A stretch of DNA of 64,000 nucleotides. It comes from Escherichia coli. GTDB lineage: Bacteria > Pseudomonadota > Gammaproteobacteria > Enterobacterales > Enterobacteriaceae. The notes under the pieces are model-generated. The model searched no databases and was not told where the DNA came from. It saw only the letters and a program-made list of their open reading frames with translations. How positions within the stretch are numbered: position 1 is the stretch's first letter; each line of letters begins with the position of its first letter. The stretch lies in the NCBI RefSeq assembly GCF_036507355.1, contig NZ_AP027877.1; one strand, 5' to 3'. This document shows positions 1 through 64,000 of this stretch, one piece after another. The position numbers and the translations under genes were made by a program.

Positions 1-73
1 CTTCTCCTTTAGGATGTTTTCACTCCCCGAAATGGGGATAAAAGGCAAATAAAATAACTAAAGGATTTATTCA

Positions 74-1207
74 ATGAAAAGCAAAGTACTGGCACTTTTA
101 ATTCCTGCCCTGCTCGCCGCAGGTGCTGCACATGCAGCCGAAGTTTATAATAAAGACGGCAACAAATTAGATCTGTATGGCAAAGTTGATGGCCTGCATT
201 ATTTTTCAGATAATTCGGCGAAAGATGGCGACCAGAGCTATGCGCGTCTGGGTTTTAAAGGCGAAACCCAAATTAACGATCAACTTACTGGCTACGGTCA
301 ATGGGAATACAATATTCAGGCAAACAACACTGAATCTTCAAAAAACCAGTCATGGACCCGTCTGGCATTTGCCGGACTGAAATTTGCAGATTACGGTTCT
401 TTCGATTACGGACGTAATTATGGCGTAATGTACGACATCGAAGGCTGGACCGATATGCTGCCTGAATTTGGCGGTGACTCTTATACCAATGCAGACAACT
501 TTATGACTGGTCGAGCCAATGGCGTCGCGACTTATCGTAATACTGATTTCTTCGGTCTGGTAAATGGTCTGAACTTCGCGGTGCAGTATCAAGGTAACAA
601 CGAAGGAGCCAGTAATGGTCAGGAAGGCACCAACAACGGACGTGATGTTCGCCATGAAAACGGTGACGGCTGGGGTCTTTCCACAACATATGATTTAGGC
701 ATGGGCTTTAGCGCTGGTGCGGCATACACCTCTTCTGACCGCACCAATGACCAGGTTAACCATACTGCGGCGGGTGGTGATAAAGCAGACGCGTGGACTG
801 CTGGGCTAAAATACGATGCTAACAATATTTACCTGGCAACCATGTATTCAGAAACGCGTAATATGACCCCGTTTGGCGACAGCGATTATGCTGTTGCAAA
901 CAAAACCCAGAACTTTGAAGTCACTGCACAGTACCAGTTTGATTTTGGTCTGCGTCCGGCAGTCTCTTTCCTGATGTCTAAAGGCCGTGACCTGCACGCT
1001 GCCGGTGGTGCAGACAACCCGGCAGGTGTTGATGATAAAGATCTGGTTAAATACGCCGATGTTGGCGCGACTTACTATTTCAATAAAAACATGTCCACTT
1101 ATGTTGACTATAAAATCAACCTGTTGGATGAAGATGACAGTTTCTACGCTGCCAACGGCATCTCTACCGATGATATTGTCGCTTTAGGTCTGGTTTATCA
1201 GTTCTAA
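74..1207 (+). CDS. ompN: outer membrane porin OmpN
   Basis: 377-aa ORF with signal peptide ([21 protein letters not shown]), porin-type beta-strand pattern and C-terminal LVYQF; matches remembered OmpN. Confidence 0.9.
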
Positions 1208-1215
1208 ATCCTCCT

Positions 1216-1239
1216 GCCCGCTGTTATGGCGGGCTTTTT
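1216..1239 (+). terminator. rho-independent terminator after ompN
   Basis: GC stem gcccgc/gcgggc followed by a T-run directly after the ompN stop. Confidence 0.6.
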
Positions 1240-1266
1240 CTGCTTATTCTTCCTCCTTTGATCTAA

Positions 1267-1782
<516 letters not shown>

Positions 1783-1790
1783 CACTAACG

Positions 1791-1815
1791 CCCGCACATT
1801 GCTGCGGGCTTTTTG
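1791..1815 (+). terminator. rho-independent terminator after uspF
   Basis: stem gcccgca/tgcgggc followed by ttttt. Confidence 0.6.
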
Positions 1816-1957
1816 ATTCATTTCGCAAATGTGCTGACATTTTCCCCTCTAATCCGTACCATACACGCCACAGTTTTTATATCAGATTTCTTATGCTGGG
1901 CGTTCCGGCATGACGCATACTCTTCTGATGCCATATAACGAATTGAGTCGCTTTTAA

Positions 1958-2011
1958 ATGTCGCAAAATCAAGAAATTAGCAAGAAAGAACAATACAACC
2001 TGAACAAGTAA
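1958..2011 (+). pseudogene. ttcC: displaced 5' fragment of ttcA at the prophage end (ttcC-like)
   Basis: 17-codon [20 protein letters not shown] closely resembling the ttcA N-terminus at 13115; contains the 26-bp att core. Confidence 0.7.
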
Positions 2012-2110
2012 GGGCAAAAATCACAACTATCTGACTCATAAGTGTTTTACTTATTTTTCAATGTGTTAAACATCATCAGCGAGAACAATAAACTACGATA
2101 ATCAACTCTT

Positions 2111-2160
2111 TTTTTGCCCCTTTTTTGCCCCTTTTGCAGCGTTTTGCCCCATTTTTGCCA
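2111..2160 (+). repeat. three direct TTTGCCCC repeats next to the tail-side att core (putative integrase arm-type sites)
   Basis: tttgcccc at 2114-2121, 2125-2132 and 2144-2151; same motif twice at 13072-13090 beside the int-side core. Confidence 0.5.
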
Positions 2161-2248
2161 CAAAAAAAAATTCCAAAACGTCTCAATCAAAGTCAAACCA
2201 ACCGCAGCACGTTCTTGCTTAAGACGTGCTGCGGCATAATCCCAATGA

Positions 2249-2833
2249 TTACTCCCTGACAGGGTTCGTAGGCCACTCAATATCAGGTGCAGTTGATGTA
2301 TCAACACGGTTCAGCAACACCCGATACTTTTTCCAGGCTTCCAGCAATGAGGTTTCTTCCTCCGTTGCGATTTCCAGATCCACAGCATCCTGAAGTGGCG
2401 CAATATGCTCACTGGCTACCTGCATCAGGCTGTTTTTTGTTTCTTCCGCCTCTCGGATCCGGAACAGTTTTTCTGCTTCTGCATCTTTCACCCAGGCTGT
2501 GCCGTTCCACTTCTGAAACTCCCCTTCCGGCGATAACCAGGTAACATTTTCCGGTAACGGACCGAGTTCAGAAATAAATAACGCGTCCCCTGACGCTACG
2601 TCATAAACCGTTTTACCCCGATGGTCTTCAACGAGATGCCACGATGCCTCATCACTGTTGAAAACAGCCACGAAGCCTGCCGGAATATCTGGCGGTGCAA
2701 TATCGGTACTGTTTGCTGGCAGACCTGTATGAGGCGGAATATATGCATCACCTTCACCAATAAATTCATTAGTTCCGGCCAGCAGATTATAAATTTTTAT
2801 GGTCCGTGGTTGTTCACTCATTCTGAATGCCAT
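2249..2833 (-). CDS. tfaR: tail fibre assembly protein
   Basis: 194-aa [23 protein letters not shown]... typical lambdoid Tfa, directly downstream of the tail fibre fragment. Confidence 0.85.
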
Positions 2834-3750
2834 TATGCAAGCCTCACAATGTAGTTAAATGCGATGTTTTTGACGGTGTTTTCCGCGTTACCCGCAGCGT
2901 TAACGGTGATGGTGTGTCCATGTGAGCCAATCGAAACAGAGTGCGTATGAGCACCAATTCCGACAGTATGTGCGTGAGCACCTGCAGATGCAGCTGTGCC
3001 GCTGACACTATGAGTGTGCGCTCCTGCAGCACTTGTATTCACACTGGCCGCAGACACAACCTTATGTACTGACCCATTTTGTGACTACTGGCTGACTGCT
3101 GATGCGCCTGTGACACTATGAGTATGGTTTCCGGCACTTGCGGCTGTACCGCTCACACTGTGTGTATGTGCCCCGGTGTTATTCGTAGATTTAGTGCCGT
3201 AATCAAACGACGATGTGGTTTTCGTACCCAAATCCGTACTGGATGCGCTGGCGCTGTGGGTGTGCGATTTAATACCGTCCTGTTCCTGAGACAATACGGC
3301 CCGACCACTGGCAGGTTTGCCCTTAATCGTCCAGCCACGCATATCAGGGATCACGCCTGACGGATAAGCGGCTGCAAGTTTCGGGTAAGCAGATTTGTCA
3401 AAAGTTTGCCCCTGCATCAGGGCATAGCCAGACGGAACGGTATCTGATGGCCACGGGATTGGTGCACCGACTGGATAAAACTCTGCAGGAGGATGAGCTG
3501 AGGTGTAAAGCTGCGCCCACGGCGACCAGTTTGCGTCGGTCGTATCCCGTCGTGAACGAATAAATGCCGGAGCATGAGCACCGCTTGTACCACTCCAGCC
3601 GATGAGTAACTCACCTTCGCCAACGGCTGTCATCCCTTTCAGGTGAATGATATTTCCATACGCTGTTGGATATCCGTTGTTATACACCTCGTATAACTCA
3701 AGACCTGTTGCCCCCTGCGTATTGTCTGTCAGCGCGGTTAGCCGCCATTG
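2833..3750 (-). pseudogene. stfR: side tail fibre C-terminal fragment with in-frame amber stop
   Basis: open frame from the TGA at 3751-3753 through ...[23 protein letters not shown]... with [13 protein letters not shown] repeats; TAG at 3085-3087 splits it; N-terminal bulk of the gene absent. Confidence 0.8.
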
Positions 3751-4217
3751 TCACCAAGAAAATCCCCGCCCTGCGACATAGCGATGGAAAGAGCAGGTAT
3801 TGATTCGTAGTACGCCAGCATTTCAGAAAGGATCGCATCCAGTTTCCTTATCGGAAAATAGGCCTGGTCATAGTTGCGATCCACCCGAAACTGGAACTCG
3901 TGATAATCATCATCGAGCTGAATGAAGTATTTACACCCGACCAGTTTTGCCTGGTCGAAACAGGCATTACGGGCGTAAAAAATTGAGCGGCGGTCACAGA
4001 AATTATCGGCTTCGTCAAAACGACTGGCGATATCGGCTTTGGAAAACACCAGCACCTGTTCACCAAATTCAGCCATGTACTGATGCCGTGTCTTATCTTC
4101 ATCATCAACAACGATAAAAATTTTCCCGGTATAGCCAGCACGACGCAACGTCCGGTAAGTCAGAACTTTGTCCGGTCGCCCGTGAGTCAGAATAAAGGCG
4201 CAAAAATCATCACGCAT
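3738..4217 (-). CDS. GT-A fold glycosyltransferase-like protein, probably C-terminally truncated
   Basis: 159 aa from the ATG overlapping the upstream stop (ATGCGTGA) behind a GGAGGAGGA RBS; motifs FILTHGRPD...IFIVVDDED and [23 protein letters not shown] resemble GT2 signatures including DxD. Confidence 0.5.
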
Positions 4218-5001
4218 ATTCCTCCTCCTCACCACCATGCATGATCTCCACCATGCGCTGCGTCATCCGGACAAATCCATTTTCAATAGCCTGCTGATAA
4301 TCAATGATCACCAGCGCCGACTCCTCGAAAAAACACTGAATTTCAGCGGGGGCGTGAGCGTAATAGTCCGCAATTCTGCTGAAATTAAACACCGTGTGAC
4401 GTTCTGCCGCACACAGGAGGAATTTCTCAATATCAGGCTCAAGGGACGCCGAACGTATCCGGCTGATCAGCTCCTGAGTTTTCGTATCGTCGTACAGTTC
4501 ACTGATATCCGGTTTACCGCCCGACGGCTCATAAACAGGCGTATCAATTTTCGTCGTATACGGCTCCTCCTCATTTCCTGTACCGGGCAAAACATCCGTC
4601 AACAGTTCATCAATTTCTGTCGGGATGAAGCCTGTCAGGGAGACATCAAAATCAGCATTGATTAGGTCCGACAGCTCCATCCGCAACAGATCTTCATCCC
4701 AGCCAGCATTCATCGGCAGGCGATTATCTGCCAGGCGGTACGCCTTTTTCTGCTCATCCGTCAGGCCAGACAGAACAATGACCGGAACAGAATCCATTTT
4801 GAGCATTTCAGCCGCCATAACACGACCGTGACCCGCAATAATTTCGCCCTTTTCGTCAATCAGCACCGGATTAGTCCAGCCGAATTGCTTAATACTTTCT
4901 ACCAGTTGTGCCACCTGCTCAGTACTGTGCGTCCTGGCGTTGTGCGCATACGGTGACAATTCTTGTAATGGGCGATAGACTATCTTTAATTTCTCGCTCA
5001 T
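4210..5001 (-). CDS. ParB/Srx-fold (ParB-like nuclease domain) protein, ynaK-like
   Basis: 263-aa ORF; N-terminal region with GHGR motif (IIAGHGRVMAAEML) typical of the ParB/sulfiredoxin fold; acidic C-terminus. Confidence 0.6.
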   Translation of the reverse strand: MSEKLKIVYRPLQELSPYAHNARTHSTEQVAQLVESIKQFGWTNPVLIDEKGEIIAGHGRVMAAEMLKMDSVPVIVLSGLTDEQKKAYRLADNRLPMNAGWDEDLLRMELSDLINADFDVSLTGFIPTEIDELLTDVLPGTGNEEEPYTTKIDTPVYEPSGGKPDISELYDDTKTQELISRIRSASLEPDIEKFLLCAAERHTVFNFSRIADYYAHAPAEIQCFFEESALVIIDYQQAIENGFVRMTQRMVEIMHGGEEEEYA

Positions 5002-5138
5002 ACAGCCTTGCTTTATGAATAAAACGCACCCCAGCAGCCAGTGCTACTGGGGACGGAGGTGTTGCTGGTAAAGTTAGGTATTGGATCAATGAGTGAGTCA
5101 ACATAATATTAAACTCACAATTATAAATCAGCCATATA

Positions 5139-6614
5139 TTAGGAGCGCCAAAAAAAACCTGAAAACAATATAATAACAGGATAAATTTCAAGGCGACCAA
5201 GAATCATAGCTATGCACATTAAACATTTTGCAATGTCATTAAGCACTCCGAATGACGATGCAGTAGCCCCAAAACCTAATCCCATATTATTAATACATGC
5301 AGCCACTGTTGCAAATGATGTAAGAAAATCATATCCCATACCATTTAACACCAGTATAAAAAACACCGTGAAGAGAGTATAAAGAAAAAAGAAACTCCAT
5401 ACAGACCTCATTACACGATCTGTAACTATCTTCCCTCCTACATTTACACTCAACAACGCTCTGGGATGAGAAAGCTGATTTATCTCGTGTTTGCTTTGTT
5501 TGAAAAGTATAAGAAATCGAAGTGACTTAATTCCACCACAAGTTGAACCTATACATCCCCCAAAGAAACTTGACAACAGCAAAAACACTATCGTGTGCGT
5601 GGGCCAACTTGCATAATCCTGCGTAGCTAAACCATTATCAGTGAGCATGGAGCTGGCAAGAAAAAACGAATGAATAAAACTTCCATGCAAGTCATACATA
5701 CCTATATGCCAGACCTGGAAAGAGGTAACAATGATCACCCCTAAGGCTATTAACAGAAAGAAACGAAGTTCAATATCTCTGATTAAAGGTTTTATCGTTT
5801 TCCTGCTAATAACAATATACCAAAGAGTGAAGTTGAAAGCCGATAGCAGGGAAAAAGAACCAGCCACCAGCTCAACCAAATAGTTATTAAAATATCCGAT
5901 ACTCTCGCTATGAGTTGAGAAACCACCAAGCGAAACTGTGGAAATCCCGTGACAAATAGCATCAAACAAAGGCATTCCTGCAAGTCTATAACAGACAATA
6001 CAAGCAATACCTAATAAAGAATAAGTTATCCACAGTGTCCGTGACGTATCGGCCAGGCGGGGAGTGAGTTTGTCATCCTTAAATGGCCCCGGCATTTCTG
6101 ACTGATAAAGCTTTGCACCACCAATACCCAATAATGGCAATACAGCAACCGCCAGAACAATAACTCCTAAACCACCTATAAAATTTAACTGTGACCGATA
6201 GTACAAATATGCCCGAGGTAATGAACTAACATCATCAATTACAGTTGCTCCTGTTGTTGTTATTCCAGAAACCCCTTCAAACAGAGCATCAATGAACGTT
6301 AAATTAAGTTCTGAGTCAATCCATAAAGGGAATGCACTAATAACAGAAAACAAAATCCAAAACATTACAATTATAATAAACCCATCACGGGTACGTAATT
6401 GAATGCCAGATTTCTTAGTTGTATACCACGCTCCGCCACCAATGCAAAAAAATATAACGAAAGTTATAAAGAAAACGAACAGGCTTTTTTCTTTATAAAA
6501 CAATGCTACAACCATTGGTGGCAACATTGAAAGACTATAGAGCCAAACCAGGAACCCACACATATGAGTAACAACTCTTACATGAGATGTATTCATATCT
6601 AAATATTCTTTCAA
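5139..6614 (-). CDS. trkG: Trk potassium uptake protein TrkG (prophage moron)
   Basis: polytopic membrane protein with TrkH/TrkG-type repeats; AT-rich relative to flanks; likely true start at 6596 (MNTSHVRVV...). Confidence 0.9.
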   Translation of the reverse strand: MKEYLDMNTSHVRVVTHMCGFLVWLYSLSMLPPMVVALFYKEKSLFVFFITFVIFFCIGGGAWYTTKKSGIQLRTRDGFIIIVMFWILFSVISAFPLWIDSELNLTFIDALFEGVSGITTTGATVIDDVSSLPRAYLYYRSQLNFIGGLGVIVLAVAVLPLLGIGGAKLYQSEMPGPFKDDKLTPRLADTSRTLWITYSLLGIACIVCYRLAGMPLFDAICHGISTVSLGGFSTHSESIGYFNNYLVELVAGSFSLLSAFNFTLWYIVISRKTIKPLIRDIELRFFLLIALGVIIVTSFQVWHIGMYDLHGSFIHSFFLASSMLTDNGLATQDYASWPTHTIVFLLLSSFFGGCIGSTCGGIKSLRFLILFKQSKHEINQLSHPRALLSVNVGGKIVTDRVMRSVWSFFFLYTLFTVFFILVLNGMGYDFLTSFATVAACINNMGLGFGATASSFGVLNDIAKCLMCIAMILGRLEIYPVIILFSGFFWRS

Positions 6615-6731
6615 TTATAACCACCTTGCTGCAATATTATGATTATACTGTATAAAATTTAACTCCTCTTAGATCTTACTTCACTGTTCCTTATGAAACA
6701 ATCATCAAAATGAATCATATTGTAGTTAAGA

Positions 6732-6862
6732 TTTTACTTTAAACACTGCTCGGTTATGTATTGCTGAGCACCTTCAAGTTGGGCCTGCATCATTACCAGT
6801 CGTTCCCGGAGGGTGAAATAATCCCGTTCAGCGGTGTCTGCCAGTCGGGGGGAGGCTGCATT
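6732..6862 (-). pseudogene. rzpR: Rz-like endopeptidase C-terminal fragment
   Basis: frame reading ...LADTAERDYFTLRERLVMMQAQLEGAQQYITEQCLK-stop, matching the Rz C-terminus; cut off by IS3 at 6863. Confidence 0.6.
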
Positions 6863-6892
6863 TGATCCTACCCACGTAATATGGACACAGGC

Positions 6893-7759
6893 CTAAGCGA
6901 GGTTCTGGTTTTCAAATTGTTCCGGACTGAGGCCGCCACACCAACTGTGCCGCCGCCACCGATTGTAATCACATTCGATATAATTAAACACCGTTGCCCG
7001 CATTATTTCCCGGCTGATAAAGTGTTCTCCATGGATACATTCCACTTTCAGCGAATGAAAGAAGCTTTCCACGCAGGCATTATCGTAGCAGCAACCTTTT
7101 GCGCTCATACTTCCACGCAGATTATGCCGCTTCAGTTGCGCCTGATAATCTGCTGAACAGTACTGGCCTCCACGGTCCGTGTGAACGATAACGTTCCGGG
7201 GCCTCTTACGCCGCCACAGCGCCATCTGCAGGGCATCGCAGGCCAGTTGCGCCGTCATGCGTGGCGACATTGACCAGCCAATAACGGCACGTGACCACAG
7301 GTCAATGACCACTGCCAGATACAGCCAGCCTTCATCTGTACGTAAGTACGTGATGTCTCCTGCCCACTTCTGGTTCGGGCCACTGGCGTAAAAATCCTGC
7401 TCCAACAGATTTTCTGACACAGGCAGGCCGTGTGCGCGGTAGCTGACCGGGCTGAACTTCCGGGAGGCCTTTGCCCTCAGTCCCTGACGGCGCAGGCTTG
7501 CCGCCACGGTTTTTACGTTAAAGGGGTAACCCTGAGCACGCAGTTCATCCGTCAGGCGTGGGGCACCGTAACGCTGTTTTGACCGGGTAAAAGCCGCGAG
7601 GACAACGCTGTCGCAGTGTTGGCGGAACTGCTGACGCGTGCTTATCCTTGTCCGCCGCTGACACCACGTATACCAGCCGCTGCGGGCCACCCGGAGCACG
7701 CGGCACATTGCTTTGATGCTGAACTCAGCCTGATGTTTTTCAATAAAGACATACTTCAT
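6893..7759 (-). CDS. insF: IS3 transposase OrfB (DDE integrase domain)
   Basis: 288-aa [35 protein letters not shown]... with DDE-type catalytic region. Confidence 0.9.
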
Positions 7760-8064
7760 TTCAGGCGCTTCGCGAAGTATGTCGCGGCCTTTTGGAGGAT
7801 AGCCAGCTCTTCATCCCGTTCTGCCAGCTGGCGTTTGAGACGTGCAATCTCGGTAGACATCTCCAGTTCACGTTCAGAAGACGTCTGCTGATTTTGCTGT
7901 TTACTGCGCCAGTTGTAGAGCTGTGATTCATACAGGCTGAGTTCACGGGCTGCGGCAGTAACACCGATGCGTTCAGCAAGCTTCAGGGCTTCACTGCGAA
8001 ATTCAGGCGAATGCTGTTTACGGGGTTTTTTACTGGTTGATACTGTTTTTGTCATGTGAGTCAC
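7756..8064 (-). CDS. insE: IS3 transposase OrfA
   Basis: 102-aa HTH protein [34 protein letters not shown]... Confidence 0.9.
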
Positions 8065-8120
8065 CTCTGACTGAGAGTTTACTCACTTAGCCGCGTGTCC
8101 ACTATTGCTGGGTAAGATCA

Positions 8121-9500
8121 CCGGACGCAACTGAACATCATCAGGACACGCAGCCGCTGGATGCTCAGTCACAGGTAAATTCTGTTGATGCGAAATATCA
8201 GGAACTGCGGGCAGAACTCCATGAAGCCCGGAAAAACATTCCATCAAAAAATCCTGTCGATGCCGATAAATTGCTTGCTGCATCACGTGGTGAATTTGTT
8301 GACGGAATTAGCGACCCGAACGATCCGAAATGGGTAAAGGGGATCCAGACTCGCGATTGTGTGTACCAGAACCAGCCAGAAACGGAAAAAACCAGCCCAG
8401 ATATGAATCAACCTGAGCCAGTAGTGCAACAGGAACCGGAAATAGCCTGCAATGCCTGCGGCCAGACTGGCGGGGATAACTGCCCTGACTGTGGTGCGGT
8501 GATGGGCGACGCAACATACCAGGAAACATTCGATGAAGAGAGTCAGGTTGAAGCTAAGGAAAATGATCCGGAGGAAATGGAAGGCGCTGAACATCCGCAC
8601 AATGAGAATGCTGGCAGCGATCCGCATCGCGATTGCAGTGATGAAACTGGCGAAGTCGCAGATCCCGTAATCGTAGAAGACATAGAGCCAGGTATTTATT
8701 ACGGAATTTCGAATGAGAATTACCACGCGGGTCCCGGTATCAGTAAGTCTCAGCTCGATGACATTGCTGATACTCCGGCACTATATTTGTGGCGTAAAAA
8801 TGCCCCCGTGGACACCACAAAGACAAAAACGCTCGATTTAGGAACTGCTTTCCACTGCCGGGTACTTGAACCGGAAGAATTCAGTAACCGCTTTATCGTA
8901 GCACCTGAATTTAACCGCCGTACAAACGCCGGAAAAGAAGAAGAGAAAGCGTTTCTGATGGAATGCGCAAGCACAGGAAAAACGGTTATCACTGCGGAAG
9001 AAGGCCGGAAAATTGAACTCATGTATCAAAGCGTTATGGCTTTGCCGCTGGGGCAATGGCTTGTTGAAAGCGCCGGACACGCTGAATCATCAATTTACTG
9101 GGAAGATCCTGAAACAGGAATTTTGTGTCGGTGCCGTCCGGACAAAATTATCCCTGAATTTCACTGGATCATGGACGTGAAAACTACGGCGGATATTCAA
9201 CGATTCAAAACCGCTTATTACGACTACCGCTATCACGTTCAGGATGCATTCTACAGTGACGGTTATGAAGCACAGTTTGGAGTGCAGCCAACTTTCGTTT
9301 TTCTGGTTGCCAGCACAACTATTGAATGCGGACGTTATCCGGTTGAAATTTTCATGATGGGCGAAGAAGCAAAACTGGCAGGTCAACAGGAATATCACCG
9401 CAATCTGCGAACCCTGTCTGACTGCCTGAATACCGATGAATGGCCAGCTATTAAGACATTATCACTGCCCCGCTGGGCTAAGGAATATGCAAATGACTAA
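8121..9500 (+). pseudogene. recE: exonuclease VIII (RecE) C-terminal fragment, N-terminally truncated at the IS3 junction
   Basis: frame open from the IS3 boundary; ends ...[13 protein letters not shown] and overlaps the recT start as in Rac; about 460 of ~866 codons remain. Confidence 0.8.
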
Positions 9501-10302
9501 GCAACCACCAATCGCAAAAGCCGATCTGCAAAAAACTCAGGGAAACCGTGCACCAGCAGCAGTTAAAAATAGCGACGTGATTAGTTTTATTAACCAGCCA
9601 TCAATGAAAGAGCAACTGGCAGCAGCTCTTCCACGCCATATGACGGCTGAACGTATGATCCGTATCGCCACCACAGAAATTCGTAAAGTTCCGGCGTTAG
9701 GAAACTGTGACACTATGAGTTTTGTCAGTGCGATCGTACAGTGTTCACAGCTCGGACTTGAGCCAGGTAGCGCCCTCGGTCATGCATATTTACTGCCTTT
9801 TGGTAATAAAAACGAAAAGAGCGGTAAAAAGAACGTTCAGCTAATCATTGGCTATCGCGGCATGATTGATCTGGCTCGCCGTTCTGGTCAAATCGCCAGC
9901 CTGTCAGCCCGTGTTGTCCGTGAAGGTGACGAGTTTAGCTTCGAATTTGGCCTTGATGAAAAGTTAATACACCGCCCGGGAGAAAACGAAGATGCCCCGG
10001 TTACCCACGTCTATGCTGTCGCAAGACTGAAAGACGGAGGTACTCAGTTTGAAGTTATGACGCGCAAACAGATTGAGCTGGTGCGCAGCCTGAGTAAAGC
10101 TGGTAATAACGGGCCGTGGGTAACTCACTGGGAAGAAATGGCAAAGAAAACGGCTATTCGTCGCCTGTTCAAATATCTGCCCGTATCAATTGAGATCCAG
10201 CGTGCAGTATCAATGGATGAAAAGGAACCACTGACAATCGATCCTGCAGATTCCTCTGTATTAACCGGGGAATACAGTGTAATCGATAATTCAGAGGAAT
10301 AA
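9493..10302 (+). CDS. recT: recombinase RecT (single-strand annealing protein)
   Basis: 269 aa starting [24 protein letters not shown]... Confidence 0.9.
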
Positions 10303-10431
10303 TTCAGCCTGGCGGTGTAATGCACCGCCAACTTGAAATATTTTTTATGAGAAAAATTATGAGATATGACAATGTTGGTGATGCTGCCAACTTACTGATT
10401 TAGTGTATGATGGTGTTTTTGAGGTGCTCCA

Positions 10432-10707
10432 GTGGCTTCTGTTTCTATCAGCTGTCCCTCCTGTTCAGCTACTGACGGGGTGGTGCGTAACGGCAAAAGC
10501 ACCGCCGGACATCAGCGCTATCTCTGCTCTCACTGCCGTAAAACATGGCAACTGCAGTTCACTTACACCGCTTCTCAACCCGGTACGCACCAGAAAATCA
10601 TTGATATGGCCATGAATGGCGTTGGATGCCGGGCAACAGCCCGCATTATGGGCATTGGCCTCAACACGATTTTACGTCACTTAAAAAACTCAGGCCGCAG
10701 TCGGTAA
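10432..10707 (+). CDS. insA: IS1 InsA
   Basis: 91-aa [23 protein letters not shown]... zinc-finger/HTH protein; A6C frameshift motif near 10683. Confidence 0.9.
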
Positions 10708-11129
10708 CCTCGCGCATACAGCCGGGCAGTGACGTCATCGTCTGCGCGGAAATGGACGAACAGTGGGGCTATGTCGGGGCTAAATCGCGCCAGCGCTGGC
10801 TGTTTTACGCGTATGACAGGCTCCGGAAGACGGTTGTTGCGCACGTATTCGGTGAACGCACGATGGCGACGCTGGGGCGTCTTATGAGCCTGCTGTCACC
10901 CTTTGACGTGGTGATATGGATGACGGATGGCTGGCCGCTGTATGAATCCCGCCTGAAGGGAAAGCTGCACGTAATCAGCAAGCGATATACGCAGCGAATT
11001 GAGCGGCATAACCTGAATCTGAGGCAGCACCTGGCACGGCTGGGACGGAAGTCGCTGTCGTTCTCAAAATCGGTGGAGCTGCATGACAAAGTCATCGGGC
11101 ATTATCTGAACATAAAACACTATCAATAA
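10626..11129 (+). CDS. insB: IS1 InsB (expressed as the InsAB' frameshift fusion)
   Basis: 167-aa ORF overlapping insA in the -1 frame. Confidence 0.85.
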
Positions 11130-11322
11130 GTTGGAGTCATTACCGACAATGTTAAACCATGTCCATTTTGTGGTTGTCCATCAGTAACGGTGAAAGCCAT
11201 TTCAGGATATTACCGAGCGAAGTGTAACGGATGCGAATCCCGAACCGGTTATGGTGGAAGTGAAAAAGAAGCACTCGAAAGATGGAATAAACGAACCACT
11301 GGAAATAATAATGGAGGTGTTC

Positions 11323-11532
11323 ATGTATAAAATTACCGCCACTATTGAAAAGGAAGGTGGCACTCCTACTAACTGGACAAGATATTCAAAATCTAAACTA
11401 ACGAAATCAGAATGCGAAAAAATGCTCTCAGGTAAAAAAGAAGCAGGCGTTTCCAGAGAGCAGAAAGTAAAACTGATAAATTTTAATTGCGAGAAACTTC
11501 AGTCCTCGAGAATTGCATTGTATTCAAATTAA
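11323..11532 (+). CDS. ydaC: Rac prophage small protein YdaC
   Basis: 69 aa MYKITATIEKEGGTPTNWTRYSKSKL...; conserved position between ralR and xis. Confidence 0.7.
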   Translation: MYKITATIEKEGGTPTNWTRYSKSKLTKSECEKMLSGKKEAGVSREQKVKLINFNCEKLQSSRIALYSN

Positions 11533-11610
11533 AACTTCATAGCTGATTATTAATAATCAACATCGGGCGTCAATTTCAGTCTAACATTGGCGCCTGCCAG
11601 AGGTGATGCG

Positions 11611-11826
11611 ATGGCACAAGTAATCTTTAATGAAGAGTGGATGGTTGAATACGGCCTGATGCTTCGCACTGGTCTGGGGGCCAGACAAATTGAAGCATAC
11701 CGCCAGAACTGTTGGGTGGAGGGCTTCCACTTCAAACGAGTATCTCCTTTAGGTAAGCCAGACAGCAAACGAGGGATTATCTGGTACAACTATCCAAAGA
11801 TAAATCAGTTTATCAAAGACTCATGA
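11611..11826 (+). CDS. xisR: prophage excisionase
   Basis: small protein [33 protein letters not shown]... immediately upstream of the integrase. Confidence 0.7.
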
Positions 11827-11827
11827 T

Positions 11828-13063
11828 ATGTCTAAATTACCAACAGGTGTCGAGATTAGAGGTAGATACATTCGCATCTGGTTCATGTTTCGAGGAAAAC
11901 GATGTCGGGAAACATTAAAAGGCTGGGAGATTACAAACAGTAATATTAAAAAGGCCGGAAATTTAAGAGCGCTGATAGTTCATGAAATAAACTCCGGTGA
12001 ATTTGAGTATTTAAGACGTTTTCCCCAGTCCAGCACTGGGGCAAAAATGGTGACAACGAGAGTCATAAAAACGTTCGGAGAGCTTTGTGATATCTGGACA
12101 AAAATTAAAGAGACAGAGTTAACAACAAACACAATGAAGAAAACGAAATCACAATTAAAAACACTCAGAATAATAATTTGTGAAAGTACCCCGATATCAC
12201 ATATTCGTTATAGCGATATCTTAAACTACCGGAATGAACTGCTGCATGGAGAAACGCTTTACCTGGATAATCCAAGATCCAACAAAAAAGGAAGAACCGT
12301 GCGCACAGTTGATAACTATATCGCCCTGCTCTGTTCGCTGTTGCGTTTTGCGTATCAGTCGGGATTTATATCAACCAAACCATTTGAAGGAGTAAAAAAA
12401 TTACAGCGAAACAGAATAAAGCCTGATCCGTTATCTAAAACAGAATTCAATGCATTAATGGAAAGTGAAAAAGGACAGAGCCAGAACTTGTGGAAATTTG
12501 CCGTTTACTCAGGACTTCGTCACGGGGAACTGGCAGCTCTGGCGTGGGAGGATGTGGATCTCGAAAAGGGAATAGTGAATGTCAGAAGAAACCTGACGAT
12601 ACTTGATATGTTCGGTCCCCCAAAAACAAATGCCGGGATCCGAACAGTAACACTACTGCAGCCTGCTCTTGAAGCACTGAAGGAGCAATACAAACTGACC
12701 GGGCATCATCGCAAAAGCGAAATCACCTTTTATCATCGGGAGTACGGCAGAACCGAAAAGCAAAAACTGCATTTTGTTTTCATGCCCAGGGTGTGTAACG
12801 GAAAACAAAAACCTTATTACTCGGTAAGCAGTTTGGGGGCAAGGTGGAATGCAGCAGTAAAACGTGCTGGTATTCGCCGCCGTAATCCGTACCATACGCG
12901 GCATACTTTTGCCTGCTGGCTGTTGACGGCAGGAGCGAACCCGGCATTTATAGCCAGCCAAATGGGGCATGAAACTGCGCAGATGGTGTATGAAATTTAC
13001 GGTATGTGGATTGATGACATGAACGACGAACAGATAGCCATGTTGAATGCGCGGTTATCGTAG
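11828..13063 (+). CDS. intR: tyrosine-type prophage integrase
   Basis: 411 aa, lambda Int-like, C-terminal RHTFA...Y catalytic region; next to the att core. Confidence 0.9.
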   Translation: MSKLPTGVEIRGRYIRIWFMFRGKRCRETLKGWEITNSNIKKAGNLRALIVHEINSGEFEYLRRFPQSSTGAKMVTTRVIKTFGELCDIWTKIKETELTTNTMKKTKSQLKTLRIIICESTPISHIRYSDILNYRNELLHGETLYLDNPRSNKKGRTVRTVDNYIALLCSLLRFAYQSGFISTKPFEGVKKLQRNRIKPDPLSKTEFNALMESEKGQSQNLWKFAVYSGLRHGELAALAWEDVDLEKGIVNVRRNLTILDMFGPPKTNAGIRTVTLLQPALEALKEQYKLTGHHRKSEITFYHREYGRTEKQKLHFVFMPRVCNGKQKPYYSVSSLGARWNAAVKRAGIRRRNPYHTRHTFACWLLTAGANPAFIASQMGHETAQMVYEIYGMWIDDMNDEQIAMLNARLS

Positions 13064-13071
13064 TTGCAAAG

Positions 13072-13090
13072 TTTGCCCCCAATTTGCCCC
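13072..13090 (+). repeat. two direct TTTGCCCC repeats between the int stop and the att core (putative arm-type sites)
   Basis: gtttgcccccaatttgcccca; same motif as at 2111-2160. Confidence 0.5.
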
Positions 13091-13114
13091 ATTTAGTACC
13101 AGGGAACTGAAATA

Positions 13115-14050
13115 ATGCAAGAAAATCAACAAATTACAAAGAAAGAACAATACAACCTGAACAAATTACAAAAACGCCTGCGTCGTAACGTGGGCGAAGC
13201 CATTGCTGACTTCAATATGATTGAAGAAGGCGATCGCATCATGGTTTGCCTCTCCGGGGGTAAAGACAGCTATACCATGCTGGAGATTCTGCGCAATTTG
13301 CAGCAAAGCGCGCCAATCAATTTTTCGCTGGTGGCTGTTAACCTCGATCAAAAGCAACCGGGCTTCCCGGAACACGTTCTGCCCGAGTATCTTGAAAAGC
13401 TGGGCGTTGAGTACAAGATTGTTGAAGAGAACACTTACGGTATCGTGAAAGAGAAGATTCCAGAGGGCAAAACCACTTGCTCACTGTGTTCTCGGCTACG
13501 TCGCGGTATCCTTTATCGCACCGCAACGGAACTGGGGGCGACGAAGATCGCGCTGGGTCACCATCGTGACGATATCCTGCAAACGCTGTTCTTAAATATG
13601 TTCTACGGCGGCAAGATGAAAGGTATGCCTCCGAAATTGATGAGCGATGATGGCAAACATATCGTGATTCGTCCGCTGGCCTACTGCCGCGAGAAAGATA
13701 TTCAGCGCTTTGCCGATGCAAAAGCGTTCCCGATTATTCCGTGCAACCTGTGCGGTTCACAGCCTAACCTGCAACGTCAGGTGATTGCTGACATGTTGCG
13801 TGACTGGGATAAACGTTATCCGGGGCGTATCGAGACGATGTTCAGCGCGATGCAGAATGTGGTGCCATCGCATCTGTGCGATACCAACCTGTTCGATTTT
13901 AAAGGCATTACCCACGGTTCTGAAGTGGTTAACGGGGGTGATCTGGCGTTTGATCGCGAAGAGATCCCACTACAACCGGCGGGCTGGCAGCCAGAAGAAG
14001 ATGAAAATCAGTTGGATGAGTTACGGCTGAATGTGGTTGAAGTGAAATAA
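13115..14050 (+). CDS. ttcA: tRNA 2-thiocytidine biosynthesis protein TtcA
   Basis: 311 aa with SGGKDS PP-loop and CxxC motifs; 5' end contains the att core. Confidence 0.9.
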
Positions 14051-14095
14051 CCAGGATAGCGCCCGATGCGCAAGCGTATCGGGCTACTCTTATGG

Positions 14096-14130
14096 AGGCC
14101 GGATAAGACGCGGCCAGCGTCGCATCCGGC
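14096..14130. repeat. REP (repetitive extragenic palindrome) element
   Basis: gccggataagacgcggccagcgtcgcatccggc. Confidence 0.7.
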
Positions 14131-14178
14131 AATCCCGAATAAGATGTTTACTCTTGCACCCGGCAATTCAACATTTCA

Positions 14179-15552
14179 TTATTTTAATAACCGCACCCGG
14201 CACGTTTTTCCTTTAATCTTCCCGCCCTGTAACTGTTTCCATGCTTTATGAGCAACAGCCTGACGGACCGCGACATAGACATGCGCCGGATGCACGGCGA
14301 TTTTGCCAATATCTGCGCCATCAAGCCCGATATCTCCTGTCAGTGCACCTAATACATCACCCGGGCGCATTTTGGCTTTTTTCCCGCCATCGATACACAA
14401 CGTTGCCATTTCTGCTTCCAGCGTCACAATGGAACTATTAGCTGGCGGCGTTTGCCAGTTAAGTTTTATCTGCAACATGTCAGAAATGATATTGGCCCGC
14501 TGTGCTTCTTCCGGAGCACAGAAACTGATCGCCAGACCGCTATTTCCTGCACGAGCTGTACGACCGATGCGATGTACATGAACTTCAGGGTCCCACGCCA
14601 GCTCAAAGTTCACCACCAGCTCAAGCGATTTAATATCCAGACCACGCGCAGCAACATCAGTCGCGACCAGTACACGGGCGCTACCGTTAGCAAAACGTAC
14701 CAGGGTCTGATCGCGATCGCGTTGCTCCAAATCGCCGTGTAATGACAATGCACTTTGCCCTACTTCATTCAGCGCGTCGCAGACAGCCTGGCAATCTTTT
14801 TTGGTATTGCAAAACACCACGCAAGAGGATGGCTGATGCAAGCTTAATAACCGTTGCAACAGAGGAATTTTGCCTTTACTGGATGTCTCATAAAATTGTT
14901 GATCAATGGGTGGCAAAGCATCTGTTGAGTCAATTTCAATCGCCAAAGGATCGCGTTGCACTCGTCCGCTGATTGCAGCGATGGCTTCCGGCCAGGTTGC
15001 TGAAAACAGAAGCGTCTGTCGAGATGCAGGCGCAAAACGGATGACATCATCAATGGCATCGCTAAATCCCATATCCAGCATGCGGTCGGCCTCATCCATC
15101 ACCAAAGTATTCAGCGCATCCAGTGATACCGTGCCTTTTTGCAAGTGATCCAGCAAACGACCCGGCGTTGCCACGATAATATGCGGCGCATGTTGCAACG
15201 AATCACGCTGCATACCGAACGGTTGACCACCGCACAACGTCAAAATTTTGGTATTTGGCAGAAAACGCGCCAGCCGACGCAATTCACCTGCCACCTGATC
15301 CGCCAGTTCACGCGTAGGACACAGCACTAAAGCCTGGGTTTGAAATAGCGACGCATCAATTTGCTGTAACAAGCCGAGGCCAAAAGCCGCCGTTTTGCCG
15401 CTGCCGGTTTTCGCCTGCACGCGAACATCTTTTCCGGCAAGGATCGCCGGAAGCGCGGCGGCCTGCACCGGCGTCATGGTTAAATAACCCAACTCATTAA
15501 GGTTCGTGAGTTGGGCGGGAGGCAAAACATTCAGGGTAGAAAAAGCGGTCAC
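14179..15552 (-). CDS. dbpA: ATP-dependent RNA helicase DbpA (DEAD-box)
   Basis: 457 aa with Q-motif, GSGKT Walker A and DEAD box. Confidence 0.9.
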   Translation of the reverse strand: MTAFSTLNVLPPAQLTNLNELGYLTMTPVQAAALPAILAGKDVRVQAKTGSGKTAAFGLGLLQQIDASLFQTQALVLCPTRELADQVAGELRRLARFLPNTKILTLCGGQPFGMQRDSLQHAPHIIVATPGRLLDHLQKGTVSLDALNTLVMDEADRMLDMGFSDAIDDVIRFAPASRQTLLFSATWPEAIAAISGRVQRDPLAIEIDSTDALPPIDQQFYETSSKGKIPLLQRLLSLHQPSSCVVFCNTKKDCQAVCDALNEVGQSALSLHGDLEQRDRDQTLVRFANGSARVLVATDVAARGLDIKSLELVVNFELAWDPEVHVHRIGRTARAGNSGLAISFCAPEEAQRANIISDMLQIKLNWQTPPANSSIVTLEAEMATLCIDGGKKAKMRPGDVLGALTGDIGLDGADIGKIAVHPAHVYVAVRQAVAHKAWKQLQGGKIKGKTCRVRLLK

Positions 15553-15812
15553 AATCTATTCTCGTGGTCATCGACGCAAAGTTAGCAGGCGCGTATCCTC
15601 GCAGATCTACGCTCACGATGCGACAATTTAATCGGTTCTTCATCGGGTGGTGGGTCAGGCATGGGTTGCGGGCGAGGGATCGGATCGGGCACTGGAACAG
15701 GATCGCCAGGAATCGGTTCAGGGACAGGAATTTGCAAATAAATAAGTGTCGTCATATTTCCCTCCGGTCATTGGGTGGACTCTTAAAGGGTAGACGCTGA
15801 TAAATAACAGGC

Positions 15813-15934
15813 AAAAAAAAGCCGACTCATCAAAGTCGGCGTCGTACGAATCAATTGTGCTATGCAGTAATTCAAAAAAGGAAGTAAGACAATATGGAGC
15901 GCAACGCCCATCGCTTGACGTTGCATTCACCTGC
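15813..15934 (-). ncRNA. fnrS: FNR-activated small RNA FnrS
   Basis: reverse complement reads gcaggtgaatgcaacgtcaagcgatgggcgttgcgctccatattgtc... ending in a gccgacttt/aaagtcggc hairpin plus U-run. Confidence 0.8.
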
Positions 15935-15969
15935 AAGAGAGATATTGCCCTGAATGGGTAGAGAGTTTA

Positions 15970-15983
15970 TTGACTTCGCTCAA
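15970..15983 (-). promoter_or_regulatory. FNR box (TTGAC-N4-CTCAA) about 41.5 bp upstream of the fnrS start
   Basis: ttgacttcgctcaa half-site palindrome centred ~42 bp upstream of the inferred FnrS 5' end. Confidence 0.6.
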
Positions 15984-16029
15984 ACTTTGCGGCGTTTTTG
16001 TATACAGACAGCCGGAAAAATTGCTTTTG

Positions 16030-17034
<1,005 letters not shown>

Positions 17035-17267
17035 TTATTTTGTAGTCTAGCCTTCTGGCCCTGTTACGCAACATCTCATCACCCCATTACCCTGAAATGA
17101 TTAATAAAATTCTGTCTAAATTGAATACAAAAAGCAAAATGCTTTTCCGTATACAAACCGTGTGAAGTGTTAAATAGCGTCTATCATTATCAGAATTATC
17201 TGATCATATGACGAGGCTTTTTTGCGATCGGATAGCAACAAAAATTGATAAAAATAATGGGATCTCA

Positions 17268-18500
17268 ATGATTACGCACAACTTCAATACCCTGGACTTA
17301 CTCACCAGTCCTGTCTGGATCGTTTCGCCCTTTGAGGAACAGTTAATTTATGCCAATAGCGCGGCGCGACTGTTGATGCAAGACCTCACGTTTAGTCAGC
17401 TACGAACCGGTCCCTATTCCGTCTCCTCACAAAAAGAACTGCCGAAATACCTCTCCGATCTGCAAAACCAACACGATATTATCGAAATCCTCACTGTTCA
17501 GCGTAAAGAAGAGGAAACAGCATTAAGCTGTCGGCTTGTTTTGCGAGAGCTGACAGAAACAGAACCGGTGATTATTTTCGAAGGTATCGAAGCGCCGGCA
17601 ACGCTGGGGTTAAAAGCCAGTCGCTCGGCAAATTATCAGCGCAAAAAACAAGGTTTTTATGCGCGCTTTTTTCTGACTAACTCTGCACCAATGTTGTTGA
17701 TTGACCCGTCACGAGATGGACAAATCGTCGATGCTAACCTCGCCGCGCTCAATTTCTATGGTTATAACCATGAAACGATGTGCCAGAAACATACCTGGGA
17801 AATAAATATGCTCGGGCGTCGCGTCATGCCTATCATGCATGAAATTTCGCATTTACCCGGCGGTCATAAACCTTTGAATTTTGTTCATAAACTGGCGGAT
17901 GGATCTACTCGTCATGTGCAGACCTATGCCGGACCGATTGAAATTTATGGCGACAAGCTCATGTTATGTATTGTGCATGATATTACTGAGCAAAAACGGC
18001 TGGAGGAGCAGCTGGAACATGCTGCTCACCATGACGCGATGACCGGATTACTGAATCGGCGACAGTTTTATCACATTACGGAACCAGGCCAAATGCAGCA
18101 TCTCGCCATCGCTCAGGATTACAGCTTGTTGCTCATCGACACCGATCGTTTTAAACACATTAACGATCTCTATGGGCATTCTAAAGGTGATGAGGTGTTA
18201 TGCGCCCTCGCCCGCACCCTCGAAAGTTGCGCTCGCAAAGGCGATTTGGTGTTTCGTTGGGGAGGCGAAGAGTTTGTCTTATTGCTACCAAGAACCCCAC
18301 TGGATACCGCGCTTTCGCTGGCTGAAACTATCCGCGTAAGCGTGGCAAAAGTGAGTATTTCGGGCTTACCACGCTTTACCGTCAGCATTGGTGTGGCGCA
18401 TCACGAAGGAAATGAAAGCATCGATGAACTGTTTAAACGCGTTGATGATGCTTTGTATCGGGCGAAAAATGATGGACGCAACCGCGTGCTGGCGGCATAA
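17268..18500 (+). CDS. dgcM: diguanylate cyclase DgcM (PAS-GGDEF)
   Basis: PAS region followed by a GGEEF motif (RWGGEEFVLLLP); tracked ORF starts at 17208. Confidence 0.85.
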   Translation: MITHNFNTLDLLTSPVWIVSPFEEQLIYANSAARLLMQDLTFSQLRTGPYSVSSQKELPKYLSDLQNQHDIIEILTVQRKEEETALSCRLVLRELTETEPVIIFEGIEAPATLGLKASRSANYQRKKQGFYARFFLTNSAPMLLIDPSRDGQIVDANLAALNFYGYNHETMCQKHTWEINMLGRRVMPIMHEISHLPGGHKPLNFVHKLADGSTRHVQTYAGPIEIYGDKLMLCIVHDITEQKRLEEQLEHAAHHDAMTGLLNRRQFYHITEPGQMQHLAIAQDYSLLLIDTDRFKHINDLYGHSKGDEVLCALARTLESCARKGDLVFRWGGEEFVLLLPRTPLDTALSLAETIRVSVAKVSISGLPRFTVSIGVAHHEGNESIDELFKRVDDALYRAKNDGRNRVLAA

Positions 18501-18559
18501 GCCGCGGATGCGTCTCGAGATCAACGACTGCGCTTAGCGTGGCGCTCCCAGTTTTCTTG

Positions 18560-19084
18560 CTACGCCTGCGCCGTTTTACGTAGTGCGACGTAACACGCCC
18601 CGCTGCCGCCATGATGCGGTAGCGCGGTGCAATATGCCTGAACATCATCAAATTCGGTCAGCCAGCGCGCCACATAGCTGCGGACAATATTGGCATGCGA
18701 TTTATCATCCCGCCCTTTACCATGAATAATCAGCACGTTACGCAAACCATCCGCCAGGGCTTGTTGAATAAAACTGAACACCATTTTGCGGCACTCTTCC
18801 ACCGGCTGGCGCAAAAGATTCAGGCTCGCCTGTTGCGGATATTTACCACTGCGCAGCTTATCCAGCACCCCATGTTGCAACCCTTCCCGCCGAAACTCCA
18901 GCGGCTGACTTAGTGGGATGATGTCGAGAAATCCGGTGGTGAGGAAATTATCAAGCTGCAGCGTGTCGATACGCTGCGGCGCACGTTGGTTACGCGTTGG
19001 ATGCCAGTGGACATCGGTAGCACGTTTCAGCGGCTGGACATCTTCCATGGCGTCAAGAAACAGCGATTTGTCGTCAAGGTTCAT
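18560..19084 (-). CDS. smrA: Smr-domain DNA endonuclease SmrA
   Basis: 174-aa ORF MNLDDKSLFLDAMEDVQPL... with Smr domain region (LIIHGKGRDD). Confidence 0.7.
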   Translation of the reverse strand: MNLDDKSLFLDAMEDVQPLKRATDVHWHPTRNQRAPQRIDTLQLDNFLTTGFLDIIPLSQPLEFRREGLQHGVLDKLRSGKYPQQASLNLLRQPVEECRKMVFSFIQQALADGLRNVLIIHGKGRDDKSHANIVRSYVARWLTEFDDVQAYCTALPHHGGSGACYVALRKTAQA

Positions 19085-19278
19085 GTAACCTCCTATGCAC
19101 CTTCACACGTCGTGATTCAGACGGGTTAATTGTTCATACTTACTGCATCGTTCCCTTCACAGATTGAAACAATACTCTACTTCATACCTGTGAGTATCTG
19201 CGCAGGCGGGGCATTTTATACTAGCCTGTTAGCAGTATCGAACAGTTTAGCCCGAGTTTAATTCAGCACAGGCTCCGA

Positions 19279-20792
19279 TCAGGATGATTTATTCATAGCA
19301 GGAACCAACAAAAATGCGATAAATAACAGACCACTGATTAGCAGAAAGGTATCCGAAAATGCCATAGTTTGCGCCTCCCTCAGCATCAATTGACTCAATA
19401 ATTTGGTTGAAGCCAGTATTTCCGATGTCTGGTCACTTCCACTGCGATTAAAAAATAAAGCACTTCTGGAAATGAAGTCATTCACCGTATGGGGAACAGA
19501 AACCATTTTTTCACCCATTCTCGAAAAATGAAAATTAGTTCGATTATTGAGAATAGAGCCACACAGGGCAATACCGATCGCGCCCCCAAGATTACGTGTT
19601 AAATTAAATACACCAGAGGCTAACTTCAGCCGTTCTTTTGGAATTCCCCCCAGCGTTAATGTTACGATGGGGGCCATCGCAAACTGCTGCGAAATCCCTC
19701 TAATTGCCTGTGGAAACAGTAACTCCTGCCATCCCCATTCGTGGGTTATAGGGGTAAAAAGATACATTGAAAACACAAATCCGCCCAGCCCCGCCATCAA
19801 CAGCCATCGCAGATTTATTTTTTTACTTAACCAGAAGTAAAAGGGAACAGAAAATAACTGGAAAATACCTGTTGTGCAAACGGCAAAACCTATCTCTTCG
19901 GCATTTAATCCGCGAATCTGCCCCAAAAACACAGGTATTAAATATACAGTAGAGAATATCCCAACTCCTCCAGAAAAAGAAAAAAACATCCCAGAGTGAA
20001 ATTTTTATCCTTAAAAGCATGAAGATCCATTATCGGATTGGATATTGTAAGTGTACGCGCAGCAAATAAAATAAAACTCACCAATGCCAGAACTGATGTC
20101 AGCAAAATAGTATTATCATCCAGCCATCCCCAGCGCGCTCCTTCTTCAAGGGTATATTCCAGACATCCCAGTGTCATGGCCAACAGGATAATACTCGGAT
20201 AATCAGCAACTTTCAGTAAAGAGAGATCAGGTTTATCAAAATTAACCAGAAAAGGAATACTCAAAACTAAATATATGCCAGGTAATATATTGATATAAAA
20301 TAGCCATCGCCAGTCGAGGTTATCAGTGATCCAGCCCCCCAGAGTTGGCCCTAGCGTCGGTGACAGTGAGGCCAGCGCACTGACTACCGCAGCAGCCAAC
20401 CCCAACTCTTTACCCTGGTAATAAATAAACGCCGTCGTGAAAACTAAAGGGATCATGGATGCGCCAGCAGCTCCCTGTAAAGCACGAAACAAAATCATGA
20501 TCTGAATATTCCATGCAAGTCCACACGCGATACTCATTAAAGTAAATATTCCCGCGGATAGAGTAAAAAGCCAACGAGTGGAAAATACCCGTGACAGCCA
20601 CCCAGAGAGCGGAATAACAATAATCTCAGCAATTAAATAGCTGGTCTGAAGCCAGGCCATTTCGTCTTTACCTGCGGACAGACCACCACCTATTTCATTT
20701 AGGGATGACGATACAATTTGAATATCAAGCTGAGCAATAAATAATCCCATACACATACTGGCGAAAGCAATATGTTTACGCATAGACATCAT
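19279..20792 (-). pseudogene. EmrB-like MFS efflux transporter, frameshifted in a homopolymer run
   Basis: two overlapping ORFs (284 aa and 236 aa) that together form one 14-TM-type MFS protein; frame break at the T/A run near 19977-19984. Confidence 0.7.
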
Positions 20793-21820
20793 CTCTCATC
20801 AACACTGACGGTGACGGACAGTCCCGGGCGAAGAAGTTGCTTTAATTCCTTTGCGTCGTCAAATGCAATCCGTACCGGGACACGCTGAACAATTTTGGTG
20901 AAATTGCCAGTGGCATTTTCTATCGGAATCAAGCTGAAACTGGCTCCTGTCGCTGGGGAAAGGCTTTCAATGTGACCGTGAAACACTTCCCCTTTGAGAA
21001 TATCAGCACGGATCTCAGCCTTCATTCCTGGCTTCATTCCCGCTATTTGGTTTTCTTTATAATTTGCATCAACCCACAACTCACTGACTGGTACTAGTGA
21101 AACTAACGATGTGCCGCCTTCCACCCAACTGCCTGTATGGGCGCTGCGGTTTGCGACAATGCCATCAATCGGCGCACGAACAAGGGTATATTCCAGATCC
21201 AGTAGTGCCTGAGTCAAAGCGGCCTGAACTTCTTCGATACTCGCACGTACGTTTTCTTCCTGAGCAGATAAAACTGCCAGCCGTTGCTTCTCCACCAGGA
21301 AATCGTTCGCGGCTTTGCGCTCCTTTGCTGCGACCTGCTGGTAGTCAAACCTGGCGTTATCAATAATTTGTTGCGATATTGCCGCTGATTGTGCGAGTTT
21401 TTCATAACGTTCAGTATCTCGCAGGCGCTTTTGCTCCTCATGTTTTACTGCCTGCCATGTTTCACTGGCACTTTGAATTATCGACTGCTGCATCGCAATA
21501 GTGGCTTGAATGCTTTCGAGATTGGCTTTGCTACTTTTTATTTTTGCCTCAAGCCTGGCGACATTTGCACGATAATCCCGATCATCGAGACGCAGGATAA
21601 TATCGCCTTTTTTTACGCTCTGATTATCGCGCACCTCTATAGCAGAAATATAACCAGAAACTTTACTTGCCACCGTGGTGATATTACCACCAATGTAAGC
21701 ATCATCCGTCGTCTGTATAAATCTTCCTTTGCTTACCCACCAGATAAAAAAGACAACGCCAGTCAAAAGAATACCGATCGCTACCACCCCAATAAGCTGT
21801 TTTTTAGAAATTATCATCAC
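20789..21820 (-). CDS. HlyD/EmrA-family membrane fusion protein
   Basis: 343 aa, N-terminal TM helix, long coiled-coil, C-terminal beta domain; start overlaps the MFS gene by 4 nt. Confidence 0.75.
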   Translation of the reverse strand: MMIISKKQLIGVVAIGILLTGVVFFIWWVSKGRFIQTTDDAYIGGNITTVASKVSGYISAIEVRDNQSVKKGDIILRLDDRDYRANVARLEAKIKSSKANLESIQATIAMQQSIIQSASETWQAVKHEEQKRLRDTERYEKLAQSAAISQQIIDNARFDYQQVAAKERKAANDFLVEKQRLAVLSAQEENVRASIEEVQAALTQALLDLEYTLVRAPIDGIVANRSAHTGSWVEGGTSLVSLVPVSELWVDANYKENQIAGMKPGMKAEIRADILKGEVFHGHIESLSPATGASFSLIPIENATGNFTKIVQRVPVRIAFDDAKELKQLLRPGLSVTVSVDER

Positions 21821-21913
21821 TCTTTACACCGTATATATCCGGAAACTTGCATACGTCATATTTAAAATTTAACATGGCTTATTTGATGATTTCTGACAAA
21901 ATACCTACTGTAA

Positions 21914-22729
21914 ATGACAATTACACTGCAACCCAAAGCATCACCAGGGCATCACATTATCGGACTGGATTCGGAACATCTGAATGGAGGTACAGTTCCC
22001 TGGCATAAACATCTCTATGCCCAGTTGCTTTACCCGGCTGAAGGAGTCGTTCGTGTATGGGCTGGAGAAAGCGTCTGGCTAGTCCATGCCAGCAGCGCGC
22101 TTTGGCTGCCCCCACAAATGCCGCATAAGTTTGTTGCGACAGGCAACGTACTTTTAAAAACCGTACTGGTTTCAGAAGCGGAAAGTGAAACGCTGGGAAC
22201 AGTTTGCTTCATGACGGGTATTTCACCCCTGTTAAGGGAATTACTAATTGCAATTAACCAACTTCCACCGTCGCAAAGTACCACAGATAAACAACAGTTA
22301 CGTTTTTCAGCCCTCGAGACACTGATACTTCAGGAAATAAAAATGGGGGTGAAAATGTCACTTGAACTCCCTTGGCCAAATGATGAGCGGCTACAGCAGC
22401 TTTGTGAGAATTTGCTAAACAACCAAGGGTATCTGCCAACACTGGATAATCTAGCGGATAAAATTAACGTCAGTAGCCGTACACTCATGCGCTTATTTGT
22501 TAAAGAGACGGGATTAACATTTCGCCACTGGGTTCAGCAAATGCACGTTATATCTGCAGTGACGCTTCTTGATGATGGATATTCGTTGACCAAAATTGCC
22601 CATCGTCTGGGCTATGCCTCAGCTGAATCGTTCGGCAATATGTTTAAGCGTCGAACGGGTTACTCGCCCGGTAAATTTACTCGTCGATTAACGATGCATG
22701 ATTATGCAATCACAAGACAAATGATTTAA
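21914..22729 (+). CDS. AraC-family transcriptional regulator
   Basis: 271 aa with cupin-like N-domain and C-terminal double HTH; divergent from the efflux genes. Confidence 0.75.
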   Translation: MTITLQPKASPGHHIIGLDSEHLNGGTVPWHKHLYAQLLYPAEGVVRVWAGESVWLVHASSALWLPPQMPHKFVATGNVLLKTVLVSEAESETLGTVCFMTGISPLLRELLIAINQLPPSQSTTDKQQLRFSALETLILQEIKMGVKMSLELPWPNDERLQQLCENLLNNQGYLPTLDNLADKINVSSRTLMRLFVKETGLTFRHWVQQMHVISAVTLLDDGYSLTKIAHRLGYASAESFGNMFKRRTGYSPGKFTRRLTMHDYAITRQMI

Positions 22730-22799
22730 CTTATATTTTCGTGAAATCTGTCACTGAAGAAAATTGGCAACGGATGGGTAAAACCGTTATAACACTGTC

Positions 22800-22893
22800 A
22801 CCGGTCACCAGGACCCCAGGCCGGATTTAAGACGAGGATGCACTGCTGTGTGTACTGTAGAGTCTGGCGGATGTCGACAGGCTCTATTTTTTT
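22800..22893 (+). ncRNA. mcaS: McaS-like small RNA
   Basis: accggtcaccaggaccccaggccggatttaagacgaggatgcactgctgtgtgtactgtagagtctggcggatgtcgacaggctctattttttt resembles remembered McaS; strand assignment tentative. Confidence 0.55.
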
Positions 22894-23272
22894 ATTCATT
22901 TTTTAGCTCTGTAAATAACCACATTCTCGCCGGGATTGGGGAATGAGTGACGAGATCAGTGGTGTCTGGCGGCTATCACGCCACAGAATCAAATAACAGA
23001 TAGCCTACGGTAAAATTTCGCTGACTGGAATTATCCCACCCTCGATCCATGTGATGGCTTGCCCTCATTTCTTCAGGCAGAAAAATCAAAAAATCGCTTT
23101 ATGCTATCAAACTGCGACAAACCAGACGCGAAACTGGGTACTTACTATTCGTTAGTCTTGCCCTATCCACTTATCTTTTTGGTGGTATGGCTGCTGATGT
23201 TGCTGGCGTGGTATCTTGTCGGTCTGCCGATAGGTCCGGGTATTTACCCACGTTTGTCTTAAGAGAGAACGG

Positions 23273-23788
23273 ATGCTGAGATTACTTGAAGAAAAAATTG
23301 CCACGCCACTGGGTCCACTGTGGGTGATTTGCGATGAGCAATTTCGCCTGCGGGCGGTTGAATGGGAAGAGTACAGCGAACGCATGGTGCAGCTGCTGGA
23401 CATCCATTATCGCAAAGAAGGCTATGAGCGCATTTCTGCCACCAACCCAGGTGGTTTAAGCGACAAGCTTCGTGAATATTTTGCCGGTAATCTTAGCATT
23501 ATTGATACGCTTCCCACTGCCACGGGGGGGACGCCATTTCAGCGCGAAGTCTGGAAAACACTGCGCACTATCCCCTGCGGGCAGGTAATGCATTACGGCC
23601 AACTGGCTGAACAATTGGGCCGCCCTGGCGCGGCGCGTGCCGTTGGTGCGGCAAACGGATCGAATCCCATCAGCATCGTCGTACCTTGCCATCGGGTTAT
23701 TGGCCGAAACGGCACCATGACCGGATATGCAGGCGGAGTTCAGCGAAAAGAGTGGTTATTGCGCCACGAAGGTTATCTTTTGCTGTAA
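23273..23788 (+). CDS. ogt: O6-methylguanine-DNA methyltransferase
   Basis: 171 aa with PCHRV active-site motif. Confidence 0.9.
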
Positions 23789-23982
23789 ACATTAAACAAT
23801 TTGTGCCAGCTTGTTCACACTTTTATGTAAAGTTACCCTTAACAACTTAAGGGTTTTCAAATAGATAGACATATATTTACATCTAATATCGGAATTCTCT
23901 GCTGTTAAGGTTTGCTTAGACTTACTTGCTCCCTAAAAAGATGTTAAAATTGACAAATATCAATTACGGCTTGAGCAGACCT

Positions 23983-24735
23983 ATGATCCCGGAAAAGCGA
24001 ATTATACGGCGCATTCAGTCTGGCGGTTGTGCTATCCATTGCCAGGATTGCAGCATCAGCCAGCTTTGCATCCCGTTCACACTCAACGAACATGAGCTTG
24101 ATCAGCTTGATAATATCATTGAGCGGAAGAAGCCTATTCAGAAAGGCCAGACGCTGTTTAAGGCTGGTGATGAACTTAAATCGCTTTATGCCATCCGCTC
24201 CGGTACGATTAAAAGTTATACCATCACTGAGCAAGGCGACGAGCAAATCACTGGTTTTCATTTAGCAGGTGACCTGGTGGGATTTGATGCCATCGGCAGC
24301 GGTCATCACCCGAGCTTCGCGCAGGCGCTGGAAACCTCGATGGTATGTGAAATCCCGTTCGAAACGCTGGACGATTTGTCCGGTAAAATGCCGAATCTGC
24401 GTCAGCAGATGATGCGTCTGATGAGCGGTGAAATCAAAGGCGATCAGGACATGATCCTGCTGTTGTCGAAGAAAAATGCCGAGGAACGTCTGGCTGCATT
24501 CATCTACAACCTGTCCCGTCGTTTTGCCCAACGCGGCTTCTCCCCTCGTGAATTCCGCCTGACGATGACTCGTGGCGATATCGGTAACTATCTGGGCCTG
24601 ACGGTAGAAACCATCAGCCGTCTGCTGGGTCGCTTCCAGAAAAGCGGCATGCTGGCAGTCAAAGGTAAATACATCACCATCGAAAATAACGATGCGCTGG
24701 CCCAGCTTGCTGGTCATACGCGTAACGTTGCCTGA
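23983..24735 (+). CDS. fnr: anaerobic global regulator FNR
   Basis: 250 aa [32 protein letters not shown]... with N-terminal Cys cluster and CRP-type HTH. Confidence 0.95.
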
Positions 24736-24886
24736 TTTTTCCGCATAACTCACTATCCTTCTGTCATATCATTAAATTTTTCTGATTTATTGATCTGGCA
24801 GAAGGTTCATCACTGTTTCATTCACCAGATATGGGTTAATCTTTTAATTACAAACTGCGTTGACAGTTGTTGTAAGGAGACCCTGT

Positions 24887-25837
24887 ATGGCTATGTATCA
24901 GAACATGCTCGTTGTTATCGATCCTAACCAGGACGACCAACCAGCATTGCGGCGAGCTGTTTATTTACATCAACGGATTGGTGGCAAAATTAAAGCCTTT
25001 TTGCCGATCTATGACTTCTCATACGAAATGACCACCCTGCTCTCCCCGGACGAACGTACCGCTATGCGTCAGGGCGTCATCAGCCAGCGTACAGCCTGGA
25101 TCCACGAGCAGGCAAAATATTATCTCAATGCTGGCGTTCCCATTGAAATTAAAGTGGTCTGGCATAACCGTCCTTTCGAAGCCATCATTCAGGAAGTGAT
25201 CAGCGGCGGGCACGATTTGGTGCTAAAAATGGCGCACCAACATGACCGTCTGGAAGCGGTGATTTTTACGCCAACGGACTGGCATCTGTTACGCAAATGC
25301 CCAAGCCCGGTGTGGATGGTGAAAGACCAGCCGTGGCCGGAAGGAGGTAAGGCGCTGGTGGCGGTGAATCTCGCCAGTGAAGAGCCGTATCATAATGCGC
25401 TCAATGAAAAACTGGTCAAAGAGACGATCGAACTGGCAGAACAAGTCAACCATACCGAAGTTCATCTGGTTGGCGCTTACCCAGTAACGCCAATTAATAT
25501 CGCGATTGAACTGCCGGAATTTGATCCGAGCGTTTATAACGATGCCATTCGTGGGCAACATTTGCTGGCAATGAAAGCTCTGCGGCAGAAATTCGGCATT
25601 AATGAAAACATGACGCACGTAGAAAAAGGTCTGCCAGAAGAGGTGATTCCTGATTTGGCGGAGCACTTACAGGCGGGGATTGTGGTTCTGGGTACGGTAG
25701 GACGCACCGGTATTTCAGCAGCATTCCTCGGCAACACGGCGGAACAGGTGATTGATCATCTTCGCTGCGATCTGTTGGTCATTAAACCTGACCAGTATCA
25801 GACACCCGTTGAACTGGATGACGAAGAAGACGATTAA
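24887..25837 (+). CDS. uspE: universal stress protein E (tandem Usp domains)
   Basis: 316 aa [25 protein letters not shown]... Confidence 0.9.
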
Positions 25838-25867
25838 CGACTCTTCAATAACTGACAAGGCCCGAGT

Positions 25868-25895
25868 TATCGGGCCTATTTTTTACTTACTGCTC
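25868..25895. terminator. bidirectional rho-independent terminator between uspE and ynaJ
   Basis: stem aggcccg/cgggcct followed by tatttttt. Confidence 0.6.
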
Positions 25896-26144
25896 TTCGC
25901 CGCCAAGGAAATAAATTCCCAACGGGATTGCCAGCAACACAGTAAAGACCAGGCTATAAACAAAAATCATCGATGACTGAATCACATACATTGATGTCGT
26001 CCACTCAGACAGCGGAATATTGTACTGTTCTATAACGCCGCCGATAGTCGCGCGAGTCACAACCGACGCCGCAATAATGAAAACCGCCAACAAACCAAAG
26101 AGAAATTTCTTCCCTTTCGCTGACTTCAGTTTCGCCATAATCAT
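25887..26144 (-). CDS. ynaJ: small inner membrane protein YnaJ
   Basis: 85 aa with two predicted TM helices. Confidence 0.75.
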   Translation of the reverse strand: MIMAKLKSAKGKKFLFGLLAVFIIAASVVTRATIGGVIEQYNIPLSEWTTSMYVIQSSMIFVYSLVFTVLLAIPLGIYFLGGEEQ

Positions 26145-26387
26145 GATGTAATCCTTGTGCAGACAAATTTCTTGTTACCTAAACGTAACAATACCATGAC
26201 ATTTCACCGTTGTCTGCTCTGAAAACCTCACCTCTTAGCTGGATTTACAATCAACGCATTGATTAGTTAGCTAATGTTGCTACTTCCTTCCCTGACTATT
26301 GATGATCTGAATGAATTGTCGCGGTAAAATAGCCCCGCCAGGGGTTTCCGGCATGACGACAATTATCTGGAGGAGCCTGATAAAACA

Positions 26388-27419
26388 ATGATCGCTGAAC
26401 TGTTTACAAATAATGCGCTTAATCTGGTCATTATTTTCGGTAGCTGCGCAGCATTGATTCTGATGAGCTTTTGGTTTCGCCGCGGAAATCGTAAAAGAAA
26501 AGGTTTTTTATTCCATGCGGTGCAATTTTTAATCTACACCATAATTATCAGTGCTGTTGGTAGCATTATTAATTATGTTATAGAAAACTATAAACTCAAA
26601 TTTATCACCCCAGGCGTTATCGATTTTATCTGTACGTCCCTGATTGCGGTTATTCTGACGATTAAGCTATTTTTGCTGATTAATCAGTTTGAAAAACAGC
26701 AGATTAAAAAAGGTCGCGATATCACCAGTGCGCGGATTATGTCGCGCATTATCAAAATCACCATTATTGTGGTGCTTGTTCTGCTTTATGGCGAACATTT
26801 TGGCATGAGCCTTTCTGGCTTGCTGACCTTTGGTGGTATTGGTGGTCTGGCTGTCGGTATGGCCGGTAAAGATATTCTGAGTAATTTCTTTTCCGGGATC
26901 ATGCTCTATTTCGACCGTCCTTTCAGTATTGGCGACTGGATCCGTTCACCGGACAGAAATATCGAAGGTACAGTAGCGGAAATTGGCTGGCGAATTACCA
27001 AAATTACGACCTTTGATAATCGTCCATTGTACGTACCGAACTCGCTGTTTTCGTCGATCAGCGTAGAAAACCCAGGACGAATGACCAACCGCCGCATTAC
27101 CACGACCATTGGTTTACGTTATGAGGATGCGGCAAAAGTGGGCGTTATTGTCGAAGCCGTACGTGAGATGCTGAAAAATCACCCGGCCATCGACCAGCGA
27201 CAAACCTTACTGGTTTATTTCAACCAGTTTGCTGACTCGTCATTGAATATTATGGTTTATTGCTTTACCAAAACCACGGTATGGGCTGAGTGGCTTGCTG
27301 CACAGCAAGACGTTTATTTGAAGATTATCGATATTGTACAGTCACACGGCGCGGACTTTGCCTTCCCCAGCCAGACGCTGTATATGGATAACATTACACC
27401 GCCGGAACAGGGTCGCTAA
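26388..27419 (+). CDS. ynaI: MscS-family mechanosensitive channel YnaI
   Basis: 343 aa, N-terminal TM helices plus MscS beta domain. Confidence 0.85.
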
Positions 27420-27430
27420 ATCAGACATCA

Positions 27431-27458
27431 CTGGCGTTATCCACAAGGGTAACGCCAG
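27431..27458. terminator. hairpin between convergent ynaI and mppA
   Basis: ctggcgtta/taacgccag stem; weak T-tract. Confidence 0.4.
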
Positions 27459-27469
27459 TTCCCATCACA

Positions 27470-29083
27470 TCAATGCTTCACAATATACATAGTCCGACTG
27501 TACGCCACATCTTCAGGGTTATTAATGGGATAACCTTTCAGCCACGGTTTGATTAATCGTCCATTGGTATATTGATAAATTGGTGCAATCGGTGCTTGCT
27601 CCATGAGGATTTTTTCTGCCGCGTTGTAATCGGCATTACGCGCTTTAACGGTATTTTCCGTCGATGCCTGGGCCAGAACTTTGTCGTATGCCGGATTGTT
27701 AAAGCGTGAAATATTTCCTGAATGCGTTGACGTTAATAATGTCAGGAAAGTGGAGGGTTCATTATAATCCCCCACCCATGAGGCGCGGATAACATCAAAA
27801 TTGCCGGTGTTACGGCTATCGATATAGGTTTTCCATTCCTGATTTTGCAATTTAACATCTACGCCAAGGTTCTTTTTCCACATCGATGCTACAGCAATCG
27901 CAATTTTTTGATGGTTTTCTGAAGTGTTATACAAAAGCGTCAGCTTCAGCGGTTTTTGCGGACCATAACCAGCTGCGCTCAACAAAGTTTTTGCCTGCGC
28001 ATTCAGTTCTTCCTGACTCATTTGTTCAAACGGCGAAGGTTCCGGCGTAAATCCGGCGGTAACATCTGGTGTAAAATGCCACGCTGGCTTTTCGCCCGTC
28101 CCTAATACTTTTTCGGTCATCAGGCGGCGATCTATCGTCATACTTAATGCCAGACGAACGCGCTGATCTGCCGTCGGCCCTTTTTGCGTGTTAAACGCAT
28201 AATAATAGGTCCCGAGCTGCGGCGGCGTATAAACCTGCCCCGGAATATCCTTCAACAGCTTCTGATACATATTTTTCGGGAAGGATTCGGTGATATCAAT
28301 ATCCCCCGCGAGGTAACGCTTAGTGGCTGCGGATTCCTGATTAATTGGCAGGAAGGTCACTTTTTGCAGTACCGTTTTGGCGTTATCCCAATAATGGGTA
28401 TTCGGTACCACGACCAGTTTTTCATTGACTACGCGCTCTTTAAGAACATAAGCGCCATTGCCGATCAGATTTCCGGGTTTCGTCCACTCTTTACCGCTTT
28501 CTACGTTGGCTTTTTGCACCGGGAAGAAGGCAAAGTTAGCGGTTAAATTCACAAACCACGGCAACGGTTTATCAAGCTGAATTTTCAAAGTATGGGCATC
28601 AACTGCGGTGACGCCAAGCTGGTCAGGCGTAGCTTTACCATCAATAATCGCCTGTGCGTTGTTGATTCCCGCCAGCGCGGCAAACCATGCAAATGGCGAT
28701 AGCGTTTTCGGGTCCACCAGACGCTGCCAGCTGTAGACAAAATCTTGCGCCGTTACCGGTGTGCCATCCGCCCATTTTGCGTTATCGCGCAGGGTAAAAG
28801 TCCAGATACGGTTGTCATTACTTTTCCACTGAGTCGCAACGCCGGGGACAATCTCCCCTTTCTCGTTCTGATTCACCAGTCCTTCAAACAGATCGCGAAT
28901 GACCTGAATCTCTGGCAGGCCCACGGCTTTAGCGGGATCCAGCGACGCAGGCTCATCTTTAATGTGGCGCACCAGCTCCTGCTTCTCTGCCAGTACTGTG
29001 CCGCTCGGAACTTCTGCAGCATACGAAAGAGAAATGCTGCTGACCAACAGCGCACAACACGTGACTGAAACAGAGTGCTTCAT
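27470..29083 (-). CDS. mppA: periplasmic murein tripeptide-binding protein MppA
   Basis: 537 aa with signal peptide; OppA-like family 5 substrate-binding protein; tracked ORF extends to 29104. Confidence 0.9.
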   Translation of the reverse strand: MKHSVSVTCCALLVSSISLSYAAEVPSGTVLAEKQELVRHIKDEPASLDPAKAVGLPEIQVIRDLFEGLVNQNEKGEIVPGVATQWKSNDNRIWTFTLRDNAKWADGTPVTAQDFVYSWQRLVDPKTLSPFAWFAALAGINNAQAIIDGKATPDQLGVTAVDAHTLKIQLDKPLPWFVNLTANFAFFPVQKANVESGKEWTKPGNLIGNGAYVLKERVVNEKLVVVPNTHYWDNAKTVLQKVTFLPINQESAATKRYLAGDIDITESFPKNMYQKLLKDIPGQVYTPPQLGTYYYAFNTQKGPTADQRVRLALSMTIDRRLMTEKVLGTGEKPAWHFTPDVTAGFTPEPSPFEQMSQEELNAQAKTLLSAAGYGPQKPLKLTLLYNTSENHQKIAIAVASMWKKNLGVDVKLQNQEWKTYIDSRNTGNFDVIRASWVGDYNEPSTFLTLLTSTHSGNISRFNNPAYDKVLAQASTENTVKARNADYNAAEKILMEQAPIAPIYQYTNGRLIKPWLKGYPINNPEDVAYSRTMYIVKH

Positions 29084-29419
29084 AAGTTTCCCTCTAACCG
29101 ACATTAAAATTGATGCGTAATTATTTGTTTCGCCTTAAAGAAATGCAAACAACTTCCATCAAAAAAGTGACACAGGAAGCATAAAATGTTTTATGTATCA
29201 ATATATTAAATCAGATTTAGTGTAAATAATAGACGCCAAAATGCGGCAAAGCACATAGAACACCGAACACTACGTTCGGGCTTCGCACGTTCAAACCAGT
29301 TTTCGGTATCATAATCAGCATCTGTCGCCATTGTACGAAGAATAAAAAATAACCAAAACGTTGAAAGGAACTGAGAATACGTTAAGAGAAGAATTAAATT
29401 AATGTATCAGCAAGTAGTG

Positions 29420-30319
29420 CTAAACAGCACCTTTATACTTCAGCCTATCTATAAATAATGAGAATGCCGAGCCAGCATGTCGACGGTGTGGATAGTACAG
29501 GTGATAACCGGGTAAATCTGGTGTGAATTTATCCAAAACACGTATCAGTTTTTTTTCTTTAATAGCCCGCTCAACCTGATCATAAGGTAGATACGCCAAT
29601 CCATGCCCATCAATTGCAGCATCAATGATCAGGTCTATCGTATTCAGTAAAAGCTGACCTTCCATGCGAACACGAACTTCACGTCCACCGCGTATTAATC
29701 TCCAGCGATTTGCTGTACCCGATGTGGGAAGATACAAATTAACTGCCTGATGATCTATTAATTGTGACACTGACGTTGGAACACTTCGGCGGGAAAAATA
29801 ATCCGGTGAGCCGACAATAGCCATTGGTATATCTGGCCCGATTCGAATGGCGATCATATCTTTATCCATCTCCCCACCCAGACGGACGCCTGCATCAAAA
29901 CGCTCAGAAACGACATCAGTCAAACCATAATCAATGATAAGCTGAATATCAATTTCAGGGTGTGATTTCAGGAATGTGCGCATGGCTGGTAACAATATCG
30001 TTTTTGCTGCATGTTCTACAGTAGTAATACGTATTGTCCCGGATGGGCGGTTCTGCAGATCGCTCAGGGATGCCAGGGCAGAATCTATGTCATGCAGCAT
30101 AGGGCCAAGAACAGACAAAAGATGCTCGCCCGCTTCAGTGGGTACAACACTGCGCGTGGTTCGCGTCAGAAGCCGCAATCCCAATCGTTCTTCTATACGG
30201 CGCACTATCTGGCTTAAAGCTGACTGCGCCATGCTCAGGCGGGCTGCTGCTCGAGTGAAGCTACGCTCCTCTGCAACGACGACAAACGCCATCAGATCAG
30301 CGATCTCTTCACGCTTCAT
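29420..30319 (-). CDS. pgrR: LysR-family regulator PgrR (YcjZ)
   Basis: 299 aa with N-terminal LysR HTH (FVVVAEERSFTRAAARLSMAQSALSQ). Confidence 0.75.
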   Translation of the reverse strand: MKREEIADLMAFVVVAEERSFTRAAARLSMAQSALSQIVRRIEERLGLRLLTRTTRSVVPTEAGEHLLSVLGPMLHDIDSALASLSDLQNRPSGTIRITTVEHAAKTILLPAMRTFLKSHPEIDIQLIIDYGLTDVVSERFDAGVRLGGEMDKDMIAIRIGPDIPMAIVGSPDYFSRRSVPTSVSQLIDHQAVNLYLPTSGTANRWRLIRGGREVRVRMEGQLLLNTIDLIIDAAIDGHGLAYLPYDQVERAIKEKKLIRVLDKFTPDLPGYHLYYPHRRHAGSAFSLFIDRLKYKGAV

Positions 30320-30481
30320 TCAGTATCTCCATACAATCTATTAATCATTTAAATGATAGGTCTAATCATGATTTTGGGTCTAATCAACTTAATGATCAAT
30401 ATCTATAGTGATATCACCAACCGTTGAATCGCCACGGGTTTAACAGACACCTCAGAGTCATTTAAGATGGCTTAAAGAGAG

Positions 30482-30766
30482 GTGCCCATGAGCGGTAAGC
30501 GTTATCCCGAAGAGTTTAAAATTGAAGCAGTCAAACAGGTTGTTGATCGCGGTTATTCTGTTGCCAGCGTTGCAACACGTCTCGATATCACCACCCACAG
30601 CCTTTACGCCTGGATAAAGAAGTACGGTCCGGATTCTTCCGCTAATAAAGAACAGTCAGATGCTCAGGCCGAGATCCGCCGTCTCCAGAAAGAGCTGAAG
30701 CGGGTTACCGACGAACGGGACATATTAAAAAAAGCCGCGGCGTACTTCGCAAAGCTGTCCGACTGA
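30482..30766 (+). CDS. IS3-family transposase OrfA (HTH)
   Basis: 94 aa MPMSGKRYPEEFKIEAVKQVVDRGYSVASVATRL... with leucine-zipper-like C-terminus. Confidence 0.85.
   Translation: MPMSGKRYPEEFKIEAVKQVVDRGYSVASVATRLDITTHSLYAWIKKYGPDSSANKEQSDAQAEIRRLQKELKRVTDERDILKKAAAYFAKLSD
30727..30734 (+). promoter_or_regulatory. putative -1 programmed ribosomal frameshift site (A-run followed by G)
   Basis: ttaaaaaaagcc near the end of orfA, typical position of the IS3-family orfAB slippery site. Confidence 0.5.
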
Positions 30767-30822
30767 GGTACGCCTTTATCCGTGACAACACCTGTTGCTG
30801 GCCTGTTCGCCTGCTCTGTCGG

Positions 30823-31635
30823 GTGCTGGATGTTCATCCCAGTGGTTTTTACGCCTGGCTTCAGCAGCCGCATTCACAACGCCATCAGGCAGACCTGAGG
30901 CTGACAGGGCAGATTAAACAGTTCTGGCTGGAATCGGGATGCGTCTATGGTTATCGCAAAATCCATCTGGATCTGCGGGACAGCGGGCAACAGTGCGGAG
31001 TGAACAGAGTCTGGCGACTGATGAAACGTGTCGGGATAAAGGCTCAGGTCGGATACCGGAGCCCGCGGGCACGTAAAGGCGAGGCCAGTATCGTGTCGCC
31101 CAACAGGCTCCAGCGACAGTTCAATCCGGATGCTCCGGATAAGCGTTGGGTAACGGACATAACCTACATCAGGACCCACGAAGGCTGGCTGTATCTTGCC
31201 GTGGTTGTTGATCTGTTCTCACGCAAAATTATCGGCTGGTCCATGCAATCCCGGATGACAAAGGACATTGTCCTGAACGCACTGCTGATGGCTGTATGGC
31301 GCCGTAATCCCCAAAAACAGGTGCTGGTTCATTCGGATCAGGGCAGTCAGTACACAAGCCATGAGTGGCAGTCGTTCCTGAAATCACACGGCCTGGATGG
31401 CAGCATGAGCCGTCGCGGTAACTGCCATGATAATGCGGTTGCAGAAAGCTTTTTCCAGTTGTTGAAACGCGAACGGATAAAGAAAAAGATCTACGGAACG
31501 CGGGAAGAAGCCCGCAGCGATATTTTTGATTACATCGAAATGTTTTATAACAGTAAGCGTCGGCATGGTTCCAGCGATCAGATGTCACCGACAGAATATG
31601 AAAACCAGTATTATCAACGGCTCGGAAGTGTCTAG
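30823..31635 (+). CDS. IS3-family transposase OrfB (DDE integrase)
   Basis: 270 aa with DDE residues in WVTDITY...HSDQGSQYTS...CHDNAVAESFF context. Confidence 0.85.
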   Translation: MLDVHPSGFYAWLQQPHSQRHQADLRLTGQIKQFWLESGCVYGYRKIHLDLRDSGQQCGVNRVWRLMKRVGIKAQVGYRSPRARKGEASIVSPNRLQRQFNPDAPDKRWVTDITYIRTHEGWLYLAVVVDLFSRKIIGWSMQSRMTKDIVLNALLMAVWRRNPQKQVLVHSDQGSQYTSHEWQSFLKSHGLDGSMSRRGNCHDNAVAESFFQLLKRERIKKKIYGTREEARSDIFDYIEMFYNSKRRHGSSDQMSPTEYENQYYQRLGSV

Positions 31636-31653
31636 ATTATCCGTGGCGATTCA

Positions 31654-31864
31654 TACAATTCTTCGCCCTGCCTGGCTGACGGATGAAGATATTATTGATT
31701 ATGAGCTTACCTCACGCAATGAACCATTCAAAGGTACGATCGTATCACGTAAGAGTGTCGCAGCATTAATTACAGATATCATCGATAAACCTGAGAAACA
31801 CATTGGTGAGAATATAGGCATCAATCAACCCGGGACTGATGGCGATAAGCCATTCTTCATGTAA
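31654..31864 (+). pseudogene. ycjY: C-terminal remnant of an upstream gene truncated by the IS (ycjY-like)
   Basis: open frame continuing from the IS end to a stop at 31864 (…KPFFM); only ~100 bp lies between pgrR and the IS, so the 5' part is missing. Confidence 0.4.
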
Positions 31865-32154
31865 ATCAATTATATAGCCACCATCGTACTGTACTATGTG
31901 CAGTACGATTTATTAAACTTATTAAGGTGAACTGATCAATCAGATGCGATTAACATGTGTAGAACCAGTAAGAATAAAATACGCCATGTATATAACATTA
32001 CGACAATTCTAATATCTGCACATCAATGAAAATACAAACAACTTCCGGCAAAAAGGTGATACAAGATCGATGACATAGCGTTGAAGAAAAGGATTTGATA
32101 ATCCGCAAAATTTGCACAACACTGCCTGTAATACTTCCTGAACCAGAGACGATC

Positions 32155-32857
32155 ATGACCGTAACCCGCCCACGCGCCGAACGCGGCGCATTTCCGCCCG
32201 GAACAGAACATTACGGACGTTCATTATTGGGCGCGCCGTTAATCTGGTTTCCGGCCCCTGCAGCCAGTCGCGAAAGTGGTTTGATTCTGGCTGGCACTCA
32301 CGGTGATGAAAACTCTTCGGTCGTCACGCTCTCCTGTGCTCTGCGGACTTTGACACCTTCTTTGCGCCGCCATCATGTGGTGCTGTGTGTGAATCCTGAC
32401 GGCTGCTAGCTGGGGTTACGGGCCAATGCTAATGGTGTGGATTTAAACAGAAACTTTCCGGCGGCGAACTGGAAGGAAGGTGAAACGGTTTATCGCTGGA
32501 ACAGCGCCGCTGAAGAACGTGATGTCGTTTTACTGACAGGTGGCAAACCTGGCTCCGAACCTGAAACCCAGGCGCTGTGCCAGCTTATACACCGCATTCA
32601 ACCTGCCTGGGTGGTCTCATTCCACGATCCACTGGCCTGTATTGAAGATCCCAGACACAGCGAATTAGGCGAATGGCTGGCTCAGGCGTTTGAATTGCCT
32701 CTGGTAACCAGCGTCGGTTATGAAACGCCTGGCTCTTTCGGCAGTTGGTGTGCAGATCTGAACTTGCATTGCATCACCGCAGAGTTTCCGCCCATCTCCT
32801 CCGACGAAGCCAGCGAAAAATATCTCTTTGCGATGGCAAACTTGCTGCGCTGGCATC

Positions 32858-32883
<26 letters not shown>
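32155..32883 (+). pseudogene. mpaA: murein peptide amidase MpaA with in-frame amber codon
   Basis: zinc carboxypeptidase-like frame MTVTRPRAERGAFPPG... interrupted by TAG at 32407-32409 (…VNPDGC-stop-LGLRANANGVDLNRNFP) then continuing in frame. Confidence 0.75.
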
Positions 32884-33833
<950 letters not shown>

Positions 33834-33941
33834 TGTTGTCGCGGTGGTCTGCGGATTAAGCGCAAATAGCGTTTGCTGTGTTATTGACAGTTAGCATAAA
33901 CTAGGTGTGACGTTAACTATATGTAAACAGGAAAGATAATC

Positions 33942-34448
33942 ATGTCACAAACCGTTCATTTCCAGGGCAACCCGGTTACAGTCGCCAACTCCATCCCGCA
34001 GGCGGGTAGCAAAGCGCAGACTTTTACTCTCGTGGCAAAAGATCTGTCTGACGTCACCCTCGGTCAGTTTGCGGGTAAACGCAAAGTGCTGAACATTTTC
34101 CCGAGTATTGATACCGGTGTTTGCGCCGCATCAGTACGTAAGTTTAACCAACTGGCAACCGAGATCGACAACACCGTTGTGCTGTGTATTTCTGCCGATC
34201 TGCCGTTCGCCCAGTCTCGTTTCTGCGGCGCAGAAGGTCTGAACAACGTTATCACCCTCTCCACTTTCCGTAACGCTGAATTCCTGCAAGCCTACGGTGT
34301 GGCAATTGCTGATGGCCCACTGAAAGGTCTGGCAGCGCGTGCCGTTGTGGTTATTGATGAAAATGACAATGTGATTTTCAGTCAGCTGGTGGATGAAATC
34401 ACCACCGAGCCGGATTACGAAGCAGCTCTGGCTGTACTGAAAGCATAA
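33942..34448 (+). CDS. tpx: thiol peroxidase Tpx
   Basis: 168 aa atypical 2-Cys peroxiredoxin (PSIDTGVCA). Confidence 0.9.
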
Positions 34449-34453
34449 GTTAA

Positions 34454-34485
34454 TATGCCTGATGGTGTTGCACCATCAGGCATAT
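34454..34485. terminator. bidirectional hairpin between tpx and tyrR
   Basis: atatgcctgatggtg / caccatcaggcatat perfect inverted repeat. Confidence 0.6.
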
Positions 34486-34491
34486 TCGCGC

Positions 34492-36033
34492 TTACTCTTC
34501 GTTCTTCTTCTGACTCAGACCATATTCCCGCAACTTATTGGCAATCGCGGTATGTGAAACGCCGAGACGTTTTGCCAGTTTGCGCGTGCTGGGATAATTG
34601 CGATAAAGCTGGGTTAATACCGAGCGTTCAAAACGGCTGGTGATTTCGTCCAGCGAACCTTCCATCGCATCTTCGCCCACGGCTACCGTTGCGGCGTCAT
34701 AATCCGGCAACAAAATATCCTGTGGACACAGCTCATAACCGTCCAGTTGTGTCAGTGCGCGATAGATAGCGTTCTTTAACTGTCGCACATTTCCCGGCCA
34801 CGCATAACGCGTAAGTACAGTATTCAGGTCAGCGGCCAGTTTCGGACGCGGCACGCCCTGCTCGTCGGCAAAGCGGGCGACGAACAGCTCAGTTAACGGC
34901 ATGATGTCCTGCGGACAGTCACGTAGCGGCGGCAGATTGAGCGTCAACACGTTCAGACGATAATAGAGATCTTCACGGAACATGCCTTTTTGCACCAGTT
35001 CGACCAGATTCTTCTGCGTAGCGCAAATCACCCGCACATCGACATGCACCTCATGGTCTTCGCCAACCCGACGGAAAGTGCCATCATTAAGAAAACGCAG
35101 TAATTTCGCCTGCATCCGTGGTGACATCTCACCTATTTCATCCAACAGCACCGAACCACCGTTCGCCTGCTCAAAGAATCCTTTCTTCCCTTCCGGAGCA
35201 TGACCAAACAGCTCACTCTCGACCGCATCTTCCGGTATAGACGCACAGTTCAGCGCCAGGTAAGGTTTGCTCGCTCTTGGGCTTGCCTGATGGCAGGCGT
35301 AGGCAAAAAGATCTTTACCTGTACCTGTGTCACCCGTAATCAGCAGCGGCGCGCTTAGCATCGCCAGTTTCTGCGCCTGTTCGACAACGTGCTTCATTTT
35401 CGGGCTGACGGCGACAATTTGACTGAAGGCGCTGACGTCCTGGGCGGCGACATTTTGCAACTGGCGGCCCATACGAATCGTTGATCGCAACATCACCACC
35501 GCACCGGTCAGGACGTGTTGATCATTTTCATCCTGAAGATAAACAGGCGTAATCTCCATCAGGAAATTCTGCCCATTAATAACGACATGCTCGTTATGCG
35601 AATCTTGCGGTTCGCTTTCCAGCCAACGTAAAAAATTAAAGCCGTTAATCAATTGTGCGGCGGTATGGTTGCGCAGGCGATCCAATTTTTGCCCAAAAAG
35701 CTGACAGCTCGCCGGGTTCGCCATATCCACTTTGCTTTTCATATCGACAGAGAGCACAGGTTCAGGCAACGCCTCCAGTAACGCGCTCAACGCCAGATGC
35801 TCACGTTCGGAAGGCATCCACGGGACAGTACGCACATCGGTAACACCTGCAATACGGCGTATTTCGGCCATCAGACTGCTGAAACTCTCAAACTCCAGTT
35901 CAGCAAAATTGAGGTAGATTCGCCCAATGGGGTCAATCTCAATACCGCGTAAATCAATGCCTCTTAGCACGAGTAGATCGAGTAATTCGCGGGTCAGACC
36001 GAGTCGGTCTTCACAAAAGACTTCCAGACGCAT
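34492..36033 (-). CDS. tyrR: transcriptional regulator TyrR
   Basis: 513 aa: ACT/PAS N-domain, sigma54-interaction-type AAA+ core (GDTGTGKD), C-terminal HTH. Confidence 0.9.
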   Translation of the reverse strand: MRLEVFCEDRLGLTRELLDLLVLRGIDLRGIEIDPIGRIYLNFAELEFESFSSLMAEIRRIAGVTDVRTVPWMPSEREHLALSALLEALPEPVLSVDMKSKVDMANPASCQLFGQKLDRLRNHTAAQLINGFNFLRWLESEPQDSHNEHVVINGQNFLMEITPVYLQDENDQHVLTGAVVMLRSTIRMGRQLQNVAAQDVSAFSQIVAVSPKMKHVVEQAQKLAMLSAPLLITGDTGTGKDLFAYACHQASPRASKPYLALNCASIPEDAVESELFGHAPEGKKGFFEQANGGSVLLDEIGEMSPRMQAKLLRFLNDGTFRRVGEDHEVHVDVRVICATQKNLVELVQKGMFREDLYYRLNVLTLNLPPLRDCPQDIMPLTELFVARFADEQGVPRPKLAADLNTVLTRYAWPGNVRQLKNAIYRALTQLDGYELCPQDILLPDYDAATVAVGEDAMEGSLDEITSRFERSVLTQLYRNYPSTRKLAKRLGVSHTAIANKLREYGLSQKKNEE

Positions 36034-36180
36034 GGGAACCTTCACCTGAAAAAAGAACAATTAATATGATGATATGACACTATTTGGATAGCAGGAAGGT
36101 TTCTGTCAACAATCATTGACACAAAGACGGAAAAACGGGCACTTCGGCGTAAAGATATCCGGTCAGCACCCGATATTGCA

Positions 36181-37242
36181 TTATTTTTCGCTGGGCGTTT
36201 TGCCTTTTTGCAGCGTTTCTTTCACCTGACCGATAAGCTGACGACGGAAATCCCCAAGGCGAGGTTTGTCATCGTCAATCCACGGCAGCGGGCGGCAAAG
36301 CTCCATAGCTTTAATCCCGAGTCGTGCCGTCAGAAGTCCAGCACCAATTCCCTGAGCTGCGCGGGTAGACAAACGAGCAGCGAGATCTTGCGACATCCAG
36401 TCCATCCCCACTTCGCGCACCAGTTCGCTGGCTCCGGCGAAAGCGATATTCAGCAATACCAGCTTGAACAGGCGCAAACGGCTGTAATACCCCAGTTCAA
36501 TGCCATACAGCGTGGCGATGCGATTAATCAAACGCAGATTGCGCCAGGCGATAAATGCCATATCCACCAGCGCCAGCGGGCTGACCGCAATCATCAACGT
36601 TGATTCCGCTGCCGAACGGCTGATTTCGCGCCGCGCCTGGGCATCTAAAACTGGCTGGACCAAATGCGCATACAAACTGACCACTTCACGGTCGTTTTGC
36701 GTTTCATGGATTGAGGCATACCAGCGTTGCAGCGCCGGATGTGACTGATCGATGCCCGCCTGCTGCGCCAGTTTTTCGCAAAATGCGCGGCCTTTACCCG
36801 TGCCGTGGCTGTGCAACAAATCGCGCGCTTCGTCGCGTTCATGGGCGCGCTGTCGCAAGCGCCATAAGCGCCGCCACTCTGTTACCACAGAACCTACGCC
36901 AGCGCCGATAATCAATGCCCCAGCGGCACATCCACCCAGCGCCACCCAGTCCTGAGTTTGCCAGGCATTCATTGTCCATTGTACCCCCTGCCCGACAACG
37001 CTTGCGCCAAACAGAGCCAAGCCGCCCATCACCATTTTGCGCCACAGGCTGCGTTTCGGACGTAACGCTGCGTCCATTACCGCTTCGACTTGCCCCTCTT
37101 CTTCCTGCGCTTCGTCGAGCGTGGCCGGGGCAAAATTTTGCGCCTGATTTTCGTCAAAGGTCTGCTGCGCCCTGAATTTTGGATTCTGTTCGACCTCCAG
37201 CGGACCGTCGAAATCAATACGTGGTTTTAACGGTTCGGTCAT
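36181..37242 (-). CDS. ycjF: inner membrane protein YcjF (UPF0283)
   Basis: 353 aa with TM segments; translationally coupled to ycjX. Confidence 0.8.
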
Positions 37243-38636
37243 CGCAATTTATCTCCTATTAAAAATTCCAGCGCGGCATCAAGACGAATATGCGGCAGCG
37301 GTTTGTCGACATCCATCACCTGCGGGCGAAATGCCTCAAACTGGAAGCCTTGCTTATCCCAGAACGCCTGACCAGGCAAACGTGCGGGAACTTCGCCAGG
37401 ATAAACAGTGAGCGGTGCGCCATCGCTAAGTCGATTACCGCGCAGCGCCGGGATTTTCTCACCGTTAACATCAATAATGCCACTGGTGGTCGCCTGAACT
37501 GACGCCAGCCCCAGGCAATCCATGCTGATCCCTTCGAACGCCGCATTTTGCCAGGCATCCTGAATTAGTTGTTGCAGCAATGAAACCATATTGGCGTGCT
37601 GATCGATGGTCACATGGTCCGCTTTAGTGGCAGCAAACAATAGCTTATCGATAACCGGCGAAAACAAACGCCTGAACAGGGTACGCTGCCCATAGTGGAA
37701 ACTTTGCATCAGCTGCGTCAGCGCCAGACGCATATCATTAAATGCCTGTGGCCCACTGTTGAGAGGTTGCAGGCAATCCACCAGCACAATCTGGCGGTCA
37801 AAGCGCAGAAAATGATTCTTATAGAACCCCTTCACCACTTTCTCGCAGTAATAATTAAACCGCTCGCGCTGCATTCCGGCATTGGTATGCTTATCGGCCT
37901 GCGCGAGTTTGGACTCGCCCCAGGCATCGACATCCGGCCACGGGAAGAATTGCAGCGCGGGCGCACCTGCCATATCTCCTGGCAAGACAAAGCGCCCTGG
38001 CTGAATAAAGTGCAGCCCCTGCTGTTTACAGTAGTGGAGATAATCAGTCCAGGCGGCGGCAATGTCCGCCAGCCGGTTTTCGTCGGCAGGCGCTAGCGGG
38101 TCAAGTCCTTCGCACATCATTCGCCATTTCGCCGACCATTCCCCGCGCTGACCATTGAGTAAGCCCGTCATCTGGCGCGACCAGCTTAAATAGTCCTGCG
38201 CCAGCATCGGCAGGTCGAGCAACCATTCGCCGGGATAATCTACAATTTCCAGATACAGCGTGGAGGTATCCTTAAAGTGGCGCAGCAGCGAATCGTTCGA
38301 TTTATAGCGTAGCGCCAGGCGAATTTCGCTGACGCCGCGCGTTGGCGTCGGCCAGGCGGGAGGATCGCCATACAGCTGCGCCAACCCTTCGTCGTAGGTA
38401 AAACGCGGAATGCCAAAATCGCGCTGAGGAATGCGTTTTACGCCCAGCAGGCGCTCTTCACGCACCGCACTTAACAGCGGCAAGCGTGCTCCGGCATGAA
38501 TATTAAGCAACTGATTAACCATCGCGGTGATAAATGCTGTTTTGCCGCTGCGGCTAAGTCCGGTTACAGCGAGGCGCAGATGTCTGTCGACACCCCGATT
38601 CACCAGCGCATTGAGTTCATTTTTAAGTCGCTTCAT
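37239..38636 (-). CDS. ycjX: P-loop NTPase YcjX
   Basis: 465 aa with Walker [11 protein letters not shown]. Confidence 0.8.
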
Positions 38637-38791
38637 TGCTGTCCTGTGCTGCTCTGAAGACCAGAAAAAAAATCATTCGTAAGGATATGAATGTGGGGGC
38701 CAGGCCATTGATTATCAACTGCCCGTGTTGTCATCGACGGGCGAACTCCATAAGATGTGCAGCATTCACGTTCGGACGGAGTTCCTGACCT

Positions 38792-39790
38792 ATGTCCCCT
38801 ACTATTTATGATATTGCCAGGGTTGCAGGCGTATCAAAATCCACCGTATCACGCGTGCTGAATAAGCAAACTAATATCTCCCCGGAAGCGCGCGAAAAAG
38901 TGTTACGGGCCATTGAAGAATTACAGTATCAACCAAACAAGCTGGCCCGCGCGCTGACCTCTTCGGGTTTTGATGCCATTATGGTGATTTCTACCCGTTC
39001 GACCAAAACTACGGCGGGTAATCCGTTTTTCTCAGAAGTTCTACATGCCATCACCGCCAAAGCGGAAGAAGAAGGTTTCGACGTGATATTACAAACGTCG
39101 CACAACCTGGCAGAAGACTTACAAAAATGTGAAAGCAAAATTAAGCAGAAAATGATTAAAGGCATTATTATGCTAAGTTCGCCAGCGGATGAGTCATTTT
39201 TTGCCCAACTTGATAAATACGATATTCCTGTCGTGGTGATTGGCAAAGTTGAAGGTCAATATGCCCATGTTTATTCTGTCGATACCGATAATTTTGGTGA
39301 CAGCATTGCGCTAACCGATGCATTAATTGAGAATGGACATAAAAACATTGCCTGCCTTCATGCACCGCTTGATGTCCATGTTTCAGTGGATCGGGTAAAT
39401 GGTTATAAGCAAAGTCTGTCCGCGCATAATATTGCAGTGCGTGATGAATGGATTGTTGACGGCGGTTATACCCATGAAACAGCACTGCAAGCCGCGAGAG
39501 AATTATTAAGCCAGTCACCGTTGCCTGAGGCGGTGTTTGCCACTGACAGCCTGAAATTAATGAGCATTTATCGTGCGGCAGCAGAGAAAAATATTGCTAT
39601 TCCGCAGCAGTTAGCGGTGGTGGGTTATAGCAATGAAACGCTGTCATTTATTTTAACGCCTGCACCAGGCGGCATCGATGTTCCGACGCAGGAGTTAGGG
39701 CAACAAAGCTGCGAGTTATTATTCCGCTTAATTTCCGGAAAACCGTCGCCACAAAATATTACCGTTGCCACGCATATGACGCTGAAATAA
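38792..39790 (+). CDS. ycjW: LacI-family transcriptional regulator YcjW
   Basis: 332 aa, N-terminal [24 protein letters not shown]. Confidence 0.85.
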
Positions 39791-39814
39791 ATACCAGCTA
39801 CCTTGCCTGAATGC

Positions 39815-39890
39815 CGGATGCGATGCTAGCGCATCTTATCCGGCCTACATTTATAGATCGGATAAAGTACTCGCGCCGCATCCGGCAATT
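39815..39890. repeat. REP elements
   Basis: gccggatgcgatgctagcgcatcttatccggcctac and cgcgccgcatccggcaat palindromic units. Confidence 0.7.
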
Positions 39891-39900
39891 TAGCCCATTA

Positions 39901-40806
39901 TCAGAACGAGTAATTTACGCCGACACCTGCATAATGGAATTTATCACTGTCTCCTTCGTCGTGATCCTGCCACTCAAACGCGTATTCCAGCGAAACGGAA
40001 AGACCATTCTGGAAATCATAACCGTAAAATAAACCCACACGGTTAAAATCATGGCCTTCACGTTCAATATCATCCTGCCAGTCCCAGTTACTCCAGCGAT
40101 CCAGCCCAATGCGCGTATACGGCGTCACCGAGTGGTTGCCGAGCGTCAGCGGCAAATAGGCGCGAATTTCTTGCGTGGAAAACTCACCGTTATTGCGGCT
40201 GTCGTCCATATTGAAGCCGCGCTCGAGATAATAGTTCACTCGCAAAGCAACCGTTTCGTTGAAGGTATATTGCAGACCTGTTTCCGTTTCGACACGGGTA
40301 TCAGCGTAACCGGTCGTGTTCAAATCGTTGGCAAATTTATACATCGACAACCAACCGTTGAAACGTAAATCGTCAGTCAGTTTCACATCCCAATCTGGCG
40401 CGATTTTCCAGCGCTGCATATTCGCCGTGTCTTTACCCGGTTCATCAACGTAGTGATAACCATAATTACGGAAACCGCCGGTCAGGCCGAAACTGAAATC
40501 ATCGCTTTCGAGGAACTGATAATGCACCTCCAGCTCCGGGCGATCAAACCACGTTCCACGTTTACCCGCGCTATAATCTACCGGCCCTTCCTGATAATAG
40601 GCCAAAGAAATTCTCCACGGCCCGTTGGCAGCATTAAAATAGACAGAAGGCTCCGCCAGCCCATTCATATCTTCGCCATAACCCTCGACGTTTTCTATTT
40701 CGTACATCGCGCCGATATTAAAGTGCCAGTCGTTTCTTTCCTCGGCCTGTGCGCAGGCCATTCCCGCACACATCACCAGTGCGGTACAGGGTAATAACTT
40801 TTTCAT
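39901..40806 (-). CDS. ompG: outer membrane porin OmpG
   Basis: 301 aa beta-barrel with signal peptide, C-terminal VNYSF. Confidence 0.9.
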   Translation of the reverse strand: MKKLLPCTALVMCAGMACAQAEERNDWHFNIGAMYEIENVEGYGEDMNGLAEPSVYFNAANGPWRISLAYYQEGPVDYSAGKRGTWFDRPELEVHYQFLESDDFSFGLTGGFRNYGYHYVDEPGKDTANMQRWKIAPDWDVKLTDDLRFNGWLSMYKFANDLNTTGYADTRVETETGLQYTFNETVALRVNYYLERGFNMDDSRNNGEFSTQEIRAYLPLTLGNHSVTPYTRIGLDRWSNWDWQDDIEREGHDFNRVGLFYGYDFQNGLSVSLEYAFEWQDHDEGDSDKFHYAGVGVNYSF

Positions 40807-40850
40807 TATTGTTCCTTGTATTATCCTGGGGGAATGCCTTCCCCCTGTAT

Positions 40851-41933
40851 TTAGCGAATTGCTATTTCCGTTTCTGCATCAAAGAAATGACATTTAGTCA
40901 TATCAAAATGAATAGTGATATTTTCTCCTGCATGATAATCATTTAACGCACCAGCACGGACCACTAACTCGTGCCCCCCAACCGTGGTGTAGAGCATAAA
41001 TTCCGCACCGGTTAATTCTGCCACGCTAATTTTGGCGGAAATGTTATTTTCCTCTTGCGCGTCCGGATGAATATCTTCCGGGCGTATTCCCATCACGATG
41101 GGCTTATGCAAACTTTCCTGTGTTTTCAGAACCGCTAATTTCTCTTCGGGAATGGTTAATTTAAGCGTTTCCGTAACGAATTTATCGCCATCGATCGTGC
41201 CGCGAATAAAATTCATCGCTGGTGAGCCAATAAATCCGGCAACAAACATATTCGCGGGTTGGTTATAAACCGTTTTCGGCGCACCTACTTGTTGAACAAT
41301 CCCGTCTTTCATAATCACAATCCGCGTCGCCATGGTCATCGCTTCGGTCTGATCGTGGGTCACGTAGATCATGGTGGTGTTCAGTTTCTGATGCAGCTTG
41401 CTGATCTCTGCGCGCATTTGTACGCGCAGCTTGGCATCAAGGTTAGAGAGCGGTTCATCCATTAAAAACACGCCCGCTTCGCGCACAATCGCCCGCCCGA
41501 GCGCTACACGCTGGCGTTACCCGCCGGAAAGCGCGCCCGGCTTGCGTTTCAGGTACTCACGCAGGCCGAGAATTTGCGCCGCCCAGTTCACCCGCTCATC
41601 AATCACCTCTTTGGCGATTTTTTGCATCTTCAGGCCAAACGCCATGTTGTCGTAGACCGCCATATGCGGATACAGCGCGTAGTTCTGAAACACCATCGCG
41701 ATATTGCGTGCTTTGGCTGGAACGTCATTCATTCGTTTGCCGTCGATCAACAGATCGCCGCCGCTGATCTCCTCAAGCCCGGCAATCATGCGCAGGGTGG
41801 TCGATTTACCGCAGCCTGACGGACCGACAAACACGATGAACTCTTTATCGGCAATTTCCAGGTTGAAGTCCTTCACCACATGCACCTGGTTATCGTAGAT
41901 TTTTTGAATATGTTGTAACGAAAGCTGAGCCAT
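40851..41933 (-). pseudogene. ycjV: ABC transporter ATP-binding protein YcjV with nonsense codon in the signature motif
   Basis: two ORFs (138 aa + 211 aa); at ~41500 the frame reads LSGG-stop-RQRVALGRAI, i.e. TAA in place of the Q of LSGGQ. Confidence 0.85.
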
Positions 41934-41946
41934 GTTGATTCCTTTG

Positions 41947-44802
41947 CTATACGTTTTGCCAGAAGGCCGATAACCGCGACCAGGTCAGGGAGTCCGTTGA
42001 AGGCAATAGTAATTGCGCCCCGGTTAAGCCCGCGCCGATCCCCACCGAGCGCATACCGCTGGCGTTAATGGCGTCAATGCCCGCCTGCGCATCTTCAATG
42101 CCGATACATGCCTGCGGCGGCACGCCCAGCCCGGCACAAGCAGCGAGAAAGATTTCCGGATCCGGTTTCGAGTTTTTAAGTTGGGAAGCATCCGCGCAGA
42201 AGGTGAAAAACTCGCGCAGCTCCAGCGCCGCTAAAATCGTCGGCGCATTCAGGGAGACGGAAGCCAGCCCTACCGGAATCTGCTGTGCACGGAGCTCTGC
42301 CAGCAAATTGCGAATACCGGGCAGCACAGCATTAACCGTCAGCTCGCGCAGTGAGTGGACGTAGAGCAGATTTTTGCGATACGCCAGTTGCGCCCGCTCC
42401 TGCGAGTTAAAGTCGCCCTCTTTGCCCCCGTATTGCAGAATGCGCCGCAGAGACTCATCGCGGCTAATCCCTTTTAGGGATTCGTTAAACTGCGCATCAA
42501 TGCTGATGCCAATTTCAGCGGCAATCTGCTGCCACGCCTGGAAATGCAGATGCGTGGTAGCGGTCCCATTGAAGGGCAAAATAAAATCAACCAAACAGAA
42601 AACAGATTCTTCAGCCACGGATATAAGCTGCCCGTTCAAACGCAGTGAAACGGGCGCAGAAGTTCGAATCGCAATACGCTGCGCGTCGAGCGTGACCTGT
42701 AATTCGCAGCCCTGCCAGAACAGAGGGAAAGACAACTGTTGCCACTGCTCCGGTAACGCCGGATTGAGATGTAATTCACCGTCACGCACGCTCACCCCGG
42801 CAAAACCCTGAATTGCCCCCAGCCAGATAGCGCCAGTTGCGGCAGCGTGGATACCATCATCACAACTATGCGGATCAGCACCAAGATCGATTTCAGTCCC
42901 CTCGCGCCAGAACTGATAACTTTGGGTCAGCAGGCCACAGCGTGCGGCAACAATGCCGTGGATTGCTTTACTTAATGACGAGTCGTGAATAGTGCGCGGT
43001 TCATAAAATTGCAGATTGGCAAGACACGATACCGCTGAGAACTGCTCCGGCAGCATGTAATTGAGCATCACCACATCAGCTTGTTTGAGGATCTGCATCT
43101 CGTTCACTTCTGCGCGTGAATAATCCAGCAGAATGGTTTGCTTCCCCGCCGCCGCTTTGTATTTAGCCAGATTAATCGCCGGCTTAGCCATAAACGAATC
43201 ATCCTGCGGCAAAACGCCATCGGGCTGCGTTTCTGGCATCCATAGCTCTTTGAGGAACATTTCGGCCCGATGGATAAACGCATCGTCGCTACAGCCGAAC
43301 TGGCGGGCAATATTCAGCGCCTGTTGAACGTTGTAGCGGGCCATATAGCTGGTGTATGCATTATTATTGACATGTTCGGTATATTCGTCTGGTCCAATAA
43401 CATCATGAATTTCCAGACGATCGTTAACTCTCACCGCGCGGCTAATCCAGAACTTTGCCGTCTCCAGAAGTAGCGCCATGCCTTCATGAGCAATGAAACT
43501 TTCATCCCCCGTTGTCTGCCAGTATTGAATAACCGCCCAGGCGATATCGGCGACCAGATGATGTTCCGCCTGCGCCGAGGCCACTTTTTGCCGCAGCCCG
43601 GTGCGAATGTTAATGGCGGCAAATTCCGGCGTCTCTTCTTCGCCGCTGCGCGCGCTTTCCCACGGAAATAGCGCGCCCTGCCAGCCATTGCGTCGCGCTT
43701 TCTCCTGCGCGCCAGGCAAGTTGTGCCAGCAATAACGCAGTAAACTTCGGGCAACCGTCGGATCGCTAAACAGATGAAACGGTAGCAAAAATACTTCTGT
43801 ATCCCAGAAAACGTGGCCTTTGTAGCCTTCGCCGGTTAAGCCTTTTGCCGCAATACTGCTGCGCTCGTCGTGGGCGGGCGTCATGATGCGCAGATGATAA
43901 AGTGCATAATCTAACGCTTGCTGATCGTGCGCATCGCCGCCGTTTACCGTGATACGACGTTTCTGCCACAACTGACGCCAGTTTTCTGTTGATGCTGCAA
44001 GAAGTTGGTCGTAACTCTGCTGCGCACACATTTCAAGCTGGCGAAGCGACGCACTGCCCCACTCGTCTAAAGCAGCTTGCCTGTCATCCCGCCAGTCGAT
44101 CCACACCCGTTTTTGCAACGTCACTGTCTCGCCTGCATGAAGCTGCGCACTGGTATGTTGCAGCAAACGGCGCTCTTTGGCGGTATAGCATTGCTGCACA
44201 TCACCGCTCACCTTACAGCAACAGCTGATGGCCACATCACTGCGTCCATCCTGGGTGGTGTAGATCCCCTGCATCAGATGCTGACCAAACACCCGCACCT
44301 GGGTTTCGTCGAGATGCTGGCGACCGTGGTTGGTTTGCGTGGCGTCGATACCTGTTGAAATCAGCACTGACGCGACGGCGTCCAGTGGCGTAATAGTGAT
44401 TTCCAGCGCAATGAGCGGCAGTTGGTCTGCCGAAACAAAGCGACGGCTGGCGATGGTGTAACCTGCGCCGTTGCTGGTACGCCAGACAACGTTGCGGCGT
44501 AATTCGCCACTGGCAAAGTCAAGCTCACGCTGCCAGGCTTCGTGGGATAACGAGAAAACCTCACCATTTATGGCAATCTCCATCCCCAAGATATCAGGCA
44601 GGTTCACCAGTTCGTTGATTTCACCTTTACCCGCCCGATGATACAGCCCCGCCAGATACATTCCTCGCGTCTGGCGCGTGTAATCTTCTTCATGGCTGGC
44701 GCGAAGCCCAAGATAGCCGTTCCCCTGCGCCATCAGCGATGCATACTTGTTCAGGGTATGCTGGCTGAAATGGGGTTCTGATAACGTTACTGGCCTGGTC
44801 AT
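41947..44802 (-). CDS. ycjT: single 951-aa ORF combining a GH65 kojibiose phosphorylase-like region (YcjT) with a HAD beta-phosphoglucomutase-like region (YcjU)
   Basis: continuous frame; C-terminal ~200 aa ([18 protein letters not shown]...SAFWQNV) is HAD/beta-PGM-like but has no DxDG motif upstream in any frame. Confidence 0.7.
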
Positions 44803-45674
44803 AATTCCACACGCGTCCCTGTTTCTGCGGATTGATATAACGCCGCCACCAGTTGCTGGATGATGTACCCCTGCTCGGCGTCGGCTATCATCACGGGCTT
44901 GCCCTGTACGTGATTGATAAAGGCTTCCATGCTGCGCAAATGGCGGTTGTCGTCTGCCATTTCCCGTTGCATCAGCGTCATTAACTCACCGTTGTTATCG
45001 GTGTAGATATGTGCTGGAAACAGCGTCGCACCGGCTTTATCACCACAAAAGCTGACGTTCATAATCGACTGTTCGCGGATGTTGAGTGCAAATGACGTTT
45101 CCAGCCACAGAATGCCGATGTCGATCAGCGGGCCACCACCCTGCAGTTCTTTATTGGTAAAGACGCCCCAGCCGGGAACGCCGCAGCGACGCAGGGCGCG
45201 GGCGGTGGTAACGTAAATCTCTCCCAAAACGCCGTTGGTCACCTGTTCGCGCAGCTGTTGCGTATCGAGCGCAAAACGATGGTGAAAGTCGTAGGCCAGC
45301 ACCTTGCCCTGTTTGCGCGCGATATCGCACATTTCCCGCGCCTGTTCTGGCGTCATGGCGGGCGGTTTTTCGCACATCACATGGCAGCCCGCTTCCAGTG
45401 CCATCAGGGTATGTTCGTAATGAAAACGGTTAGGTGAGCAGACGCTAACCACATCAGGTTTCACCGCCAGCAGCATGGCCTGCGGATCGTCCCACACGGA
45501 TGCATTACCGTATTTATCTGCCAGCGCCTGCGCCTGGGAAAGGCAGCTGTCACAGACAGCCACCAGTTCCAGATCGTTGCGGGTGCAGTAGTACGAAGCA
45601 TGAACCTTATCCGCCACCTGGCCTGCGCCTATTATCGCGACCCGCAGCGGAGAGCTTGTCATTGCACTTTTCAC
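44799..45674 (-). CDS. ycjS: Gfo/Idh/MocA-family oxidoreductase YcjS
   Basis: 291 aa with N-terminal Rossmann motif [11 protein letters not shown]. Confidence 0.75.
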
Positions 45675-45683
45675 AAAGACCTC

Positions 45684-46472
45684 TTAGCAGGTACGCAACC
45701 AGGCCAACGAATCACGGTACGCCTGGGCAGGATCTTCTGCCCGGATACGCCCTTCATACACCACATAACCCTGATAGTTATCGGCGCGCAGCTGTTCAAA
45801 CAGCGCGTGGAAATCGAGGGTGCCGCTGCCCGGCTGGTAACGATGGTTATCGGCAATATGCACATGACCGAGCAAGTCACGGTTGTCGTGCAGCGCCTGC
45901 GCCAGGTTATCTTCTTCGATGTTCATGTGATAGAAATCGCCGATAATCTGCACATGTTTAAGATTGTTTTCGACGATGTAACGACGAGCATCGGCGAGGG
46001 TGTTGATCATATGATCCTGATAGCGGTTTAACGGTTCGAGATACACCACGGTTCCGGTACGCGCGGCGACCTGTTCCAGTACGCGCAGGGAATCACTCAC
46101 CATTTTGCGGTCGCCGTCCAGGCTACGCGGCGAGGTCATCGGCGGTAAGCGGAAGGTAAACATGCCCCACGCTGCCGGAACGACGATACCTTTACCCCCC
46201 ACTTCTGCCAGCGCTTCGAGAATGCGTTCGATCTGCTTTAATCCATTAAGACGACGCTCTTCGATAAAGTCACCAATCCAGCCGTCATAGCCGCCGCAGG
46301 CGGTGGTCACCGGTAAACCGGTTTCTTTGATCGCCGCTTTGACTTCTTGGATGTTGTTGACCAGCAGTTTGCCGTCAATCTCAAAACCATCGAAGCCCAT
46401 CTCTTTGATATAACGAAATTTCTCGCGGATATTTTCCGGAAAGAATGCCTGATTCTGTGTGCCTATTTTCAT
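45684..46472 (-). CDS. ycjR: sugar phosphate isomerase/epimerase (TIM barrel) YcjR
   Basis: 262 aa xylose isomerase-like fold. Confidence 0.8.
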   Translation of the reverse strand: MKIGTQNQAFFPENIREKFRYIKEMGFDGFEIDGKLLVNNIQEVKAAIKETGLPVTTACGGYDGWIGDFIEERRLNGLKQIERILEALAEVGGKGIVVPAAWGMFTFRLPPMTSPRSLDGDRKMVSDSLRVLEQVAARTGTVVYLEPLNRYQDHMINTLADARRYIVENNLKHVQIIGDFYHMNIEEDNLAQALHDNRDLLGHVHIADNHRYQPGSGTLDFHALFEQLRADNYQGYVVYEGRIRAEDPAQAYRDSLAWLRTC

Positions 46473-46489
46473 TTTTTCATTCCTTTGAA

Positions 46490-47542
46490 TTAAAACGTAA
46501 CGCCCATTTTGATGCTCTGTTCCGGATGCTGATCGACATACTGCATGTAGCTTTCCGGGCTATTGACAAAGGTCACCACCGGGTCGATTAAATCTTCACA
46601 GTTGAGATAACCGTTCATCAGCAGTTCCCAGCAGGTTTCTTCAATACGCTTACGGCTCCAGCGCGGATAATCCGGGTTCGGTTCGCTGCACGCGCGGGAG
46701 AAGACAATTTTGGCGTTATTGAAATGCGCTTCGCGTCCGAGGTTGAAACCTTCGGCAAACGGTTTGGCAAACGCGACATAGGAGATGGTGCCGCCGTAAG
46801 CCAGGCCGCGCAGTGCCGATTGCAGCGCGTCGGCGTAGCCGCTGGTTTCGATAATCACATCGGCACCCTGCTTGCCGGTCAGCGTTTTGATCTCTTTCCC
46901 TACGTCAGTGCCAATGGGGTTAAGGCAGAAATCCGCGCCGTGGCGACGGGCAATATCACAGCGATGGGCGATAGGATCGACGCCAATCACCACCGAAGCG
47001 CCAGCGCGTTTCGCCAGTTGAATGGCAATTTGACCGATCGCGCCAAGCCCTACCACCACGACAAAATCCCCTACGCGCACGTTGGCATCGCGCACGCCGC
47101 TCATGGCAAACTGCGCCGGGTCGTAGCAGACGGCGTTTTTCCAGGAGCTGCCTTCCGGCATTTTGCGCAGCTTGTAGTTATTCACCGCGTTAATGATGAC
47201 CGTTTCGGAAAGCGGACCGTAGCCGCATACGCTGTCACCCACCGCGTAATCGGTAACGTCGCTGCCACATTCGATAATGTCGCCAACCACCATGTTGCCA
47301 AGTTGGAATTTGCCAAACTCAATGCCGCGCGGCGCATCTGCCGGGCGCGGGGTGAACATCTGCCATTCGCCGTTAAAGTCTTCATCAATAAACGGGCTGG
47401 CGGCGCGGAAATCGACCACTTCCGTCCCGTGCTTCGGCGCGCCGAAACGCACGCGGATCTTCACTTCATTGGCTAAAATCGCCCTGTCTTCATACTCAAC
47501 CAGCGCAGCAACACGCGGTGCTGTGGCTACTAACTTTTTCAT
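46490..47542 (-). CDS. ycjQ: zinc-type alcohol dehydrogenase YcjQ
   Basis: 350 aa MDR-family with GLGAIGQ Rossmann motif. Confidence 0.8.
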   Translation of the reverse strand: MKKLVATAPRVAALVEYEDRAILANEVKIRVRFGAPKHGTEVVDFRAASPFIDEDFNGEWQMFTPRPADAPRGIEFGKFQLGNMVVGDIIECGSDVTDYAVGDSVCGYGPLSETVIINAVNNYKLRKMPEGSSWKNAVCYDPAQFAMSGVRDANVRVGDFVVVVGLGAIGQIAIQLAKRAGASVVIGVDPIAHRCDIARRHGADFCLNPIGTDVGKEIKTLTGKQGADVIIETSGYADALQSALRGLAYGGTISYVAFAKPFAEGFNLGREAHFNNAKIVFSRACSEPNPDYPRWSRKRIEETCWELLMNGYLNCEDLIDPVVTFVNSPESYMQYVDQHPEQSIKMGVTF

Positions 47543-47572
47543 GTAAAACTCCTTGTTAAGAAACTGGCCGCT

Positions 47573-48415
47573 TTAGCCCTTCACGCCACCGGCGGTCAAA
47601 CCACTCTTAATAAAACGTTCCGAAAGCGCATACATAATCACTACCGGTAATGCGGTCACCAGCGAGGCCGCCATCATCCGTCCCCAGATGTAATCAGGCG
47701 TACTGAACAGCGCGTTCAGGCCCACCGGTAAGGTGAAATTGCTGGCGCTGGAGAGGAAAATCGACGCAAACAGATAGTCGTTCCACGCCACCATAAAGCA
47801 GTAGACGAAGACGGAGATCAGCCCGGACATCGCCAACGGCACGGTGATACGGAAGATGATTTGCAGACGGTTGAGGCCATCCATCATCGCCGCTTCTTCG
47901 ATCTCATCAGGGATGGTGTCGAAGTAACTTTTCAGCATAAACACGGCGGTGGGCAGAGTTTGCGTCACCATGGTAATGATCAGCGCCATCTCGGTGTCGT
48001 AAATGCCAAGTGCGGTGATAATTTTGAACAGCGGCACCACCAGCAAAATGCCGGAGAACATGTACACCGTGTAAAAGCTGGCGTTGATGGTCATCCGGCC
48101 TTTAAAGCGCAGGCGGGATAGCGCGTAAGCCCCGAGTATGCCGAGAAATACCGCCACCACGGAGGAAACCACCGACACCACCATGCTGTTACGGAAGTAG
48201 TCGACAAACGGGAAAATCATCGGGTTAAAAATGTCGACGTAATGCTCCAGCGTCCACTGCTGTGGCAGCAGCGTAGGATGCAGCGAGATCGCCTCTTTTG
48301 CGCTCTTGAACGAGGTCATCAGCATCACAAAAAACGGAAACAGCGTGATGATGAGAAACAGCGCCAGCCCGCAGTAAAAACCGATACGACTGAGTGTGCG
48401 TTTATTTGTTGCCAT
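47573..48415 (-). CDS. ycjP: ABC sugar transporter permease YcjP
   Basis: 280 aa with 6 TM helices and EAA-type loop. Confidence 0.8.
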   Translation of the reverse strand: MATNKRTLSRIGFYCGLALFLIITLFPFFVMLMTSFKSAKEAISLHPTLLPQQWTLEHYVDIFNPMIFPFVDYFRNSMVVSVVSSVVAVFLGILGAYALSRLRFKGRMTINASFYTVYMFSGILLVVPLFKIITALGIYDTEMALIITMVTQTLPTAVFMLKSYFDTIPDEIEEAAMMDGLNRLQIIFRITVPLAMSGLISVFVYCFMVAWNDYLFASIFLSSASNFTLPVGLNALFSTPDYIWGRMMAASLVTALPVVIMYALSERFIKSGLTAGGVKG

Positions 48416-49283
48416 TGAGGTTCACCCGTTTCCTGGTCAGCAGAATGACAGCGAAAATAATGATGAAGAGCACCACCGAGATCGCCGCCGCTTTCCCTAA
48501 GTCATTAAAGGCAAAGGCGGTTTTGTAGGGATAGACACCAAGAATATCGACCTTGGTTGTCAGCAGATAAACATCAGCGAACATGTAGAACATCCAGATG
48601 GTGCGCAGGGTCACCACCGTCGCCAGGACCGGCATAATCGCGGGCAGCGTGACGATACGAAACCGTTGCCAGGCATTAGCGCCATCCATCTCTGCCGCTT
48701 CGTACAGCGATTTGTCGATGGTCTGCAAAATCGCCAGAAACGAGATAAAGGCATACGGGAAGTAGCGCCAGATGGCGAAGAGCACCACCAGCACAAAACT
48801 ACTGCCCGGATTATCGAACCACAGCGGTGCCTGCTCATAAAGATGCAGAAGATCGACGCCGAGGTAGTTCACAATGCCGTAGCCGTTGTTGAACATGTAT
48901 TTCCAGGCGAACACCAGCGAAATAGACGGCGTTACGTAGGAGAGGATCACCAGCGAACGCGCGGTTTTGCGCAGGCGGAACTCGCGGTTGAAAAACATCG
49001 CCACTGCCAGCCCGAGCACGGTGCTGCCCGCCACCACCAACGCGGTATACCAGACCGTCATCCACAGCGAGTGCCAGAAGCCGGGATCGGAGAGAATACG
49101 CACATAGTTGCTTACCCCAACAAACGTTGACTCGATGTTGGGATTGAGCGGCAGACGTAAAAAACTGATTTCGATATTCGACACCATTGGCCACGCAACC
49201 AGACCGCCCAGCAGTAATAAGCTGGGTGCGAGAAGCAACAGCGCAAAGGGCATATCGGAACGACCTGAAAAAAGCCTGTTCAT
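48402..49283 (-). CDS. ycjO: ABC sugar transporter permease YcjO
   Basis: 293 aa MalF/G-type permease. Confidence 0.8.
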   Translation of the reverse strand: MNRLFSGRSDMPFALLLLAPSLLLLGGLVAWPMVSNIEISFLRLPLNPNIESTFVGVSNYVRILSDPGFWHSLWMTVWYTALVVAGSTVLGLAVAMFFNREFRLRKTARSLVILSYVTPSISLVFAWKYMFNNGYGIVNYLGVDLLHLYEQAPLWFDNPGSSFVLVVLFAIWRYFPYAFISFLAILQTIDKSLYEAAEMDGANAWQRFRIVTLPAIMPVLATVVTLRTIWMFYMFADVYLLTTKVDILGVYPYKTAFAFNDLGKAAAISVVLFIIIFAVILLTRKRVNLNGNK

Positions 49284-49303
49284 TGCGGACTCCTGTCCTG
49301 GGT

Positions 49304-50596
49304 TTAGTGCTGTTCGATCAGTTCATCCAGCTTTTTCTGGCTCGCTTGTAGCGTGGTAGAGAGATCGGCTTTACCCACAGTGACGTTATGCACCATGGAG
49401 CTCACCACCCCAGAACCCGTCACATCGCCCATGCGGGTAAAGTTTTTATCCCCTACTGCGCCAAAGACCTGAATATTCGGCAGTTCACCGATTAACTGAT
49501 TTGGCAGTTCACCCAGCGCCTTAATAACGTCGTTGTCTTTCCAGGTGGCAGTAGTGACAACCGCTTTGTTCACCGGCAGCGCCGCGCCTGGCGACATCAT
49601 CACCCAGTCGGCAATGTTGTCTGCCTGCTCCATAAAGGTGACAAATTTTTCTGCTGCTTCCGTTTCTTCGGTCTTTTGCCCGGCGGTAATGGTCAGCGAG
49701 GTCAACATGCCGTAGACTGCAGCGTTTTTCTCCGTTGGCACGACGAAACCGACGTTTTTCGGGTCGCCTTCTTTAATCACAGCCGGAAGGATATAGGTGG
49801 AGTAAATCGCCATCGGCGCGGTGCCGTTCATAAAGGCGTCTTTCACTTCCATGATGTCGTTAGAACCCGGCATGGTGTTGGCAGCAAGGTCGCGGTAATA
49901 GGTCAGCGCCTGCATCATCTCTGGTGTATCAAGAGTGATTTTGCCTTCGGCGTTAAAGACGTTGGCCTGGTTGGATAACGCAAACTGGGAGAAGGATTGT
50001 TCCGTCAGCACGCTTTCTGCCGTAGGCAGCGCAATACCGTATTTTTTATTCGCCGGGTCATTCAGTTTCTGTGCAACGTCCAGCAGCTGTTGCCAGTTTT
50101 TCGGCTCCTCCAGCCCCGCTTTTGCCAGCACATCTTTGCGATACCAGATGCCGCCAATCCAGGCGCTGACAGGTACACCGGTCCATGCGCTACCATCTTC
50201 GGTACGCACAATACGCAGTACGCCATCGTAAAACGCGCCTTCACCAACGTTGCTGATGACCGTGGCAACCGCTTTGCGATCGATAAGCTGCTCTTTATCC
50301 ATAACTTTGGCGTAGTCATGGCTGGTTTCGATCACTTCCGGCAGCGAGCCGCTACGTGAAAGGGTGATGACTTTAGTGTTATAAGCGTCTTCTTCCACGG
50401 GCACTTGTTTAACGGTGATACCTGGGTTTTCTTTTTCAAAACGGGCAATCAATTTGCTGATAACTGCCTGACGCTCCTGCTCCACCGAAGAATGCATAAA
50501 TTCGATGGATACATGGGTTTTATTTTCTTCTTTACAGCCTGAAATCAGGGCGCAGGAAACCAGTGCTGATAACAGCACGATTTTTGATTTAATCAT
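49304..50596 (-). CDS. ycjN: periplasmic sugar-binding protein YcjN
   Basis: 430 aa with lipoprotein-type signal (LISGC). Confidence 0.8.
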   Translation of the reverse strand: MIKSKIVLLSALVSCALISGCKEENKTHVSIEFMHSSVEQERQAVISKLIARFEKENPGITVKQVPVEEDAYNTKVITLSRSGSLPEVIETSHDYAKVMDKEQLIDRKAVATVISNVGEGAFYDGVLRIVRTEDGSAWTGVPVSAWIGGIWYRKDVLAKAGLEEPKNWQQLLDVAQKLNDPANKKYGIALPTAESVLTEQSFSQFALSNQANVFNAEGKITLDTPEMMQALTYYRDLAANTMPGSNDIMEVKDAFMNGTAPMAIYSTYILPAVIKEGDPKNVGFVVPTEKNAAVYGMLTSLTITAGQKTEETEAAEKFVTFMEQADNIADWVMMSPGAALPVNKAVVTTATWKDNDVIKALGELPNQLIGELPNIQVFGAVGDKNFTRMGDVTGSGVVSSMVHNVTVGKADLSTTLQASQKKLDELIEQH

Positions 50597-50972
50597 GAGA
50601 TGTTCCTTTTTATTTAATCCACATAACCTGCCAGGGGCGCAGCGTTATTTCATTACCCAATATATCAACTTCACTAATCAGATCCCGACCATGCAGATCA
50701 GTAATATTTACATGCTGAATATTTTCACTGACATTAAACAATCCAGTCAGACAATTACCATCAGCGTTACTTCTTTGAATACGCATTACGGATGAATTAA
50801 CCGTATCAATGGTAAAATTATTATCCGGATGAAACTCGTTATGGCTGCGACGAAGTGTAATTAAACGCGACAACTCATGATATACCGCATGCCTTAATGT
50901 AGCTTCATCGTTCAGTTGGTGATGCTGCCAACTTACTGATTTAGTGTATGATGGTGTTTTTGAGGTGCTCCA

Positions 50973-51248
50973 GTGGCTTCTGTTTCTATCAGCTGTCCCT
51001 CCTGTTCAGCTACTGACGGGGTGGTGCGTAACGGCAAAAGCACCGCCGGACATCAGCGCTATCTCTGCTCTCACTGCCGTAAAACATGGCAACTGCAGTT
51101 CACTTACACCGCTTCTCAACCCGGTACGCACCAGAAAATCATTGATATGGCCATGAATGGCGTTGGATGCCGGGCAACAGCCCGCATTATGGGCATTGGC
51201 CTCAACACGATTTTACGTCACTTAAAAAACTCAGGCCGCAGTCGGTAA
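50973..51248 (+). CDS. insA: IS1 InsA
   Basis: identical to the insA at 10432. Confidence 0.9.
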
Positions 51249-51670
51249 CCTCGCGCATACAGCCGGGCAGTGACGTCATCGTCTGCGCGGAAATGGACGA
51301 ACAGTGGGGCTATGTCGGGGCTAAATCGCGCCAGCGCTGGCTGTTTTACGCGTATGACAGGCTCCGGAAGACGGTTGTTGCGCACGTATTCGGTGAACGC
51401 ACGATGGCGACGCTGGGGCGTCTTATGAGCCTGCTGTCACCCTTTGACGTGGTGATATGGATGACGGATGGCTGGCCGCTGTATGAATCCCGCCTGAAGG
51501 GAAAGCTGCACGTAATCAGCAAGCGATATACGCAGCGAATTGAGCGGCATAACCTGAATCTGAGGCAGCACCTGGCACGGCTGGGACGGAAGTCGCTGTC
51601 GTTCTCAAAATCGGTGGAGCTGCATGACAAAGTCATCGGGCATTATCTGAACATAAAACACTATCAATAA
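51167..51670 (+). CDS. insB: IS1 InsB
   Basis: identical to the insB at 10626. Confidence 0.85.
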
Positions 51671-53276
51671 GTTGGAGTCATTACCCGTTCAGTTCTCGTG
51701 TTATCTCTTCACTGTGATATTTTTTACGGTTAATCGCACGGTTATATCCGAGTTTTTCGACACCTGCGTAATCATTACGCGAGCCCAGAATACTTTGAAT
51801 ATATATCGCTGGCACACCGGGGAAACTTAACAAAATCGCATGGGCAAGGATAAACCTGGCGCAACGTTCTTCATCGCTACTCTCGCGGCGGCTTAACGCA
51901 TCCATATAGGTGACATTTATTTCATAGGGACTGCGCGTACCGTCGGGATTATTTTTCCAGTTTACTAATGCACCTTCCTGCTGTAATGCCTCGATCAGCG
52001 CTAATATTTCGCTTTCTGGTAACAAGCCCCGCAGTGGGTTCAGCCCGATGCCATCGTGAGAGGCGAGGAAGTTAAACCAGGTCGTTTTACCGGAGGGCAA
52101 GCTCAGACTTTGCGCCCACTGGCACAGCGCCTCGACGTTCTGTTTTTGCACCGCATGTAACACCAGCGGCGGCAGCGAGAACTGGTACACCATATGCGCT
52201 TCGTCATCGCCTTCGCCAAAGTAAGCAATGTTATCTTTATGCGGAACATTCGTCTCAGTAATAATCACCGTACCTGGCGCGATGTCATCAATAATCGACC
52301 GTAACAGTTTGATAATCAGATGTGTTTTTTCCAGATGGATGCAGCTTGTTCCCGGCTCTTTCCACATAAAGCCAACGGCATCCAGACGGACATATTCTGC
52401 GCCCTTTTCCAGGTAGCACAGCAATACATCCACCATCGCCAGCAACACTTCAGGGCTACGGTAATTGAGGTCAATTTGATCGTCGCTAAAGGTGGTCCAT
52501 AAATGGCGCGTGGAATTATCATCCATTTGAAACGGCGTTAATAGCGGTAACGCACGCGGACGGGTGACGGCACTGAGATCGGTTTTCGGATCAACCGCAA
52601 TAAAGAAATCTTTAAAACCCGGAAGCTGTTGCAAATAGTTTTTAAACCATTCACTTTTTGCCGACATATGGTTGCAGACAAAATCAAACATTAAATGACT
52701 GCATTCACCGAGCTGCTGAATATCCTGCCACTCCCCCGCTTCACTGGCGACCTGATGATAATCAATTACCGAAAATCCATCATCAGATGACCATGGATAA
52801 AAAGGTAATAAATGAACATGTGAAAAAATGCTTTGCAGCCATTGGTGGTAAAACTGATTAAATGTGGGTAGTGGTTTTAAATCATTACTGTGAAATTGAT
52901 CGGCATAGGTAATTAACACGACGTCACTTTCATCCCAGTGTTTTTTACGTCGCTGTGTAATTAATCGTTTCGCACTCTCAAGACGCGTTACAAGTTTCTG
53001 TAAATGAGTTGCGGTAAATGTTCCACCGTAGATTTCGCCCAGGTAATCCGTAATTTTCTGTTTCATGTTGCCTTTCCGTGGTAGCGGTCCCATGAAACGA
53101 GAGACTACTCCGCAGAAAATAAACTGTCAATTGAGCACAAGGGTTTTAGTCACGCAGGAAATCATTTTTTACCAGGGAAAAAGCGTATTTGTGAGCTGAC
53201 GCAAATAATCTATAGGGATGTAAATAAGGTGTGACAGAAAAAAACGGCGCATAAGCGCCGCTCATGGTGAATTCTT

Positions 53277-53591
53277 TTAACCTTTGACCTTCGGCATTGC
53301 GATGTCTTTCAGGCCACCGGCGTTCTCAACGTGGGTATATCCCATCTCGCTAAGGATCTCTTTTGCCTGCCCGGACTGGCGTCCGGCATTGCAATACACT
53401 TTCACGGTGTCGTTTTTATCCGGAACGGCGGTGGCAATGCGTTCTTTCACTTCCTTCAGGGGAATATTGATGGCCCCCTGAACGTGCTCCTGCTGATACT
53501 GCTCTGGAACACGAACATCGATCCAGTGTTCAGCGGCGAAAACGGGCAGTGAAAACACCAGTGCCAGAGCAAGTAAGCCTTTTTTAAACAT
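53277..53591 (-). CDS. pspE: thiosulfate sulfurtransferase PspE (rhodanese)
   Basis: 104 aa with signal peptide and active-site Cys (YCNAGRQS). Confidence 0.9.
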   Translation of the reverse strand: MFKKGLLALALVFSLPVFAAEHWIDVRVPEQYQQEHVQGAINIPLKEVKERIATAVPDKNDTVKVYCNAGRQSGQAKEILSEMGYTHVENAGGLKDIAMPKVKG

Positions 53592-53665
53592 GTAAGCGTC
53601 CTTCTATGGATGAAAATTGCCATCCATTATACGCCTGAGATTTAACAATTTTTGCGAAACTCCCC

Positions 53666-53887
53666 TCACCTTTTATAACGCTGTGCCAGTTTATTGGCAG
53701 CCCGACTTAACAGCGGTTCCAGCGCCACAGCCAGCAACATTTTCAGCGGTCGGCGAGCAACTGATTTTATCGCCCAGCCCGCCACACCCGCCGGGCCATA
53801 GCGCAGTGCGGTAAGAAGTACCAGCTTGCCTGCTAATTTGAAACCAGGCTTCACCTTTTGCCCGGCCTGTTGCCAGCGAGTATTCAT
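53666..53887 (-). CDS. pspD: phage shock protein D
   Basis: 73 aa [25 protein letters not shown]... Confidence 0.8.
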
Positions 53888-53895
53888 AACTTTCC

Positions 53896-54255
53896 TCACA
53901 GTTGACGGAAACGGCTACGTAACGTGAATGTATCGGAAGTGACATAACGTTCCATCTCGCGTAAACGCGTTTCACTTGCCGCCAGTTCACGGTCGACTTC
54001 ATCCAGCAATTCACTGCTGGAAGGTAGCTGCTCACCAAAAGCCATGTTGTCCGGCATTGGATCAAGCGCAAATGACAAAATGATGTAAGCAACCAGGGTA
54101 AACAGCGCCAGACCGAAGAAAATCGACAGCACCACCAGGATACGCACCAGTTTTACCGGTACATCAAAATAGTTGGCAATCCCGGCGCAGACGCCACGGA
54201 CCATGCCCTGCTGTGGAATACGCCATAATTTTTTATTGAGATTAATGCCCGCCAT
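53896..54255 (-). CDS. pspC: phage shock protein C
   Basis: 119 aa with single TM helix. Confidence 0.9.
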
Positions 54256-54479
54256 TAGCGATCCCTCCAGTTCGGATGTTCTGCATCAAGAATAGATTCC
54301 AGCGCCTGAATACGTTCGCGCATCCGTTTTGCTTCATCAGCCAGTTGCGCTAATCGCTGCTGCTCACTTTGCGACAATTCACTGCGACCAGAACGATTGC
54401 TGTAATGCAGCCATAACCAGATCGGTAAAACAAACAGCACAAAAATGGTTAATGGAATAGCCAGAAATAGCGCGCTCAT
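54255..54479 (-). CDS. pspB: phage shock protein B
   Basis: 74 aa, N-terminal TM helix. Confidence 0.9.
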   Translation of the reverse strand: MSALFLAIPLTIFVLFVLPIWLWLHYSNRSGRSELSQSEQQRLAQLADEAKRMRERIQALESILDAEHPNWRDR

Positions 54480-54532
54480 AAGTACTCCTTAGACGATGAG
54501 CGGCGGCGCTTTCGGACGCCGCCTGGATGTTA

Positions 54533-55273
<741 letters not shown>

Positions 55274-55367
55274 TTATCTTTTTGATTTATAAAGATCTGA
55301 TTGAAGAATCAACAGCAACATGCCAGGATGAATTAGCGAATTACACTAACAAGTGGCGAATTTCATC

Positions 55368-56345
55368 ATGGCAGAATACAAAGATAATTTACTTGGTGAG
55401 GCGAACAGCTTTCTCGAAGTGCTGGAACAGGTTTCGCATCTCGCACCGCTGGACAAACCGGTGCTCATCATCGGCGAACGCGGCACCGGTAAAGAGCTGA
55501 TCGCCAGCCGCCTGCATTATCTCTCCTCCCGTTGGCAAGGGCCGTTTATTTCCCTTAACTGCGCGGCGTTAAATGAAAATCTGCTGGATTCCGAACTGTT
55601 TGGTCACGAAGCGGGGGCGTTTACCGGTGCGCAAAAACGTCATCCAGGGAGATTTGAACGTGCCGACGGCGGTACGCTATTTCTTGATGAACTCGCTACA
55701 GCACCGATGATGGTGCAGGAAAAATTATTGCGCGTGATTGAGTACGGTGAACTGGAGCGCGTTGGCGGCAGCCAGCCGTTGCAGGTGAATGTGCGGTTGG
55801 TATGCGCGACGAATGCCGATCTCCCGGCGATGGTCAATGAAGGTACTTTTCGCGCTGACCTGCTCGACCGCCTGGCTTTTGATGTTGTGCAACTGCCACC
55901 ACTGCGCGAGCGCGAAAGCGACATTATGTTGATGGCGGAACACTTTGCCATCCAGATGTGTCGGGAAATCAAGCTGCCTCTGTTCCCGGGTTTTACCGAG
56001 CACGCCAGAGAAACATTGCTGAATTATCGTTGGCCGGGAAATATTCGTGAATTGAAAAACGTGGTGGAACGTTCAGTGTATCGCCACGGCACCAGCGATT
56101 ATCCGCTTGATGACATCATTATTGATCCCTTTAAACGGCGTCCGCCTGAAGACGCTATCGCCGTTTCAGAAACCACCTCGCTTCCAACACTGCCGCTGGA
56201 TTTACGTGAGTTTCAGATGCAGCAGGAAAAAGAGTTGCTGCAACTCAGTTTGCAACAAGGGAAATATAACCAGAAGCGTGCGGCTGAATTACTGGGGTTA
56301 ACCTATCATCAGTTCCGCGCGTTGTTGAAAAAGCACCAGATTTAG
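55368..56345 (+). CDS. pspF: sigma54-dependent activator PspF
   Basis: 325 aa AAA+ enhancer-binding protein (GERGTGKE, GAFTGA motif) lacking a receiver domain; C-terminal HTH. Confidence 0.95.
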   Translation: MAEYKDNLLGEANSFLEVLEQVSHLAPLDKPVLIIGERGTGKELIASRLHYLSSRWQGPFISLNCAALNENLLDSELFGHEAGAFTGAQKRHPGRFERADGGTLFLDELATAPMMVQEKLLRVIEYGELERVGGSQPLQVNVRLVCATNADLPAMVNEGTFRADLLDRLAFDVVQLPPLRERESDIMLMAEHFAIQMCREIKLPLFPGFTEHARETLLNYRWPGNIRELKNVVERSVYRHGTSDYPLDDIIIDPFKRRPPEDAIAVSETTSLPTLPLDLREFQMQQEKELLQLSLQQGKYNQKRAAELLGLTYHQFRALLKKHQI

Positions 56346-56366
56346 CGAAGTTGGGCAATACAACTT

Positions 56367-56450
56367 GCCGGATGCGGCGTGAATGCTTTATCCGGCATAC
56401 ATAATCAATACGTCGTTTGCAGGCCTGATAAGCGCAGCGCATCAGACATT
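56367..56450. repeat. REP elements between pspF and puuE
   Basis: gccggatgcggcgtgaatgctttatccggc and ggcctgataagcgcagcgcatcag palindromic units. Confidence 0.6.
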
Positions 56451-56464
56451 ATTGCGTTGGGCTA

Positions 56465-57730
56465 TTAATCGCTCAGCGCATCCTGCAAAATTTTCATTGC
56501 CGCATCGAATTGCGCATCCGGGATGGTCAGCGGATACAGGAAACGAATCACGTTGCCATACGCGCCGCAGGTCAGCAGTAGCAGCCCCTGCGCCAGCGCG
56601 CGTTGCTGGATTTTCTGTGCAATCGCCGCTGACGGCTCGCCCGTTTGCGGATCGTTAAACTCTGCCGCAATCATAGACCCCAGACCGCGTACCGCCGCGA
56701 TGGCCGGAACGCTTTCTTTGGCATCAATCAGCGTGTTTGTCAGACGCTGGCCAAGTTGATTCGCGCGTTCGCAGAGTGATTCTTTGTCGATAATGTTGAG
56801 CACCGCGTGCGCGGCAGCCACCGCCAGCGGGTTACCGGCGTAGGTGCCGCCAAGCCCGCCCGGCGCGGGTGCGTCCATAATATTCGCGTTACCGACCACG
56901 CCCGAAAGCGGCATCCCGCCCGCGAGGCTTTTCGCCATCGTCATTAAATCCGGCTTATCGGCGTAATGATCCATGGCAAACAGCTTACCGGTACGCGCAA
57001 AGCCGCTTTGCACTTCATCAGCAATCATCACAATACCGTGCTCGTCGCACAGGCGGCGAATGGCGGCAACCAGCTCTTTGGGTGCAACGTTGAAACCGCC
57101 CTCGCCCTGCACTGGTTCGAAAATAATCGCCGCCACCTGCTTCGCTTCAATGTCCGATTTAAACAAGCGTTCGATGGCGTCGAGCGAGTCCTGCGTTGAA
57201 ACGCCATGTAAATCTGACGGATAAGGCACGTGATACACCGAACCAGGGAACGGGCCGAAGCCAATTTTGTACGGCGCGACTTTTCCAGTCAGCGCCATGG
57301 TCATATACGTGCGACCGTGGAAGCCGCCGCTAAACGCAATCACGCCAGGGCGTCCGGTATGGGCGCGAGCAATTTTCACCGCGTTCTCAACCGCTTCCGC
57401 GCCGGTAGTGAAGAACGCGGTTTTGGCCTGCCCGCTCACCGGGGCAAGGGCGTTGATTTTCTCCGCCAGGGTGACGTAGCTTTCATACGGCACAATCTGA
57501 TACGCGGTGTGGGTAAACTGTTGCAGTTGCTGCTCCACCGCCGCGACCAGATCAGGGTGGCGATGTCCGGTATTCAGCACCGCAATGCCTGCGGCGAAAT
57601 CGATGTACTCGTTGCCCTCAACATCCTTCAGCGTAGCGTTTTCAGCCGACTGGGCGAAGAAGTTACACATCACGCCAACCCCGCGCGGGGTGGCAGAAAG
57701 ACGACGCTGATGGAATTCATTGTTGCTCAT
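56465..57730 (-). CDS. puuE: 4-aminobutyrate aminotransferase PuuE
   Basis: 421 aa class-III PLP aminotransferase. Confidence 0.9.
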   Translation of the reverse strand: MSNNEFHQRRLSATPRGVGVMCNFFAQSAENATLKDVEGNEYIDFAAGIAVLNTGHRHPDLVAAVEQQLQQFTHTAYQIVPYESYVTLAEKINALAPVSGQAKTAFFTTGAEAVENAVKIARAHTGRPGVIAFSGGFHGRTYMTMALTGKVAPYKIGFGPFPGSVYHVPYPSDLHGVSTQDSLDAIERLFKSDIEAKQVAAIIFEPVQGEGGFNVAPKELVAAIRRLCDEHGIVMIADEVQSGFARTGKLFAMDHYADKPDLMTMAKSLAGGMPLSGVVGNANIMDAPAPGGLGGTYAGNPLAVAAAHAVLNIIDKESLCERANQLGQRLTNTLIDAKESVPAIAAVRGLGSMIAAEFNDPQTGEPSAAIAQKIQQRALAQGLLLLTCGAYGNVIRFLYPLTIPDAQFDAAMKILQDALSD

Positions 57731-57767
57731 GTTTCACACCTTTTGACTCTTCACTGTTAATCGGAAA

Positions 57768-59048
57768 TTAAACGCCCAGACGATCGCGCAGGCTGTAATA
57801 AGCCGCGCCCATCGCGGTAAACGGCACACGCAGCGTGCGCCCGCCGGGGAACGGGTAATGCGGCAGATTGGCGAAGGCGTCGAAACGTTCGGCGTCGCCG
57901 CGCAGCAGTTCAGCAATCAAGCGCCCGGCAAGATGGGTACAGGTGACGCCGTGTCCGCTGTAGCCCTGCATGTAATAGATGTTGGTATCGAGGCGACCAA
58001 ACTGCGGCATACGCGACAGGGTCAGCAGGAAGTTGCCCGTCCAGCGGTAGTCGATTTTCACGCCCTTCAGCTGCGGGAAGGTTTTCAGCAGTTTCGGCAC
58101 CACAAGGCGCTCAACATCGTCCGGGTCGCGCGCGCCGTACACCACGCCGCCGCCGTACAGCAAACGGTTATCGGCGGTAAGACGGTAGTAATCAAGCAGA
58201 TAATTACAGTCTTCCACACAGTAGTTTTTCGGGATCAGCGAACGGGCTAAATCATCGGAAAGCCGCTCGGTGGTGATCACCTGCGTGCCGCACGGCATAC
58301 TACGCTTCGCCAGTTCCGGCTCCACTTTATCGCCCAGGTACGCATTCCCGGCGACAATCACATACTTCGCCGTCACCTGGCCTTTGGTAGTACGCACCAC
58401 GGCGGGCGTGGTGTGCTGGATCTGCGTCACCGCAGAAAGTTCATACACGCGCCCGCCGTTCAGGCGGATAGCGTCCGCTTCGCCAATGGCGAGGTTCAAC
58501 GGGTGAATATGCCCGCCGCTGTGATCCAACAGCGCGCCGGTGTAGCGGTCGCTGGCCACTTCACGGCGAATGGCGTTGGCGTCCAGCAGTTCCAGCTGTT
58601 TATTGCCGTAGCGTTCCCAGTTCTCTTTCTGCTCTTCGAGTGTGGCGAGCTGTTTATCATTCATCGCCACAAACAGACCGCCGGGACGGTAGTCGCAGTT
58701 AATCTGATAACGTTTGATACGTTCGCGGATGATCTCACCACCTTCGAACATCATGCTGCCGAGCATACGGGCGGTGTCCATGCCGTAGCTTTTTTCGATC
58801 ACGTCGATGTCGCGGCTGTAGGAGTTCACAATCTGCCCGCCGTTGCGTCCGCTTGCGCCGAAGCCGATGCGTGAGGCTTCAAGAACCACCACGTCAAAGC
58901 CCGCTTCCGCCAGATGAAGCGCGGAGGAGAGCCCGGTATAGCCGCCGCCAACCACGCAAACGTCGCAGGAAATCGACTCATTCAGCGTGTCGAATGGCGC
59001 GTATTTATTCGCACTGGCGGTGTAATAACTGCTGGTATGTTCGGTCAT
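57768..59048 (-). CDS. puuB: gamma-glutamylputrescine oxidase PuuB
   Basis: 426 aa FAD-dependent oxidoreductase with GGGYTG dinucleotide motif. Confidence 0.9.
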   Translation of the reverse strand: MTEHTSSYYTASANKYAPFDTLNESISCDVCVVGGGYTGLSSALHLAEAGFDVVVLEASRIGFGASGRNGGQIVNSYSRDIDVIEKSYGMDTARMLGSMMFEGGEIIRERIKRYQINCDYRPGGLFVAMNDKQLATLEEQKENWERYGNKQLELLDANAIRREVASDRYTGALLDHSGGHIHPLNLAIGEADAIRLNGGRVYELSAVTQIQHTTPAVVRTTKGQVTAKYVIVAGNAYLGDKVEPELAKRSMPCGTQVITTERLSDDLARSLIPKNYCVEDCNYLLDYYRLTADNRLLYGGGVVYGARDPDDVERLVVPKLLKTFPQLKGVKIDYRWTGNFLLTLSRMPQFGRLDTNIYYMQGYSGHGVTCTHLAGRLIAELLRGDAERFDAFANLPHYPFPGGRTLRVPFTAMGAAYYSLRDRLGV

Positions 59049-59049
59049 T

Positions 59050-60537
59050 TCAGGCCTCCAGGCTTATCCAGATGGTTTTCAGTTCGGTGAATTTTTCAAG
59101 GGCATGCAGAGATTTGTCGCGACCGTTGCCGCTCTGCTTATAGCCGCCAAACGGCACGGTCATATCGCCGTCGTTGTAGTTATTGACGAAGACGGAACCG
59201 GCTTTCAGGCGTCGACTCATGCGGTGCGCGCGGGAGAGGTCGCGCGTCCATACCGCCGCGCCAAGGCCGTACTGGCTGTCGTTGGCAAGCTGTAGCGCCT
59301 GTTCTTCTGATGTGAAACGCGTGACCACCAGCACCGGACCGAAAATCTCTTCGCGGCTTAAGGACGCATTCGGGTCTACATCCACAAAGATGGTCGGGCC
59401 GATGGCGGCAGCCAGCCCGGCGTTGCGGCCATCCAGCAGCAGTTGCCCTTTGCCTTCGCCCTCACGAATAAAGCTATGCACCGAGTCAGCGTGAGCGCTG
59501 TCGATTAAAGTGCCCATGGTGGTTGCGGGGTCAAGCGGATGGCCCGGCTGCCAGTTTTGCGCCTGCTGTTTTAACAGGGCTAAGAATTCATCGGCGATGC
59601 TCTCTTCCAGTAACAAACGCGTTCCGGCGATGCACACCTGACCCTGGTTGTAGAAGATGCCTGCTGCGGTGGCGCTTGCCGCCTGTTGCAAATCCGGGCA
59701 GTCAGCGAAAACGATGTTGGCGCTTTTGCCGCCCGCTTCCAGCCAGACGCGTTTCATGTTGCTGTCGCCCGCATCTTTCAGCAGCTGTTTCCCGGTACGG
59801 GTTGAACCGGTAAAGGCGATGGCATCGATATCGTTATGACGCGAAAGCGCCTGCCCCGCTTCATGACCAAAACCCGTTACTACGTTCAGTACGCCATCCG
59901 GCAGACCTGCTTCTTTCGCCAGCCCGGCGAGACGAATCGCACTGAGCGGTGATTTTTCAGACGGTTTTAGAATCACGCTGTTTCCCGCCGCCAGCGCCGG
60001 GCCGAGTTTCCAGCAAGTCAGCAGCAGCGGGAAGTTCCACGGCACGATGGCGGCAATTACGCCGACCGGTTCACGCACGATCATCGCCAGCTCATGGCTA
60101 CTGGTGGTCGCCACTTCGCCATACACTTTGTCGATCGCTTCGGCGTACCAGCGAATGGCGCGCGCCGCGCCGGGAATATCATCACGCAGACTGTGACGAA
60201 TCGGTTTGCCGGTGTCGAGAGTTTCCAGCAGTGCCAGCTCTTCGGCGTTGGCTTCCATTAAATCGGCGAGTTTATTCAGTACCGCTTTACGTTTAGCCGG
60301 AGAAGAGAGTGACCAGTCGCCGCGTTCAAATACGCCGCGTGCTGCGCTCACCGCACGGTCGATATCGACGCTCTTGCCGCGGGCAATTTTCGCCAGCGGT
60401 GCCTGTGTGACCGGATCAACGGTTTCAAAGGTTTCATTTTCCGCCGCAGCAGTATATTCACCGTTAATAAATAAGCGGTTTTCAATGGCGAGACTTAACG
60501 CTTTATCCTGCCAGTAAGCCAGATGATGAAAATTCAT
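59050..60537 (-). CDS. puuC: aldehyde dehydrogenase PuuC
   Basis: 495 aa from MNFHHLAYWQDKA; tracked ORF extends upstream to 60633. Confidence 0.9.
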   Translation of the reverse strand: MNFHHLAYWQDKALSLAIENRLFINGEYTAAAENETFETVDPVTQAPLAKIARGKSVDIDRAVSAARGVFERGDWSLSSPAKRKAVLNKLADLMEANAEELALLETLDTGKPIRHSLRDDIPGAARAIRWYAEAIDKVYGEVATTSSHELAMIVREPVGVIAAIVPWNFPLLLTCWKLGPALAAGNSVILKPSEKSPLSAIRLAGLAKEAGLPDGVLNVVTGFGHEAGQALSRHNDIDAIAFTGSTRTGKQLLKDAGDSNMKRVWLEAGGKSANIVFADCPDLQQAASATAAGIFYNQGQVCIAGTRLLLEESIADEFLALLKQQAQNWQPGHPLDPATTMGTLIDSAHADSVHSFIREGEGKGQLLLDGRNAGLAAAIGPTIFVDVDPNASLSREEIFGPVLVVTRFTSEEQALQLANDSQYGLGAAVWTRDLSRAHRMSRRLKAGSVFVNNYNDGDMTVPFGGYKQSGNGRDKSLHALEKFTELKTIWISLEA

Positions 60538-60686
60538 TATGACTCCTGTTTCACGTCTATCAGATATATGCAGTTTGTGAACGTCAGGGCGCAGAGATCC
60601 CCGGGCCGTATGCCCGTTTATTTCTGGCGACATTCTTTATGGATTGCCGGGCGCATTGCGCTTACCCGGCTTACAGAACAAAAAGA

Positions 60687-61244
60687 TTAAAACGTGGTGG
60701 GCGTATGGGCGCTGATAATTCGGCAAATACCTGCCGACGTATTACTGAAACTGTGCGGGATGCCGGTATTAATGGCATAACTTTGCCCCGCGACGAGGTG
60801 GTAATCCTGACCATTAATCGTCAGAACAATTTCACCTTCCAGTACAGTGCCTATTTCCTCACCCTGATGCTTAATTCTTTCCCCAGTGGTTGTGCCCGGC
60901 TGGTACGTTTCAAAGATCATCGCCAGCGTGCGATTCGGGTTACCGTTATGAACCAGCTTCATTGACACACCCTGACTGCCCATCTCAATTAAATCGTCCT
61001 GATTAATGACGACCTGCGGCTCATCAGGTTTTTCCGGCTCGGAAAAGAATTCCGAGAGTGACAGACCATACACCTTCAGCAGCTTTTGCAGCGTACTGAT
61101 GGCAGGGCTGACTTTATCTTGTTCTATCGTACTGATAGCACTGTGAGTCAGCCCGGAGAGTTCGGCGGCACGACGTTGTGAAAGCCCCTGCTGCTGGCGG
61201 ATTTCCGACAAGCGTTTTCCTGGCGCCAGTCCCTCATCACTCAT
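60687..61244 (-). CDS. puuR: repressor PuuR (HTH plus cupin)
   Basis: 185 aa with XRE-type HTH and cupin C-domain. Confidence 0.9.
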   Translation of the reverse strand: MSDEGLAPGKRLSEIRQQQGLSQRRAAELSGLTHSAISTIEQDKVSPAISTLQKLLKVYGLSLSEFFSEPEKPDEPQVVINQDDLIEMGSQGVSMKLVHNGNPNRTLAMIFETYQPGTTTGERIKHQGEEIGTVLEGEIVLTINGQDYHLVAGQSYAINTGIPHSFSNTSAGICRIISAHTPTTF

Positions 61245-61270
61245 ATTTGCATTTCCTTAAACTGTAGTGG

Positions 61271-62035
61271 TCAGAGTCGCTGTTTTTCAGCGATATGGTG
61301 CTGACAAGCGGTGATAAAGCCCTCGAACAATATACGCGAAAGCGCGTACTCGCTACTGTTCCATTCCGGGTGCCACTGTACGCCCAGCGCAAAAGGATGA
61401 TTGATGACGCTAACCGCCTCAACTAAGCCATCCGGCGAGCGAGCTTCAACACGCAACCGTGGGCTAACGACCTTCGCCCCTTGTCCATGCAGAGAGTTTA
61501 CCCAAAAGTTGCTACATTCAGGTAACAACGCAGACAGTAATCCCCCCTCTTCAACCTGAACTTCATGCGACGGCGCATATTGCTGTTCCACCGGCAGTTC
61601 GGGATCTTCCCGATGTTCCCGCAATTCAGGCTGTTCGCACAGCTTGCGATGCAACGAACCACCGGTTGCCACCACCAGTTCCTGTAAACCCCGGCAGATG
61701 GCGAAAATGGGGATGCGCCTTTCGAGTGCGGCATTAATTAACGCCATGCTCAGAAGATCACGCCCGGGATCGGCGTCAGGCTCATCGCCGTTTTCACCAT
61801 ATAGGTGCGGCTGCACATTGCTGGGACTACCAGGAAGATAAATGCCATCGAGTTTCGGCAAAAGTTGTTCAAGTAAGGACGGTTCCGCCAGCGCATGTGG
61901 TAGCGCAATTGGCAAGCCGCCTGCATGGATGATGGCATTCAGGTACTTTTCTTGCAGAGTCTGGGTCGCATGACCCTTAAGCCTGTTCCTGCACATTACG
62001 ACACCGATAACCGGATTGTTCATTATATTTTCCAT
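61271..62035 (-). CDS. puuD: gamma-glutamyl-GABA hydrolase PuuD
   Basis: 254 aa class-I glutamine amidotransferase-like with AICRG nucleophile motif. Confidence 0.9.
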   Translation of the reverse strand: MENIMNNPVIGVVMCRNRLKGHATQTLQEKYLNAIIHAGGLPIALPHALAEPSLLEQLLPKLDGIYLPGSPSNVQPHLYGENGDEPDADPGRDLLSMALINAALERRIPIFAICRGLQELVVATGGSLHRKLCEQPELREHREDPELPVEQQYAPSHEVQVEEGGLLSALLPECSNFWVNSLHGQGAKVVSPRLRVEARSPDGLVEAVSVINHPFALGVQWHPEWNSSEYALSRILFEGFITACQHHIAEKQRL

Positions 62036-62246
62036 GCTCAATCTCACAAAGTGGACTAAATTATCGCCATTACTGCGGTTTAAATGACCTTTATGTTCAA
62101 TATTTTTTCAATCTAGCAGTGGGTTTTCATTTTTGCAAACTCAATTTAACATTTGACAAACATTTAGTTTGCATACAGATTCGAATGGTGGTCATTATAT
62201 TTTACGCTTTGATAACGAGCGGAAAACAAACCAAAGGCGAAGAATC

Positions 62247-63665
62247 ATGGAAACCAATATCGTTGAAGTAGAGAACTTTGTTCAGCAGTCAGAAGAGAGG
62301 CGGGGTAGCGCCTTTACGCAGGAAGTGAAACGCTACCTGGAGCGCTACCCGAATACGCAATATGTTGATGTTTTACTTACCGATTTGAATGGTTGCTTCC
62401 GTGGAAAACGTATTCCTGTTTCAAGCCTGAAGAAGCTCGAGAAAGGGTGTTATTTCCCGGCCTCGGTGTTTGCAATGGATATTCTGGGCAACGTAGTAGA
62501 AGAAGCAGGCCTGGGTCAGGAAATGGGTGAGCCGGATCGTACCTGTGTCCCTGTTCTTGGTTCCTTAACCCCTTCTGCCGCCGATCCAGAGTTTATCGGT
62601 CAGATGCTCCTGACCATGGTCGATGAAGATGGCGCTCCCTTTGACGTTGAGCCGCGGAACGTTCTTAACCGCCTGTGGCAGCAGCTGCGCCAGCGCGGAT
62701 TGTTCCCGGTCGTAGCGGTAGAGCTGGAGTTCTATTTACTGGATCGTCAGCGCGACGCTGAAGGGTATCTGCAACCGCCCTGCGCGCCCGGCACCGATGA
62801 CCGCAATACACAAAGCCAGGTTTACTCGGTTGATAACCTCAACCACTTCGCCGATGTGCTCAATGATATTGATGAACTGGCGCAGTTACAGCTGATTCCG
62901 GCAGATGGCGCGGTCGCTGAGGCCTCGCCGGGTCAGTTTGAAATCAACCTTTACCATACTGATAACGTGCTGGAAGCCTGCGATGATGCGCTGGCACTAA
63001 AACGCCTGGTGCGTCTGATGGCAGAAAAGCATAAGATGCACGCCACTTTTATGGCGAAGCCGTATGAAGAGCACGCGGGCAGCGGAATGCATATCCATAT
63101 CAGTATGCAAAATAATCGTGGCGAGAACGTGCTTTCTGACGCGGAAGGCGAAGATTCGCCGCTGCTGAAAAAAATGCTCGCCGGAATGATCGATCTGATG
63201 CCGTCATCAATGGCGTTGCTGGCACCAAACGTGAACTCGTATCGCCGCTTCCAGCCAGGTATGTATGTACCGACGCAGGCGTCGTGGGGCCATAATAACC
63301 GTACCGTCGCCCTGCGTATTCCATGCGGCGATCGCCATAATCACCGCGTGGAATATCGCGTGGCGGGTGCCGATGCCAACCCATATCTGGTGATGGCAGC
63401 GATTTTTGCCGGTATTTTGCACGGTCTTGATAACGAGCTGCCGTTGCAGGAAGAAGTCGAAGGCAACGGGCTGGAACAGGATGGCTTACCCTTCCCGATT
63501 CGCCAGAGCGATGCCCTGGGTGAGTTTATCGAGAATGATCACCTGCGCCGCTATTTAGGCGAACGGTTTTGCCATGTGTATCACGCCTGTAAAAATGATG
63601 AGCTGTTGCAGTTTGAGCGCCTCATCACAGAAACAGAAATTGAGTGGATGTTGAAAAACGCATAG
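62247..63665 (+). CDS. puuA: glutamate-putrescine ligase PuuA
   Basis: 472 aa glutamine synthetase-family protein starting METNIVEVENF. Confidence 0.9.
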   Translation: METNIVEVENFVQQSEERRGSAFTQEVKRYLERYPNTQYVDVLLTDLNGCFRGKRIPVSSLKKLEKGCYFPASVFAMDILGNVVEEAGLGQEMGEPDRTCVPVLGSLTPSAADPEFIGQMLLTMVDEDGAPFDVEPRNVLNRLWQQLRQRGLFPVVAVELEFYLLDRQRDAEGYLQPPCAPGTDDRNTQSQVYSVDNLNHFADVLNDIDELAQLQLIPADGAVAEASPGQFEINLYHTDNVLEACDDALALKRLVRLMAEKHKMHATFMAKPYEEHAGSGMHIHISMQNNRGENVLSDAEGEDSPLLKKMLAGMIDLMPSSMALLAPNVNSYRRFQPGMYVPTQASWGHNNRTVALRIPCGDRHNHRVEYRVAGADANPYLVMAAIFAGILHGLDNELPLQEEVEGNGLEQDGLPFPIRQSDALGEFIENDHLRRYLGERFCHVYHACKNDELLQFERLITETEIEWMLKNA

Positions 63666-63967
63666 TACCCCTTGCGGGGTTGTTTCATCGGCCTGAGCGG
63701 AGCCAGGCCTGACATTTGCTGGTAATCCAGACATTTCCCGGATGTCGCGTTATGGAGCGCAGGCGGCAACGGGCTTCCGTTAACGATTAAGACTGTGACG
63801 AGGAAATGAGATGATGCCGATGATTAAATCCCCGCATGGCGCGGGAGGCTGCGTATGCGCCCCTCCTGCGACTGACTGGACTCCGCCCCCTTTGCTTCCC
63901 TTGCTAAACAGGTTTGATTTCAGGTCGACACGACCGCAAACCTTATTACGCAGGGGAGGCAGCAATT

Positions 63968-64000
63968 ATGGCTATTAATTCACCACTGAATATTGCTGCG
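63968..64000 (+). CDS. puuP: putrescine importer PuuP, 5' end only (runs off the window)
   Basis: ATG with upstream ggagg RBS; encodes MAINSPLNIAA. Confidence 0.6.
   Translation, partial: MAINSPLNIAA

Follow-up and report, generated by a model that had tools for sequence, protein, structure and literature searches.

The closest described relative of the locus analyzed here is the Rac prophage of Escherichia coli K-12, a 23,060-bp excision unit located in ttcA. In K-12, IntR and XisR have been shown to excise Rac (PMC4632033), four changes at the TtcA N-terminus have been reported (PMC4632033, PMC11014345), and depletion of RacR raises xisR and intR mRNA by ~100-fold (PMC11014345). With RacR present, K-12 xisR also undergoes an RpoS-dependent induction of ~110-fold during stationary phase.

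We examined a 64,000-nucleotide stretch of an E. coli contig (NZ_AP027877.1; hereafter "the window"), in which an 11.2-kb (11,183-bp) leftover of a Rac-type lambdoid prophage lies within the 5′ end of ttcA, sharing with K-12 Rac the integration site, the 26-bp core and the arm-type sites. Its features are, by window position:

1982–2007, plus strand: attR core on the uspF side, 26 bp, an exact repeat of 13139–13164 and equal to the K-12 core
2113–2150, plus strand: three arm-type repeats TTTGCCCC of the P arm, starting at 2113, 2124 and 2143
2198–2234, plus strand: hairpin (CCGCAGCACGT...ACGTGCTGCGG) marking a cargo insertion point, empty in the window
2249–2833, minus strand: tfaR, tail fibre assembly; intact ORF of 194 codons, DNA 99.4% identical to NCTC9064
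2834–3740, minus strand: 3′ fragment of a tail fibre gene, ~300 codons, NCTC9064 allele, with Collar and Phage_fiber domains
3741–4217, minus strand: 5′ fragment of a TAGT gene, 159 of 310 codons (Pfam PF20691, E=9e-24)
4210–5001, minus strand: ParB/Srx-like gene, intact, 263 codons
5139–6596, minus strand: trkG, K+ transporter cargo, intact; 485 of 485 residues as in K-12 TrkG
6737–6862, minus strand: remainder of rzpR, an Rz-type lysis gene (last 42 codons)
6863–8120, minus strand: IS3, 1,258 bp, lacking a target-site duplication
8121–9500, plus strand: 3′ part of recE, codons 408–866 (Pfam DUF3799)
9493–10302, plus strand: recT, intact; 269 of 269 residues as in K-12
10359–11330, plus strand: ralR toxin gene, interrupted after codon 6 by IS1
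10377–11144: IS1 in ralR, 768 bp, with the 9-bp duplication GACAATGTT at 10368–10376 and 11145–11153
11329–11507, minus strand: RalA antitoxin sRNA, full length (Rfam RF02694, 225 bits, model positions 1–179 of 179)
11323–11532, plus strand: rcbA (ydaC), intact; 69 of 69 residues identical to K-12
11611–11826, plus strand: xisR excisionase, intact; 71 of 71 residues identical to K-12
11828–13063, plus strand: intR tyrosine integrase, intact; 411 of 411 residues identical to K-12
13072–13090, plus strand: two arm-type repeats TTTGCCCC of the P′ arm
13139–13164, plus strand: attL core, inside codons 9–17 of the current ttcA (13115–14050)

An earlier note on this DNA had pointed to two identical 26-bp att cores, and both were recovered (AAGAAAGAACAATACAACCTGAACAA); the same 26-mer bounds K-12 Rac. 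The copies start 11,157 bp apart, each within a 43-nt repeat of 93% identity, while the chance expectation of a repeated 26-mer in 16 kb is ~3e-8 (an arithmetic estimate). Read from the sequence, the 5′ end of the ancestral ttcA′ has its ATG at 1958 and continues into the attR core, and the predicted TtcA and TtcA′ differ by Q2S, E3Q, Q6E and T8S, the same four changes as published for K-12. The duplicated ttcA 5′ end, the core and the replaced TtcA N-terminus thus indicate a Rac-type integration, which would have been mediated by IntR. In addition, IntR and XisR orthologues adjoin attL, and gene order is collinear in BLAST maps against K-12 and the Rac-type prophages of E7 and NCTC9064. The K-12 region encoding RacR and the YdaS-YdaT immunity module has no match; with this module deleted, the element is a remnant and not a complete Rac. 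The window's TtcA variant is widespread, and the best identity of the window flanks among complete E. coli genomes was 99.2%, or ~97.3% for the 39–64 kb portion. Overall, we favor with considerable confidence an account in which a Rac prophage decayed by two deletions, kept a putatively excision-competent module, and became a stable, rarely lost island.

The six genes that had been listed as retained (intR, xisR, ydaC, recT, trkG and tfaR) were all found, the first five encoding proteins fully identical to K-12 in tblastn searches and the sixth 95.8% identical to K-12 TfaR; elsewhere, the window's TfaR protein appeared only on one short metagenome contig. Within the stretch aligned with K-12 (11145–13230), the part from ralR through the attL core has a single DNA difference, at 13103. 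The losses were also largely as the earlier note had stated: racR, ydaS/T/U/V, sieB, kilR, racC, tape measure, lom, pinR and ydfK(ynaE)/ynaM were absent in the K-12 comparison. Most of recE had been counted among them, which was wrong, as RecE retains 459 of 866 residues (53%), including the whole PD-(D/E)XK nuclease domain. The TAGT fragment belongs to a TET-associated, "GREB1-related" glycosyltransferase gene; no record was found for a 166-aa version of this stub. The adjacent ParB/Srx-like gene is matched by K-12 ynaK (87 aa) over its first 86 codons only. The IS1 insertion in ralR had been overlooked previously.

Deletion as the origin of the element's size was borne out, and comparison with suitable references suggests that just two large deletions, from a prophage of ~40–52 kb, explain it. 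The earlier note had counted several, measured against the ~23-kb K-12 layout. However, ~1 kb of the window (3741–4747) is missing from K-12, so K-12 is not the ancestral layout, and using it inflates the number of deletions and underestimates their size. The fitting references are the full-length Rac-type prophages of E7 (51.9 kb) and NCTC9064 (41.4 kb): both are collinear with the window and 99.4–100% identical on either side of each junction. Relative to them, the window is missing two blocks, the morphogenesis genes (~23.2 kb) and the lysis-to-recE genes (~15.3 kb). Specifically, window positions 1–3744 align to NCTC9064 at 99.4% identity with no gaps, and 3741–6862 and 8120–10376 are 99.9–100% identical to both NCTC9064 and E7. 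Two proposed junctions, at the IS3 (6863/8120) and at about 3740–3750, were confirmed, the latter at 3740/3741, and genes are truncated at both.

The first deletion (~23.2 kb) joins the tail fibre gene to the TAGT gene at 3740/3741, where 4 bp (GCCG, 3741–3744) are common to both parent sequences; through illegitimate recombination at this microhomology, the prophage may have lost the tail fibre gene's 5′ part, every other tail, head and terminase gene, and one half of a glycosyltransferase gene. An exact 45-mer across the junction was absent from GTDB representative genomes, and none of 5,426 complete genomes carried the window's 3740 junction or IS1 in ralR. Two apparent matches to the latter proved to be two-piece alignments with different spacing and were rejected. 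The 3740 junction is present, with the same truncated TAGT product, on 6 independent public contigs and is thus not an assembly artefact.

At the second deletion (~15.3 kb), the IS3 replaces full-length prophage DNA. Its flanks (ATT and CCG) do not form a 3-bp target duplication, and its neighbors lie 15.3 kb apart in E7. An IS3-associated event would have taken lysis, late-control, replication and immunity genes (racR, ydaS/T), kil/sieB, and the first 407 recE codons. An identical IS3-recE junction occurs in Ec1120, OY754416 and OY754389, while the other IS3 end adjoins DUF977 in Ec1120 and lies 270 bp further into Rz in the draft genome L017. The pattern resembles IS-mediated adjacent deletion, in that the flanks are non-duplicated and non-contiguous, several genomes have one end at the same place, recE codon 408, and the other varies; such a constant end facing a variable one fits nested one-sided deletions, a mechanism deduced here from end points alone, and homologous recombination between two IS3 copies could instead have produced the deletion. 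Subsequently, IS1 would have entered ralR and a nonsense mutation arisen in the tail fibre stub, which carries a W-to-stop change, although this order of events is inferred from few genomes.

A third junction had been suggested between tfaR and the att arm region. This is instead undeleted, cargo-free backbone: the near full-length NCTC9064 prophage is collinear here, with the same attR-tfaR arrangement and tail fibre allele. K-12 carries pinR/ydfK/ynaM to the right of the hairpin and E7 carries sitABCD to its left, whereas the window and NCTC9064 carry neither, so that the K-12 and E7 genes represent alternative cargo for a single site, which the hairpin marks. Three segments without K-12 match (2235–2270, 3002–3148 and 3475–3740) were considered as additional junctions and rejected, being contiguous in NCTC9064.

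The small size and the position of int and xis at one end could also suggest an ancestrally small element, such as a satellite or PICI-like island, or an assembly collapsed at IS copies. The present data contradict both, leaving this reading very improbable: five genes at or near junctions are truncated or disrupted (tail fibre, TAGT, Rz, recE and ralR), either side of every junction is almost perfectly collinear with full-length prophages, and the junctions recur in independent assemblies. Likewise, no replication, primase or packaging-redirection genes were found, nor the pri-rep and helper-exploitation genes of PICIs; the element's coding sequence consists entirely of Rac genes or IS elements.

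We then considered whether this decayed Rac prophage could still excise. As had been claimed, int and xis are intact, as are the two cores and the arm-type repeats: the cores agree at 26 of 26 bases, and putative arm-type sites occur in both arms (three in P, two in P′). The TTTGCCCC motif occurs 10 times in the window, where 2.8 occurrences would be expected; 5 of the 10 adjoin the cores, and the P-arm offsets (+131, +142 and +161) are the same in the window and 7 other Rac variants. The attR arm allele is common to the window, NCTC9064, 23CRST025 and BE2-5, all encoding the same IntR protein. NCTC9064 carries an identical C-to-T change in both of its cores, as expected if the 26-mer is the region of exchange. 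Judging from sequence, all cis and coding requirements known for IntR/XisR are present, making excision plausible. Since trkG sits between the cores, it would be lost in the process, as the earlier note had anticipated; the excised DNA would measure 11,157 bp, and the ancestral ttcA′, with its four N-terminal residue changes, would be re-formed.

How often this would happen depends on the expression of xisR and intR. In the window, racR and its operators are deleted together with all DNA from there to recE codon 408, and IS3 and IS1 now lie upstream of xisR. With RacR-controlled induction gone and no replication genes, only rare basal excision is expected, and the element would probably behave as a stable, rarely excising island, occasionally lost through basal, possibly RpoS-dependent, xisR expression. 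A stricter alternative is a fully grounded remnant, fixed in the chromosome because xisR and intR are never expressed enough. Consistent with this, the early-left promoter is missing along with racR and its operators, the ~100-fold rise in K-12 occurs only when RacR falls, the left-hand junctions persist across several independent assemblies, and a consensus scan of 11100–13200 for promoters and terminators, including the region upstream of xisR, yielded nothing above shuffled expectation. However, the window and K-12 have the same 466 bp upstream of xisR, and the RpoS-dependent induction there with RacR present is compatible with a local promoter, such that we regard complete grounding as possible yet doubtful. 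Conversely, if RacR acts on a local promoter, excision would be frequent once RacR is lost, contrary to our prediction.

A further possibility is that E. coli lineages have independently arrived at a 10–14 kb "minimal Rac" (always with attL/attR, arm sites, intR-xisR, recT and trkG) which selection maintains as a reversible or one-way switch, a domesticated module toggling the ttcA N-terminus and promoter and shedding trkG. Five independently reduced variants (10.2–14.0 kb) keep the cores, arm sites, intR, xisR, recT and trkG, and Liu et al. report a functional change of TtcA upon excision. Genome counts point the same way: of the 5,426 complete genomes, 1,827 have xisR-intR (≥80% coverage) and 555 have the K-12-type racR-ydaST block; these counts, like those for trkG, are rough retention frequencies, and mosaic immunity alleles make the 555 too low. 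Retention may also be positional, as int and xis lie at one end by an expressed host gene and deletions are internal. Moreover, intR itself is interrupted by IS1 in some genomes, and Rac DNA is 99.9–100% identical among strains, which leaves too little variation for a test of purifying selection. We consider this reading unlikely, and retain the account of a decaying Rac prophage left as a stable island with attL, attR, arm sites, xisR, intR, recT, the nuclease half of recE, rcbA, RalA sRNA, trkG, the ParB-like gene and tfaR.

The locus adds one more end state of Rac decay, with toxic and lytic functions purged and cargo and recombination genes kept, and has little importance beyond annotation. 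It does indicate that deletions in other strains are poorly judged against K-12 Rac, and a racR-less remnant with int, xis and att intact offers a convenient natural test of whether the promoter through which RacR controls excision is local or a distant early one.

Compared with K-12 Rac, DNA identity is ~99.9% over trkG and from recE′-recT to intR, but just ~95% for the tfaR/tail-fibre/attR-arm allele. The window is without racR/ydaS/T/U/V, sieB, kilR, racC, recE codons 1–407, the ynaA/lom/IS5 remnants and pinR-ydfK-ynaM, and has instead IS3 and IS1 as well as the intact 263-aa ParB-like gene and TAGT stub, both lost from K-12. As a ttcA-borne Rac remnant, it is one among many comparable E. 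coli remnants, an ordinary finding with little new. The short remnants in 23CRST025 (10.2 kb), BE2-5 (13.0 kb), FT130 (14.0 kb) and AR_0061 have likewise lost racR/immunity and kept trkG, recT, xisR and intR. The first three keep both cores and arm sites, while in AR_0061 an IS3 splits recT and a pattern match was obtained for the attR-side core only. Three of these four carry IS3, and deletion end points and IS3 positions differ in every lineage.

The Rac-type assignment proposed by the earlier note, and the reality of the element itself (11,183 bp from the attR core to the attL core, in the 5′ end of ttcA), were borne out by the cores, by proteins identical to those of K-12, and by collinearity with the Rac-type prophage of NCTC9064. 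Two copies of the 26-mer AAGAAAGAACAATACAACCTGAACAA were found at 1982–2007 and 13139–13164 of the window, both embedded in a 43-nt repeat with 93% identity, and the identical 26-mer forms the ends of Rac in K-12 W3110. The right core lies within codons 9–17 of ttcA (13115–14050), while the left core follows an alternative 5′ end of ttcA that has its ATG at 1958. Joining this left 5′ end to the right copy would yield ttcA′, with TtcA residues 2, 3, 6, and 8 altered, i.e., the four-residue change described for K-12 Rac excision (PMC4632033; PMC11014345). The octamer TTTGCCCC occurs 10 times in the 64-kb window vs. 2.8 expected, and five of these copies adjoin the cores (three at 2113–2150, two at 13072–13090), at offsets identical in seven other Rac variants. 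Given the cores, the ttcA′ residue match, and the octamers beside the cores, the Rac remnant is real and far beyond chance. Its attR arm allele is common to NCTC9064 and to two other short Rac remnants (BE2-5 and 23CRST025), all three of which share the IntR protein of the window. In NCTC9064, both cores (composite 15893 and 57265) have T where the window, K-12, and E7 have C, the same substitution at each end, so that the two ends vary in concert, a pattern consistent with the 26-mer acting as the exchange region.

K-12 Rac, given in the earlier note as about 23 kb, indeed measures 23,086 bp with both cores included, but proved a poor reference layout: it is itself a remnant, without a counterpart to window 3741–4747, and fuller Rac-type prophages are available. 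Among complete E. coli genomes, the same cores enclose 51,906 bp in E7, a stretch that encodes tail, head, terminase, lysis, replication, immunity, and recombination functions; the NCTC9064 prophage measures 41,398 bp. Alignment to these two references confirmed deletion, with 23,237 bp and 15,263 bp missing.

Core-to-core size of Rac-type prophages (in the loci compared).
E7: 51.9 kb
NCTC9064: 41.4 kb
K-12: 23.1 kb
FT130 (short remnant): 14.0 kb
BE2-5 (short remnant): 13.0 kb
Window: 11.2 kb
23CRST025 (short remnant): 10.2 kb

When K-12 Rac proteins were searched against the window (tblastn), IntR, XisR, RcbA (YdaC), RecT, and TrkG were recovered at full length with 100% identity, and TfaR with 95.8%. 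RecE, said earlier to be mostly lost, retains residues 408–866, including the whole PD-(D/E)XK nuclease domain (Pfam DUF3799), while only the last 42 residues of the Rz-type lysis protein are kept. As previously stated for most of these genes, racR, ydaS/T/U/V, sieB, kilR, racC, the tape-measure and lom fragments, and pinR/ydfK/ynaM had no match in the window. A 768-bp IS1 (10377–11144) that the earlier note overlooked is flanked by a perfect 9-bp duplication (GACAATGTT) and interrupts ralR after codon 6 by simple insertion, with RalR residues 4–64 present downstream; none was seen at this site in other genomes. The RalA antitoxin sRNA is full length (Rfam, 11329–11507), so that 10359–11507 holds an inactivated type I toxin gene and an orphan antitoxin. 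A second IS1 copy (~50915–51680) is identical to this one over at least 300 bp. In total, IS DNA and the 9-bp duplication account for 2,035 bp of the element, and the other 9,148 bp are phage-derived. Rfam also matched IS009 inside tfaR (2292–2490, minus strand) and, downstream of dbpA/ynaL, the sRNA FnrS (frnS; 15817–15934, minus strand).

Of three deletion junctions proposed earlier, those at the IS3 and at 3740/3741 stood, whereas the one between tfaR and the att arm did not, and the number of deletions was thus overstated. Window 1–3744, comprising the attR core, arm, tfaR, and ~900 bp of a tail fibre gene (a stub with a W-to-stop change vs. NCTC9064), aligns to NCTC9064 gap-free at 99.4% identity and therefore contains no deletion junction. 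This stretch includes a hairpin at 2198–2234 (K-12, 3198–3236; E7 composite, 9005–9040). In K-12 the hairpin has pinR-ydfK-ynaM after it; in E7 and FT130 it has sitABCD before it. Backbone sequence is present to the left and right of the hairpin in the window, part of this backbone has been lost in K-12 and likewise in E7, and only NCTC9064, among 5,426 complete genomes, shares the cargo-free state at this locus. The conserved hairpin adjoining the attR arm marks a cargo hot spot, with alternative cargo on opposite sides.

At 3740/3741, the tail fibre gene is joined to a TET-associated glycosyltransferase (TAGT) gene, with four bases (GCCG, 3741–3744) common to both parental alignments and 23,237 bp of NCTC9064 sequence missing. 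This junction was not found in any complete E. coli genome, and the truncated 159-aa TAGT product occurs on six public contigs, including two NCBI draft assemblies, which indicates a real, lineage-specific junction. Window 3741–4747 encodes TAGT codons 1–159 and an intact 263-aa ParB/Srx protein. The Rac-type TAGT gene (Pfam TAGT; PGAP “GREB1-related protein”, 310 aa) and the ParB/Srx-like gene overlap and lie between trkG and the small terminase gene (window 3741–5001; E7 19545–21261). The ParB-like gene begins with a stretch matched by K-12 ynaK; in the window only TAGT is truncated. The pair may form a DNA-modification module.

The IS3 (6863–8120, 1,258 bp) connects Rz codon 108 with recE codon 408, where E7 has 15,263 bp and K-12 has 7,349 bp instead; its flanks (ATT and CCG) showed no 3-bp duplication. 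The IS3–recE junction is identical in the relatives Ec1120, OY754416, and OY754389, while the opposite IS3 end adjoins a DUF977 gene in Ec1120 and lies 270 bp deeper into Rz in draft L017 (draft relatives with IS3: GCA_905398635.1, GCA_905398585.1). Successive one-sided IS-adjacent deletions would be expected to leave one end constant and the other variable, as here, and we infer that they produced the recE/Rz gap; IS3–IS3 recombination is a possible alternative mechanism.

The integrase, excisionase, cores, and arm repeats described earlier as intact are so, and all tested sequence requirements for IntR/XisR recombination are present, identical or nearly so to K-12 (one DNA difference from ralR to the attL core end). 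K-12 Rac is excised by IntR and XisR, XisR binds attR, and xisR rises ~110-fold in stationary phase, RpoS-dependently (PMC4632033); lowering RacR, whose operators lie upstream of racR, raises xisR/intR ~100-fold and cures cells of Rac (PMC11014345). Here, racR, its operators, and everything down to recE codon 408 are deleted, and IS3 and IS1 lie upstream of xisR, so that the repressor-controlled excision route would be lost. On excision, the chromosome would lose 11,157 bp, trkG among them, and regain ttcA′, with a predicted attB junction of ...TTTTAAATGTCGCAAAATCAAGAAATTAGCAAGAAAGAACAATACAACCTGAACAA joined to ATTACAAAAACGCCTGCG and a circle (attP) junction of ...GAAATAATGCAAGAAAATCAACAAATTACAAAGAAAGAACAATACAACCTGAACAA joined to GTAAGGGCAAAAATCACAAC; without replication genes, the circle would be diluted out. 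Constitutive excision would be expected if RacR acted through a local promoter; that these junctions have persisted across several assemblies speaks against it. We instead expect the remnant to remain as a stable island that excises rarely, at a basal level, if at all, its retention and loss both presumably harmless since the kil and ydaS/T toxins and, through the IS1 insertion, also ralR have been lost. An IS1 splits the Rac intR of several complete E. coli genomes, another route to prophage immobilisation.

Rac-internal DNA is 99.9–100% identical to K-12, NCTC9064, and E7, i.e., more conserved than the surrounding chromosome: the Rac flanks show 99.0–99.4% identity to their best complete E. 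coli matches (none near-identical across the window), and the ycj/puu region (39–64 kb) only ~97.3%. Rac variability has been reviewed (PMC6379469). racR and the immunity region are missing from each of the four short loci (FT130, BE2-5, the one in the window, and 23CRST025), which have in common the two cores, the arm sites, xisR, intR, recT, and trkG and differ from one another in their end points. Across the 5,426 complete genomes (≥80% coverage), xisR-intR was detected in 1,827, trkG in 1,538, and the K-12-type ydaT-ydaS-racR block in 555. Together, these loci and counts identify a short, immunity-less Rac with int, xis, and att as a recurrent state rather than an oddity, and the window Rac is a new deletion variant, one of many, of a very well known cryptic prophage.

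Follow-up and report, generated by a model that had tools for sequence, protein, structure and literature searches.

Paired direct repeats in both attachment-site arms of a Rac-like Escherichia coli prophage are predicted arm-type sites of the integrase IntR

Background

Arm-type sites are an ordinary and well-known kind of element, and the integrases of phages lambda and HK022 have a common arm-type specificity while differing in their core specificity. In the attP site of lambda, the N-terminal domains of Int occupy the arm-type sites of both the P and the P' arm, and the DNA between the arm and core sites is bent at binding sites for three proteins: IHF, Xis, and Fis (PMC4880445). Four Int protomers can thereby connect arm sites with core sites; the Xis sites are found in the P arm only (PMC4880445).

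A subgroup of integrases named IntBPP-1, which includes those of Bordetella phage BPP-1, an Stx2a phage and Gifsy-2 and carries the DUF3596/PF12167 domain, was described by Smyshlyaev et al. (2021, PMC8138268). Its members were termed "putative integrases", and a beta-strand insertion in the catalytic domain is mentioned; arm-site sequences are absent from that paper. The Rac prophage, the excision of which affects biofilm formation and stress phenotypes, encodes the excisionase XisR, whose function is taken here from Liu et al. (2015, PMC4632033). Rac is among the most widespread prophages of E. coli, and descriptions of its att site so far go no further than the core. A search of a literature corpus with few subscription journals, which may have missed an older description, found no account of arm sites for IntR or for 933W-type or Gifsy-2-type integrases.

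In this work, comparative genomics combined with structure prediction was applied to the attachment site of a Rac-like prophage in a stretch of E. coli DNA of 64,000 nucleotides (the window). We report six direct repeats, organized as three tandem pairs in the two phage-derived arms, which are very probably arm-type sites for predicted binding by IntR, as their motif, spacing, orientation and inter-arm distance are conserved among related elements.

Results and discussion

The Rac-like prophage and its attachment cores

The gene order in the window is ompN, uspF, the remnant of a Rac-like prophage, ttcA, and dbpA. A perfect 26-bp repeat, AAGAAAGAACAATACAACCTGAACAA, is present at both junctions of the prophage and represents the two att cores (Table 1). 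The tail-side core sequence agrees with the Rac att sequences of Liu et al. (2015, PMC4632033). The xisR annotation in K-12 corresponds to the last 216 bp of the xisR ORF in the window.

The prophage between the cores (2008-13138) is about 11 kb long, compared with 23 kb in K-12, and contains trkG, recT, a recE fragment, and IS elements. None of the complete genomes in the collection matched this arrangement over 85%; the intR-ttcA junction itself was found in 2912 of 5426 complete E. coli genomes. Since both junctions, intR, xisR and all six arm sites are intact in the window, the remnant may still be excisable.

Table 1. Features of the prophage ends in the 64-kb window
Feature	Position	Strand	Remarks
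att core, tail-side junction	1982..2007	.	26-bp identity; in ttcA-derived pseudo-start adjoining uspF
P arm of reconstructed attP	2008..2185	+	phage DNA, from core edge to end of alignability among Rac-type elements
P-arm site 1, TTTGCCCC	2113..2120	+	pair 1, first half; invariant in 8 Rac-type P arms
P-arm site 2, TTTGCCCC	2124..2131	+	11 bp after site 1
P-arm site 3, TTTGCCCC	2143..2150	+	pair 2, first half
P-arm site 4, variant TTTGCCAC	2154..2161	+	11 bp after site 3; one-mismatch pair
xisR (ydaQ), excisionase ORF, DUF1233	11587..11826	+	directly upstream of intR
intR, 411-aa tyrosine integrase	11828..13063	+	Arm-DNA-bind_2 predicted at residues 5-69 (11840-12034)
P' arm of attP	13064..13138	+	phage DNA, from intR stop to core
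P'-arm first site, TTTGCCCC	13072..13079	+	first half of int-side pair
P'-arm second site, TTTGCCCC	13083..13090	+	11 bp after first
ttcA ORF	13115-14050		first 8 codons phage-supplied (P' arm)
IHF consensus match, AATCAACAAATTA	13124..13136	+	between P' pair and core; candidate H'-like bending site; consensus match only
att core, int-side junction	13139..13164	.	within ttcA 5' end

Three tandem pairs of repeats in the att arms

The six sites form three tandem pairs with a start-to-start spacing of exactly 11 bp and one common orientation. The copies on the tail side start 106-147 bp past the core edge, and those on the int side come after the intR stop codon (13061-13063), their ends lying 49-60 bp short of the core edge. 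The same six sites are present in the Rac prophage of K-12 MG1655. The earlier note, made from the letters of the window, had placed three tail-side copies of TTTGCCCC at 2114-2151, 110-170 bp from the core; the copies are real and lie at arm distance, but the range was off by one base (2113-2150) and the distance is that given above. The two co-oriented copies that it placed at 13072-13090, between the intR stop and the int-side core, were recovered as exact matches on the plus strand.

In the window as a whole, TTTGCCCC occurs in 10 copies against 2.77 expected, a number that none of 100 shuffles reached, and the five copies outside the arms (3405, 12038-, 37127-, 42421, and 60782) are scattered singletons compatible with chance. 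The paired pattern TTGCCCC-N4-TTGCCCC with at most one mismatch has three matches in the 64 kb, all of them in the att arms, versus 0.02 expected. The tail-side arm is a T-rich, low-complexity sequence and TGCCCC alone is not over-represented across the window (31 copies versus 33 expected), as would suit functionless repeats that arose as a chance cluster in T-rich, C-rich low-complexity DNA or were passively inherited after a tandem duplication. The three pairs and their confinement to the att arms do not fit such an origin, on which the comparison of related elements also bears (see below).

The N-terminal domain of IntR

Residues 5-69 of IntR match the Pfam family PF12167 (Arm-DNA-bind_2, formerly DUF3596) with an E-value of 3.9e-26, and the catalytic domain (phage integrase, PF00589) follows on the C-terminal side. 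An AlphaFold2 model of residues 1-85, for which 36 relatives were used as input (mean pLDDT 82), contains three beta-strands followed by a long helix. This model matched AP2 domains (several structures, score 5-6), the arm-binding domain of the HPI integrase (3jtz, 4.8), lambda Int (1z1b, 4.4), the N-domain of Tn916 Int (1bb8, 3.8), and the N-domain of lambda Int on P'2 DNA (2wcc, 3.7); the scores are modest, as expected for a domain of 60 residues, and the set of matches is coherent. The predicted fold of the IntR N-domain is therefore the one by which integrases bind arm-type sites. The Tn916 Int and HPI/P4-like domains (1bb8, 3jtz) differ from it in sequence (15-16% identity), in Pfam family, and in DNA motif. 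By sequence, the closest solved structure is that of Tn1549 Int, which covers the catalytic part only; this proximity fits the reported kinship with the IntTn916 subgroup.

IntR is 42-44% identical to the integrase of the Stx2 phage PA5, which clusters with the integrases of 933W and Gifsy-2 as relatives of the CharmingMan Int. Judged by its PF12167 domain and by this kinship with the Stx-phage and Gifsy-2 enzymes, both of which are sequence-based, IntR belongs to the IntBPP-1 (PF12167) subgroup.

The P' pair in relatives of IntR

Pairs of TGCCCC(A) motifs, 11 bp apart, were found at the 3' end of int in CharmingMan, Klebsiella phage 2 LV-2017, and Stx2 phage PA5, the integrases of which are 42-44% identical to IntR. 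The pair is likewise present, within different flanks, next to integrases of about 70% identity that are located at ttcA in other enterobacteria. For a systematic comparison, one genome per species was taken, giving 80 loci with IntR relatives of 42-100% identity, and the P' pair was searched on the int strand from -50 to +80 of the int end. In a separate set of 80 loci with relatives from IMG/VR, nearly all end exactly at the int stop, and the P' arm is readable only in L059, L073, and L076.

The pattern NRYCCC-N5-NRYCCC was found in 74 of the 80 loci, versus 2 occurrences in the remainder of the same loci, a background of 316 kb on both strands (633 kb scanned), and the strict form TGCCCC-N5-TGCCCC in 48 loci versus 0 in the same background. 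The six loci without a pair have either a half-site degenerate by one base or a truncated int. In the anchored profile, in which the search pattern forces the CCC positions and leaves only the flanks and the preceding T, G and C positions free of bias, position 1 is T in 66 of 70 first sites and 59 of 70 second sites, position 2 is G in 69 of 70, and the 5-bp spacer and flanks hold at most 0.8 bit. The motif variants TGCCCC, CGCCCC and CACCCC are too few, and too confounded by coding constraints, to be set against N-domain residues in a covariation analysis. The core predicted to be recognised is (T)GCCCC(A), and not TTTGCCCC, the repeat named in the earlier note.

The position of the pair relative to the int stop differs between loci: it follows the stop in 23, lies within the coding tail in 49, and spans the stop in 2. 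The pair is retained over at least 25 unrelated downstream contexts, which indicates a constraint independent of the integration site. As the pair is coding in some of these contexts and non-coding in others, the constraint is on the DNA and not on the protein.

In most relatives with 42-56% identity (49 of 74 genome loci), the P' pair encodes a C-terminal tail, FAPxMPQ; examples of such in-ORF pairs are L004:3733-3749, L006:~3742-3760, and L297:~2451-2467. In Rac-type elements the stop codon precedes the pair, which is non-coding. The same DNA thus carries a double code in one of the lineages, and in the other it acts only in cis.

No TGCCCC pairs were seen downstream of int in Halomonas phage L007 and Pseudomonas phage CF60a (L008), whose more distant integrases are 29-30% identical to IntR; the record of one of these integrases names it an Arm DNA-binding domain protein. 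The motif thus has limits within PF12167, and presumably changes at some point below about 36% identity.

The P arm and the layout of the whole attP

Unrecombined Rac-type attP sites were found on two metagenomic contigs (L263 and L279), in the order int, P' pair, core, and two P pairs. The two arms that are separated by the prophage in the window are contiguous there and hence belong to one site. Both contigs came from a scan of viral contigs for TGCCCC-N5-TGCCCC-N8-38-TGCCCC, which gave 120 matches; since 116 of these had no IntR-family integrase in the stretch examined, this three-motif pattern is too weak for a collection of that size.

In total, 12 intact attPs were compared: the Rac-type L263 and L279, CharmingMan, Mulock, CobraSix, SaltyDalty, AsXd-1, Tritos, PSTRCR_117lys, pAEv1818, an Stx1 phage, and the composite of the window. 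In all of them a second pair or double pair follows the P' pair in the same orientation at 198-211 bp, measured from the first P' site to the first P site (198 bp in Rac). Most attPs have a single P pair, and two are present in Rac-type elements, CharmingMan, and Stx phages. The layout is kept even in the Aeromonas phage pAEv1818, the integrase of which has 36% identity to the CharmingMan enzyme, and the prophage form of Stx2 phage PA5 has the same layout divided between its two ends.

Among eight Rac-type P arms, all four sites are kept, the variant TTTGCCAC included, and the sole change is a C-to-T substitution that ETEC1730 has in site 3. Variation is found in the flanks and in the spacer separating the two pairs, and alignability stops near window position 2185. 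When eight diverse attPs are aligned, hardly any column outside the GCCCCA motifs of the P' and P pairs is invariant, and these attPs have no further conserved repeat.

These data bear directly on the origin of the repeats. The motifs are near-invariant over integrase identities of 42-100%, whereas spacers and flanks are randomised, and the comparison effectively refutes a chance origin; that the repeats are a functionless cluster or duplication is hardly credible.

Several observations, in turn, favour arm-type sites. A repeated motif distinct from the core sequence occurs in both phage-derived arms, outside the crossover region, and both motif and placement are conserved among related integrases irrespective of the core, attB or surrounding DNA. 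The reading of the repeats as IntR arm-type sites, first put forward for five copies, is supported by the domain, by the presence in both arms, and by conservation; it was incomplete, as there are six sites in three pairs.

Alternative readers of the repeats

The repeats might instead be sites of XisR, a recombination directionality factor, which would polymerise on tandem repeats and bend the arm in excision. Tandem direct repeats in a single att arm are a common target of excisionases, and XisR shifts a 294-bp AttR fragment that holds the core and the P-arm repeats (PMC4632033). A DUF1233/phrog_539 excisionase is also encoded alongside the integrase in every relative examined, including pAEv1818, where the excisionase has no Pfam match and still matches phrog_539; because it accompanies every relative, this co-occurrence cannot tell Int from Xis as the reader of the motif.

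We placed AttR and AttM on the K-12 sequence via the primers given in the supplement of PMC4632033. AttM starts right after the core, and the four P-arm repeats lie 105-154 bp from its end. In the single published gel-shift, this 291-bp fragment with all four repeats was not shifted by XisR (PMC4632033), so XisR does not bind the repeats alone in that assay. In addition, the motif pair is present in the P' arm near int as well, and in the P arm it is distal rather than core-proximal, unlike the lambda-type Xis layout. The dedicated arm-binding domain of the integrase, moreover, needs a target, and the attPs offer no rival conserved repeat. XisR binding is thus a very improbable explanation of the repeats.

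The shift of AttR by XisR needed the core and bacterial-flank part of the tail-side att, or else a site straddling the boundary between core and P arm, where the AttM primer starts. Such a target location is unusual for an excisionase site.

Another possibility is that the motif is read by a different factor, for instance a nucleoid protein of the host or a phage regulator, or that it is transcriptional, serving as an int terminator or a ttcA promoter or operator. The P' pair directly follows intR, at 25-43 bp upstream of the ttcA start codon that the phage supplies, and this end of the prophage must express ttcA; a regulatory side-role may exist. Scans of both arms, however, detected neither sigma-70 promoter-like nor intrinsic terminator-like sites. 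Relatives retain the motif in at least 25 unrelated contexts, even inside the int coding sequence, and its recurrence about 200-210 bp away in the other arm is unexplained by a local transcriptional role. TGCCCC is not known to resemble either the IHF or the Fis consensus. We judge a reader other than the integrase or the excisionase, or a transcriptional role, to be highly unlikely, and binding by IntR is the reading followed below.

A proposed mechanism and its comparison with lambda

In the proposed mechanism, IntR is a heterobivalent tyrosine recombinase that works at the 26-bp ttcA core through its core-binding and catalytic domains, both C-terminal, and its Arm-DNA-bind_2 domain (residues 5-69) would bind the (T)TGCCCC motif at the four P-arm sites on the tail side and the two P'-arm sites on the int side. 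As the sites of a pair are one helical turn (11 bp) apart, two N-domains could sit side by side. The circular phage form carries, in this order, the P' pair, the core, and two P pairs, with every site co-oriented. Bending proteins, IHF at a candidate site (Table 1) and XisR during excision, would fold the arms back so that core-bound protomers could bridge to the arm pairs. The outcome would be either an integrative complex of attP with attB or an excisive complex of the int-side with the tail-side att; an arrangement of two plus two sites would match four protomers. The binding by the N-domain, the role of IHF, and the use of sites in integration versus excision are what we infer from the features described above. 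By analogy with lambda, one may speculate that the extra P pair of Rac-type elements provides different sets of sites for integration and excision.

Perfect IHF consensus matches (WATCAANNNNTTR) lie immediately left of both cores, at 1967-1979 in bacterial ttcA-derived sequence and at 13124-13136 in the phage-supplied 5' end of ttcA. The latter may be incidental, because it is part of the coding sequence of ttcA and has a second copy on the bacterial side. Across the window there are 12 matches to the IHF consensus versus 3.0 expected, and no perfect one was found in the P arm.

The resemblance to lambda is evident in several respects. In both systems the integrase is heterobivalent and its DNA-binding N-terminal domain is small, and a repeat unrelated to the core occurs in both phage arms. 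As with the lambda sites P1, P2, P'1, P'2 and P'3, tandem sites about one helical turn apart lie by the int 3' end and distal sites lie in the other arm, and the predicted fold of the IntR N-domain matches the lambda structures 1z1b and 2wcc. There are also differences. The IntR N-domain belongs to PF12167, not to the lambda-type domain family, and the IntR-family motif is (T)TGCCCC. The IntR-type sites are strictly 11-bp pairs, in a 2+2 or 2+4 arrangement versus 2+3 in lambda, and all of them are co-oriented, whereas the P and P' sites of lambda are inverted relative to each other. In most IntR relatives the P' pair also lies within the int coding sequence, unlike in lambda. As for lambda and HK022, one arm motif is kept here while core and attB specificity diverge, over at least 25 integration contexts, but the IntR family spans a far larger scale, with integrases down to 36-42% identity.

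A possible common arm-site code

The paired TGCCCC motif appears, on comparison of IntR with its Stx-phage and other relatives, to fill the arm-site gap for the IntBPP-1 subgroup. Tentatively, the entire PF12167 (IntBPP-1) subgroup, including the Shiga-toxin phages of the 933W type and their relatives, may use a single arm-site code. Such a code, which we would rate as possible rather than probable, would consist of (T)GCCCC(A) pairs of 11-bp spacing, one in P' and one or two in P, about 200-210 bp apart and co-oriented. It might conceivably have persisted while core specificity diversified over dozens of integration sites, a notion held with equal reserve.

If the code is real, the integrases of co-resident prophages, for example Rac-like and Stx prophages in O157:H7, could bind each other's arms, and such cross-binding could couple or interfere with excision. 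Cross-recognition of arm sites between prophages in one cell is a testable prediction. For Rac, the arm sites would give attP a functional extent of about 280 bp and precise targets for locking or tuning excision. The motif geometry would further allow attP, attL and attR of prophages with PF12167 integrases, 933W-like Stx phages included, to be delimited by a simple rule based on sequence. Integrases with a common arm module and diverse core specificities would be a starting point for engineering.

Additional sequence features of the attachment regions

In the GenBank record of the Stx1 phage, AP005153, an attachment site is annotated, and the P pairs are overlapped by a "repeat_region" without an integrase-site label. 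In five 933W-like attPs, the DNA that separates the core region from the P pair contains a conserved block of some 28 bp, AAAATCGAYAAAGATCGTCCARGAGC (L004:~3843-3872 and equivalents in L290, L291, L292 and L297; alignment columns ~117-146). In the Stx1 phage it begins about 30 bp after the annotated attachment site. This block is a candidate site for an excisionase or IHF, or for the integrase close to the core; the Rac-type attP resembles it only faintly, in GGGCAAAAATCACAAC directly after the core.

Just past the P arm, at 2203-2236, the window has a GC-rich inverted repeat, CCGCAGCACGT...ACGTGCTGCGG, which is probably a terminator bounding the tail-fibre region. It has no T-run and is not called by a simple terminator scan. 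Similar inverted repeats are present in the K-12 Rac prophage (L002) and in the phages Tritos and CharmingMan (L294 and L004 equivalents), where a T-run follows.

Follow-up and report, generated by a model that had tools for sequence, protein, structure and literature searches.

A truncated ParB-TAGT gene pair in a Rac-type prophage remnant of Escherichia coli and its intact counterpart, a conserved phage cassette next to terminase

The window analysed here is a 64,000-nt stretch of Escherichia coli DNA (contig NZ_AP027877.1). Within a Rac-type prophage remnant, two reading frames on the minus strand are what survives of a conserved phage module of two genes. The upstream gene is ynaK (4210..5001 including the stop codon, minus strand), full length at 263 aa, which RefSeq names 'ParB/Srx family N-terminal domain-containing protein'. 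A preliminary description of the pair had picked out a ParB/sulfiredoxin-type motif, IIAGHGRVMAA, in this frame. The motif occupies residues 54-64, and profile searches bear out the assignment, with matches to PHROG 620 ('ParB-like'; E = 1.3e-90, residues 1-250) and to Pfam ParB_N (PF02195; E = 1.9e-6, residues 23-90). Between the window protein and its counterpart in an inducible intact phage, 2 of 263 residues differ.

YnaK residues 1-135 (4597..5001, minus strand) have the three-dimensional ParB/Srx fold and, judged from sequence, form a putative nucleotide-binding-type domain. N21 replaces the catalytic Gln of ParB, and in box II (GHGR, residues 57-60) the second Arg is kept, the first has become Gly and the Glu has become His. 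The N-terminal 140 residues match ParB-methyltransferase fusions (PHROG 498, E = 9e-51; PADLOC MTase_II, E = 1.7e-38, to the ParB part of the model), and one YnaK relative is itself a methyltransferase-YnaK fusion, followed by a gene of the TAGT glycosyltransferase family to which the second frame belongs. Residues 136-172 (4486..4596, minus strand) are an acidic, mostly disordered linker, with pLDDT of 46-72 across residues 131-160. It carries a family-invariant motif, Y-x-x-K-I-x-x-P-x-Y-E-P-x-G-x-x-P; among 91 sequences Y157 is invariant, and Y148, P155 and P164 are conserved in at least 90%. Residues 173-256 (4234..4485, minus strand) form a five-helix C-terminal domain specific to TAGT-linked proteins, for which we found no structural match. 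The linker and C-domain occur in 28 phage records, every one of them carrying TAGT. Vibrio jumbo phages keep the linker and C-domain alone, without the ParB domain, beside TAGT and with the linker motif retained; there the protein adjoins a helicase. YnaK has a net charge of about -25 (family median pI 4.6), and no helix-turn-helix (HTH) DNA-binding domain was found in it.

The second gene (3738..4217, minus strand) is the remnant of a TAGT-family GT-A glycosyltransferase, 159 codons from its ATG, with a stop codon (3738-3740) supplied by tail-fibre DNA. A longer frame of 166 aa begins at an upstream ATG at 4238; we rejected that start because it lacks a Shine-Dalgarno sequence and homologues begin at MRDDF. 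The remnant is collinear with residues 1-159 of a 310-aa intact protein and identical to it apart from two substitutions. It matches Pfam TAGT (PF20691; E = 9.8e-24) over model positions 4-140 of 205 and PHROG 842 (E = 3e-55) over positions 1-140 of 270, while the intact E. coli homologue, named 'GREB1-related protein' in RefSeq, matches PF20691 with E = 1.7e-34. TAGT was reportedly defined by Iyer et al. in 2013 (NAR). The frame had been credited with the hallmarks of glycosyltransferase family 2. Part of that stands: the GT-A fold, the DxD (DDD) metal and nucleotide-sugar motif and the sequence motifs quoted for the frame, ARN...YFIQLDDD among them, are all there. The family does not, since Pfam gives TAGT and Glycos_transf_2 is unmatched. 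The top 50 AFDB50 structural matches are all TAGT-family, and 47 carry the name TET-Associated Glycosyltransferase domain protein.

Intact TAGT has a catalytic set of R, DDD and ED and a basic C-terminal half (charge about +10 over residues 160-280). The window copy retains R14 and D102-D104 and has lost K167, D189 and H261, which are invariant, and E188 and H260, which are nearly so; the ED motif and C-terminal His residues that complete the catalytic domain are present in the 310-aa homologue. Because the transferase here is without residues 160-310, including K167, E188-D189 and H260-H261, the module in the window is predicted from its sequence to be non-functional, with a dead transferase and YnaK alone intact. 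E. coli K-12 retains only the first 254 nt of ynaK. We also considered K-12 ydaY as a glycosyltransferase remnant and rejected it, as ydaY corresponds to a tail-region gene.

The two frames meet at a translational-coupling junction (4210..4229, minus strand). The ynaK TGA stop (4210-4212) and the ATG of the second gene (4217-4215) lie in an 8-nt overlap, ATGCGTGA at 4210-4217 (mRNA GGTGAGGAGGAGGAATATGCGTGATGA), preceded by the Shine-Dalgarno sequence GGAGGAGGA at 4221-4229; the overlap, ribosome-binding site and 159-aa frame previously described can thus be read directly in the sequence. At its other end the second gene had been thought to stop at a deletion junction, and this is so. BLASTN homology to intact phages (loci L003 and L001) starts at 3741 and tail-fibre homology (locus L002) ends at 3744, leaving a 4-bp microhomology, GCCG (3741..3744), where the TAGT gene is joined to the tail-fibre gene. 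No match crosses this junction in one piece in any of 5,426 complete E. coli genomes. The tail-fibre remnant (3085..3750, minus strand) is an open frame without a proper start codon that abuts the junction and, as noted earlier, overlaps the end of the TAGT frame, by about 12 nt; genes annotated 'phage tail protein' or 'prophage tail fiber' in other E. coli match it at 97-99.6% identity. Taken alone, the window copy has no interest beyond documenting prophage decay. On the other side of ynaK, the interval to trkG holds an intrinsic-terminator-like hairpin (5029..5052, minus strand; 10-bp stem with seven G-C pairs, then a T-run), and GC content is 35-40% in trkG against 47-50% in the ynaK/TAGT pair. 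Both observations agree with trkG being a moron inserted within the late operon.

Intact Rac-type phages carry, in order, the lysis genes, the trkG moron, ynaK (ParB), TAGT, and the small and large terminase subunits. The pair therefore lies directly upstream of terminase, at the packaging-gene position that had been proposed for it. Among 80 IMG/VR viral loci the ParB gene is directly upstream of TAGT in all 80, stop and start overlapping (by 8 nt in 48 loci, by 11 nt in 23, and by 4-14 nt in 75); consistent absence of adjacency had been named as grounds for abandoning a joint role. These loci are mostly close relatives, so the independence of the association rests on examples from across phyla: the pair also occurs in Lactobacillus phages c5 and phi jlb1, Nocardia phage NTR1, a Porphyromonas phage, Salmonella prophages and the haloarchaeal virus HHTV-2. 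Reciprocally, TAGT lies directly downstream in 4/4 diverse representatives of the YnaK family. Where the sequence extends far enough, in 74 loci, the large terminase gene (TerL) is always found 325-2033 nt downstream, and it belongs to at least four PHROG families. The intact pair is present in 889 of 5,426 complete E. coli genomes (~16%) and in inducible Rac-type phages; strains L73 and HS30-1 and phage vB_EcoS-683R6 are examples of carriers. Our literature searches (ynaK; HHTV-2 with ParB; ParB-like with glycosyltransferase and terminase) returned no study of the ParB-TAGT cassette, and the literature searched held no report of modified DNA for any phage that carries it.

To our knowledge, every characterised route to sugar on DNA starts from a hydroxymethyl or hydroxy pyrimidine. 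An enzyme making such an acceptor was sought near the cassette. Among non-structural proteins in c5 and phi jlb1, two phages for which TET/JBP exclusion is complete, none gave a Pfam match to Tet_JBP, 2OG-oxygenase or thymidylate synthase. In the E. coli Rac-type phage, covered for early proteins of at least 150 aa, all were assigned elsewhere and none is a dioxygenase or hydroxymethylase. The Pfam-annotated flanks of loci L007, L009, L010, L011, L097 and L102 contain no enzyme that makes a hydroxyl acceptor. Nor is there an oxygenase or hydroxymethylase among the ten protein clusters most widely shared upstream of the pair in the 80 loci. Five of these are NinB, the Q antiterminator, an endolysin, a DnaC-like loader and a partial match to a transcriptional regulator; of the others, three belong to PHROGs without an assigned function and two match no PHROG. 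Upstream genes with the widest distribution have ordinary lambdoid functions. Since no hydroxyl-making enzyme was found, DNA glycosylation by this cassette would need an unprecedented or host-supplied acceptor, and we accordingly treat DNA modification as the best-supported interpretation of the pair and not as its demonstrated function.

Several known systems resemble parts of the cassette. One is the 5mYOX176/ParB176 class of phage thymine dioxygenases that depend on a ParB (O'Toole et al., PNAS 2026, PMC13229309), where, as with YnaK, a ParB sits beside a post-replicative DNA-modifying enzyme. Such ParBs share with YnaK a nucleotide-binding-type domain plus a C-terminal domain, no DNA-binding domain, the N-for-Gln and His-for-Glu motif changes (ParB176 being compared by its published description and not by sequence) and a frequent location near terminase genes. 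The partner here, however, is a glycosyltransferase, no dioxygenase was found, and the C-domain of YnaK goes only with TAGT neighbours. Phage GT-A/TAGT DNA glycosyltransferases (Burke 2021; Pyle 2024) and the trypanosome base-J enzyme JGT have PF20691, the GT-A fold and R...DDD...ED in common with the second gene. They add sugar to 5hmC or 5hmU, which the enzyme of a nearby gene supplies, whereas for the ParB-TAGT cassette no maker of 5hmC or 5hmU was found and TAGT always comes with a ParB-like gene, at the start of the packaging operon. The T2/T6 beta-glucosyl-HMC-alpha-glucosyltransferase is of the same family, TAGT being assigned to the T6-type second glucosyltransferase, and is the source of the PHROG 842 label; it adds a second glucose to glucosyl-hmC in hmC-containing DNA, and Rac-type phages have no hmC pathway. 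T-even phages do not appear among tblastn matches at E <= 1e-5, and the glucosyltransferase label on the second gene is annotation transfer, not function. Prophage fusions of a ParB domain to N6/N4 DNA methyltransferases, which are enriched in prophages, match the YnaK N-terminus strongly; here the sugar transferase is a separate, coupled protein, and the linker and C-domain stand in for covalent fusion.

Taking these data together, we think that the intact module is on balance probably a late-expressed, ParB-assisted DNA glycosylation system, a TET-less variant of ParB/5mYOX/GT systems. Translational coupling would have YnaK and TAGT made together late in infection. The YnaK linker and C-domain would hold the transferase, and the ParB domain, by analogy with the ParBs of phage thymine dioxygenases, may be an activator or clamp that lets it act on double-stranded phage DNA. 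The transferase would then use a nucleotide-sugar to glycosylate phage DNA that has been replicated and is about to be packaged by terminase, and we infer that the modification would shield that DNA in the next host. The DNA-modification reading of the preliminary description gains support here, as the family of the second gene contains proven DNA glycosyltransferases: in DNA, 5hmC is a substrate of phage GT-A/TAGT enzymes that have R..DDD..EDY/F motifs (bioRxiv 10.1101/2023.12.21.572611). We also count for it the resemblance of the YnaK N-domain to ParB-methyltransferase fusions and its N-for-Q and H-for-E changes, as reported for 5mYOX-associated ParBs. A phage T-dioxygenase requires its ParB on dsDNA only (PMC13229309), and a proposal of Iyer et al. 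2013, as relayed in Burke et al. 2021, has modification enzymes directed by ParB during packaging. That description had also named findings that would tell against it, a non-glycosyltransferase family for the second gene, or for YnaK placement among terminase or partition proteins unconnected with modification; the TAGT profile and GT-A fold, and the ParB subtype of YnaK, are what was found instead.

The transferase might instead act on protein, either a packaging or virion protein (terminase, portal or capsid) or the Tyr/Thr linker motif of YnaK, in which case YnaK would be adaptor or substrate. The TAGT family does include a protein O-GlcNAc transferase, GREB1 of animals (PMC7968844), which has a homologous GT domain and counts against DNA as the acceptor; it is a 1949-aa cytoplasmic protein acting on a transcription factor, with no ParB partner and no phage context. 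That no hydroxymethyl-pyrimidine pathway was found also fits a protein target, as do the abutment of the cassette on head and packaging genes and, as accessible acceptor candidates in a disordered linker, the invariant Y157 and near-invariant Y148. We nevertheless hold it rather unlikely, given that the YnaK domain is a ParB subtype otherwise fused to DNA methyltransferases, that all phage TAGT/GT-A enzymes tested so far work on DNA, that a nucleic-acid acceptor would go well with the basic C-terminal half of TAGT and that the cassette lies away from terminase in HHTV-2, locus L009 and the Vibrio phages. A further possibility is a packaging accessory, the ParB-like protein marking or cutting pac or cos as a 'ParB-like nuclease' with the transferase secondary. 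A TerL gene is 0.3-2 kb downstream of the pair in 74/74 informative loci, phage c5 has the pair as ORF1 and ORF2 directly after cos, and in NTR1 the pair directly precedes TerL with no small subunit annotated. Yet the cassette is shared by phages with unrelated terminases, both cos and pac, which argues against a specific site-recognition role; YnaK is strongly acidic and lacks a DNA-binding domain, the Vibrio phages keep only its linker and C-domain, beside a helicase, and phages also keep late-expressed DNA methyltransferases upstream of terminase. We judge this improbable.

Less probable still is a defence or counter-defence enzyme acting on a nucleotide or signalling molecule, its ParB/Srx domain kinase-like or NTP-binding. 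Orphan ParB folds do bind ATP, GTP or CTP (bioRxiv 10.1101/2025.10.10.680097), but PADLOC assigns the pair to no defence system, giving no match for the transferase and, for YnaK, one to the ParB part of a methyltransferase model only, and the context holds no pointer to a small-molecule pathway. A partition role for YnaK, with its adjacency to TAGT incidental, is effectively refuted, although several phage GenBank records annotate 'chromosome (plasmid) partitioning protein ParB' and there is a weak TIGR00180 match. That match scores 38 bits, under the cut-off of 58.45, and parS-type DNA-binding capacity is lacking along with the HTH. No parA lies beside ynaK, whose neighbours in every context examined are trkG and TAGT or terminase; the element relies on an integrase for integration, and adjacency to TAGT is invariant across phyla. 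Compared with ParABS ParB, Noc and KorB, YnaK also has no ParA-binding context, reads GHGR for GERR in box II, and is an acidic protein encoded in a late operon.

The arms race between phages and defences such as restriction is shaped by sugar modifications of phage DNA. The cassette has a transferase and a ParB-type helper and no starter enzyme, yet its gene order, its coupling and its position before terminase are extremely conserved. One tentative explanation, which we consider unlikely though worth stating, is a TET-independent form of DNA glycosylation in which the ParB-fold clamp loads the GT-A transferase and the sugar is attached without prior hydroxymethylation; the acceptor could then be a canonical base, a DNA end or the backbone. 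If true, this modification of DNA would be of a new chemical kind, coupled to packaging and spread over phages of Pseudomonadota, Bacillota, Actinomycetota and Bacteroidota, a haloarchaeal virus and about 16% of complete E. coli genomes. Because the intact pair is found in so many of the latter and in inducible phages, the matter is directly testable in a standard laboratory host. Should the cassette act on DNA as we favour, the recently found role of ParB folds in activating DNA-modifying enzymes would reach beyond dioxygenases to glycosyltransferases.

Both ORFs of the pair lie on the minus strand. Gene 1 (ynaK; 4210-5001) encodes 263 aa that include IIAGHGRVMAA, and its TGA shares 8 nt (ATGCGTGA) with the ATG of gene 2 at 4217, ahead of which stands GGAGGAGGA (4221-4229). 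From that ATG gene 2 runs for 159 codons to a stop at 3738-3740. A mechanical ORF listing gives gene 2 as 166 aa by using an upstream ATG, which was rejected as the start: it lacks a ribosome-binding site, and homologues start with MRDDF. On re-reading the sequence, the preliminary description of the ORF pair, the motif, the 8-nt overlap and the ribosome-binding site proved right in every detail.

Gene 2 matches the Pfam family TAGT (TET-associated glycosyltransferase, PF20691, GT-A fold; E = 9.8e-24) at model positions 4-140 of 205 only, and PHROG 842 at positions 1-140 of 270. Other E. coli have an intact TAGT of 310 aa, named 'GREB1-related protein', of which gene 2 is residues 1-159 with two substitutions. 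Alignment of 54 relatives showed R14, D102-D104, K167, D189 and H261 to be invariant and E188 and H260 to be almost so; because only R14 and the DDD motif of these positions remain in the window copy, it cannot, judged by its sequence, be active. The family includes the trypanosome base-J glucosyltransferase, the T6-type second glucosyltransferase, phage GT-A enzymes glycosylating 5hmC (bioRxiv 10.1101/2023.12.21.572611) and animal GREB1, a protein O-GlcNAc transferase (PMC7968844). Since activities vary so much across the family, the PHROG 842 label 'beta-glucosyl-HMC-alpha-glucosyltransferase' is a transferred name, not a function.

Gene 2 had been proposed to be truncated at a deletion junction, and it is: homology to the intact phage starts at 3741, tail-fibre homology stops at 3744, and the stop codon comes from tail-fibre DNA. 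Not one of 5,426 complete E. coli genomes has this junction in one piece. Many other E. coli entries have N-terminal parts of TAGT joined to differing tail-gene fragments (proteins P0026, P0029, P0034-P0036 and P0043), the partners being tail tip, tail tube, tail fibre and fibre assembly genes, so deletions from the TAGT gene into the tail region have recurred independently.

The window's first 13 kb form the right arm of a prophage remnant of Rac type, at the same chromosomal site as in E. coli K-12. After ompN (74-1207) and uspF come tfaR (2249-2833, minus strand), tail-fibre fragments (2833-3750, minus strand), the pair, trkG (5139-6614, minus strand), IS3 (6893-8064), a recE fragment (8271-9500), recT, IS1 (10432-11129) and intR (11828-13063). 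The portion at 5139-13063 is heavily eroded; IS3 stands in place of all DNA from trkG to the recE fragment, so that the immunity, replication and lysis genes are gone. The tail-fibre remnant (2833-3687) consists of two ORFs (3085-3687 and 2833-3057), both with repeated motifs, which makes it not only truncated but interrupted. The AT-rich trkG (35-40% GC, against 47-50% for its neighbours) is separated from ynaK by a strong terminator-like hairpin (5052-5029, minus strand; 10-bp stem with seven G-C pairs, T-run). Both features are as expected of a moron, and trkG fits an insertion of that kind within the late operon.

The intact order is found in strain ES2 and the induced phage vB_EcoS-683R6: holin, lysozyme and spanin genes, trkG, ParB (263 aa) and TAGT (310 aa), followed by a 69-aa protein resembling part of a small terminase subunit, and then by small terminase, large terminase and portal. 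Of the 5,426 complete E. coli genomes, 889 have 80% or more of the pair and 1,579 have at least some of it. Pairing is conserved to a striking degree. Intact homologues, whose adjacency the preliminary description had left to be checked, adjoin in all 80 IMG/VR loci (picked by TAGT similarity and mostly close relatives), with the YnaK-type gene always directly upstream of TAGT and a stop/start overlap of 4-14 nt in 75 (8 nt in 48, 11 nt in 23). The reverse search found TAGT directly downstream of all four YnaK-family representatives (40-42% identity). Further copies of the pair are carried by two Lactobacillus phages, c5 (as ORF1 and ORF2, directly behind cos) and phi jlb1, by Nocardia phage NTR1, by Salmonella prophages, by the haloarchaeal virus HHTV-2 and by a Porphyromonas phage with a TAGT of just 27% identity. 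In each of the 74 loci whose sequence extends far enough, TAGT is followed 325-2033 nt downstream by a large terminase gene, and these terminases span at least four PHROG families; in Vibrio jumbo phages (~190 kb) the cassette is followed by a helicase gene, not a terminase.

Some cassette-bearing loci have other features of note. A 42-kb metagenomic phage (L007) has four consecutive GT2-type glycosyltransferase genes just after the capsid gene (17837-20316), which may form a virion glycosylation module. Two Salmonella prophages (L010, 3431-5102; L011, 2170-3841) encode an AcrVA2-like protein beside a lone Cas1 gene, and in one of the two the ParB gene is closely preceded by an Acb2/Tad1-like gene. 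The 1.4 kb directly upstream of the ParB gene in phi jlb1 (L013, 11350-12746) holds short ORFs only and no annotated gene; it may contain an RNA gene or the packaging site.

Gene 1 is named ynaK in RefSeq ('ParB/Srx family N-terminal domain-containing protein'); its first 87 codons alone remain in K-12. Profile searches matched it over its full length to PHROG 620 ('ParB-like', E = 1.3e-90), and it also matched Pfam ParB_N (E = 1.9e-6). A partition function was rejected: the TIGR00180 score falls under the cut-off, and HTH and ParA are absent. AlphaFold2, given 91 family members, predicted three parts (mean pLDDT 87.7): residues 1-135 form a ParB/Srx domain, about 136-172 (window 4486-4596) an acidic linker that is disordered, and 173-256 a C-terminal domain of five helices. 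The family (2,205 cluster representatives at 50% identity, E <= 1e-30) is uniformly very acidic (median pI 4.6, net charge about -21). It conserves N21, G57, H58, R60, D92, N93, much of the C-domain and, from E. coli to haloarchaeal viruses, an invariant motif (Y-x-x-K-I-x-x-P-x-Y-E-P-x-G-x-x-P; Y148, P155, Y157, P164) in the otherwise disordered, acidic linker; this motif might act as a docking peptide or be a site of glycosylation.

The first 140 residues match ParB-domain/DNA-methyltransferase fusions very strongly (PHROG 498, E = 9e-51; PADLOC MTase_II, E = 1.7e-38), and one protein (P0257; contig L102, 189-1739) has a class-I SAM methyltransferase-like domain fused N-terminally to a full YnaK-type protein, with TAGT and terminase after it. 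The linker and C-domain occur in 28 of 50,697 phage records, all 28 with TAGT, and stand alone before TAGT in the Vibrio phages, where the ParB domain is missing (139 aa, linker motif kept, 52% identical to YnaK 136-244; L014, 7459-7878, in pv27 and five relatives). By this distribution the linker and C-domain are the transferase-tied part of YnaK, and the ParB domain is a module that methyltransferase fusions have as well.

One class of phage thymine dioxygenase requires a cognate ParB homologue specifically on dsDNA; this ParB has a nucleotide-binding domain and a C-domain but no DNA-binding domain, in whose place the dioxygenase sits in predicted structures (O'Toole et al., PNAS 2026, PMC13229309). 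ParBs associated with such TET/JBP-type dioxygenases (5mYOX) have Gln replaced by Asn and Glu by Asp or His (bioRxiv version of the same study). YnaK has the same architecture and, aligned with Spo0J, both substitutions (N21 at the catalytic Gln position; box II GHGR for GERR). From this parallel, from an N-domain subtype that is elsewhere fused to DNA methyltransferases, and from the opposite charges of strongly acidic YnaK and the basic C-terminal half of TAGT (about +10), we propose that the two proteins act together. They would be co-translated late in infection, the YnaK linker and C-domain would bind the transferase, and the ParB domain would make phage dsDNA accessible to its activity after replication, shortly ahead of packaging; the DNA-borne sugar would protect phage DNA in the next host. 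A passage of Burke et al. credits Aravind and co-workers with the idea of ParBs steering modification enzymes during packaging.

The most serious rival is that TAGT glycosylates a protein, either a packaging or virion protein or the invariant Tyr/Thr motif of YnaK itself. GREB1 sets a precedent, and the phages and loci examined yielded no hydroxymethyl pathway. Known phage sugar hypermodification begins with 5hmC or 5hmU, the product of 5mYOX or of a thymidylate-synthase-type enzyme (ThyS). Neither enzyme turned up in the complete phages c5 and phi jlb1 (non-structural proteins), in the E. coli phage (early proteins of 150 aa or more, all assigned to other families) or in the flanks, as annotated with Pfam, of six more loci. 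The commonest shared upstream genes encode NinB, Q, endolysin and a DnaC-like loader. Direct recognition of the packaging site by the cassette is argued against by the acidity of YnaK, its lack of a DNA-binding domain and the fact that the cassette accompanies unrelated terminases, and a small-molecule counter-defence role found no positive support.

Both genes belong to known families and already have names in RefSeq, and the window itself, with its dead remnant, offers nothing new. As for the intact cassette, it is a variant on known ParB/5mYOX/GT hypermodification systems, from which it differs in lacking the dioxygenase, in coupling ParB directly to a glycosyltransferase and in its fixed place at the front of the packaging operon. 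Pyle et al. listed ParB-like and terminase genes among GT neighbours and left aside, as having no obvious part in DNA modification, the ~65% of GT contigs that lacked 5mYOX or ThyS; we found no study of the ParB-TAGT cassette in the literature searched. The main reason for interest is that the intact cassette is directly testable in E. coli.

Follow-up and report, generated by a model that had tools for sequence, protein, structure and literature searches.

The question raised by this locus is why a tail fibre reading frame that continues on both sides should be broken by a single amber codon. The window, by which we mean the whole 64,000-nucleotide stretch of Escherichia coli DNA analysed here, carries on its minus strand a TAG at 3085-3087, inside sequence related to the side tail fibre gene stf of the Rac prophage. 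Such a codon could be the natural end of a gene, a mutation, a functional readthrough signal or a sequencing error. The reading that we prefer, with a probability of roughly 0.92, is a spontaneous nonsense mutation from TGG to TAG at Trp925 in a Rac-type stf pseudogene.

The plus strand at 3085-3087 reads CTA, which gives TAG on the minus strand. When the segment 2833-3900 was translated on the minus strand, all the tail fibre codons were found in one frame, 217 of them before the TAG and 83 after it. The part upstream of the amber (3088-3738, minus strand, codons 708-924 of the intact gene) covers the segment homologous to the collar domain and the first of the HxH repeats; in the part downstream (2836-3084, minus strand, codons 926-1008) the HxH needle returns and the conserved C-terminus follows. 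The natural stop codon of stf is located at 2833-2835 (minus strand), where it overlaps the ATG of tfaR. The initial annotation had described an in-frame TAG at 3085-3087 in a tail fibre remnant, with the fibre frame continuing beyond it, and the direct translation agrees with this description. The word remnant is also appropriate, as stf codons 1-707 are missing. In the program-made list of open reading frames (ORFs), the remnant is split into a 200-aa ORF at 3085-3687, starting with the GTG at 3687, and a 74-aa ORF at 2833-3057, also starting with GTG, both on the minus strand and in the same frame.

To compare the locus with intact genes, the region was searched by megablast against a reference collection of 5426 complete E. 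coli genomes. Sequence resembling stf is present in 3910 of the 5426, at up to 6 places per genome. The best match, with 99.7% DNA identity, is strain NCTC9064, in which the aligned sequence is the 3' end of an uninterrupted gene annotated as a 1008-aa 'phage tail protein'. The neighbours of this gene, tfaR, uspF and ompN, are the same as those in the window, and so the two copies occupy the orthologous uspF-ompN/Rac site. Strain A34 provides another intact 1008-aa copy at a different chromosomal site. Aligning the three DNA sequences gives CAG TGG TCA in NCTC9064 and A34 versus CAG TAG TCA in the window, and Trp925 is read in both intact proteins. The codon therefore differs by one base, G to A on the coding strand, or C to T at base 3086 of the plus strand, and the alignment is gap-free; neither an indel nor a rearrangement affects the site. 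Over the whole 908-nt remnant only two bases differ from NCTC9064: the one at 3086, which is the nonsense change, and another at 3073, which is synonymous (Gly, GGT/GGG). The 83 codons after the TAG accordingly encode protein identical to that of NCTC9064, showing that homology to the same protein persists in frame. Since all 908 nt align without gaps to an intact stf with two differing bases, the stretch containing the TAG is not a chance open frame. The difference does not extend into the next gene, because tfaR (2249-2833, minus strand), encoding the tail fibre assembly protein, is intact and specifies the same 194-aa protein as in NCTC9064. Within its coding sequence, we also observed a full-length Rfam match to IS009 (RF02111, 225.8 bits) at 2292-2490 on the minus strand.

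The tryptophan is found beyond these two strains. In the protein alignment it is present in the Stf proteins of Escherichia phage PhiR29_2 and of lambda (SSGWSQY) and in Salmonella phage SW5 (GGAWTQ), and it lies in a variable stretch flanked on either side by a block of HxH repeats. The remnant protein is 99.3% identical to PhiR29_2 Stf, and its last 214 residues are 68.6% identical to lambda Stf. With the tryptophan restored, the C-terminal 300 residues match 692 phage records. These comparisons decide against a natural boundary at the TAG, with a fibre gene ending there and a small tip gene following downstream. The GTG-started 74-aa ORF at 2833-3057 could stand for such a tip gene, but a single annotated CDS crosses the amber position in NCTC9064, A34, PhiR29_2 and lambda, and all the intact homologues examined are read through as a single 1008-aa protein that has Trp here. 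In the structure of T4 gp37, too, one continuous chain passes through the corresponding region. We therefore give a natural boundary almost no credence. The alignment with intact stf genes that the initial annotation had proposed as a check thus bears out its claim of a single-base nonsense change rather than a natural stop: the homologues read through with TGG, and there is no gene boundary at the position.

We next consider how much of stf is left around the amber codon. The remnant extends over 2833-3740 on the minus strand and is made up of codons 708-1008 and the stop codon, preceded by 2 nt of codon 707, without the start codon, the N-terminal domain and the upstream late operon. Block comparison and inspection of the junction show that, compared with the Rac prophage of NCTC9064, 23,241 bp are deleted at 3740/3741. 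The missing sequence in NCTC9064 contains the rest of a gene with a TET-associated glycosyltransferase (TAGT) domain, the genes for terminase, portal, capsid, tail tube and tape measure, J, lom, and stf codons 1-707. At the junction, stf codon 707 abuts, out of frame, sequence from the middle of the TAGT-domain gene. The 5' part of that gene remains at 3741-4238 (minus strand), truncated by the deletion; its frame extends 3 nt into stf DNA, where it meets a stop at 3738-3740. Its TAGT domain matches PF20691 with E = 9e-24, and it lies directly downstream of an ORF at 4210-5001 (minus strand) whose RefSeq annotation in other strains is ParB/Srx N-terminal-domain protein (ynaK). Together, the two genes might be what is left, in the Rac late region, of a phage module for DNA modification.

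The remnant can be set against a lambdoid Stf of the Rac StfR type, to which it is most similar. The likeness consists of the same collar domain, HxH repeats and C-terminal end, and of an intact tfa gene overlapping the stf stop. The difference is that the window keeps codons 708-1008 only, having lost the start codon, the PF08400 domain and the Ala/Ser-rich shaft, and has a stop in place of Trp925. In the intact homologue PF08400 matches residues 1-134, and the Pfam families Collar and Phage_fiber also match. A functional Stf would be expected to have PF08400 with a start codon, an uninterrupted reading frame, and, ahead of tfa, a C-terminal collar, HxH repeats and the conserved C-terminus. 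The first is lost with codons 1-707 and the second is broken by the TAG at 3085-3087, while the C-terminal series and the following tfa are all in place, though interrupted by the stop.

We then asked how widespread the TAG allele is. A 61-mer centred on the TAG matches 735 complete E. coli records, none of them exactly; the best matches are all at 98.4%, i.e. with one mismatch. With the G restored, the same 61-mer is found at 100% in 350 complete E. coli records. Counted by place, none of the 781 corresponding places in complete E. coli genomes has TAG. A 31-mer with the TAG has no exact match in IMG/VR and none in the JGI metagenome contigs, and the control 31-mer with TGG is found in 21 IMG/VR viral contigs. 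At the protein level, the exact product of the 200-aa ORF corresponds to GenBank BED22553.1, 'hypothetical protein VEE46_23210 [Escherichia coli]', which is recorded on 1 contig. Looking up the exact products of its ATG-started 182-aa version, of the 74-aa ORF and of the 166-aa TAGT fragment returned no record. From the 90% cluster of the 200-aa product, the 6 other members that were read (of 124) all end elsewhere, none of them at ...SAVSQ, and most are labelled 'partial' by their source. With zero TAG matches against many with TGG, and with the product on a single contig, the TAG allele is, as judged from these searches, derived and private to one assembly.

An allele seen in one assembly only, and absent from every collection searched, may raise the suspicion that the A at 3086 arose by mistake in sequencing or assembly, for instance by mis-polishing in a repetitive, multi-copy fibre region, and that the true genome has TGG. 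The internal HTHSVSG repeats and the frequent presence of several stf paralogues in one E. coli genome (up to 6 places) would make the region prone to this. However, mis-polishing imports the base of a paralogue, yet the TAG occurs in 0 of the 781 places from which it could have come. The flanks are also clean and gap-free, with an ordinary level of strain divergence (22 substitutions in 3.7 kb), and a nonsense change is what neutral decay predicts in a gene truncated by a deletion. We account an error unlikely on these grounds. As for the cause of a true mutation, a Dcm hotspot (CCWGG) was considered and rejected: the plus-strand context GACCACTGG is not a Dcm site.

Whether the stop has an effect depends on whether the remnant is translated. 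The stf frame has stops just upstream of the remnant. In a scan of 2000-5200 for promoter and terminator consensus sequences, fewer promoter-like sites were found than in shuffled sequence, and none is placed to drive the remnant; this outcome carries no weight for or against expression. Because there is neither a start codon in the stf frame nor an in-frame fusion to an upstream gene, the fragment is most likely untranslated and under no selection. A counter-point to the lack of expression is that the 200-aa ORF with its GTG start does exist.

It may also be supposed that the amber is functional, with a suppressor tRNA or programmed readthrough controlling the production of a fibre fragment. 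Nothing positive speaks for this; the frame is merely open for 83 codons past the stop, and this is explained by there having been only one substitution in that part since divergence from the intact relative. The tRNA scan of the 64-kb window finds no tRNA gene, and the stop is conserved in no homologue from the complete E. coli genomes, IMG/VR or the JGI metagenomes. The fragment also has no start codon, no PF08400 attachment domain and no virion module to serve, and as the 5' end of stf is absent, suppression would matter little, so that the search for a suppressor allele suggested with the initial annotation would add little. A functional amber is thus considered extremely improbable.

The position of the amber in the folded protein can be judged from T4 gp37, as the last 215 residues match its receptor-binding tip (PDB 2XGF) with E = 1e-88. 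The collar, the HxH iron-binding needle repeats and the C-terminus are common to gp37 and Stf, and the amber falls in the variable segment between the outgoing and the returning HxH repeats, corresponding to the distal tip. Within the tip segment, individual residues cannot be aligned. In an ungapped HMMER alignment Trp925 comes 6 residues later than gp37 W936, so the two tryptophans are not demonstrably equivalent. In the gp37 needle histidines of the three chains coordinate seven iron atoms, residues 1010-1026 at the very C-terminus run back to the D10 collar domain, and amber mutations along the needle serve as conditional-lethal markers (PMC6957217). By homology, a stop at Trp925 would remove the returning HxH needle strand as well as the C-terminus that packs into the collar domain, and we infer that the amber would be inactivating even in a full-length stf.

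The condition of the remaining prophage was evaluated by comparing window positions 1-14000 collinearly with the Rac prophage of NCTC9064 (locus L003). Five collinear blocks were obtained: window 12-3744 corresponds to L003 1-3733, 3741-5078 to 26971-28308, 5074-6862 to 29504-31292, 8120-10376 to 39101-41357, and 11145-14000 to 41349-44204. The first block, 12-3744, is gap-free over its 3.7 kb. Its 22 substitutions are distributed unevenly, with 12 of them in ompN (74-1207, plus strand), which is far more diverged than the adjoining prophage end (2 in about 1.5 kb).

Two other lesions involve insertion sequences. An IS3 copy (orfA and orfB, about 6863-8119, minus strand) lies between trkG and a 5'-truncated recE. 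At this site about 7.8 kb of the NCTC9064 sequence is missing, comprising part of rzpD, the other lysis genes, the DUF1133/1364/1367 block, sieB, kilR and two-thirds of recE from its 5' end. An IS1 copy (10377-11144) interrupts the toxin gene ralR after codon 6, flanked by the 9-bp target duplication GACAATGTT at 10368-10376 and 11145-11153. The antitoxin sRNA RalA (Rfam RF02694, 11329-11507, minus strand) is intact. Two further sRNAs, FnrS (15817-15934, minus strand) and McaS (22800-22895, plus strand), were found at the gathering threshold in ordinary chromosomal context.

Rac of E. coli K-12 occupies the same integration site, between ttcA and uspF-ompN, and has in common with the window the genes intR, xisR, rcbA, ralR/RalA, recT, recE, trkG, ynaK, stf and tfaR. 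The K-12 prophage is defective, with genes that are truncated or interrupted by IS elements. Four lesions of the window are absent from the Rac prophage of NCTC9064: the 23.2-kb deletion, the IS3-linked deletion that reaches into recE, the IS1 in ralR and the amber codon. The Rac prophage of the window cannot make virions.

Taken together, we account for the amber codon by one transition on the coding strand, from G to A, which turned the Trp925 codon into a stop. The 23,241-bp deletion left a 301-codon 3' fragment of stf and removed the head and tail module together with the start of the gene, and the IS3-associated deletion and the IS1 insertion damaged the remainder of the prophage. The amber would then be neutral decay in a fragment that is most likely untranslated and under no selection. 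Because stf is independently dead from the deletion, the amber is a second lesion, in a sense that implies no temporal order, and is probably neutral. From a computation over the fragment, about 3.4% of all single-base changes create a stop; with selection relaxed, a single nonsense change is therefore nothing unusual. It is in this way that we infer the neutrality, the lack of expression and the loss of function of the fragment. The junction at 3740/3741 is spanned by no match in the 5426 complete E. coli genomes; none of these genomes has either the junction or the TAG allele.

A different suggestion is that the remnant and the intact tfaR are not inert. The 200-aa collar fragment might be expressed as a free protein, or the fragment might serve as a fibre-tip recombination donor for superinfecting lambdoid phages. 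There is no supporting observation, and we regard the suggestion as very doubtful. If the fragment were a recombination donor, the amber would poison or gate the exchanges, depending on the suppressor status of the host.

With the nonsense mutation in an already truncated gene as the preferred reading, the locus is likely a case of ordinary pseudogene decay, a known kind of event with no likely consequence. It is a textbook example of a cryptic prophage that, besides deletions and IS insertions, has acquired a nonsense point mutation, and its biological weight is very small. The practical use lies in annotation: neither BED22553.1 (200 aa) nor the 74-aa ORF downstream of it should be annotated as a gene, since each is a piece of the same stf pseudogene. 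Being private to this strain among the 5426 complete E. coli genomes, the TAG allele and the 23.2-kb deletion junction could be used as lineage markers.

Follow-up and report, generated by a model that had tools for sequence, protein, structure and literature searches.

The 64,000-nucleotide stretch of Escherichia coli DNA analysed here (NCBI RefSeq assembly GCF_036507355.1, contig NZ_AP027877.1), referred to below as the window, is a segment of E. coli-type chromosome carrying a heavily eroded Rac prophage whose orientation is flipped relative to that in K-12. A complete copy of IS3 stands in this remnant between the 3' end of the Rz gene and a truncated recE, and very probably represents the scar of a deletion that has left a recE pseudogene together with a promoterless recT, most likely silent. 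Association of the deletion with IS3 is supported by the structure of the junction. In the order of events that we infer, the deletion would have arisen at an end of IS3, with the loss of 7.35 kb from the early and immunity region (relative to K-12), either as a one-ended adjacent deletion that followed a single insertion or by recombination between two like-oriented IS3 copies. A recE fragment with neither a promoter nor a usable start at the junction would thereby have been left behind beside an intact but promoterless recT, both presumably silent as they are in K-12, while the IS3 transposase promoter and its one documented outward promoter point into the Rz remnant and trkG.

Structure of the Rac remnant and its IS3 junction

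The first 16 kb of the window were aligned with the Rac region of K-12 MG1655 (NC_000913.3:1410000-1436000, locus L001). The K-12 sequences flanking Rac were collinear with window positions 967-2234 and 11145-15063, the second of these intervals matching ralR-rcbA-xisR-intR-ttcA-dbpA, and the remnant was located between uspF/ompN and ttcA, as is the case for a prophage integrated at ttcA. Within it, ynaK-trkG and the 3' part of rzpR (window 4748-6862) matched K-12 Rac at 99.9%, as did nucleotides 1222-2601 of recE followed by recT and the start of ralR (window 8121-10376). The trkG gene, encoding the Rac-borne Trk potassium transporter, is intact on the minus strand at 5139-6596 (99.9% identity to K-12 trkG; Pfam TrkH, E = 5e-145) and lies downstream of the right end of IS3, on the same strand as the transposase. 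On the far side, the recE'-recT segment is bounded by an IS1 at 10377-11144 (plus strand), inserted in ralR after codon 6 and flanked by a 9-bp duplication, GACAATGTT. The RalA antitoxin RNA is intact, although ralR has been cut by IS1 separately from the IS3-linked loss.

The IS3 element is complete (1258 bp, positions 6863-8120, minus strand) and is identical over all 1258 bp to annotated IS3 copies in many E. coli genomes. Its features are those of the IS3 family: a length of about 1258 bp, imperfect terminal inverted repeats (TGATC...GATCA), of which the right (IRR, 6863-6902) and the left (IRL, 8081-8120) are identical at 28 of 40 positions, an intact orfA with a helix-turn-helix match (7756-8055, minus strand; Pfam HTH_Tnp_1) and an intact orfB of the DDE/rve type (6893-7759, minus strand; Pfam rve, rve_2 and HTH_21), the two frames overlapping at 7756-7759. 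The 3-bp target duplication is absent around this copy, the flanking triplets being ATT and CCG, which indicates a secondary rearrangement and does not put the identity of the element as IS3 in doubt.

The initial annotation had placed IS3 exactly at the junction between an Rz fragment and a truncated recE, with Rz cut off at the right inverted repeat, the recE frame opening at the left one, and the intervening phage genes and some 400 recE codons missing, and the alignment confirmed this description, the exact number of missing codons being 407. The 3' fragment of Rz (rzpR), comprising 42 codons and the stop, occupies 6734-6862 on the minus strand (L001 13517-13645; Pfam Phage_lysis positions 86-125 of 126, E = 2e-15), includes the 3' 70 nucleotides of the embedded Rz1/rzoR gene (6793-6862), and is cut at the right end of IS3 (breakpoint 6862/6863). 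At the left end (breakpoint 8120/8121), IS3 is abutted by the first base of recE codon 408. Compared with K-12 Rac, the element stands in place of 7,350 bp (L001 6167-13516), a loss that takes in recE codons 1-407, racC, ydaE, kilR, sieB, ydaF, ydaG, racR, ydaS, ydaT, ydaU, ydaV, ydaW and the 5' part of rzpR; racR, ydaS/T and kilR are thus all lost together.

The recE fragment (8121-9500, plus strand; Pfam DUF3799/PDDEXK) contains only codons 408-866 and the stop of the 866-codon gene, and its product is identical to residues 408-866 of K-12 RecE at 458 of 459 positions, the single difference being D455A. The C-terminal exonuclease region, which had been taken to be retained, is indeed present, and the solved nuclease domain is kept whole, since PDB entry 3H4R aligns to residues 605-866. 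The adjoining recT (9493-10302, plus strand; 269 amino acids; Pfam RecT, E = 1e-55) is likewise intact, as had been stated; it encodes the K-12 RecT protein without change and differs from the K-12 gene at one synonymous base, has an AAGGA Shine-Dalgarno sequence of its own, and starts within the end of recE. Over the recE'-recT DNA as a whole, 2 of 2256 bases differ from K-12, and neither difference creates a promoter.

Occurrence of the two junctions and route of the deletion

Each of the two junctions was searched separately in a collection of 5,426 complete RefSeq E. coli genomes. The junction between IRL and recE codon 408 was found in three of them (Ec1120, OY754416 and OY754389), where it is the same as in the window over the 200 bases searched and recT is intact. 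The two of these remnants that were fetched (Ec1120 and OY754416) differ from the window in that ralR is intact and in that the IRR abuts a DUF977 gene rather than Rz'/trkG. The junction between Rz-ATT and IRR was found in about ten of the 5,426 genomes, and among the six carriers fetched the IRL adjoined four flanks other than that of the window, or five partners when recE-408 of the window is included. At this end MB50 has recE codon 827, B27 a lysozyme gene, PSJ-14 and EC529 an HTH gene, and ETEC1720 and ETEC1739 a lambda-like ral-cIII-kil-gam-bet region. An assembly artefact in the window was considered and rejected, as finished genomes show each junction independently. The two junctions occurred together in none of the 5,426 genomes, and the allele of the window is therefore absent from this collection.

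Two positions distinguish the IS3 copy of the window from the alleles found at the shared junctions of MB50 and of Ec1120, the latter being the only one of the three IRL|recE-408 carriers compared. These positions lie 45 and 1059 nucleotides from the tip of IRR; the change in orfA is synonymous, and the other is a K to Q change near the C-terminus of OrfB. Because of these two bases, common descent of the shared junctions would imply later gene conversion or mutation.

Deletion of DNA adjacent to IS3 is expected to leave the element at the junction without a target duplication, with one of its ends fixed and the flank of the other varying among relatives, and this is the configuration found. 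The window also resembles the insertion-deletion(-excision) events shown experimentally for IS3 (Kanai et al. 2022, PMC8860574) in that the element borders a deletion of neighbouring DNA. The initial annotation had proposed an IS3 insertion followed by adjacent deletion; of this proposal the deletion junction stands, in the absence of a 3-bp duplication, and adjacent deletion is a plausible route, but recombination between two IS3 copies also accounts for the junction, and a fixed IS end with variable partners is also what such recombination would be expected to produce.

Under that alternative, one IS3 would have inserted in Rz at ATT and a second, in direct orientation, in recE at CCG, and RecA-dependent recombination between them would have deleted the intervening DNA. 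This course of events is quite possible, if somewhat short of probable. In its favour, each window junction is common to a different set of genomes, rearrangement between IS3 copies evidently takes place at this locus, as the B27 and ETEC1720 types join trkG-Rz'|IS3 to other prophage contexts, and IS3 has inserted in Rz repeatedly. Against it, neither parental reciprocal junction was present in the 5,426 complete genomes: a synthetic query for recE...CCG|IRR matched none of them, and one for IRL|ATT-Rz gave no exact match in any, yielding near misses only, in A23 and USMARC-51688 (of which A23 was fetched; 6 bp off, target duplication GGC) and in 23CRST025 (44 bp off, target duplication ATA). 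Together with an insertion in recT of AR_0061 (TAT), those of A23 and 23CRST025 are simple IS3 insertions elsewhere in Rac that carry a 3-bp target duplication. An ancestral simple insertion at the Rz site or at the recE site of the window was, by the same reciprocal queries, found in none of the 5,426 genomes, and the recombination of two copies requires two such unobserved intermediates as against one for adjacent deletion.

Transcription and translation of the recE fragment

As the native upstream region has been deleted, any expression of recE'-recT must come from IS3. The sbcA alleles supply transcription into recE, and a translational fusion where one is needed. The window is like the sbcA mutants of K-12 in that the same genes of the same prophage are concerned and the RacR-controlled early region no longer stands upstream, and unlike them in that recE has neither a promoter directed into it nor a start at the junction, and in that the IS3 promoters read the other way. 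The initial annotation had made expression of a sbcA-type allele depend on an outward promoter at the IS3 end or on a hybrid one, and neither was seen: no convincing sigma-70-like site facing recE was found on the plus strand of 7500-8620, either in a consensus scan or in a second, looser scan, and none was seen that would transcribe into recE-recT. The best plus-strand match upstream of recE (TTTACG-16-GATACT, inside IS3; 4/6 and 4/6) was rejected. The only good plus-strand site (8758-8787, 10/12) was discarded as a recE promoter, since it falls within recE downstream of residue 560 and has the same sequence as in K-12, where recET is silent.

The transposase genes of IS3, orfA and orfB, read away from recE on the minus strand, as had been recognised. 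IS3 was reportedly described as a mobile promoter by Charlier and co-workers in 1982, and the window copy is like that case in that the outward promoter P3R is present; it differs in that P3R here faces Rz'/trkG, and any effect would be on trkG and not on recET. The P3R hexamers (TTGGTG ... CAATTT, attributed to Charlier et al. 1982 in PMC12095673) are located at 6914-6944 on the minus strand and are directed out of IRR, away from recE. The two documented promoters of IS3, P3L and P3R, share the direction of the transposase (PMC8860574), which in the window is towards Rz'/trkG. For the opposite end of the element, a 150-bp IS3 left end showed no detectable promoter activity when both strands were assayed (PMC12095673); according to the same study, single point mutations can create promoters in IS3 ends. 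The left 150 bp of the window copy are identical to other IS3 copies and thus wild type, and comparison with those copies revealed no new promoter mutation in this end.

With regard to translation, the recE frame is open for ten IS3-derived codons upstream of the junction, as far as a TAG at 8088-8090 inside the left repeat, and between this TAG and a TTG at 8271 (residue 458) it contains no ATG, GTG or TTG. Further internal candidates are ATG 8403 (residue 502), ATG 8502 (residue 535) and ATG 8577 (residue 560), of which only the last is preceded by a Shine-Dalgarno-like sequence, a GGAGG 2 nucleotides upstream. This spacing is nearer than the usual Shine-Dalgarno optimum. Given that there is no promoter and no usable start at the junction, the recE fragment is regarded as a pseudogene, and PGAP annotates the same fragment in Ec1120 as an incomplete pseudogene 'missing N-terminus'.

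The initial annotation had held that C-terminal RecE fragments remain active if transcribed, and the literature concurs: residues 564-866 of RecE work with RecT if expressed (PMC11611040), and, once introduced into lambda, RecE from residue 588 together with RecT matched the activity of lambda Red (PMC3945230). In MG1655, recET is described as "completely repressed" in the absence of activating sbcA mutations (PMC3945230). A natural sbcA-like allele, in which transcription from a cryptic outward or hybrid promoter in the left end of IS3, or read-through across the element, would be combined with an internal start near residue 560, could draw on the intact nuclease domain (564-866 according to PMC11611040, and matched by PDB 3H4R) and recT, on the loss of racR and the native regulatory region, on the in-frame ATG 8577 with GGAGG just upstream, and on the ability of single point mutations to create promoters in IS3 ends (PMC12095673). 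It is nonetheless very unlikely to apply: the scans of 7500-8620 yielded no sigma-70-like site towards recE, the IS3 left end is of the wild-type form for which neither strand was active (PMC12095673), both documented IS3 promoters are directed away from recE, the 2-nucleotide GGAGG-ATG spacing is below the usual optimum, and the internal sequences concerned are also found in K-12, where they are silent. On these sequence grounds, recE'-recT are most likely silent. Expression from a weak or non-sigma-70 promoter, by antisense transcription running across IS3 or by internal initiation, for example at ATG 8577, may still occur. That Rz of Rac is a hot spot for IS3 insertion and a hub for rearrangements between prophages is more likely than a sbcA-like allele at this locus.

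Other truncated recE alleles and the erosion of Rac

A segment comprising recE(408-866) and recT was present at a coverage of at least 80% in 1,692 genomes, compared with 1,441 for the first 1,221 nucleotides of recE, and an N-terminally truncated recE beside recT is thus not rare. Deletions that fuse the lysis cassette with recE were found, as independent events, at recE codons 240, 334, 410, 816 and 827. The remnants concerned (the BE2-5 type, JNQH497, AR_0061, FT130 and MB50) are like the window in having kept trkG and recT, lost the early and immunity region and truncated recE, often with IS3 or IS1 at the junction; they are unlike it in their breakpoints, and some have microhomology and no IS. 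The breakpoint in AR_0061 (recE nucleotide 1230) lies within 9 bp of that in the window (nucleotide 1222) and was considered as a trace of IS3 excision, an idea that was set aside because, with six breakpoints in 2.6 kb, the chance of such a coincidence is roughly 10%.

That IS3 merely inserted into a pre-existing deletion junction, for example an IS-free Rz|recE-240 join of the BE2-5 type, and took no part in the deletion has precedents in the IS-free lysis-cassette|recE deletions of the BE2-5 type and AR_0061 and in 23CRST025, where a simple IS3 insertion with the duplication ATA has entered such a remnant, but it is exceedingly improbable here, since a simple insertion would give a 3-bp duplication and flanks of ATT and CCG without one rule out insertion into a prior junction and indicate a rearrangement at an IS3 end, while an IS-free join of Rz-ATT to recE-408 occurs in no genome and sequence present in the BE2-5 type is missing from the window on both sides.

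The gene content of the window fits the published pattern of Rac erosion, in which the genes present are highly variable between strains but trkG and recE are well conserved, the majority of strains lack half of the prophage, the toxin genes kilR, ralR and ydaS have disappeared from most of them, and ydaS and racR are always found together (PMC5700373). In annotation, the recE fragment is to be labelled a pseudogene, and the orientation of IS3 implies that any IS-driven transcription heads to trkG. Expression of the fragment would make the strain a naturally RecET-proficient E. coli, of interest for recombineering and for phage-prophage mosaicism, a prospect that the sequence does not support; if the locus did behave as a sbcA-like allele, the RecE nuclease domain and RecT would be constitutively available and recombination with linear or phage DNA would increase, and the transcription responsible, which may be weak or condition-dependent, would start in the left end of IS3 or pass across the element. 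The feature carries little weight alone and is best seen as ordinary prophage decay, adding one more allele to the well-documented erosion of this prophage, a process that spares trkG and the recE/recT end and eliminates the toxin and immunity genes.

IS3 insertions and deletion junctions around Rz

Three distinct IS3 insertion sites, distributed across different genomes (loci L002, L009, L007 and L008), lie within ~45 bp of Rz (window 6818-6862), and are distinguished by a target-site duplication ATA, a target-site duplication GGC and the ATT site. At least eight distinct positions of the junction with the right inverted repeat (IRR) were found within ~570 bp of Rz and the lysozyme gene across 21 genomes; the query consisted of the IRR only, so that a bias towards either orientation is not readable from these counts. 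The Rz/lysozyme region may be a hot spot for IS3.

In a sample of other E. coli biased in favour of recT-retaining genomes, independent deletions fuse the Rac lysis cassette to recE codons 240, 334, 410, 816 and 827 (loci L003, L005, L014, L004 and L007). Two of these deletions carry no IS and display 2-3 bp of microhomology, and the breakpoint of AR_0061, at codon 410, is just 9 bp away from the recE breakpoint of the window. In ETEC1720 and ETEC1739 (loci L012 and L013), the junction of trkG and the Rz remnant with IS3 is as in the window and is joined at the left inverted repeat to a lambda-like ral-cIII-kil-gam-bet block, indicating that the same IS3 copy connects the Rac trkG module with a different phage recombination module.

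A separate weak match to the IS3 orfA/orfB region (70% over ~150 nt) was observed at window 31156-31307, which may be part of a further element of the IS3 family.

Direction of any IS3-driven transcription

The documented outward promoter P3R of IS3 (window 6914-6944, minus strand) and the transposase genes are directed across the 129-bp Rz remnant at trkG (window 5139-6596, minus strand). As no terminator-like site was found by scanning between P3R or the transposase genes and trkG, any IS3-driven transcription would act on trkG and not on recET.

Gene content of the Rac remnant and IS1 copies

The Rac remnant (window 2007-13164) spans ~11.2 kb, of which IS elements make up 2 kb, compared with 23 kb in K-12. 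It seems to retain intR, xisR and both att cores, and pinR, ynaE and ynaM are likewise absent. K-12 lacks the Rac region at window 3738-5001 (minus strand), which encodes a full-length ParB_N-domain protein of 263 aa, represented in K-12 by the 87-aa remnant ynaK, and an adjoining truncated TET-associated glycosyltransferase (PF20691), labelled 'GREB1-related' in other genomes.

The toxin gene ralR (window 10359-11330) is split after codon 6 by IS1 (window 10377-11144; 9-bp duplication GACAATGTT), while the RalA antitoxin sRNA (window 11329-11507; Rfam RF02694, 225 bits) is intact and is therefore an orphan antitoxin RNA. A second IS1 copy (window 50918-51685), identical and in the same orientation, lies ~40 kb from the ralR copy, and the pair is a substrate for loss of the 40 kb in between.

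Follow-up and report, generated by a model that had tools for sequence, protein, structure and literature searches.

The window analysed here, by which the whole 64-kb stretch of Escherichia coli DNA is meant, contains a remnant of the Rac prophage. [quoted passage not shown] The ralR gene is split by a copy of the insertion sequence IS1. The features of this locus are as follows.

10359-10376, plus strand: 5' fragment of ralR (codons 1-6), aligning to the K-12 ralR start at 1413927
10368-10376: left copy of the target-site duplication GACAATGTT, which is the 9-bp overlap of the K-12 alignment pieces
10377-11144, plus strand (transposase oriented as ralR): complete IS1 of 768 bp, similar to IS1A copies, with Pfam and NCBIfam matches
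10377-10399, plus strand: left inverted repeat (IRL) of IS1, GGTGATGCTGCCAACTTACTGAT, matching the reverse complement of 11122-11144 at 18 of 23 positions
10432-10707, plus strand: insA, 91 aa, with a GTG start
10681-10689, plus strand: site of the programmed -1 frameshift, TTAAAAAAC (A6C motif), which gives InsAB'
10686-11129, plus strand: insB' frame, the catalytic part of InsAB', open to a TAA stop
11122-11144, minus strand: right inverted repeat (IRR) of IS1 (reverse complement GGTAATGACTCCAACTTATTGAT), pairing with IRL at 18/23
11145-11153: right copy of the target-site duplication GACAATGTT
11154-11330, plus strand: 3' fragment of ralR (codons 7-64 and the stop codon), with GTG at 11190 as its sole in-frame start (46 aa)
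11258-11273, plus strand: 16-nt RalA-pairing site in the ralR mRNA, repeated at 11430-11445, with 11 contiguous bases AAAAAGAAGCA
11323-11532, plus strand: rcbA (ydaC, DUF1187), with a start that overlaps the ralR stop and its own GGAGG Shine-Dalgarno sequence
11329-11507, minus strand: ralA, antitoxin sRNA of 179 nt, matching Rfam RF02694 with 225.1 bits (gathering score 170) over model positions 1-179

The first-pass annotation of this DNA described ralR as a frame that starts at 10359 and reads MRYDNV, is interrupted after codon 6 by a complete 768-bp IS1 with a perfect 9-bp target duplication, and resumes as KPCPFCG. This description is borne out at every point. The codons ATG AGA TAT GAC AAT GTT are present at 10359-10376, IS1 occupies exactly 10377-11144 according to both a reading of the sequence and a script, the 9-mers at 10368-10376 and 11145-11153 are both GACAATGTT, and the frame resumes from 11154 and ends with a stop codon at 11328-11330. 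Inspection of the flanks thus finds the 9-mers duplicated and the ralR frame continuous without IS1. The identity across the ends of IS1 ends at 9 bases, with the 10th base being different, and GACAATGTT occurs only twice on both strands of the window. For an element to be followed by the same 9 bases that precede it, the chance is 4^-9, or approximately 4e-6. When 10359-10376 is joined to 11154-11330, a 195-nt open reading frame (ORF) is formed, which encodes the 64-aa protein MRYDNVKPCPFCGCPSVTVKAISGYYRAKCNGCESRTGYGGSEKEALERWNKRTTGNNNGGVHV.

The flanks of IS1 align to 1416166-1413910 and 1413918-1409000 of the K-12 MG1655 genome with identities of 99.9% and 99.5%, respectively, and these two alignment pieces overlap by exactly the 9 duplicated bases. 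The sequence composed of 10250-10376 and 11154-11620, from which IS1 and one repeat are removed, is an exact substring of the K-12 genome. Thus, without IS1 and one copy of the duplication, the stretch that begins upstream of ralR and includes rcbA does not differ at any base from K-12 MG1655, which carries ralR (lar, b1348) and ralA (b4714). This match pattern is that of an IS insertion into a known empty site and is not a chance resemblance. A comparison with related strains for an uninterrupted ralR, which the first-pass annotation proposed as a check, does find one. Many E. coli genomes match the empty site at 100% over 1,124 bp, and at least 80% of this 1,124-bp segment is present in one place in 1,547 of 5,426 E. 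coli genomes.

The target of this insertion is AT-rich, because the GC content is 19% over 10330-10376, as compared to 49.6% over the window. IS1 prefers AT-rich targets. Between recT and ralR, a GC-rich hairpin (GGCGGTG-TAATG-CACCGCC) is present within 10306-10345, and a T-run follows some bases further. The sequence TGCACCGCC, which is duplicated by a separate IS1 in E. coli 2017.02.04CC, falls inside this hairpin. A scan of promoters and terminators gives nothing above the chance level that bears on the conclusion.

The element in ralR has the features by which the IS1 family is recognized, which are a length of approximately 768 bp, imperfect inverted repeats of approximately 23 bp, an A6C -1 frameshift site and a 9-bp target duplication. 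It is 99.9% identical to the E. coli copies annotated as IS1A, and its closest known counterpart is the IS1A-type IS1 of E. coli and Shigella. A -1 shift at TTAAAAAAC opens a 232-aa InsAB' frame, which matches the NCBIfam model transpos_IS1 (NF033558) with 244.8 bits against a cut-off of 100. The Pfam matches are PF03811 and PF12759, which are the two InsA domains and lie on insA, and PF03400 (DDE_Tnp_IS1), which lies on the insB' frame. The element looks transposition-competent, because its parts are intact and because an identical second copy with its own duplication is present in the window.

This second complete IS1 is located at 50918-51685, approximately 40 kb away from the copy in ralR, and is 100% identical to it and in the same orientation. 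It interrupts ycjM, the gene for glucosylglycerate phosphorylase, at K-12 position 1371588-1371596, and is flanked by its own 9-bp duplication CGTTCAGTT. Both copies carry a single-base variant, GGCATTGGC, at 10647-10652 and at the equivalent position in 50918-51685. It alters codon 73 of InsA from V to I, such that InsA reads MGIGL in both window copies, as compared to MGVGL in the canonical InsA. The best IS1 copies across 5,426 complete E. coli genomes show a maximum identity of 99.9%, with one nucleotide being different, and the GGCATTGGC variant is absent from the best IS1 copy of each of these genomes. Among public assemblies, 161 blocks contain the variant InsA, and CP151548.1 has several copies of it. 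The presence of two identical IS1 copies, each with its own matched duplication, indicates two recent independent simple insertions, and the copy in ycjM points to recent IS1 activity in the lineage.

The surroundings of ralR show that Rac was already a decayed remnant before IS1 was inserted, with an IS3-associated deletion having taken racR, kilR and the 5' half of recE. The window includes ompN (74-1207), uspF, tail-fibre and ParB-like fragments, and trkG (5139-6614, minus strand). An IS3 of 1,258 bp, with orfA and orfB on the minus strand, is located at 6863-8120 and directly abuts the truncated recE. The 7.35-kb segment 1416166-1423516 of K-12, which contains the 5' half of recE, racC, ydaE, kilR, sieB, racR and ydaS to ydaW, is absent, and IS3 stands in its place. 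Rac is thereby deprived of its immunity, kil and replication region. The recE remnant (8271-9500) is C-terminal and corresponds to positions 469-877 of the NCBIfam RecE model of 877 positions. Thus, as compared to the Rac prophage of K-12 MG1655, this one has ralR split after codon 6 and has lost the 5' region of recE, racC, kilR, sieB, racR and ydaS to ydaW. The recET-ralR block is left without its native upstream control region, because K-12 1416166-1423516 is missing. Neither the decayed state of Rac nor the identical IS1 40 kb away was noticed in the first-pass annotation.

Several other differences are observed in and around Rac. The late region of Rac (2271-4748) is reduced to fragments, in which tfaR and the 3' end of stfR are only 89% identical to those of K-12. 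Approximately 1.3 kb (3477-4748) has no counterpart in K-12 Rac and includes a ParB-like ORF (4210-5001, minus strand), and pinR, ynaE and lomR are absent from the remnant. A rac-like prophage in ttcA is also reported for S. sonnei 53G (PMC4632033). Outside Rac, a different cassette takes the place of K-12 abgABT-abgR at 19094-23110. In the E. coli that matches best, NZ_OZ282453.1, this cassette has genes for a DHA2 efflux permease, an HlyD-family protein and an AraC-family regulator. The region 30425-32025 is not collinear with either K-12 (ycjY, ymjC and ymjD) or NZ_OZ282453.1 (two alpha/beta hydrolases and an SDR) and is a variable chromosomal islet.

When the two ralR fragments are joined, the rebuilt 64-aa protein matches the RalR equivalog NF007260 with 166 bits (cut-off 113), the Lar subfamily TIGR03655 with 55.3 (cut-off 39.6) and PF14354 (Lar_restr_allev) with 53.5 (cut-off 28.6). 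Such an uninterrupted frame, as expected of RalR/Lar, is not found in the window, where IS1 follows codon 6. Translation from the native ralR start gives the 14-aa peptide MRYDNVGDAANLLI, which is terminated by a stop 8 codons inside IS1. The TAA stop of insB' (11127-11129) is in the ralR frame, and no ATG, GTG or TTG follows it before GTG 11190. The 46-aa ORF starting at this GTG is the largest remaining one. No Shine-Dalgarno sequence is evident in front of it, and it is without the first Cys-x-x-Cys pair, because Cys9 and Cys12 of the four-cysteine motif are lost. It falls under both NCBIfam cut-offs, with scores of 109.1 for NF007260 and 32.8 for TIGR03655. Five contigs of public assemblies in which the 46-aa ORF is called represent other 5' variants of ralR, and they contain no exact 23-bp left inverted repeat of IS1. 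A PDB sequence search gives only weak matches to a chitin-binding protein (E = 0.0023 and 0.016), and no matched stretch passes alone. We infer that ralR::IS1 is a null allele, because the native start leads to a stop after 14 aa and the remainder has no in-frame start before GTG 11190, no evident ribosome-binding site and no first Cys pair. RalR activity would then be lost, regardless of whether it is that of a DNase toxin or a Lar-type alleviation of EcoKI.

The first-pass annotation regarded the interruption as a clean insertional inactivation of the restriction-alleviation function of the prophage. The insertion, the duplication and the frame stand, whereas the function named corresponds to just one of the two descriptions in the literature. 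According to King & Murray (1995, cited in PMC3177214 and PMC4041452), Lar/RalR of Rac alleviates restriction by EcoKI and enhances modification, and Roberts et al. (2011, PMC3177214) cite the same work for the finding that removal of Lar raised EcoKI restriction. Lar/RalR has been proposed to act on EcoKI in the same manner as Ral of phage lambda, which alleviates restriction and enhances modification by type IA systems (PMC3177214, PMC12707154), but the identity between lambda Ral and RalR is only 24%. Guo et al. (2014), on the other hand, described RalR as a non-specific DNase dependent on Mg2+ or Ca2+, which is the toxin of a type I toxin-antitoxin pair and is toxic on over-production, and reported no restriction-alleviation role for it (PMC4041452). 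The reported phenotype of RalR/RalA is a response to fosfomycin (PMC4041452). RefSeq and NCBIfam currently name RalR the toxin of the RalR/RalA type I pair. The role of RalR is disputed in the literature, with the more recent description contradicting the anti-restriction label, and the exact function lost is therefore uncertain.

The gene for the antitoxin, which was overlooked in the first-pass annotation, survives 185 bp downstream. The ralA gene is intact and identical to that of K-12, and K-12 b4714 maps to the same coordinates. RalA is a 179-nt Hfq-dependent sRNA, which is encoded on the opposite strand inside ydaC and has a 16-nt stretch of ralR coding sequence as its pairing partner (PMC4041452). 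The two members of the 16-nt repeat are intact and both lie 3' of IS1, in agreement with this description. An expressible toxin accompanied by an antitoxin, as is expected of a toxin-antitoxin pair, is not found, because the toxin gene is split while the antitoxin is intact. Judged from its sequence, the locus is an orphan antitoxin beside a dead toxin gene, because ralR is interrupted while ralA and the pairing site are intact. The translation signals of rcbA are intact as well, but any transcript that enters the gene from upstream has to pass through IS1, an element whose insertions are classically polar. It is probable from this general behaviour of IS1 that transcription of rcbA from upstream is reduced.

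The ralR::IS1 allele is absent from 5,426 complete E. coli RefSeq genomes, and the exact 39-mer at the left junction has no match in the GTDB species representatives, JGI metagenome contigs or IMG/VR. No IS1 is found in ralR among the loci sharing the exact intR or dbpA allele of the window. Most of the loci with the exact IntR or DbpA allele have an uninterrupted 64-aa ralR, and the exceptions are one locus with a 68-aa call, two loci in which ralR is uncalled and four DbpA loci without Rac. Both alleles are so widespread that they say little about the lineage. Two records of the 5,426 cover at least 80% of the interrupted query and represent different IS1 events, not the same allele. NZ_AP027754.1 (strain 2017.02.04CC), which is matched in two pieces over 1,901 bp, has an intergenic IS1 in the opposite orientation and an intact ralR, and the end of the duplication TGCACCGCC lies 30 bp upstream of the ralR ATG. 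In NZ_CM142773.1 and NZ_CP196120.1, IS1 is accompanied by deletions that affect recT or rcbA-intR, and the annotation still includes ralR. These three records likewise have IS1 within the recT-ralR-rcbA-intR stretch of Rac.

These results are explained, with high confidence, by an ordinary simple transposition of IS1, which had the AT-rich beginning of ralR in a Rac remnant as its target and produced a 9-bp duplication and a null allele. A transposition-competent IS1 would have entered the start of ralR by simple transposition, such that 9 bp of the target were duplicated. The insertion is most likely a recent and selectively near-neutral by-product of the IS1 activity of the lineage, because an identical IS1 is present in ycjM and because the region upstream of recET-ralR had already been lost to the IS3-associated deletion. 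If IS1 were excised precisely between the two 9-bp repeats, which would be a rare event, the wild-type ralR would be recovered without any change. The loss of function, the polarity on rcbA and the neutrality are what we infer from the sequence.

It is unlikely that the knockout of ralR was selected. According to this explanation, the IS3-associated deletion of RacR and the control region would have led to constitutive, sbcA-like transcription of the truncated recE, recT and ralR, with the end of IS3 as one conceivable origin, and the DNase would have become harmful. In its favour, racR and the whole immunity region are gone, IS3 directly abuts the truncated recE, over-produced RalR is toxic (PMC4041452), and independent IS1 events are found nearby, one of them 30 bp upstream of the ralR ATG (NZ_AP027754.1) and two accompanied by deletions. 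However, three Rac remnants, including that of NZ_AP027754.1, retain an intact annotated ralR although they have no racR and a truncated recE. RalA, which neutralizes RalR, is intact in the window, and the transposase genes of IS3 face away from recE, with an outward promoter being hypothetical. In addition, IS1 is found near ralR in only 3 of 5,426 genomes, which does not represent a hotspot, and the AT-rich target alone accounts for the site. A slightly lower probability still is given to the fuller form of this explanation, in which the loss of ralR after sbcA-like de-repression was adaptive and the orphan RalA is perhaps free for other targets.

It is very improbable that the junction between IS1 and ralR is an assembly artefact, in which a repeated IS1 is collapsed or misplaced. 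IS1 is multi-copy, the two copies in the window are identical, and the allele is seen in no other searched dataset, but the element is flanked by a perfect 9-bp duplication, whereas misassembly makes no target-site duplications, and apart from this repeat the flanks are the same as in K-12, with an overlap of precisely these 9 bp. The explanation that the IS1 copies at 10377 and 50918 are the ends of a 41-kb composite transposon, or the products of recombination between IS1 copies, has a negligible probability and is effectively ruled out in spite of their identity, common orientation and spacing of 40 kb, because either event would give mismatched flanks, while the two flanks of each copy carry the same duplication (GACAATGTT around the first and CGTTCAGTT around the second) and the DNA between them is collinear with K-12 and other E. 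coli chromosomes.

Simple transposition of IS1 is thus the preferred explanation, and the event is a textbook case of a pseudogene formed by IS1 insertion into a decayed prophage, which is nothing new in kind and carries little weight beyond annotation. The correct annotation of the locus is a ralR pseudogene (ralR::IS1) with an intact ralA, rather than a functional anti-restriction or toxin gene. The variant GGCATTGGC of IS1 could serve as a lineage marker. The two direct copies of IS1, 40 kb apart, are potential substrates for deletion or duplication of the segment between them, which bears on genome stability. The rcbA gene may be under-expressed in this strain. The RalR/RalA pair is predicted to be non-functional in this strain, and Rac would lack whatever Lar-type effect it might otherwise have on type IA restriction.
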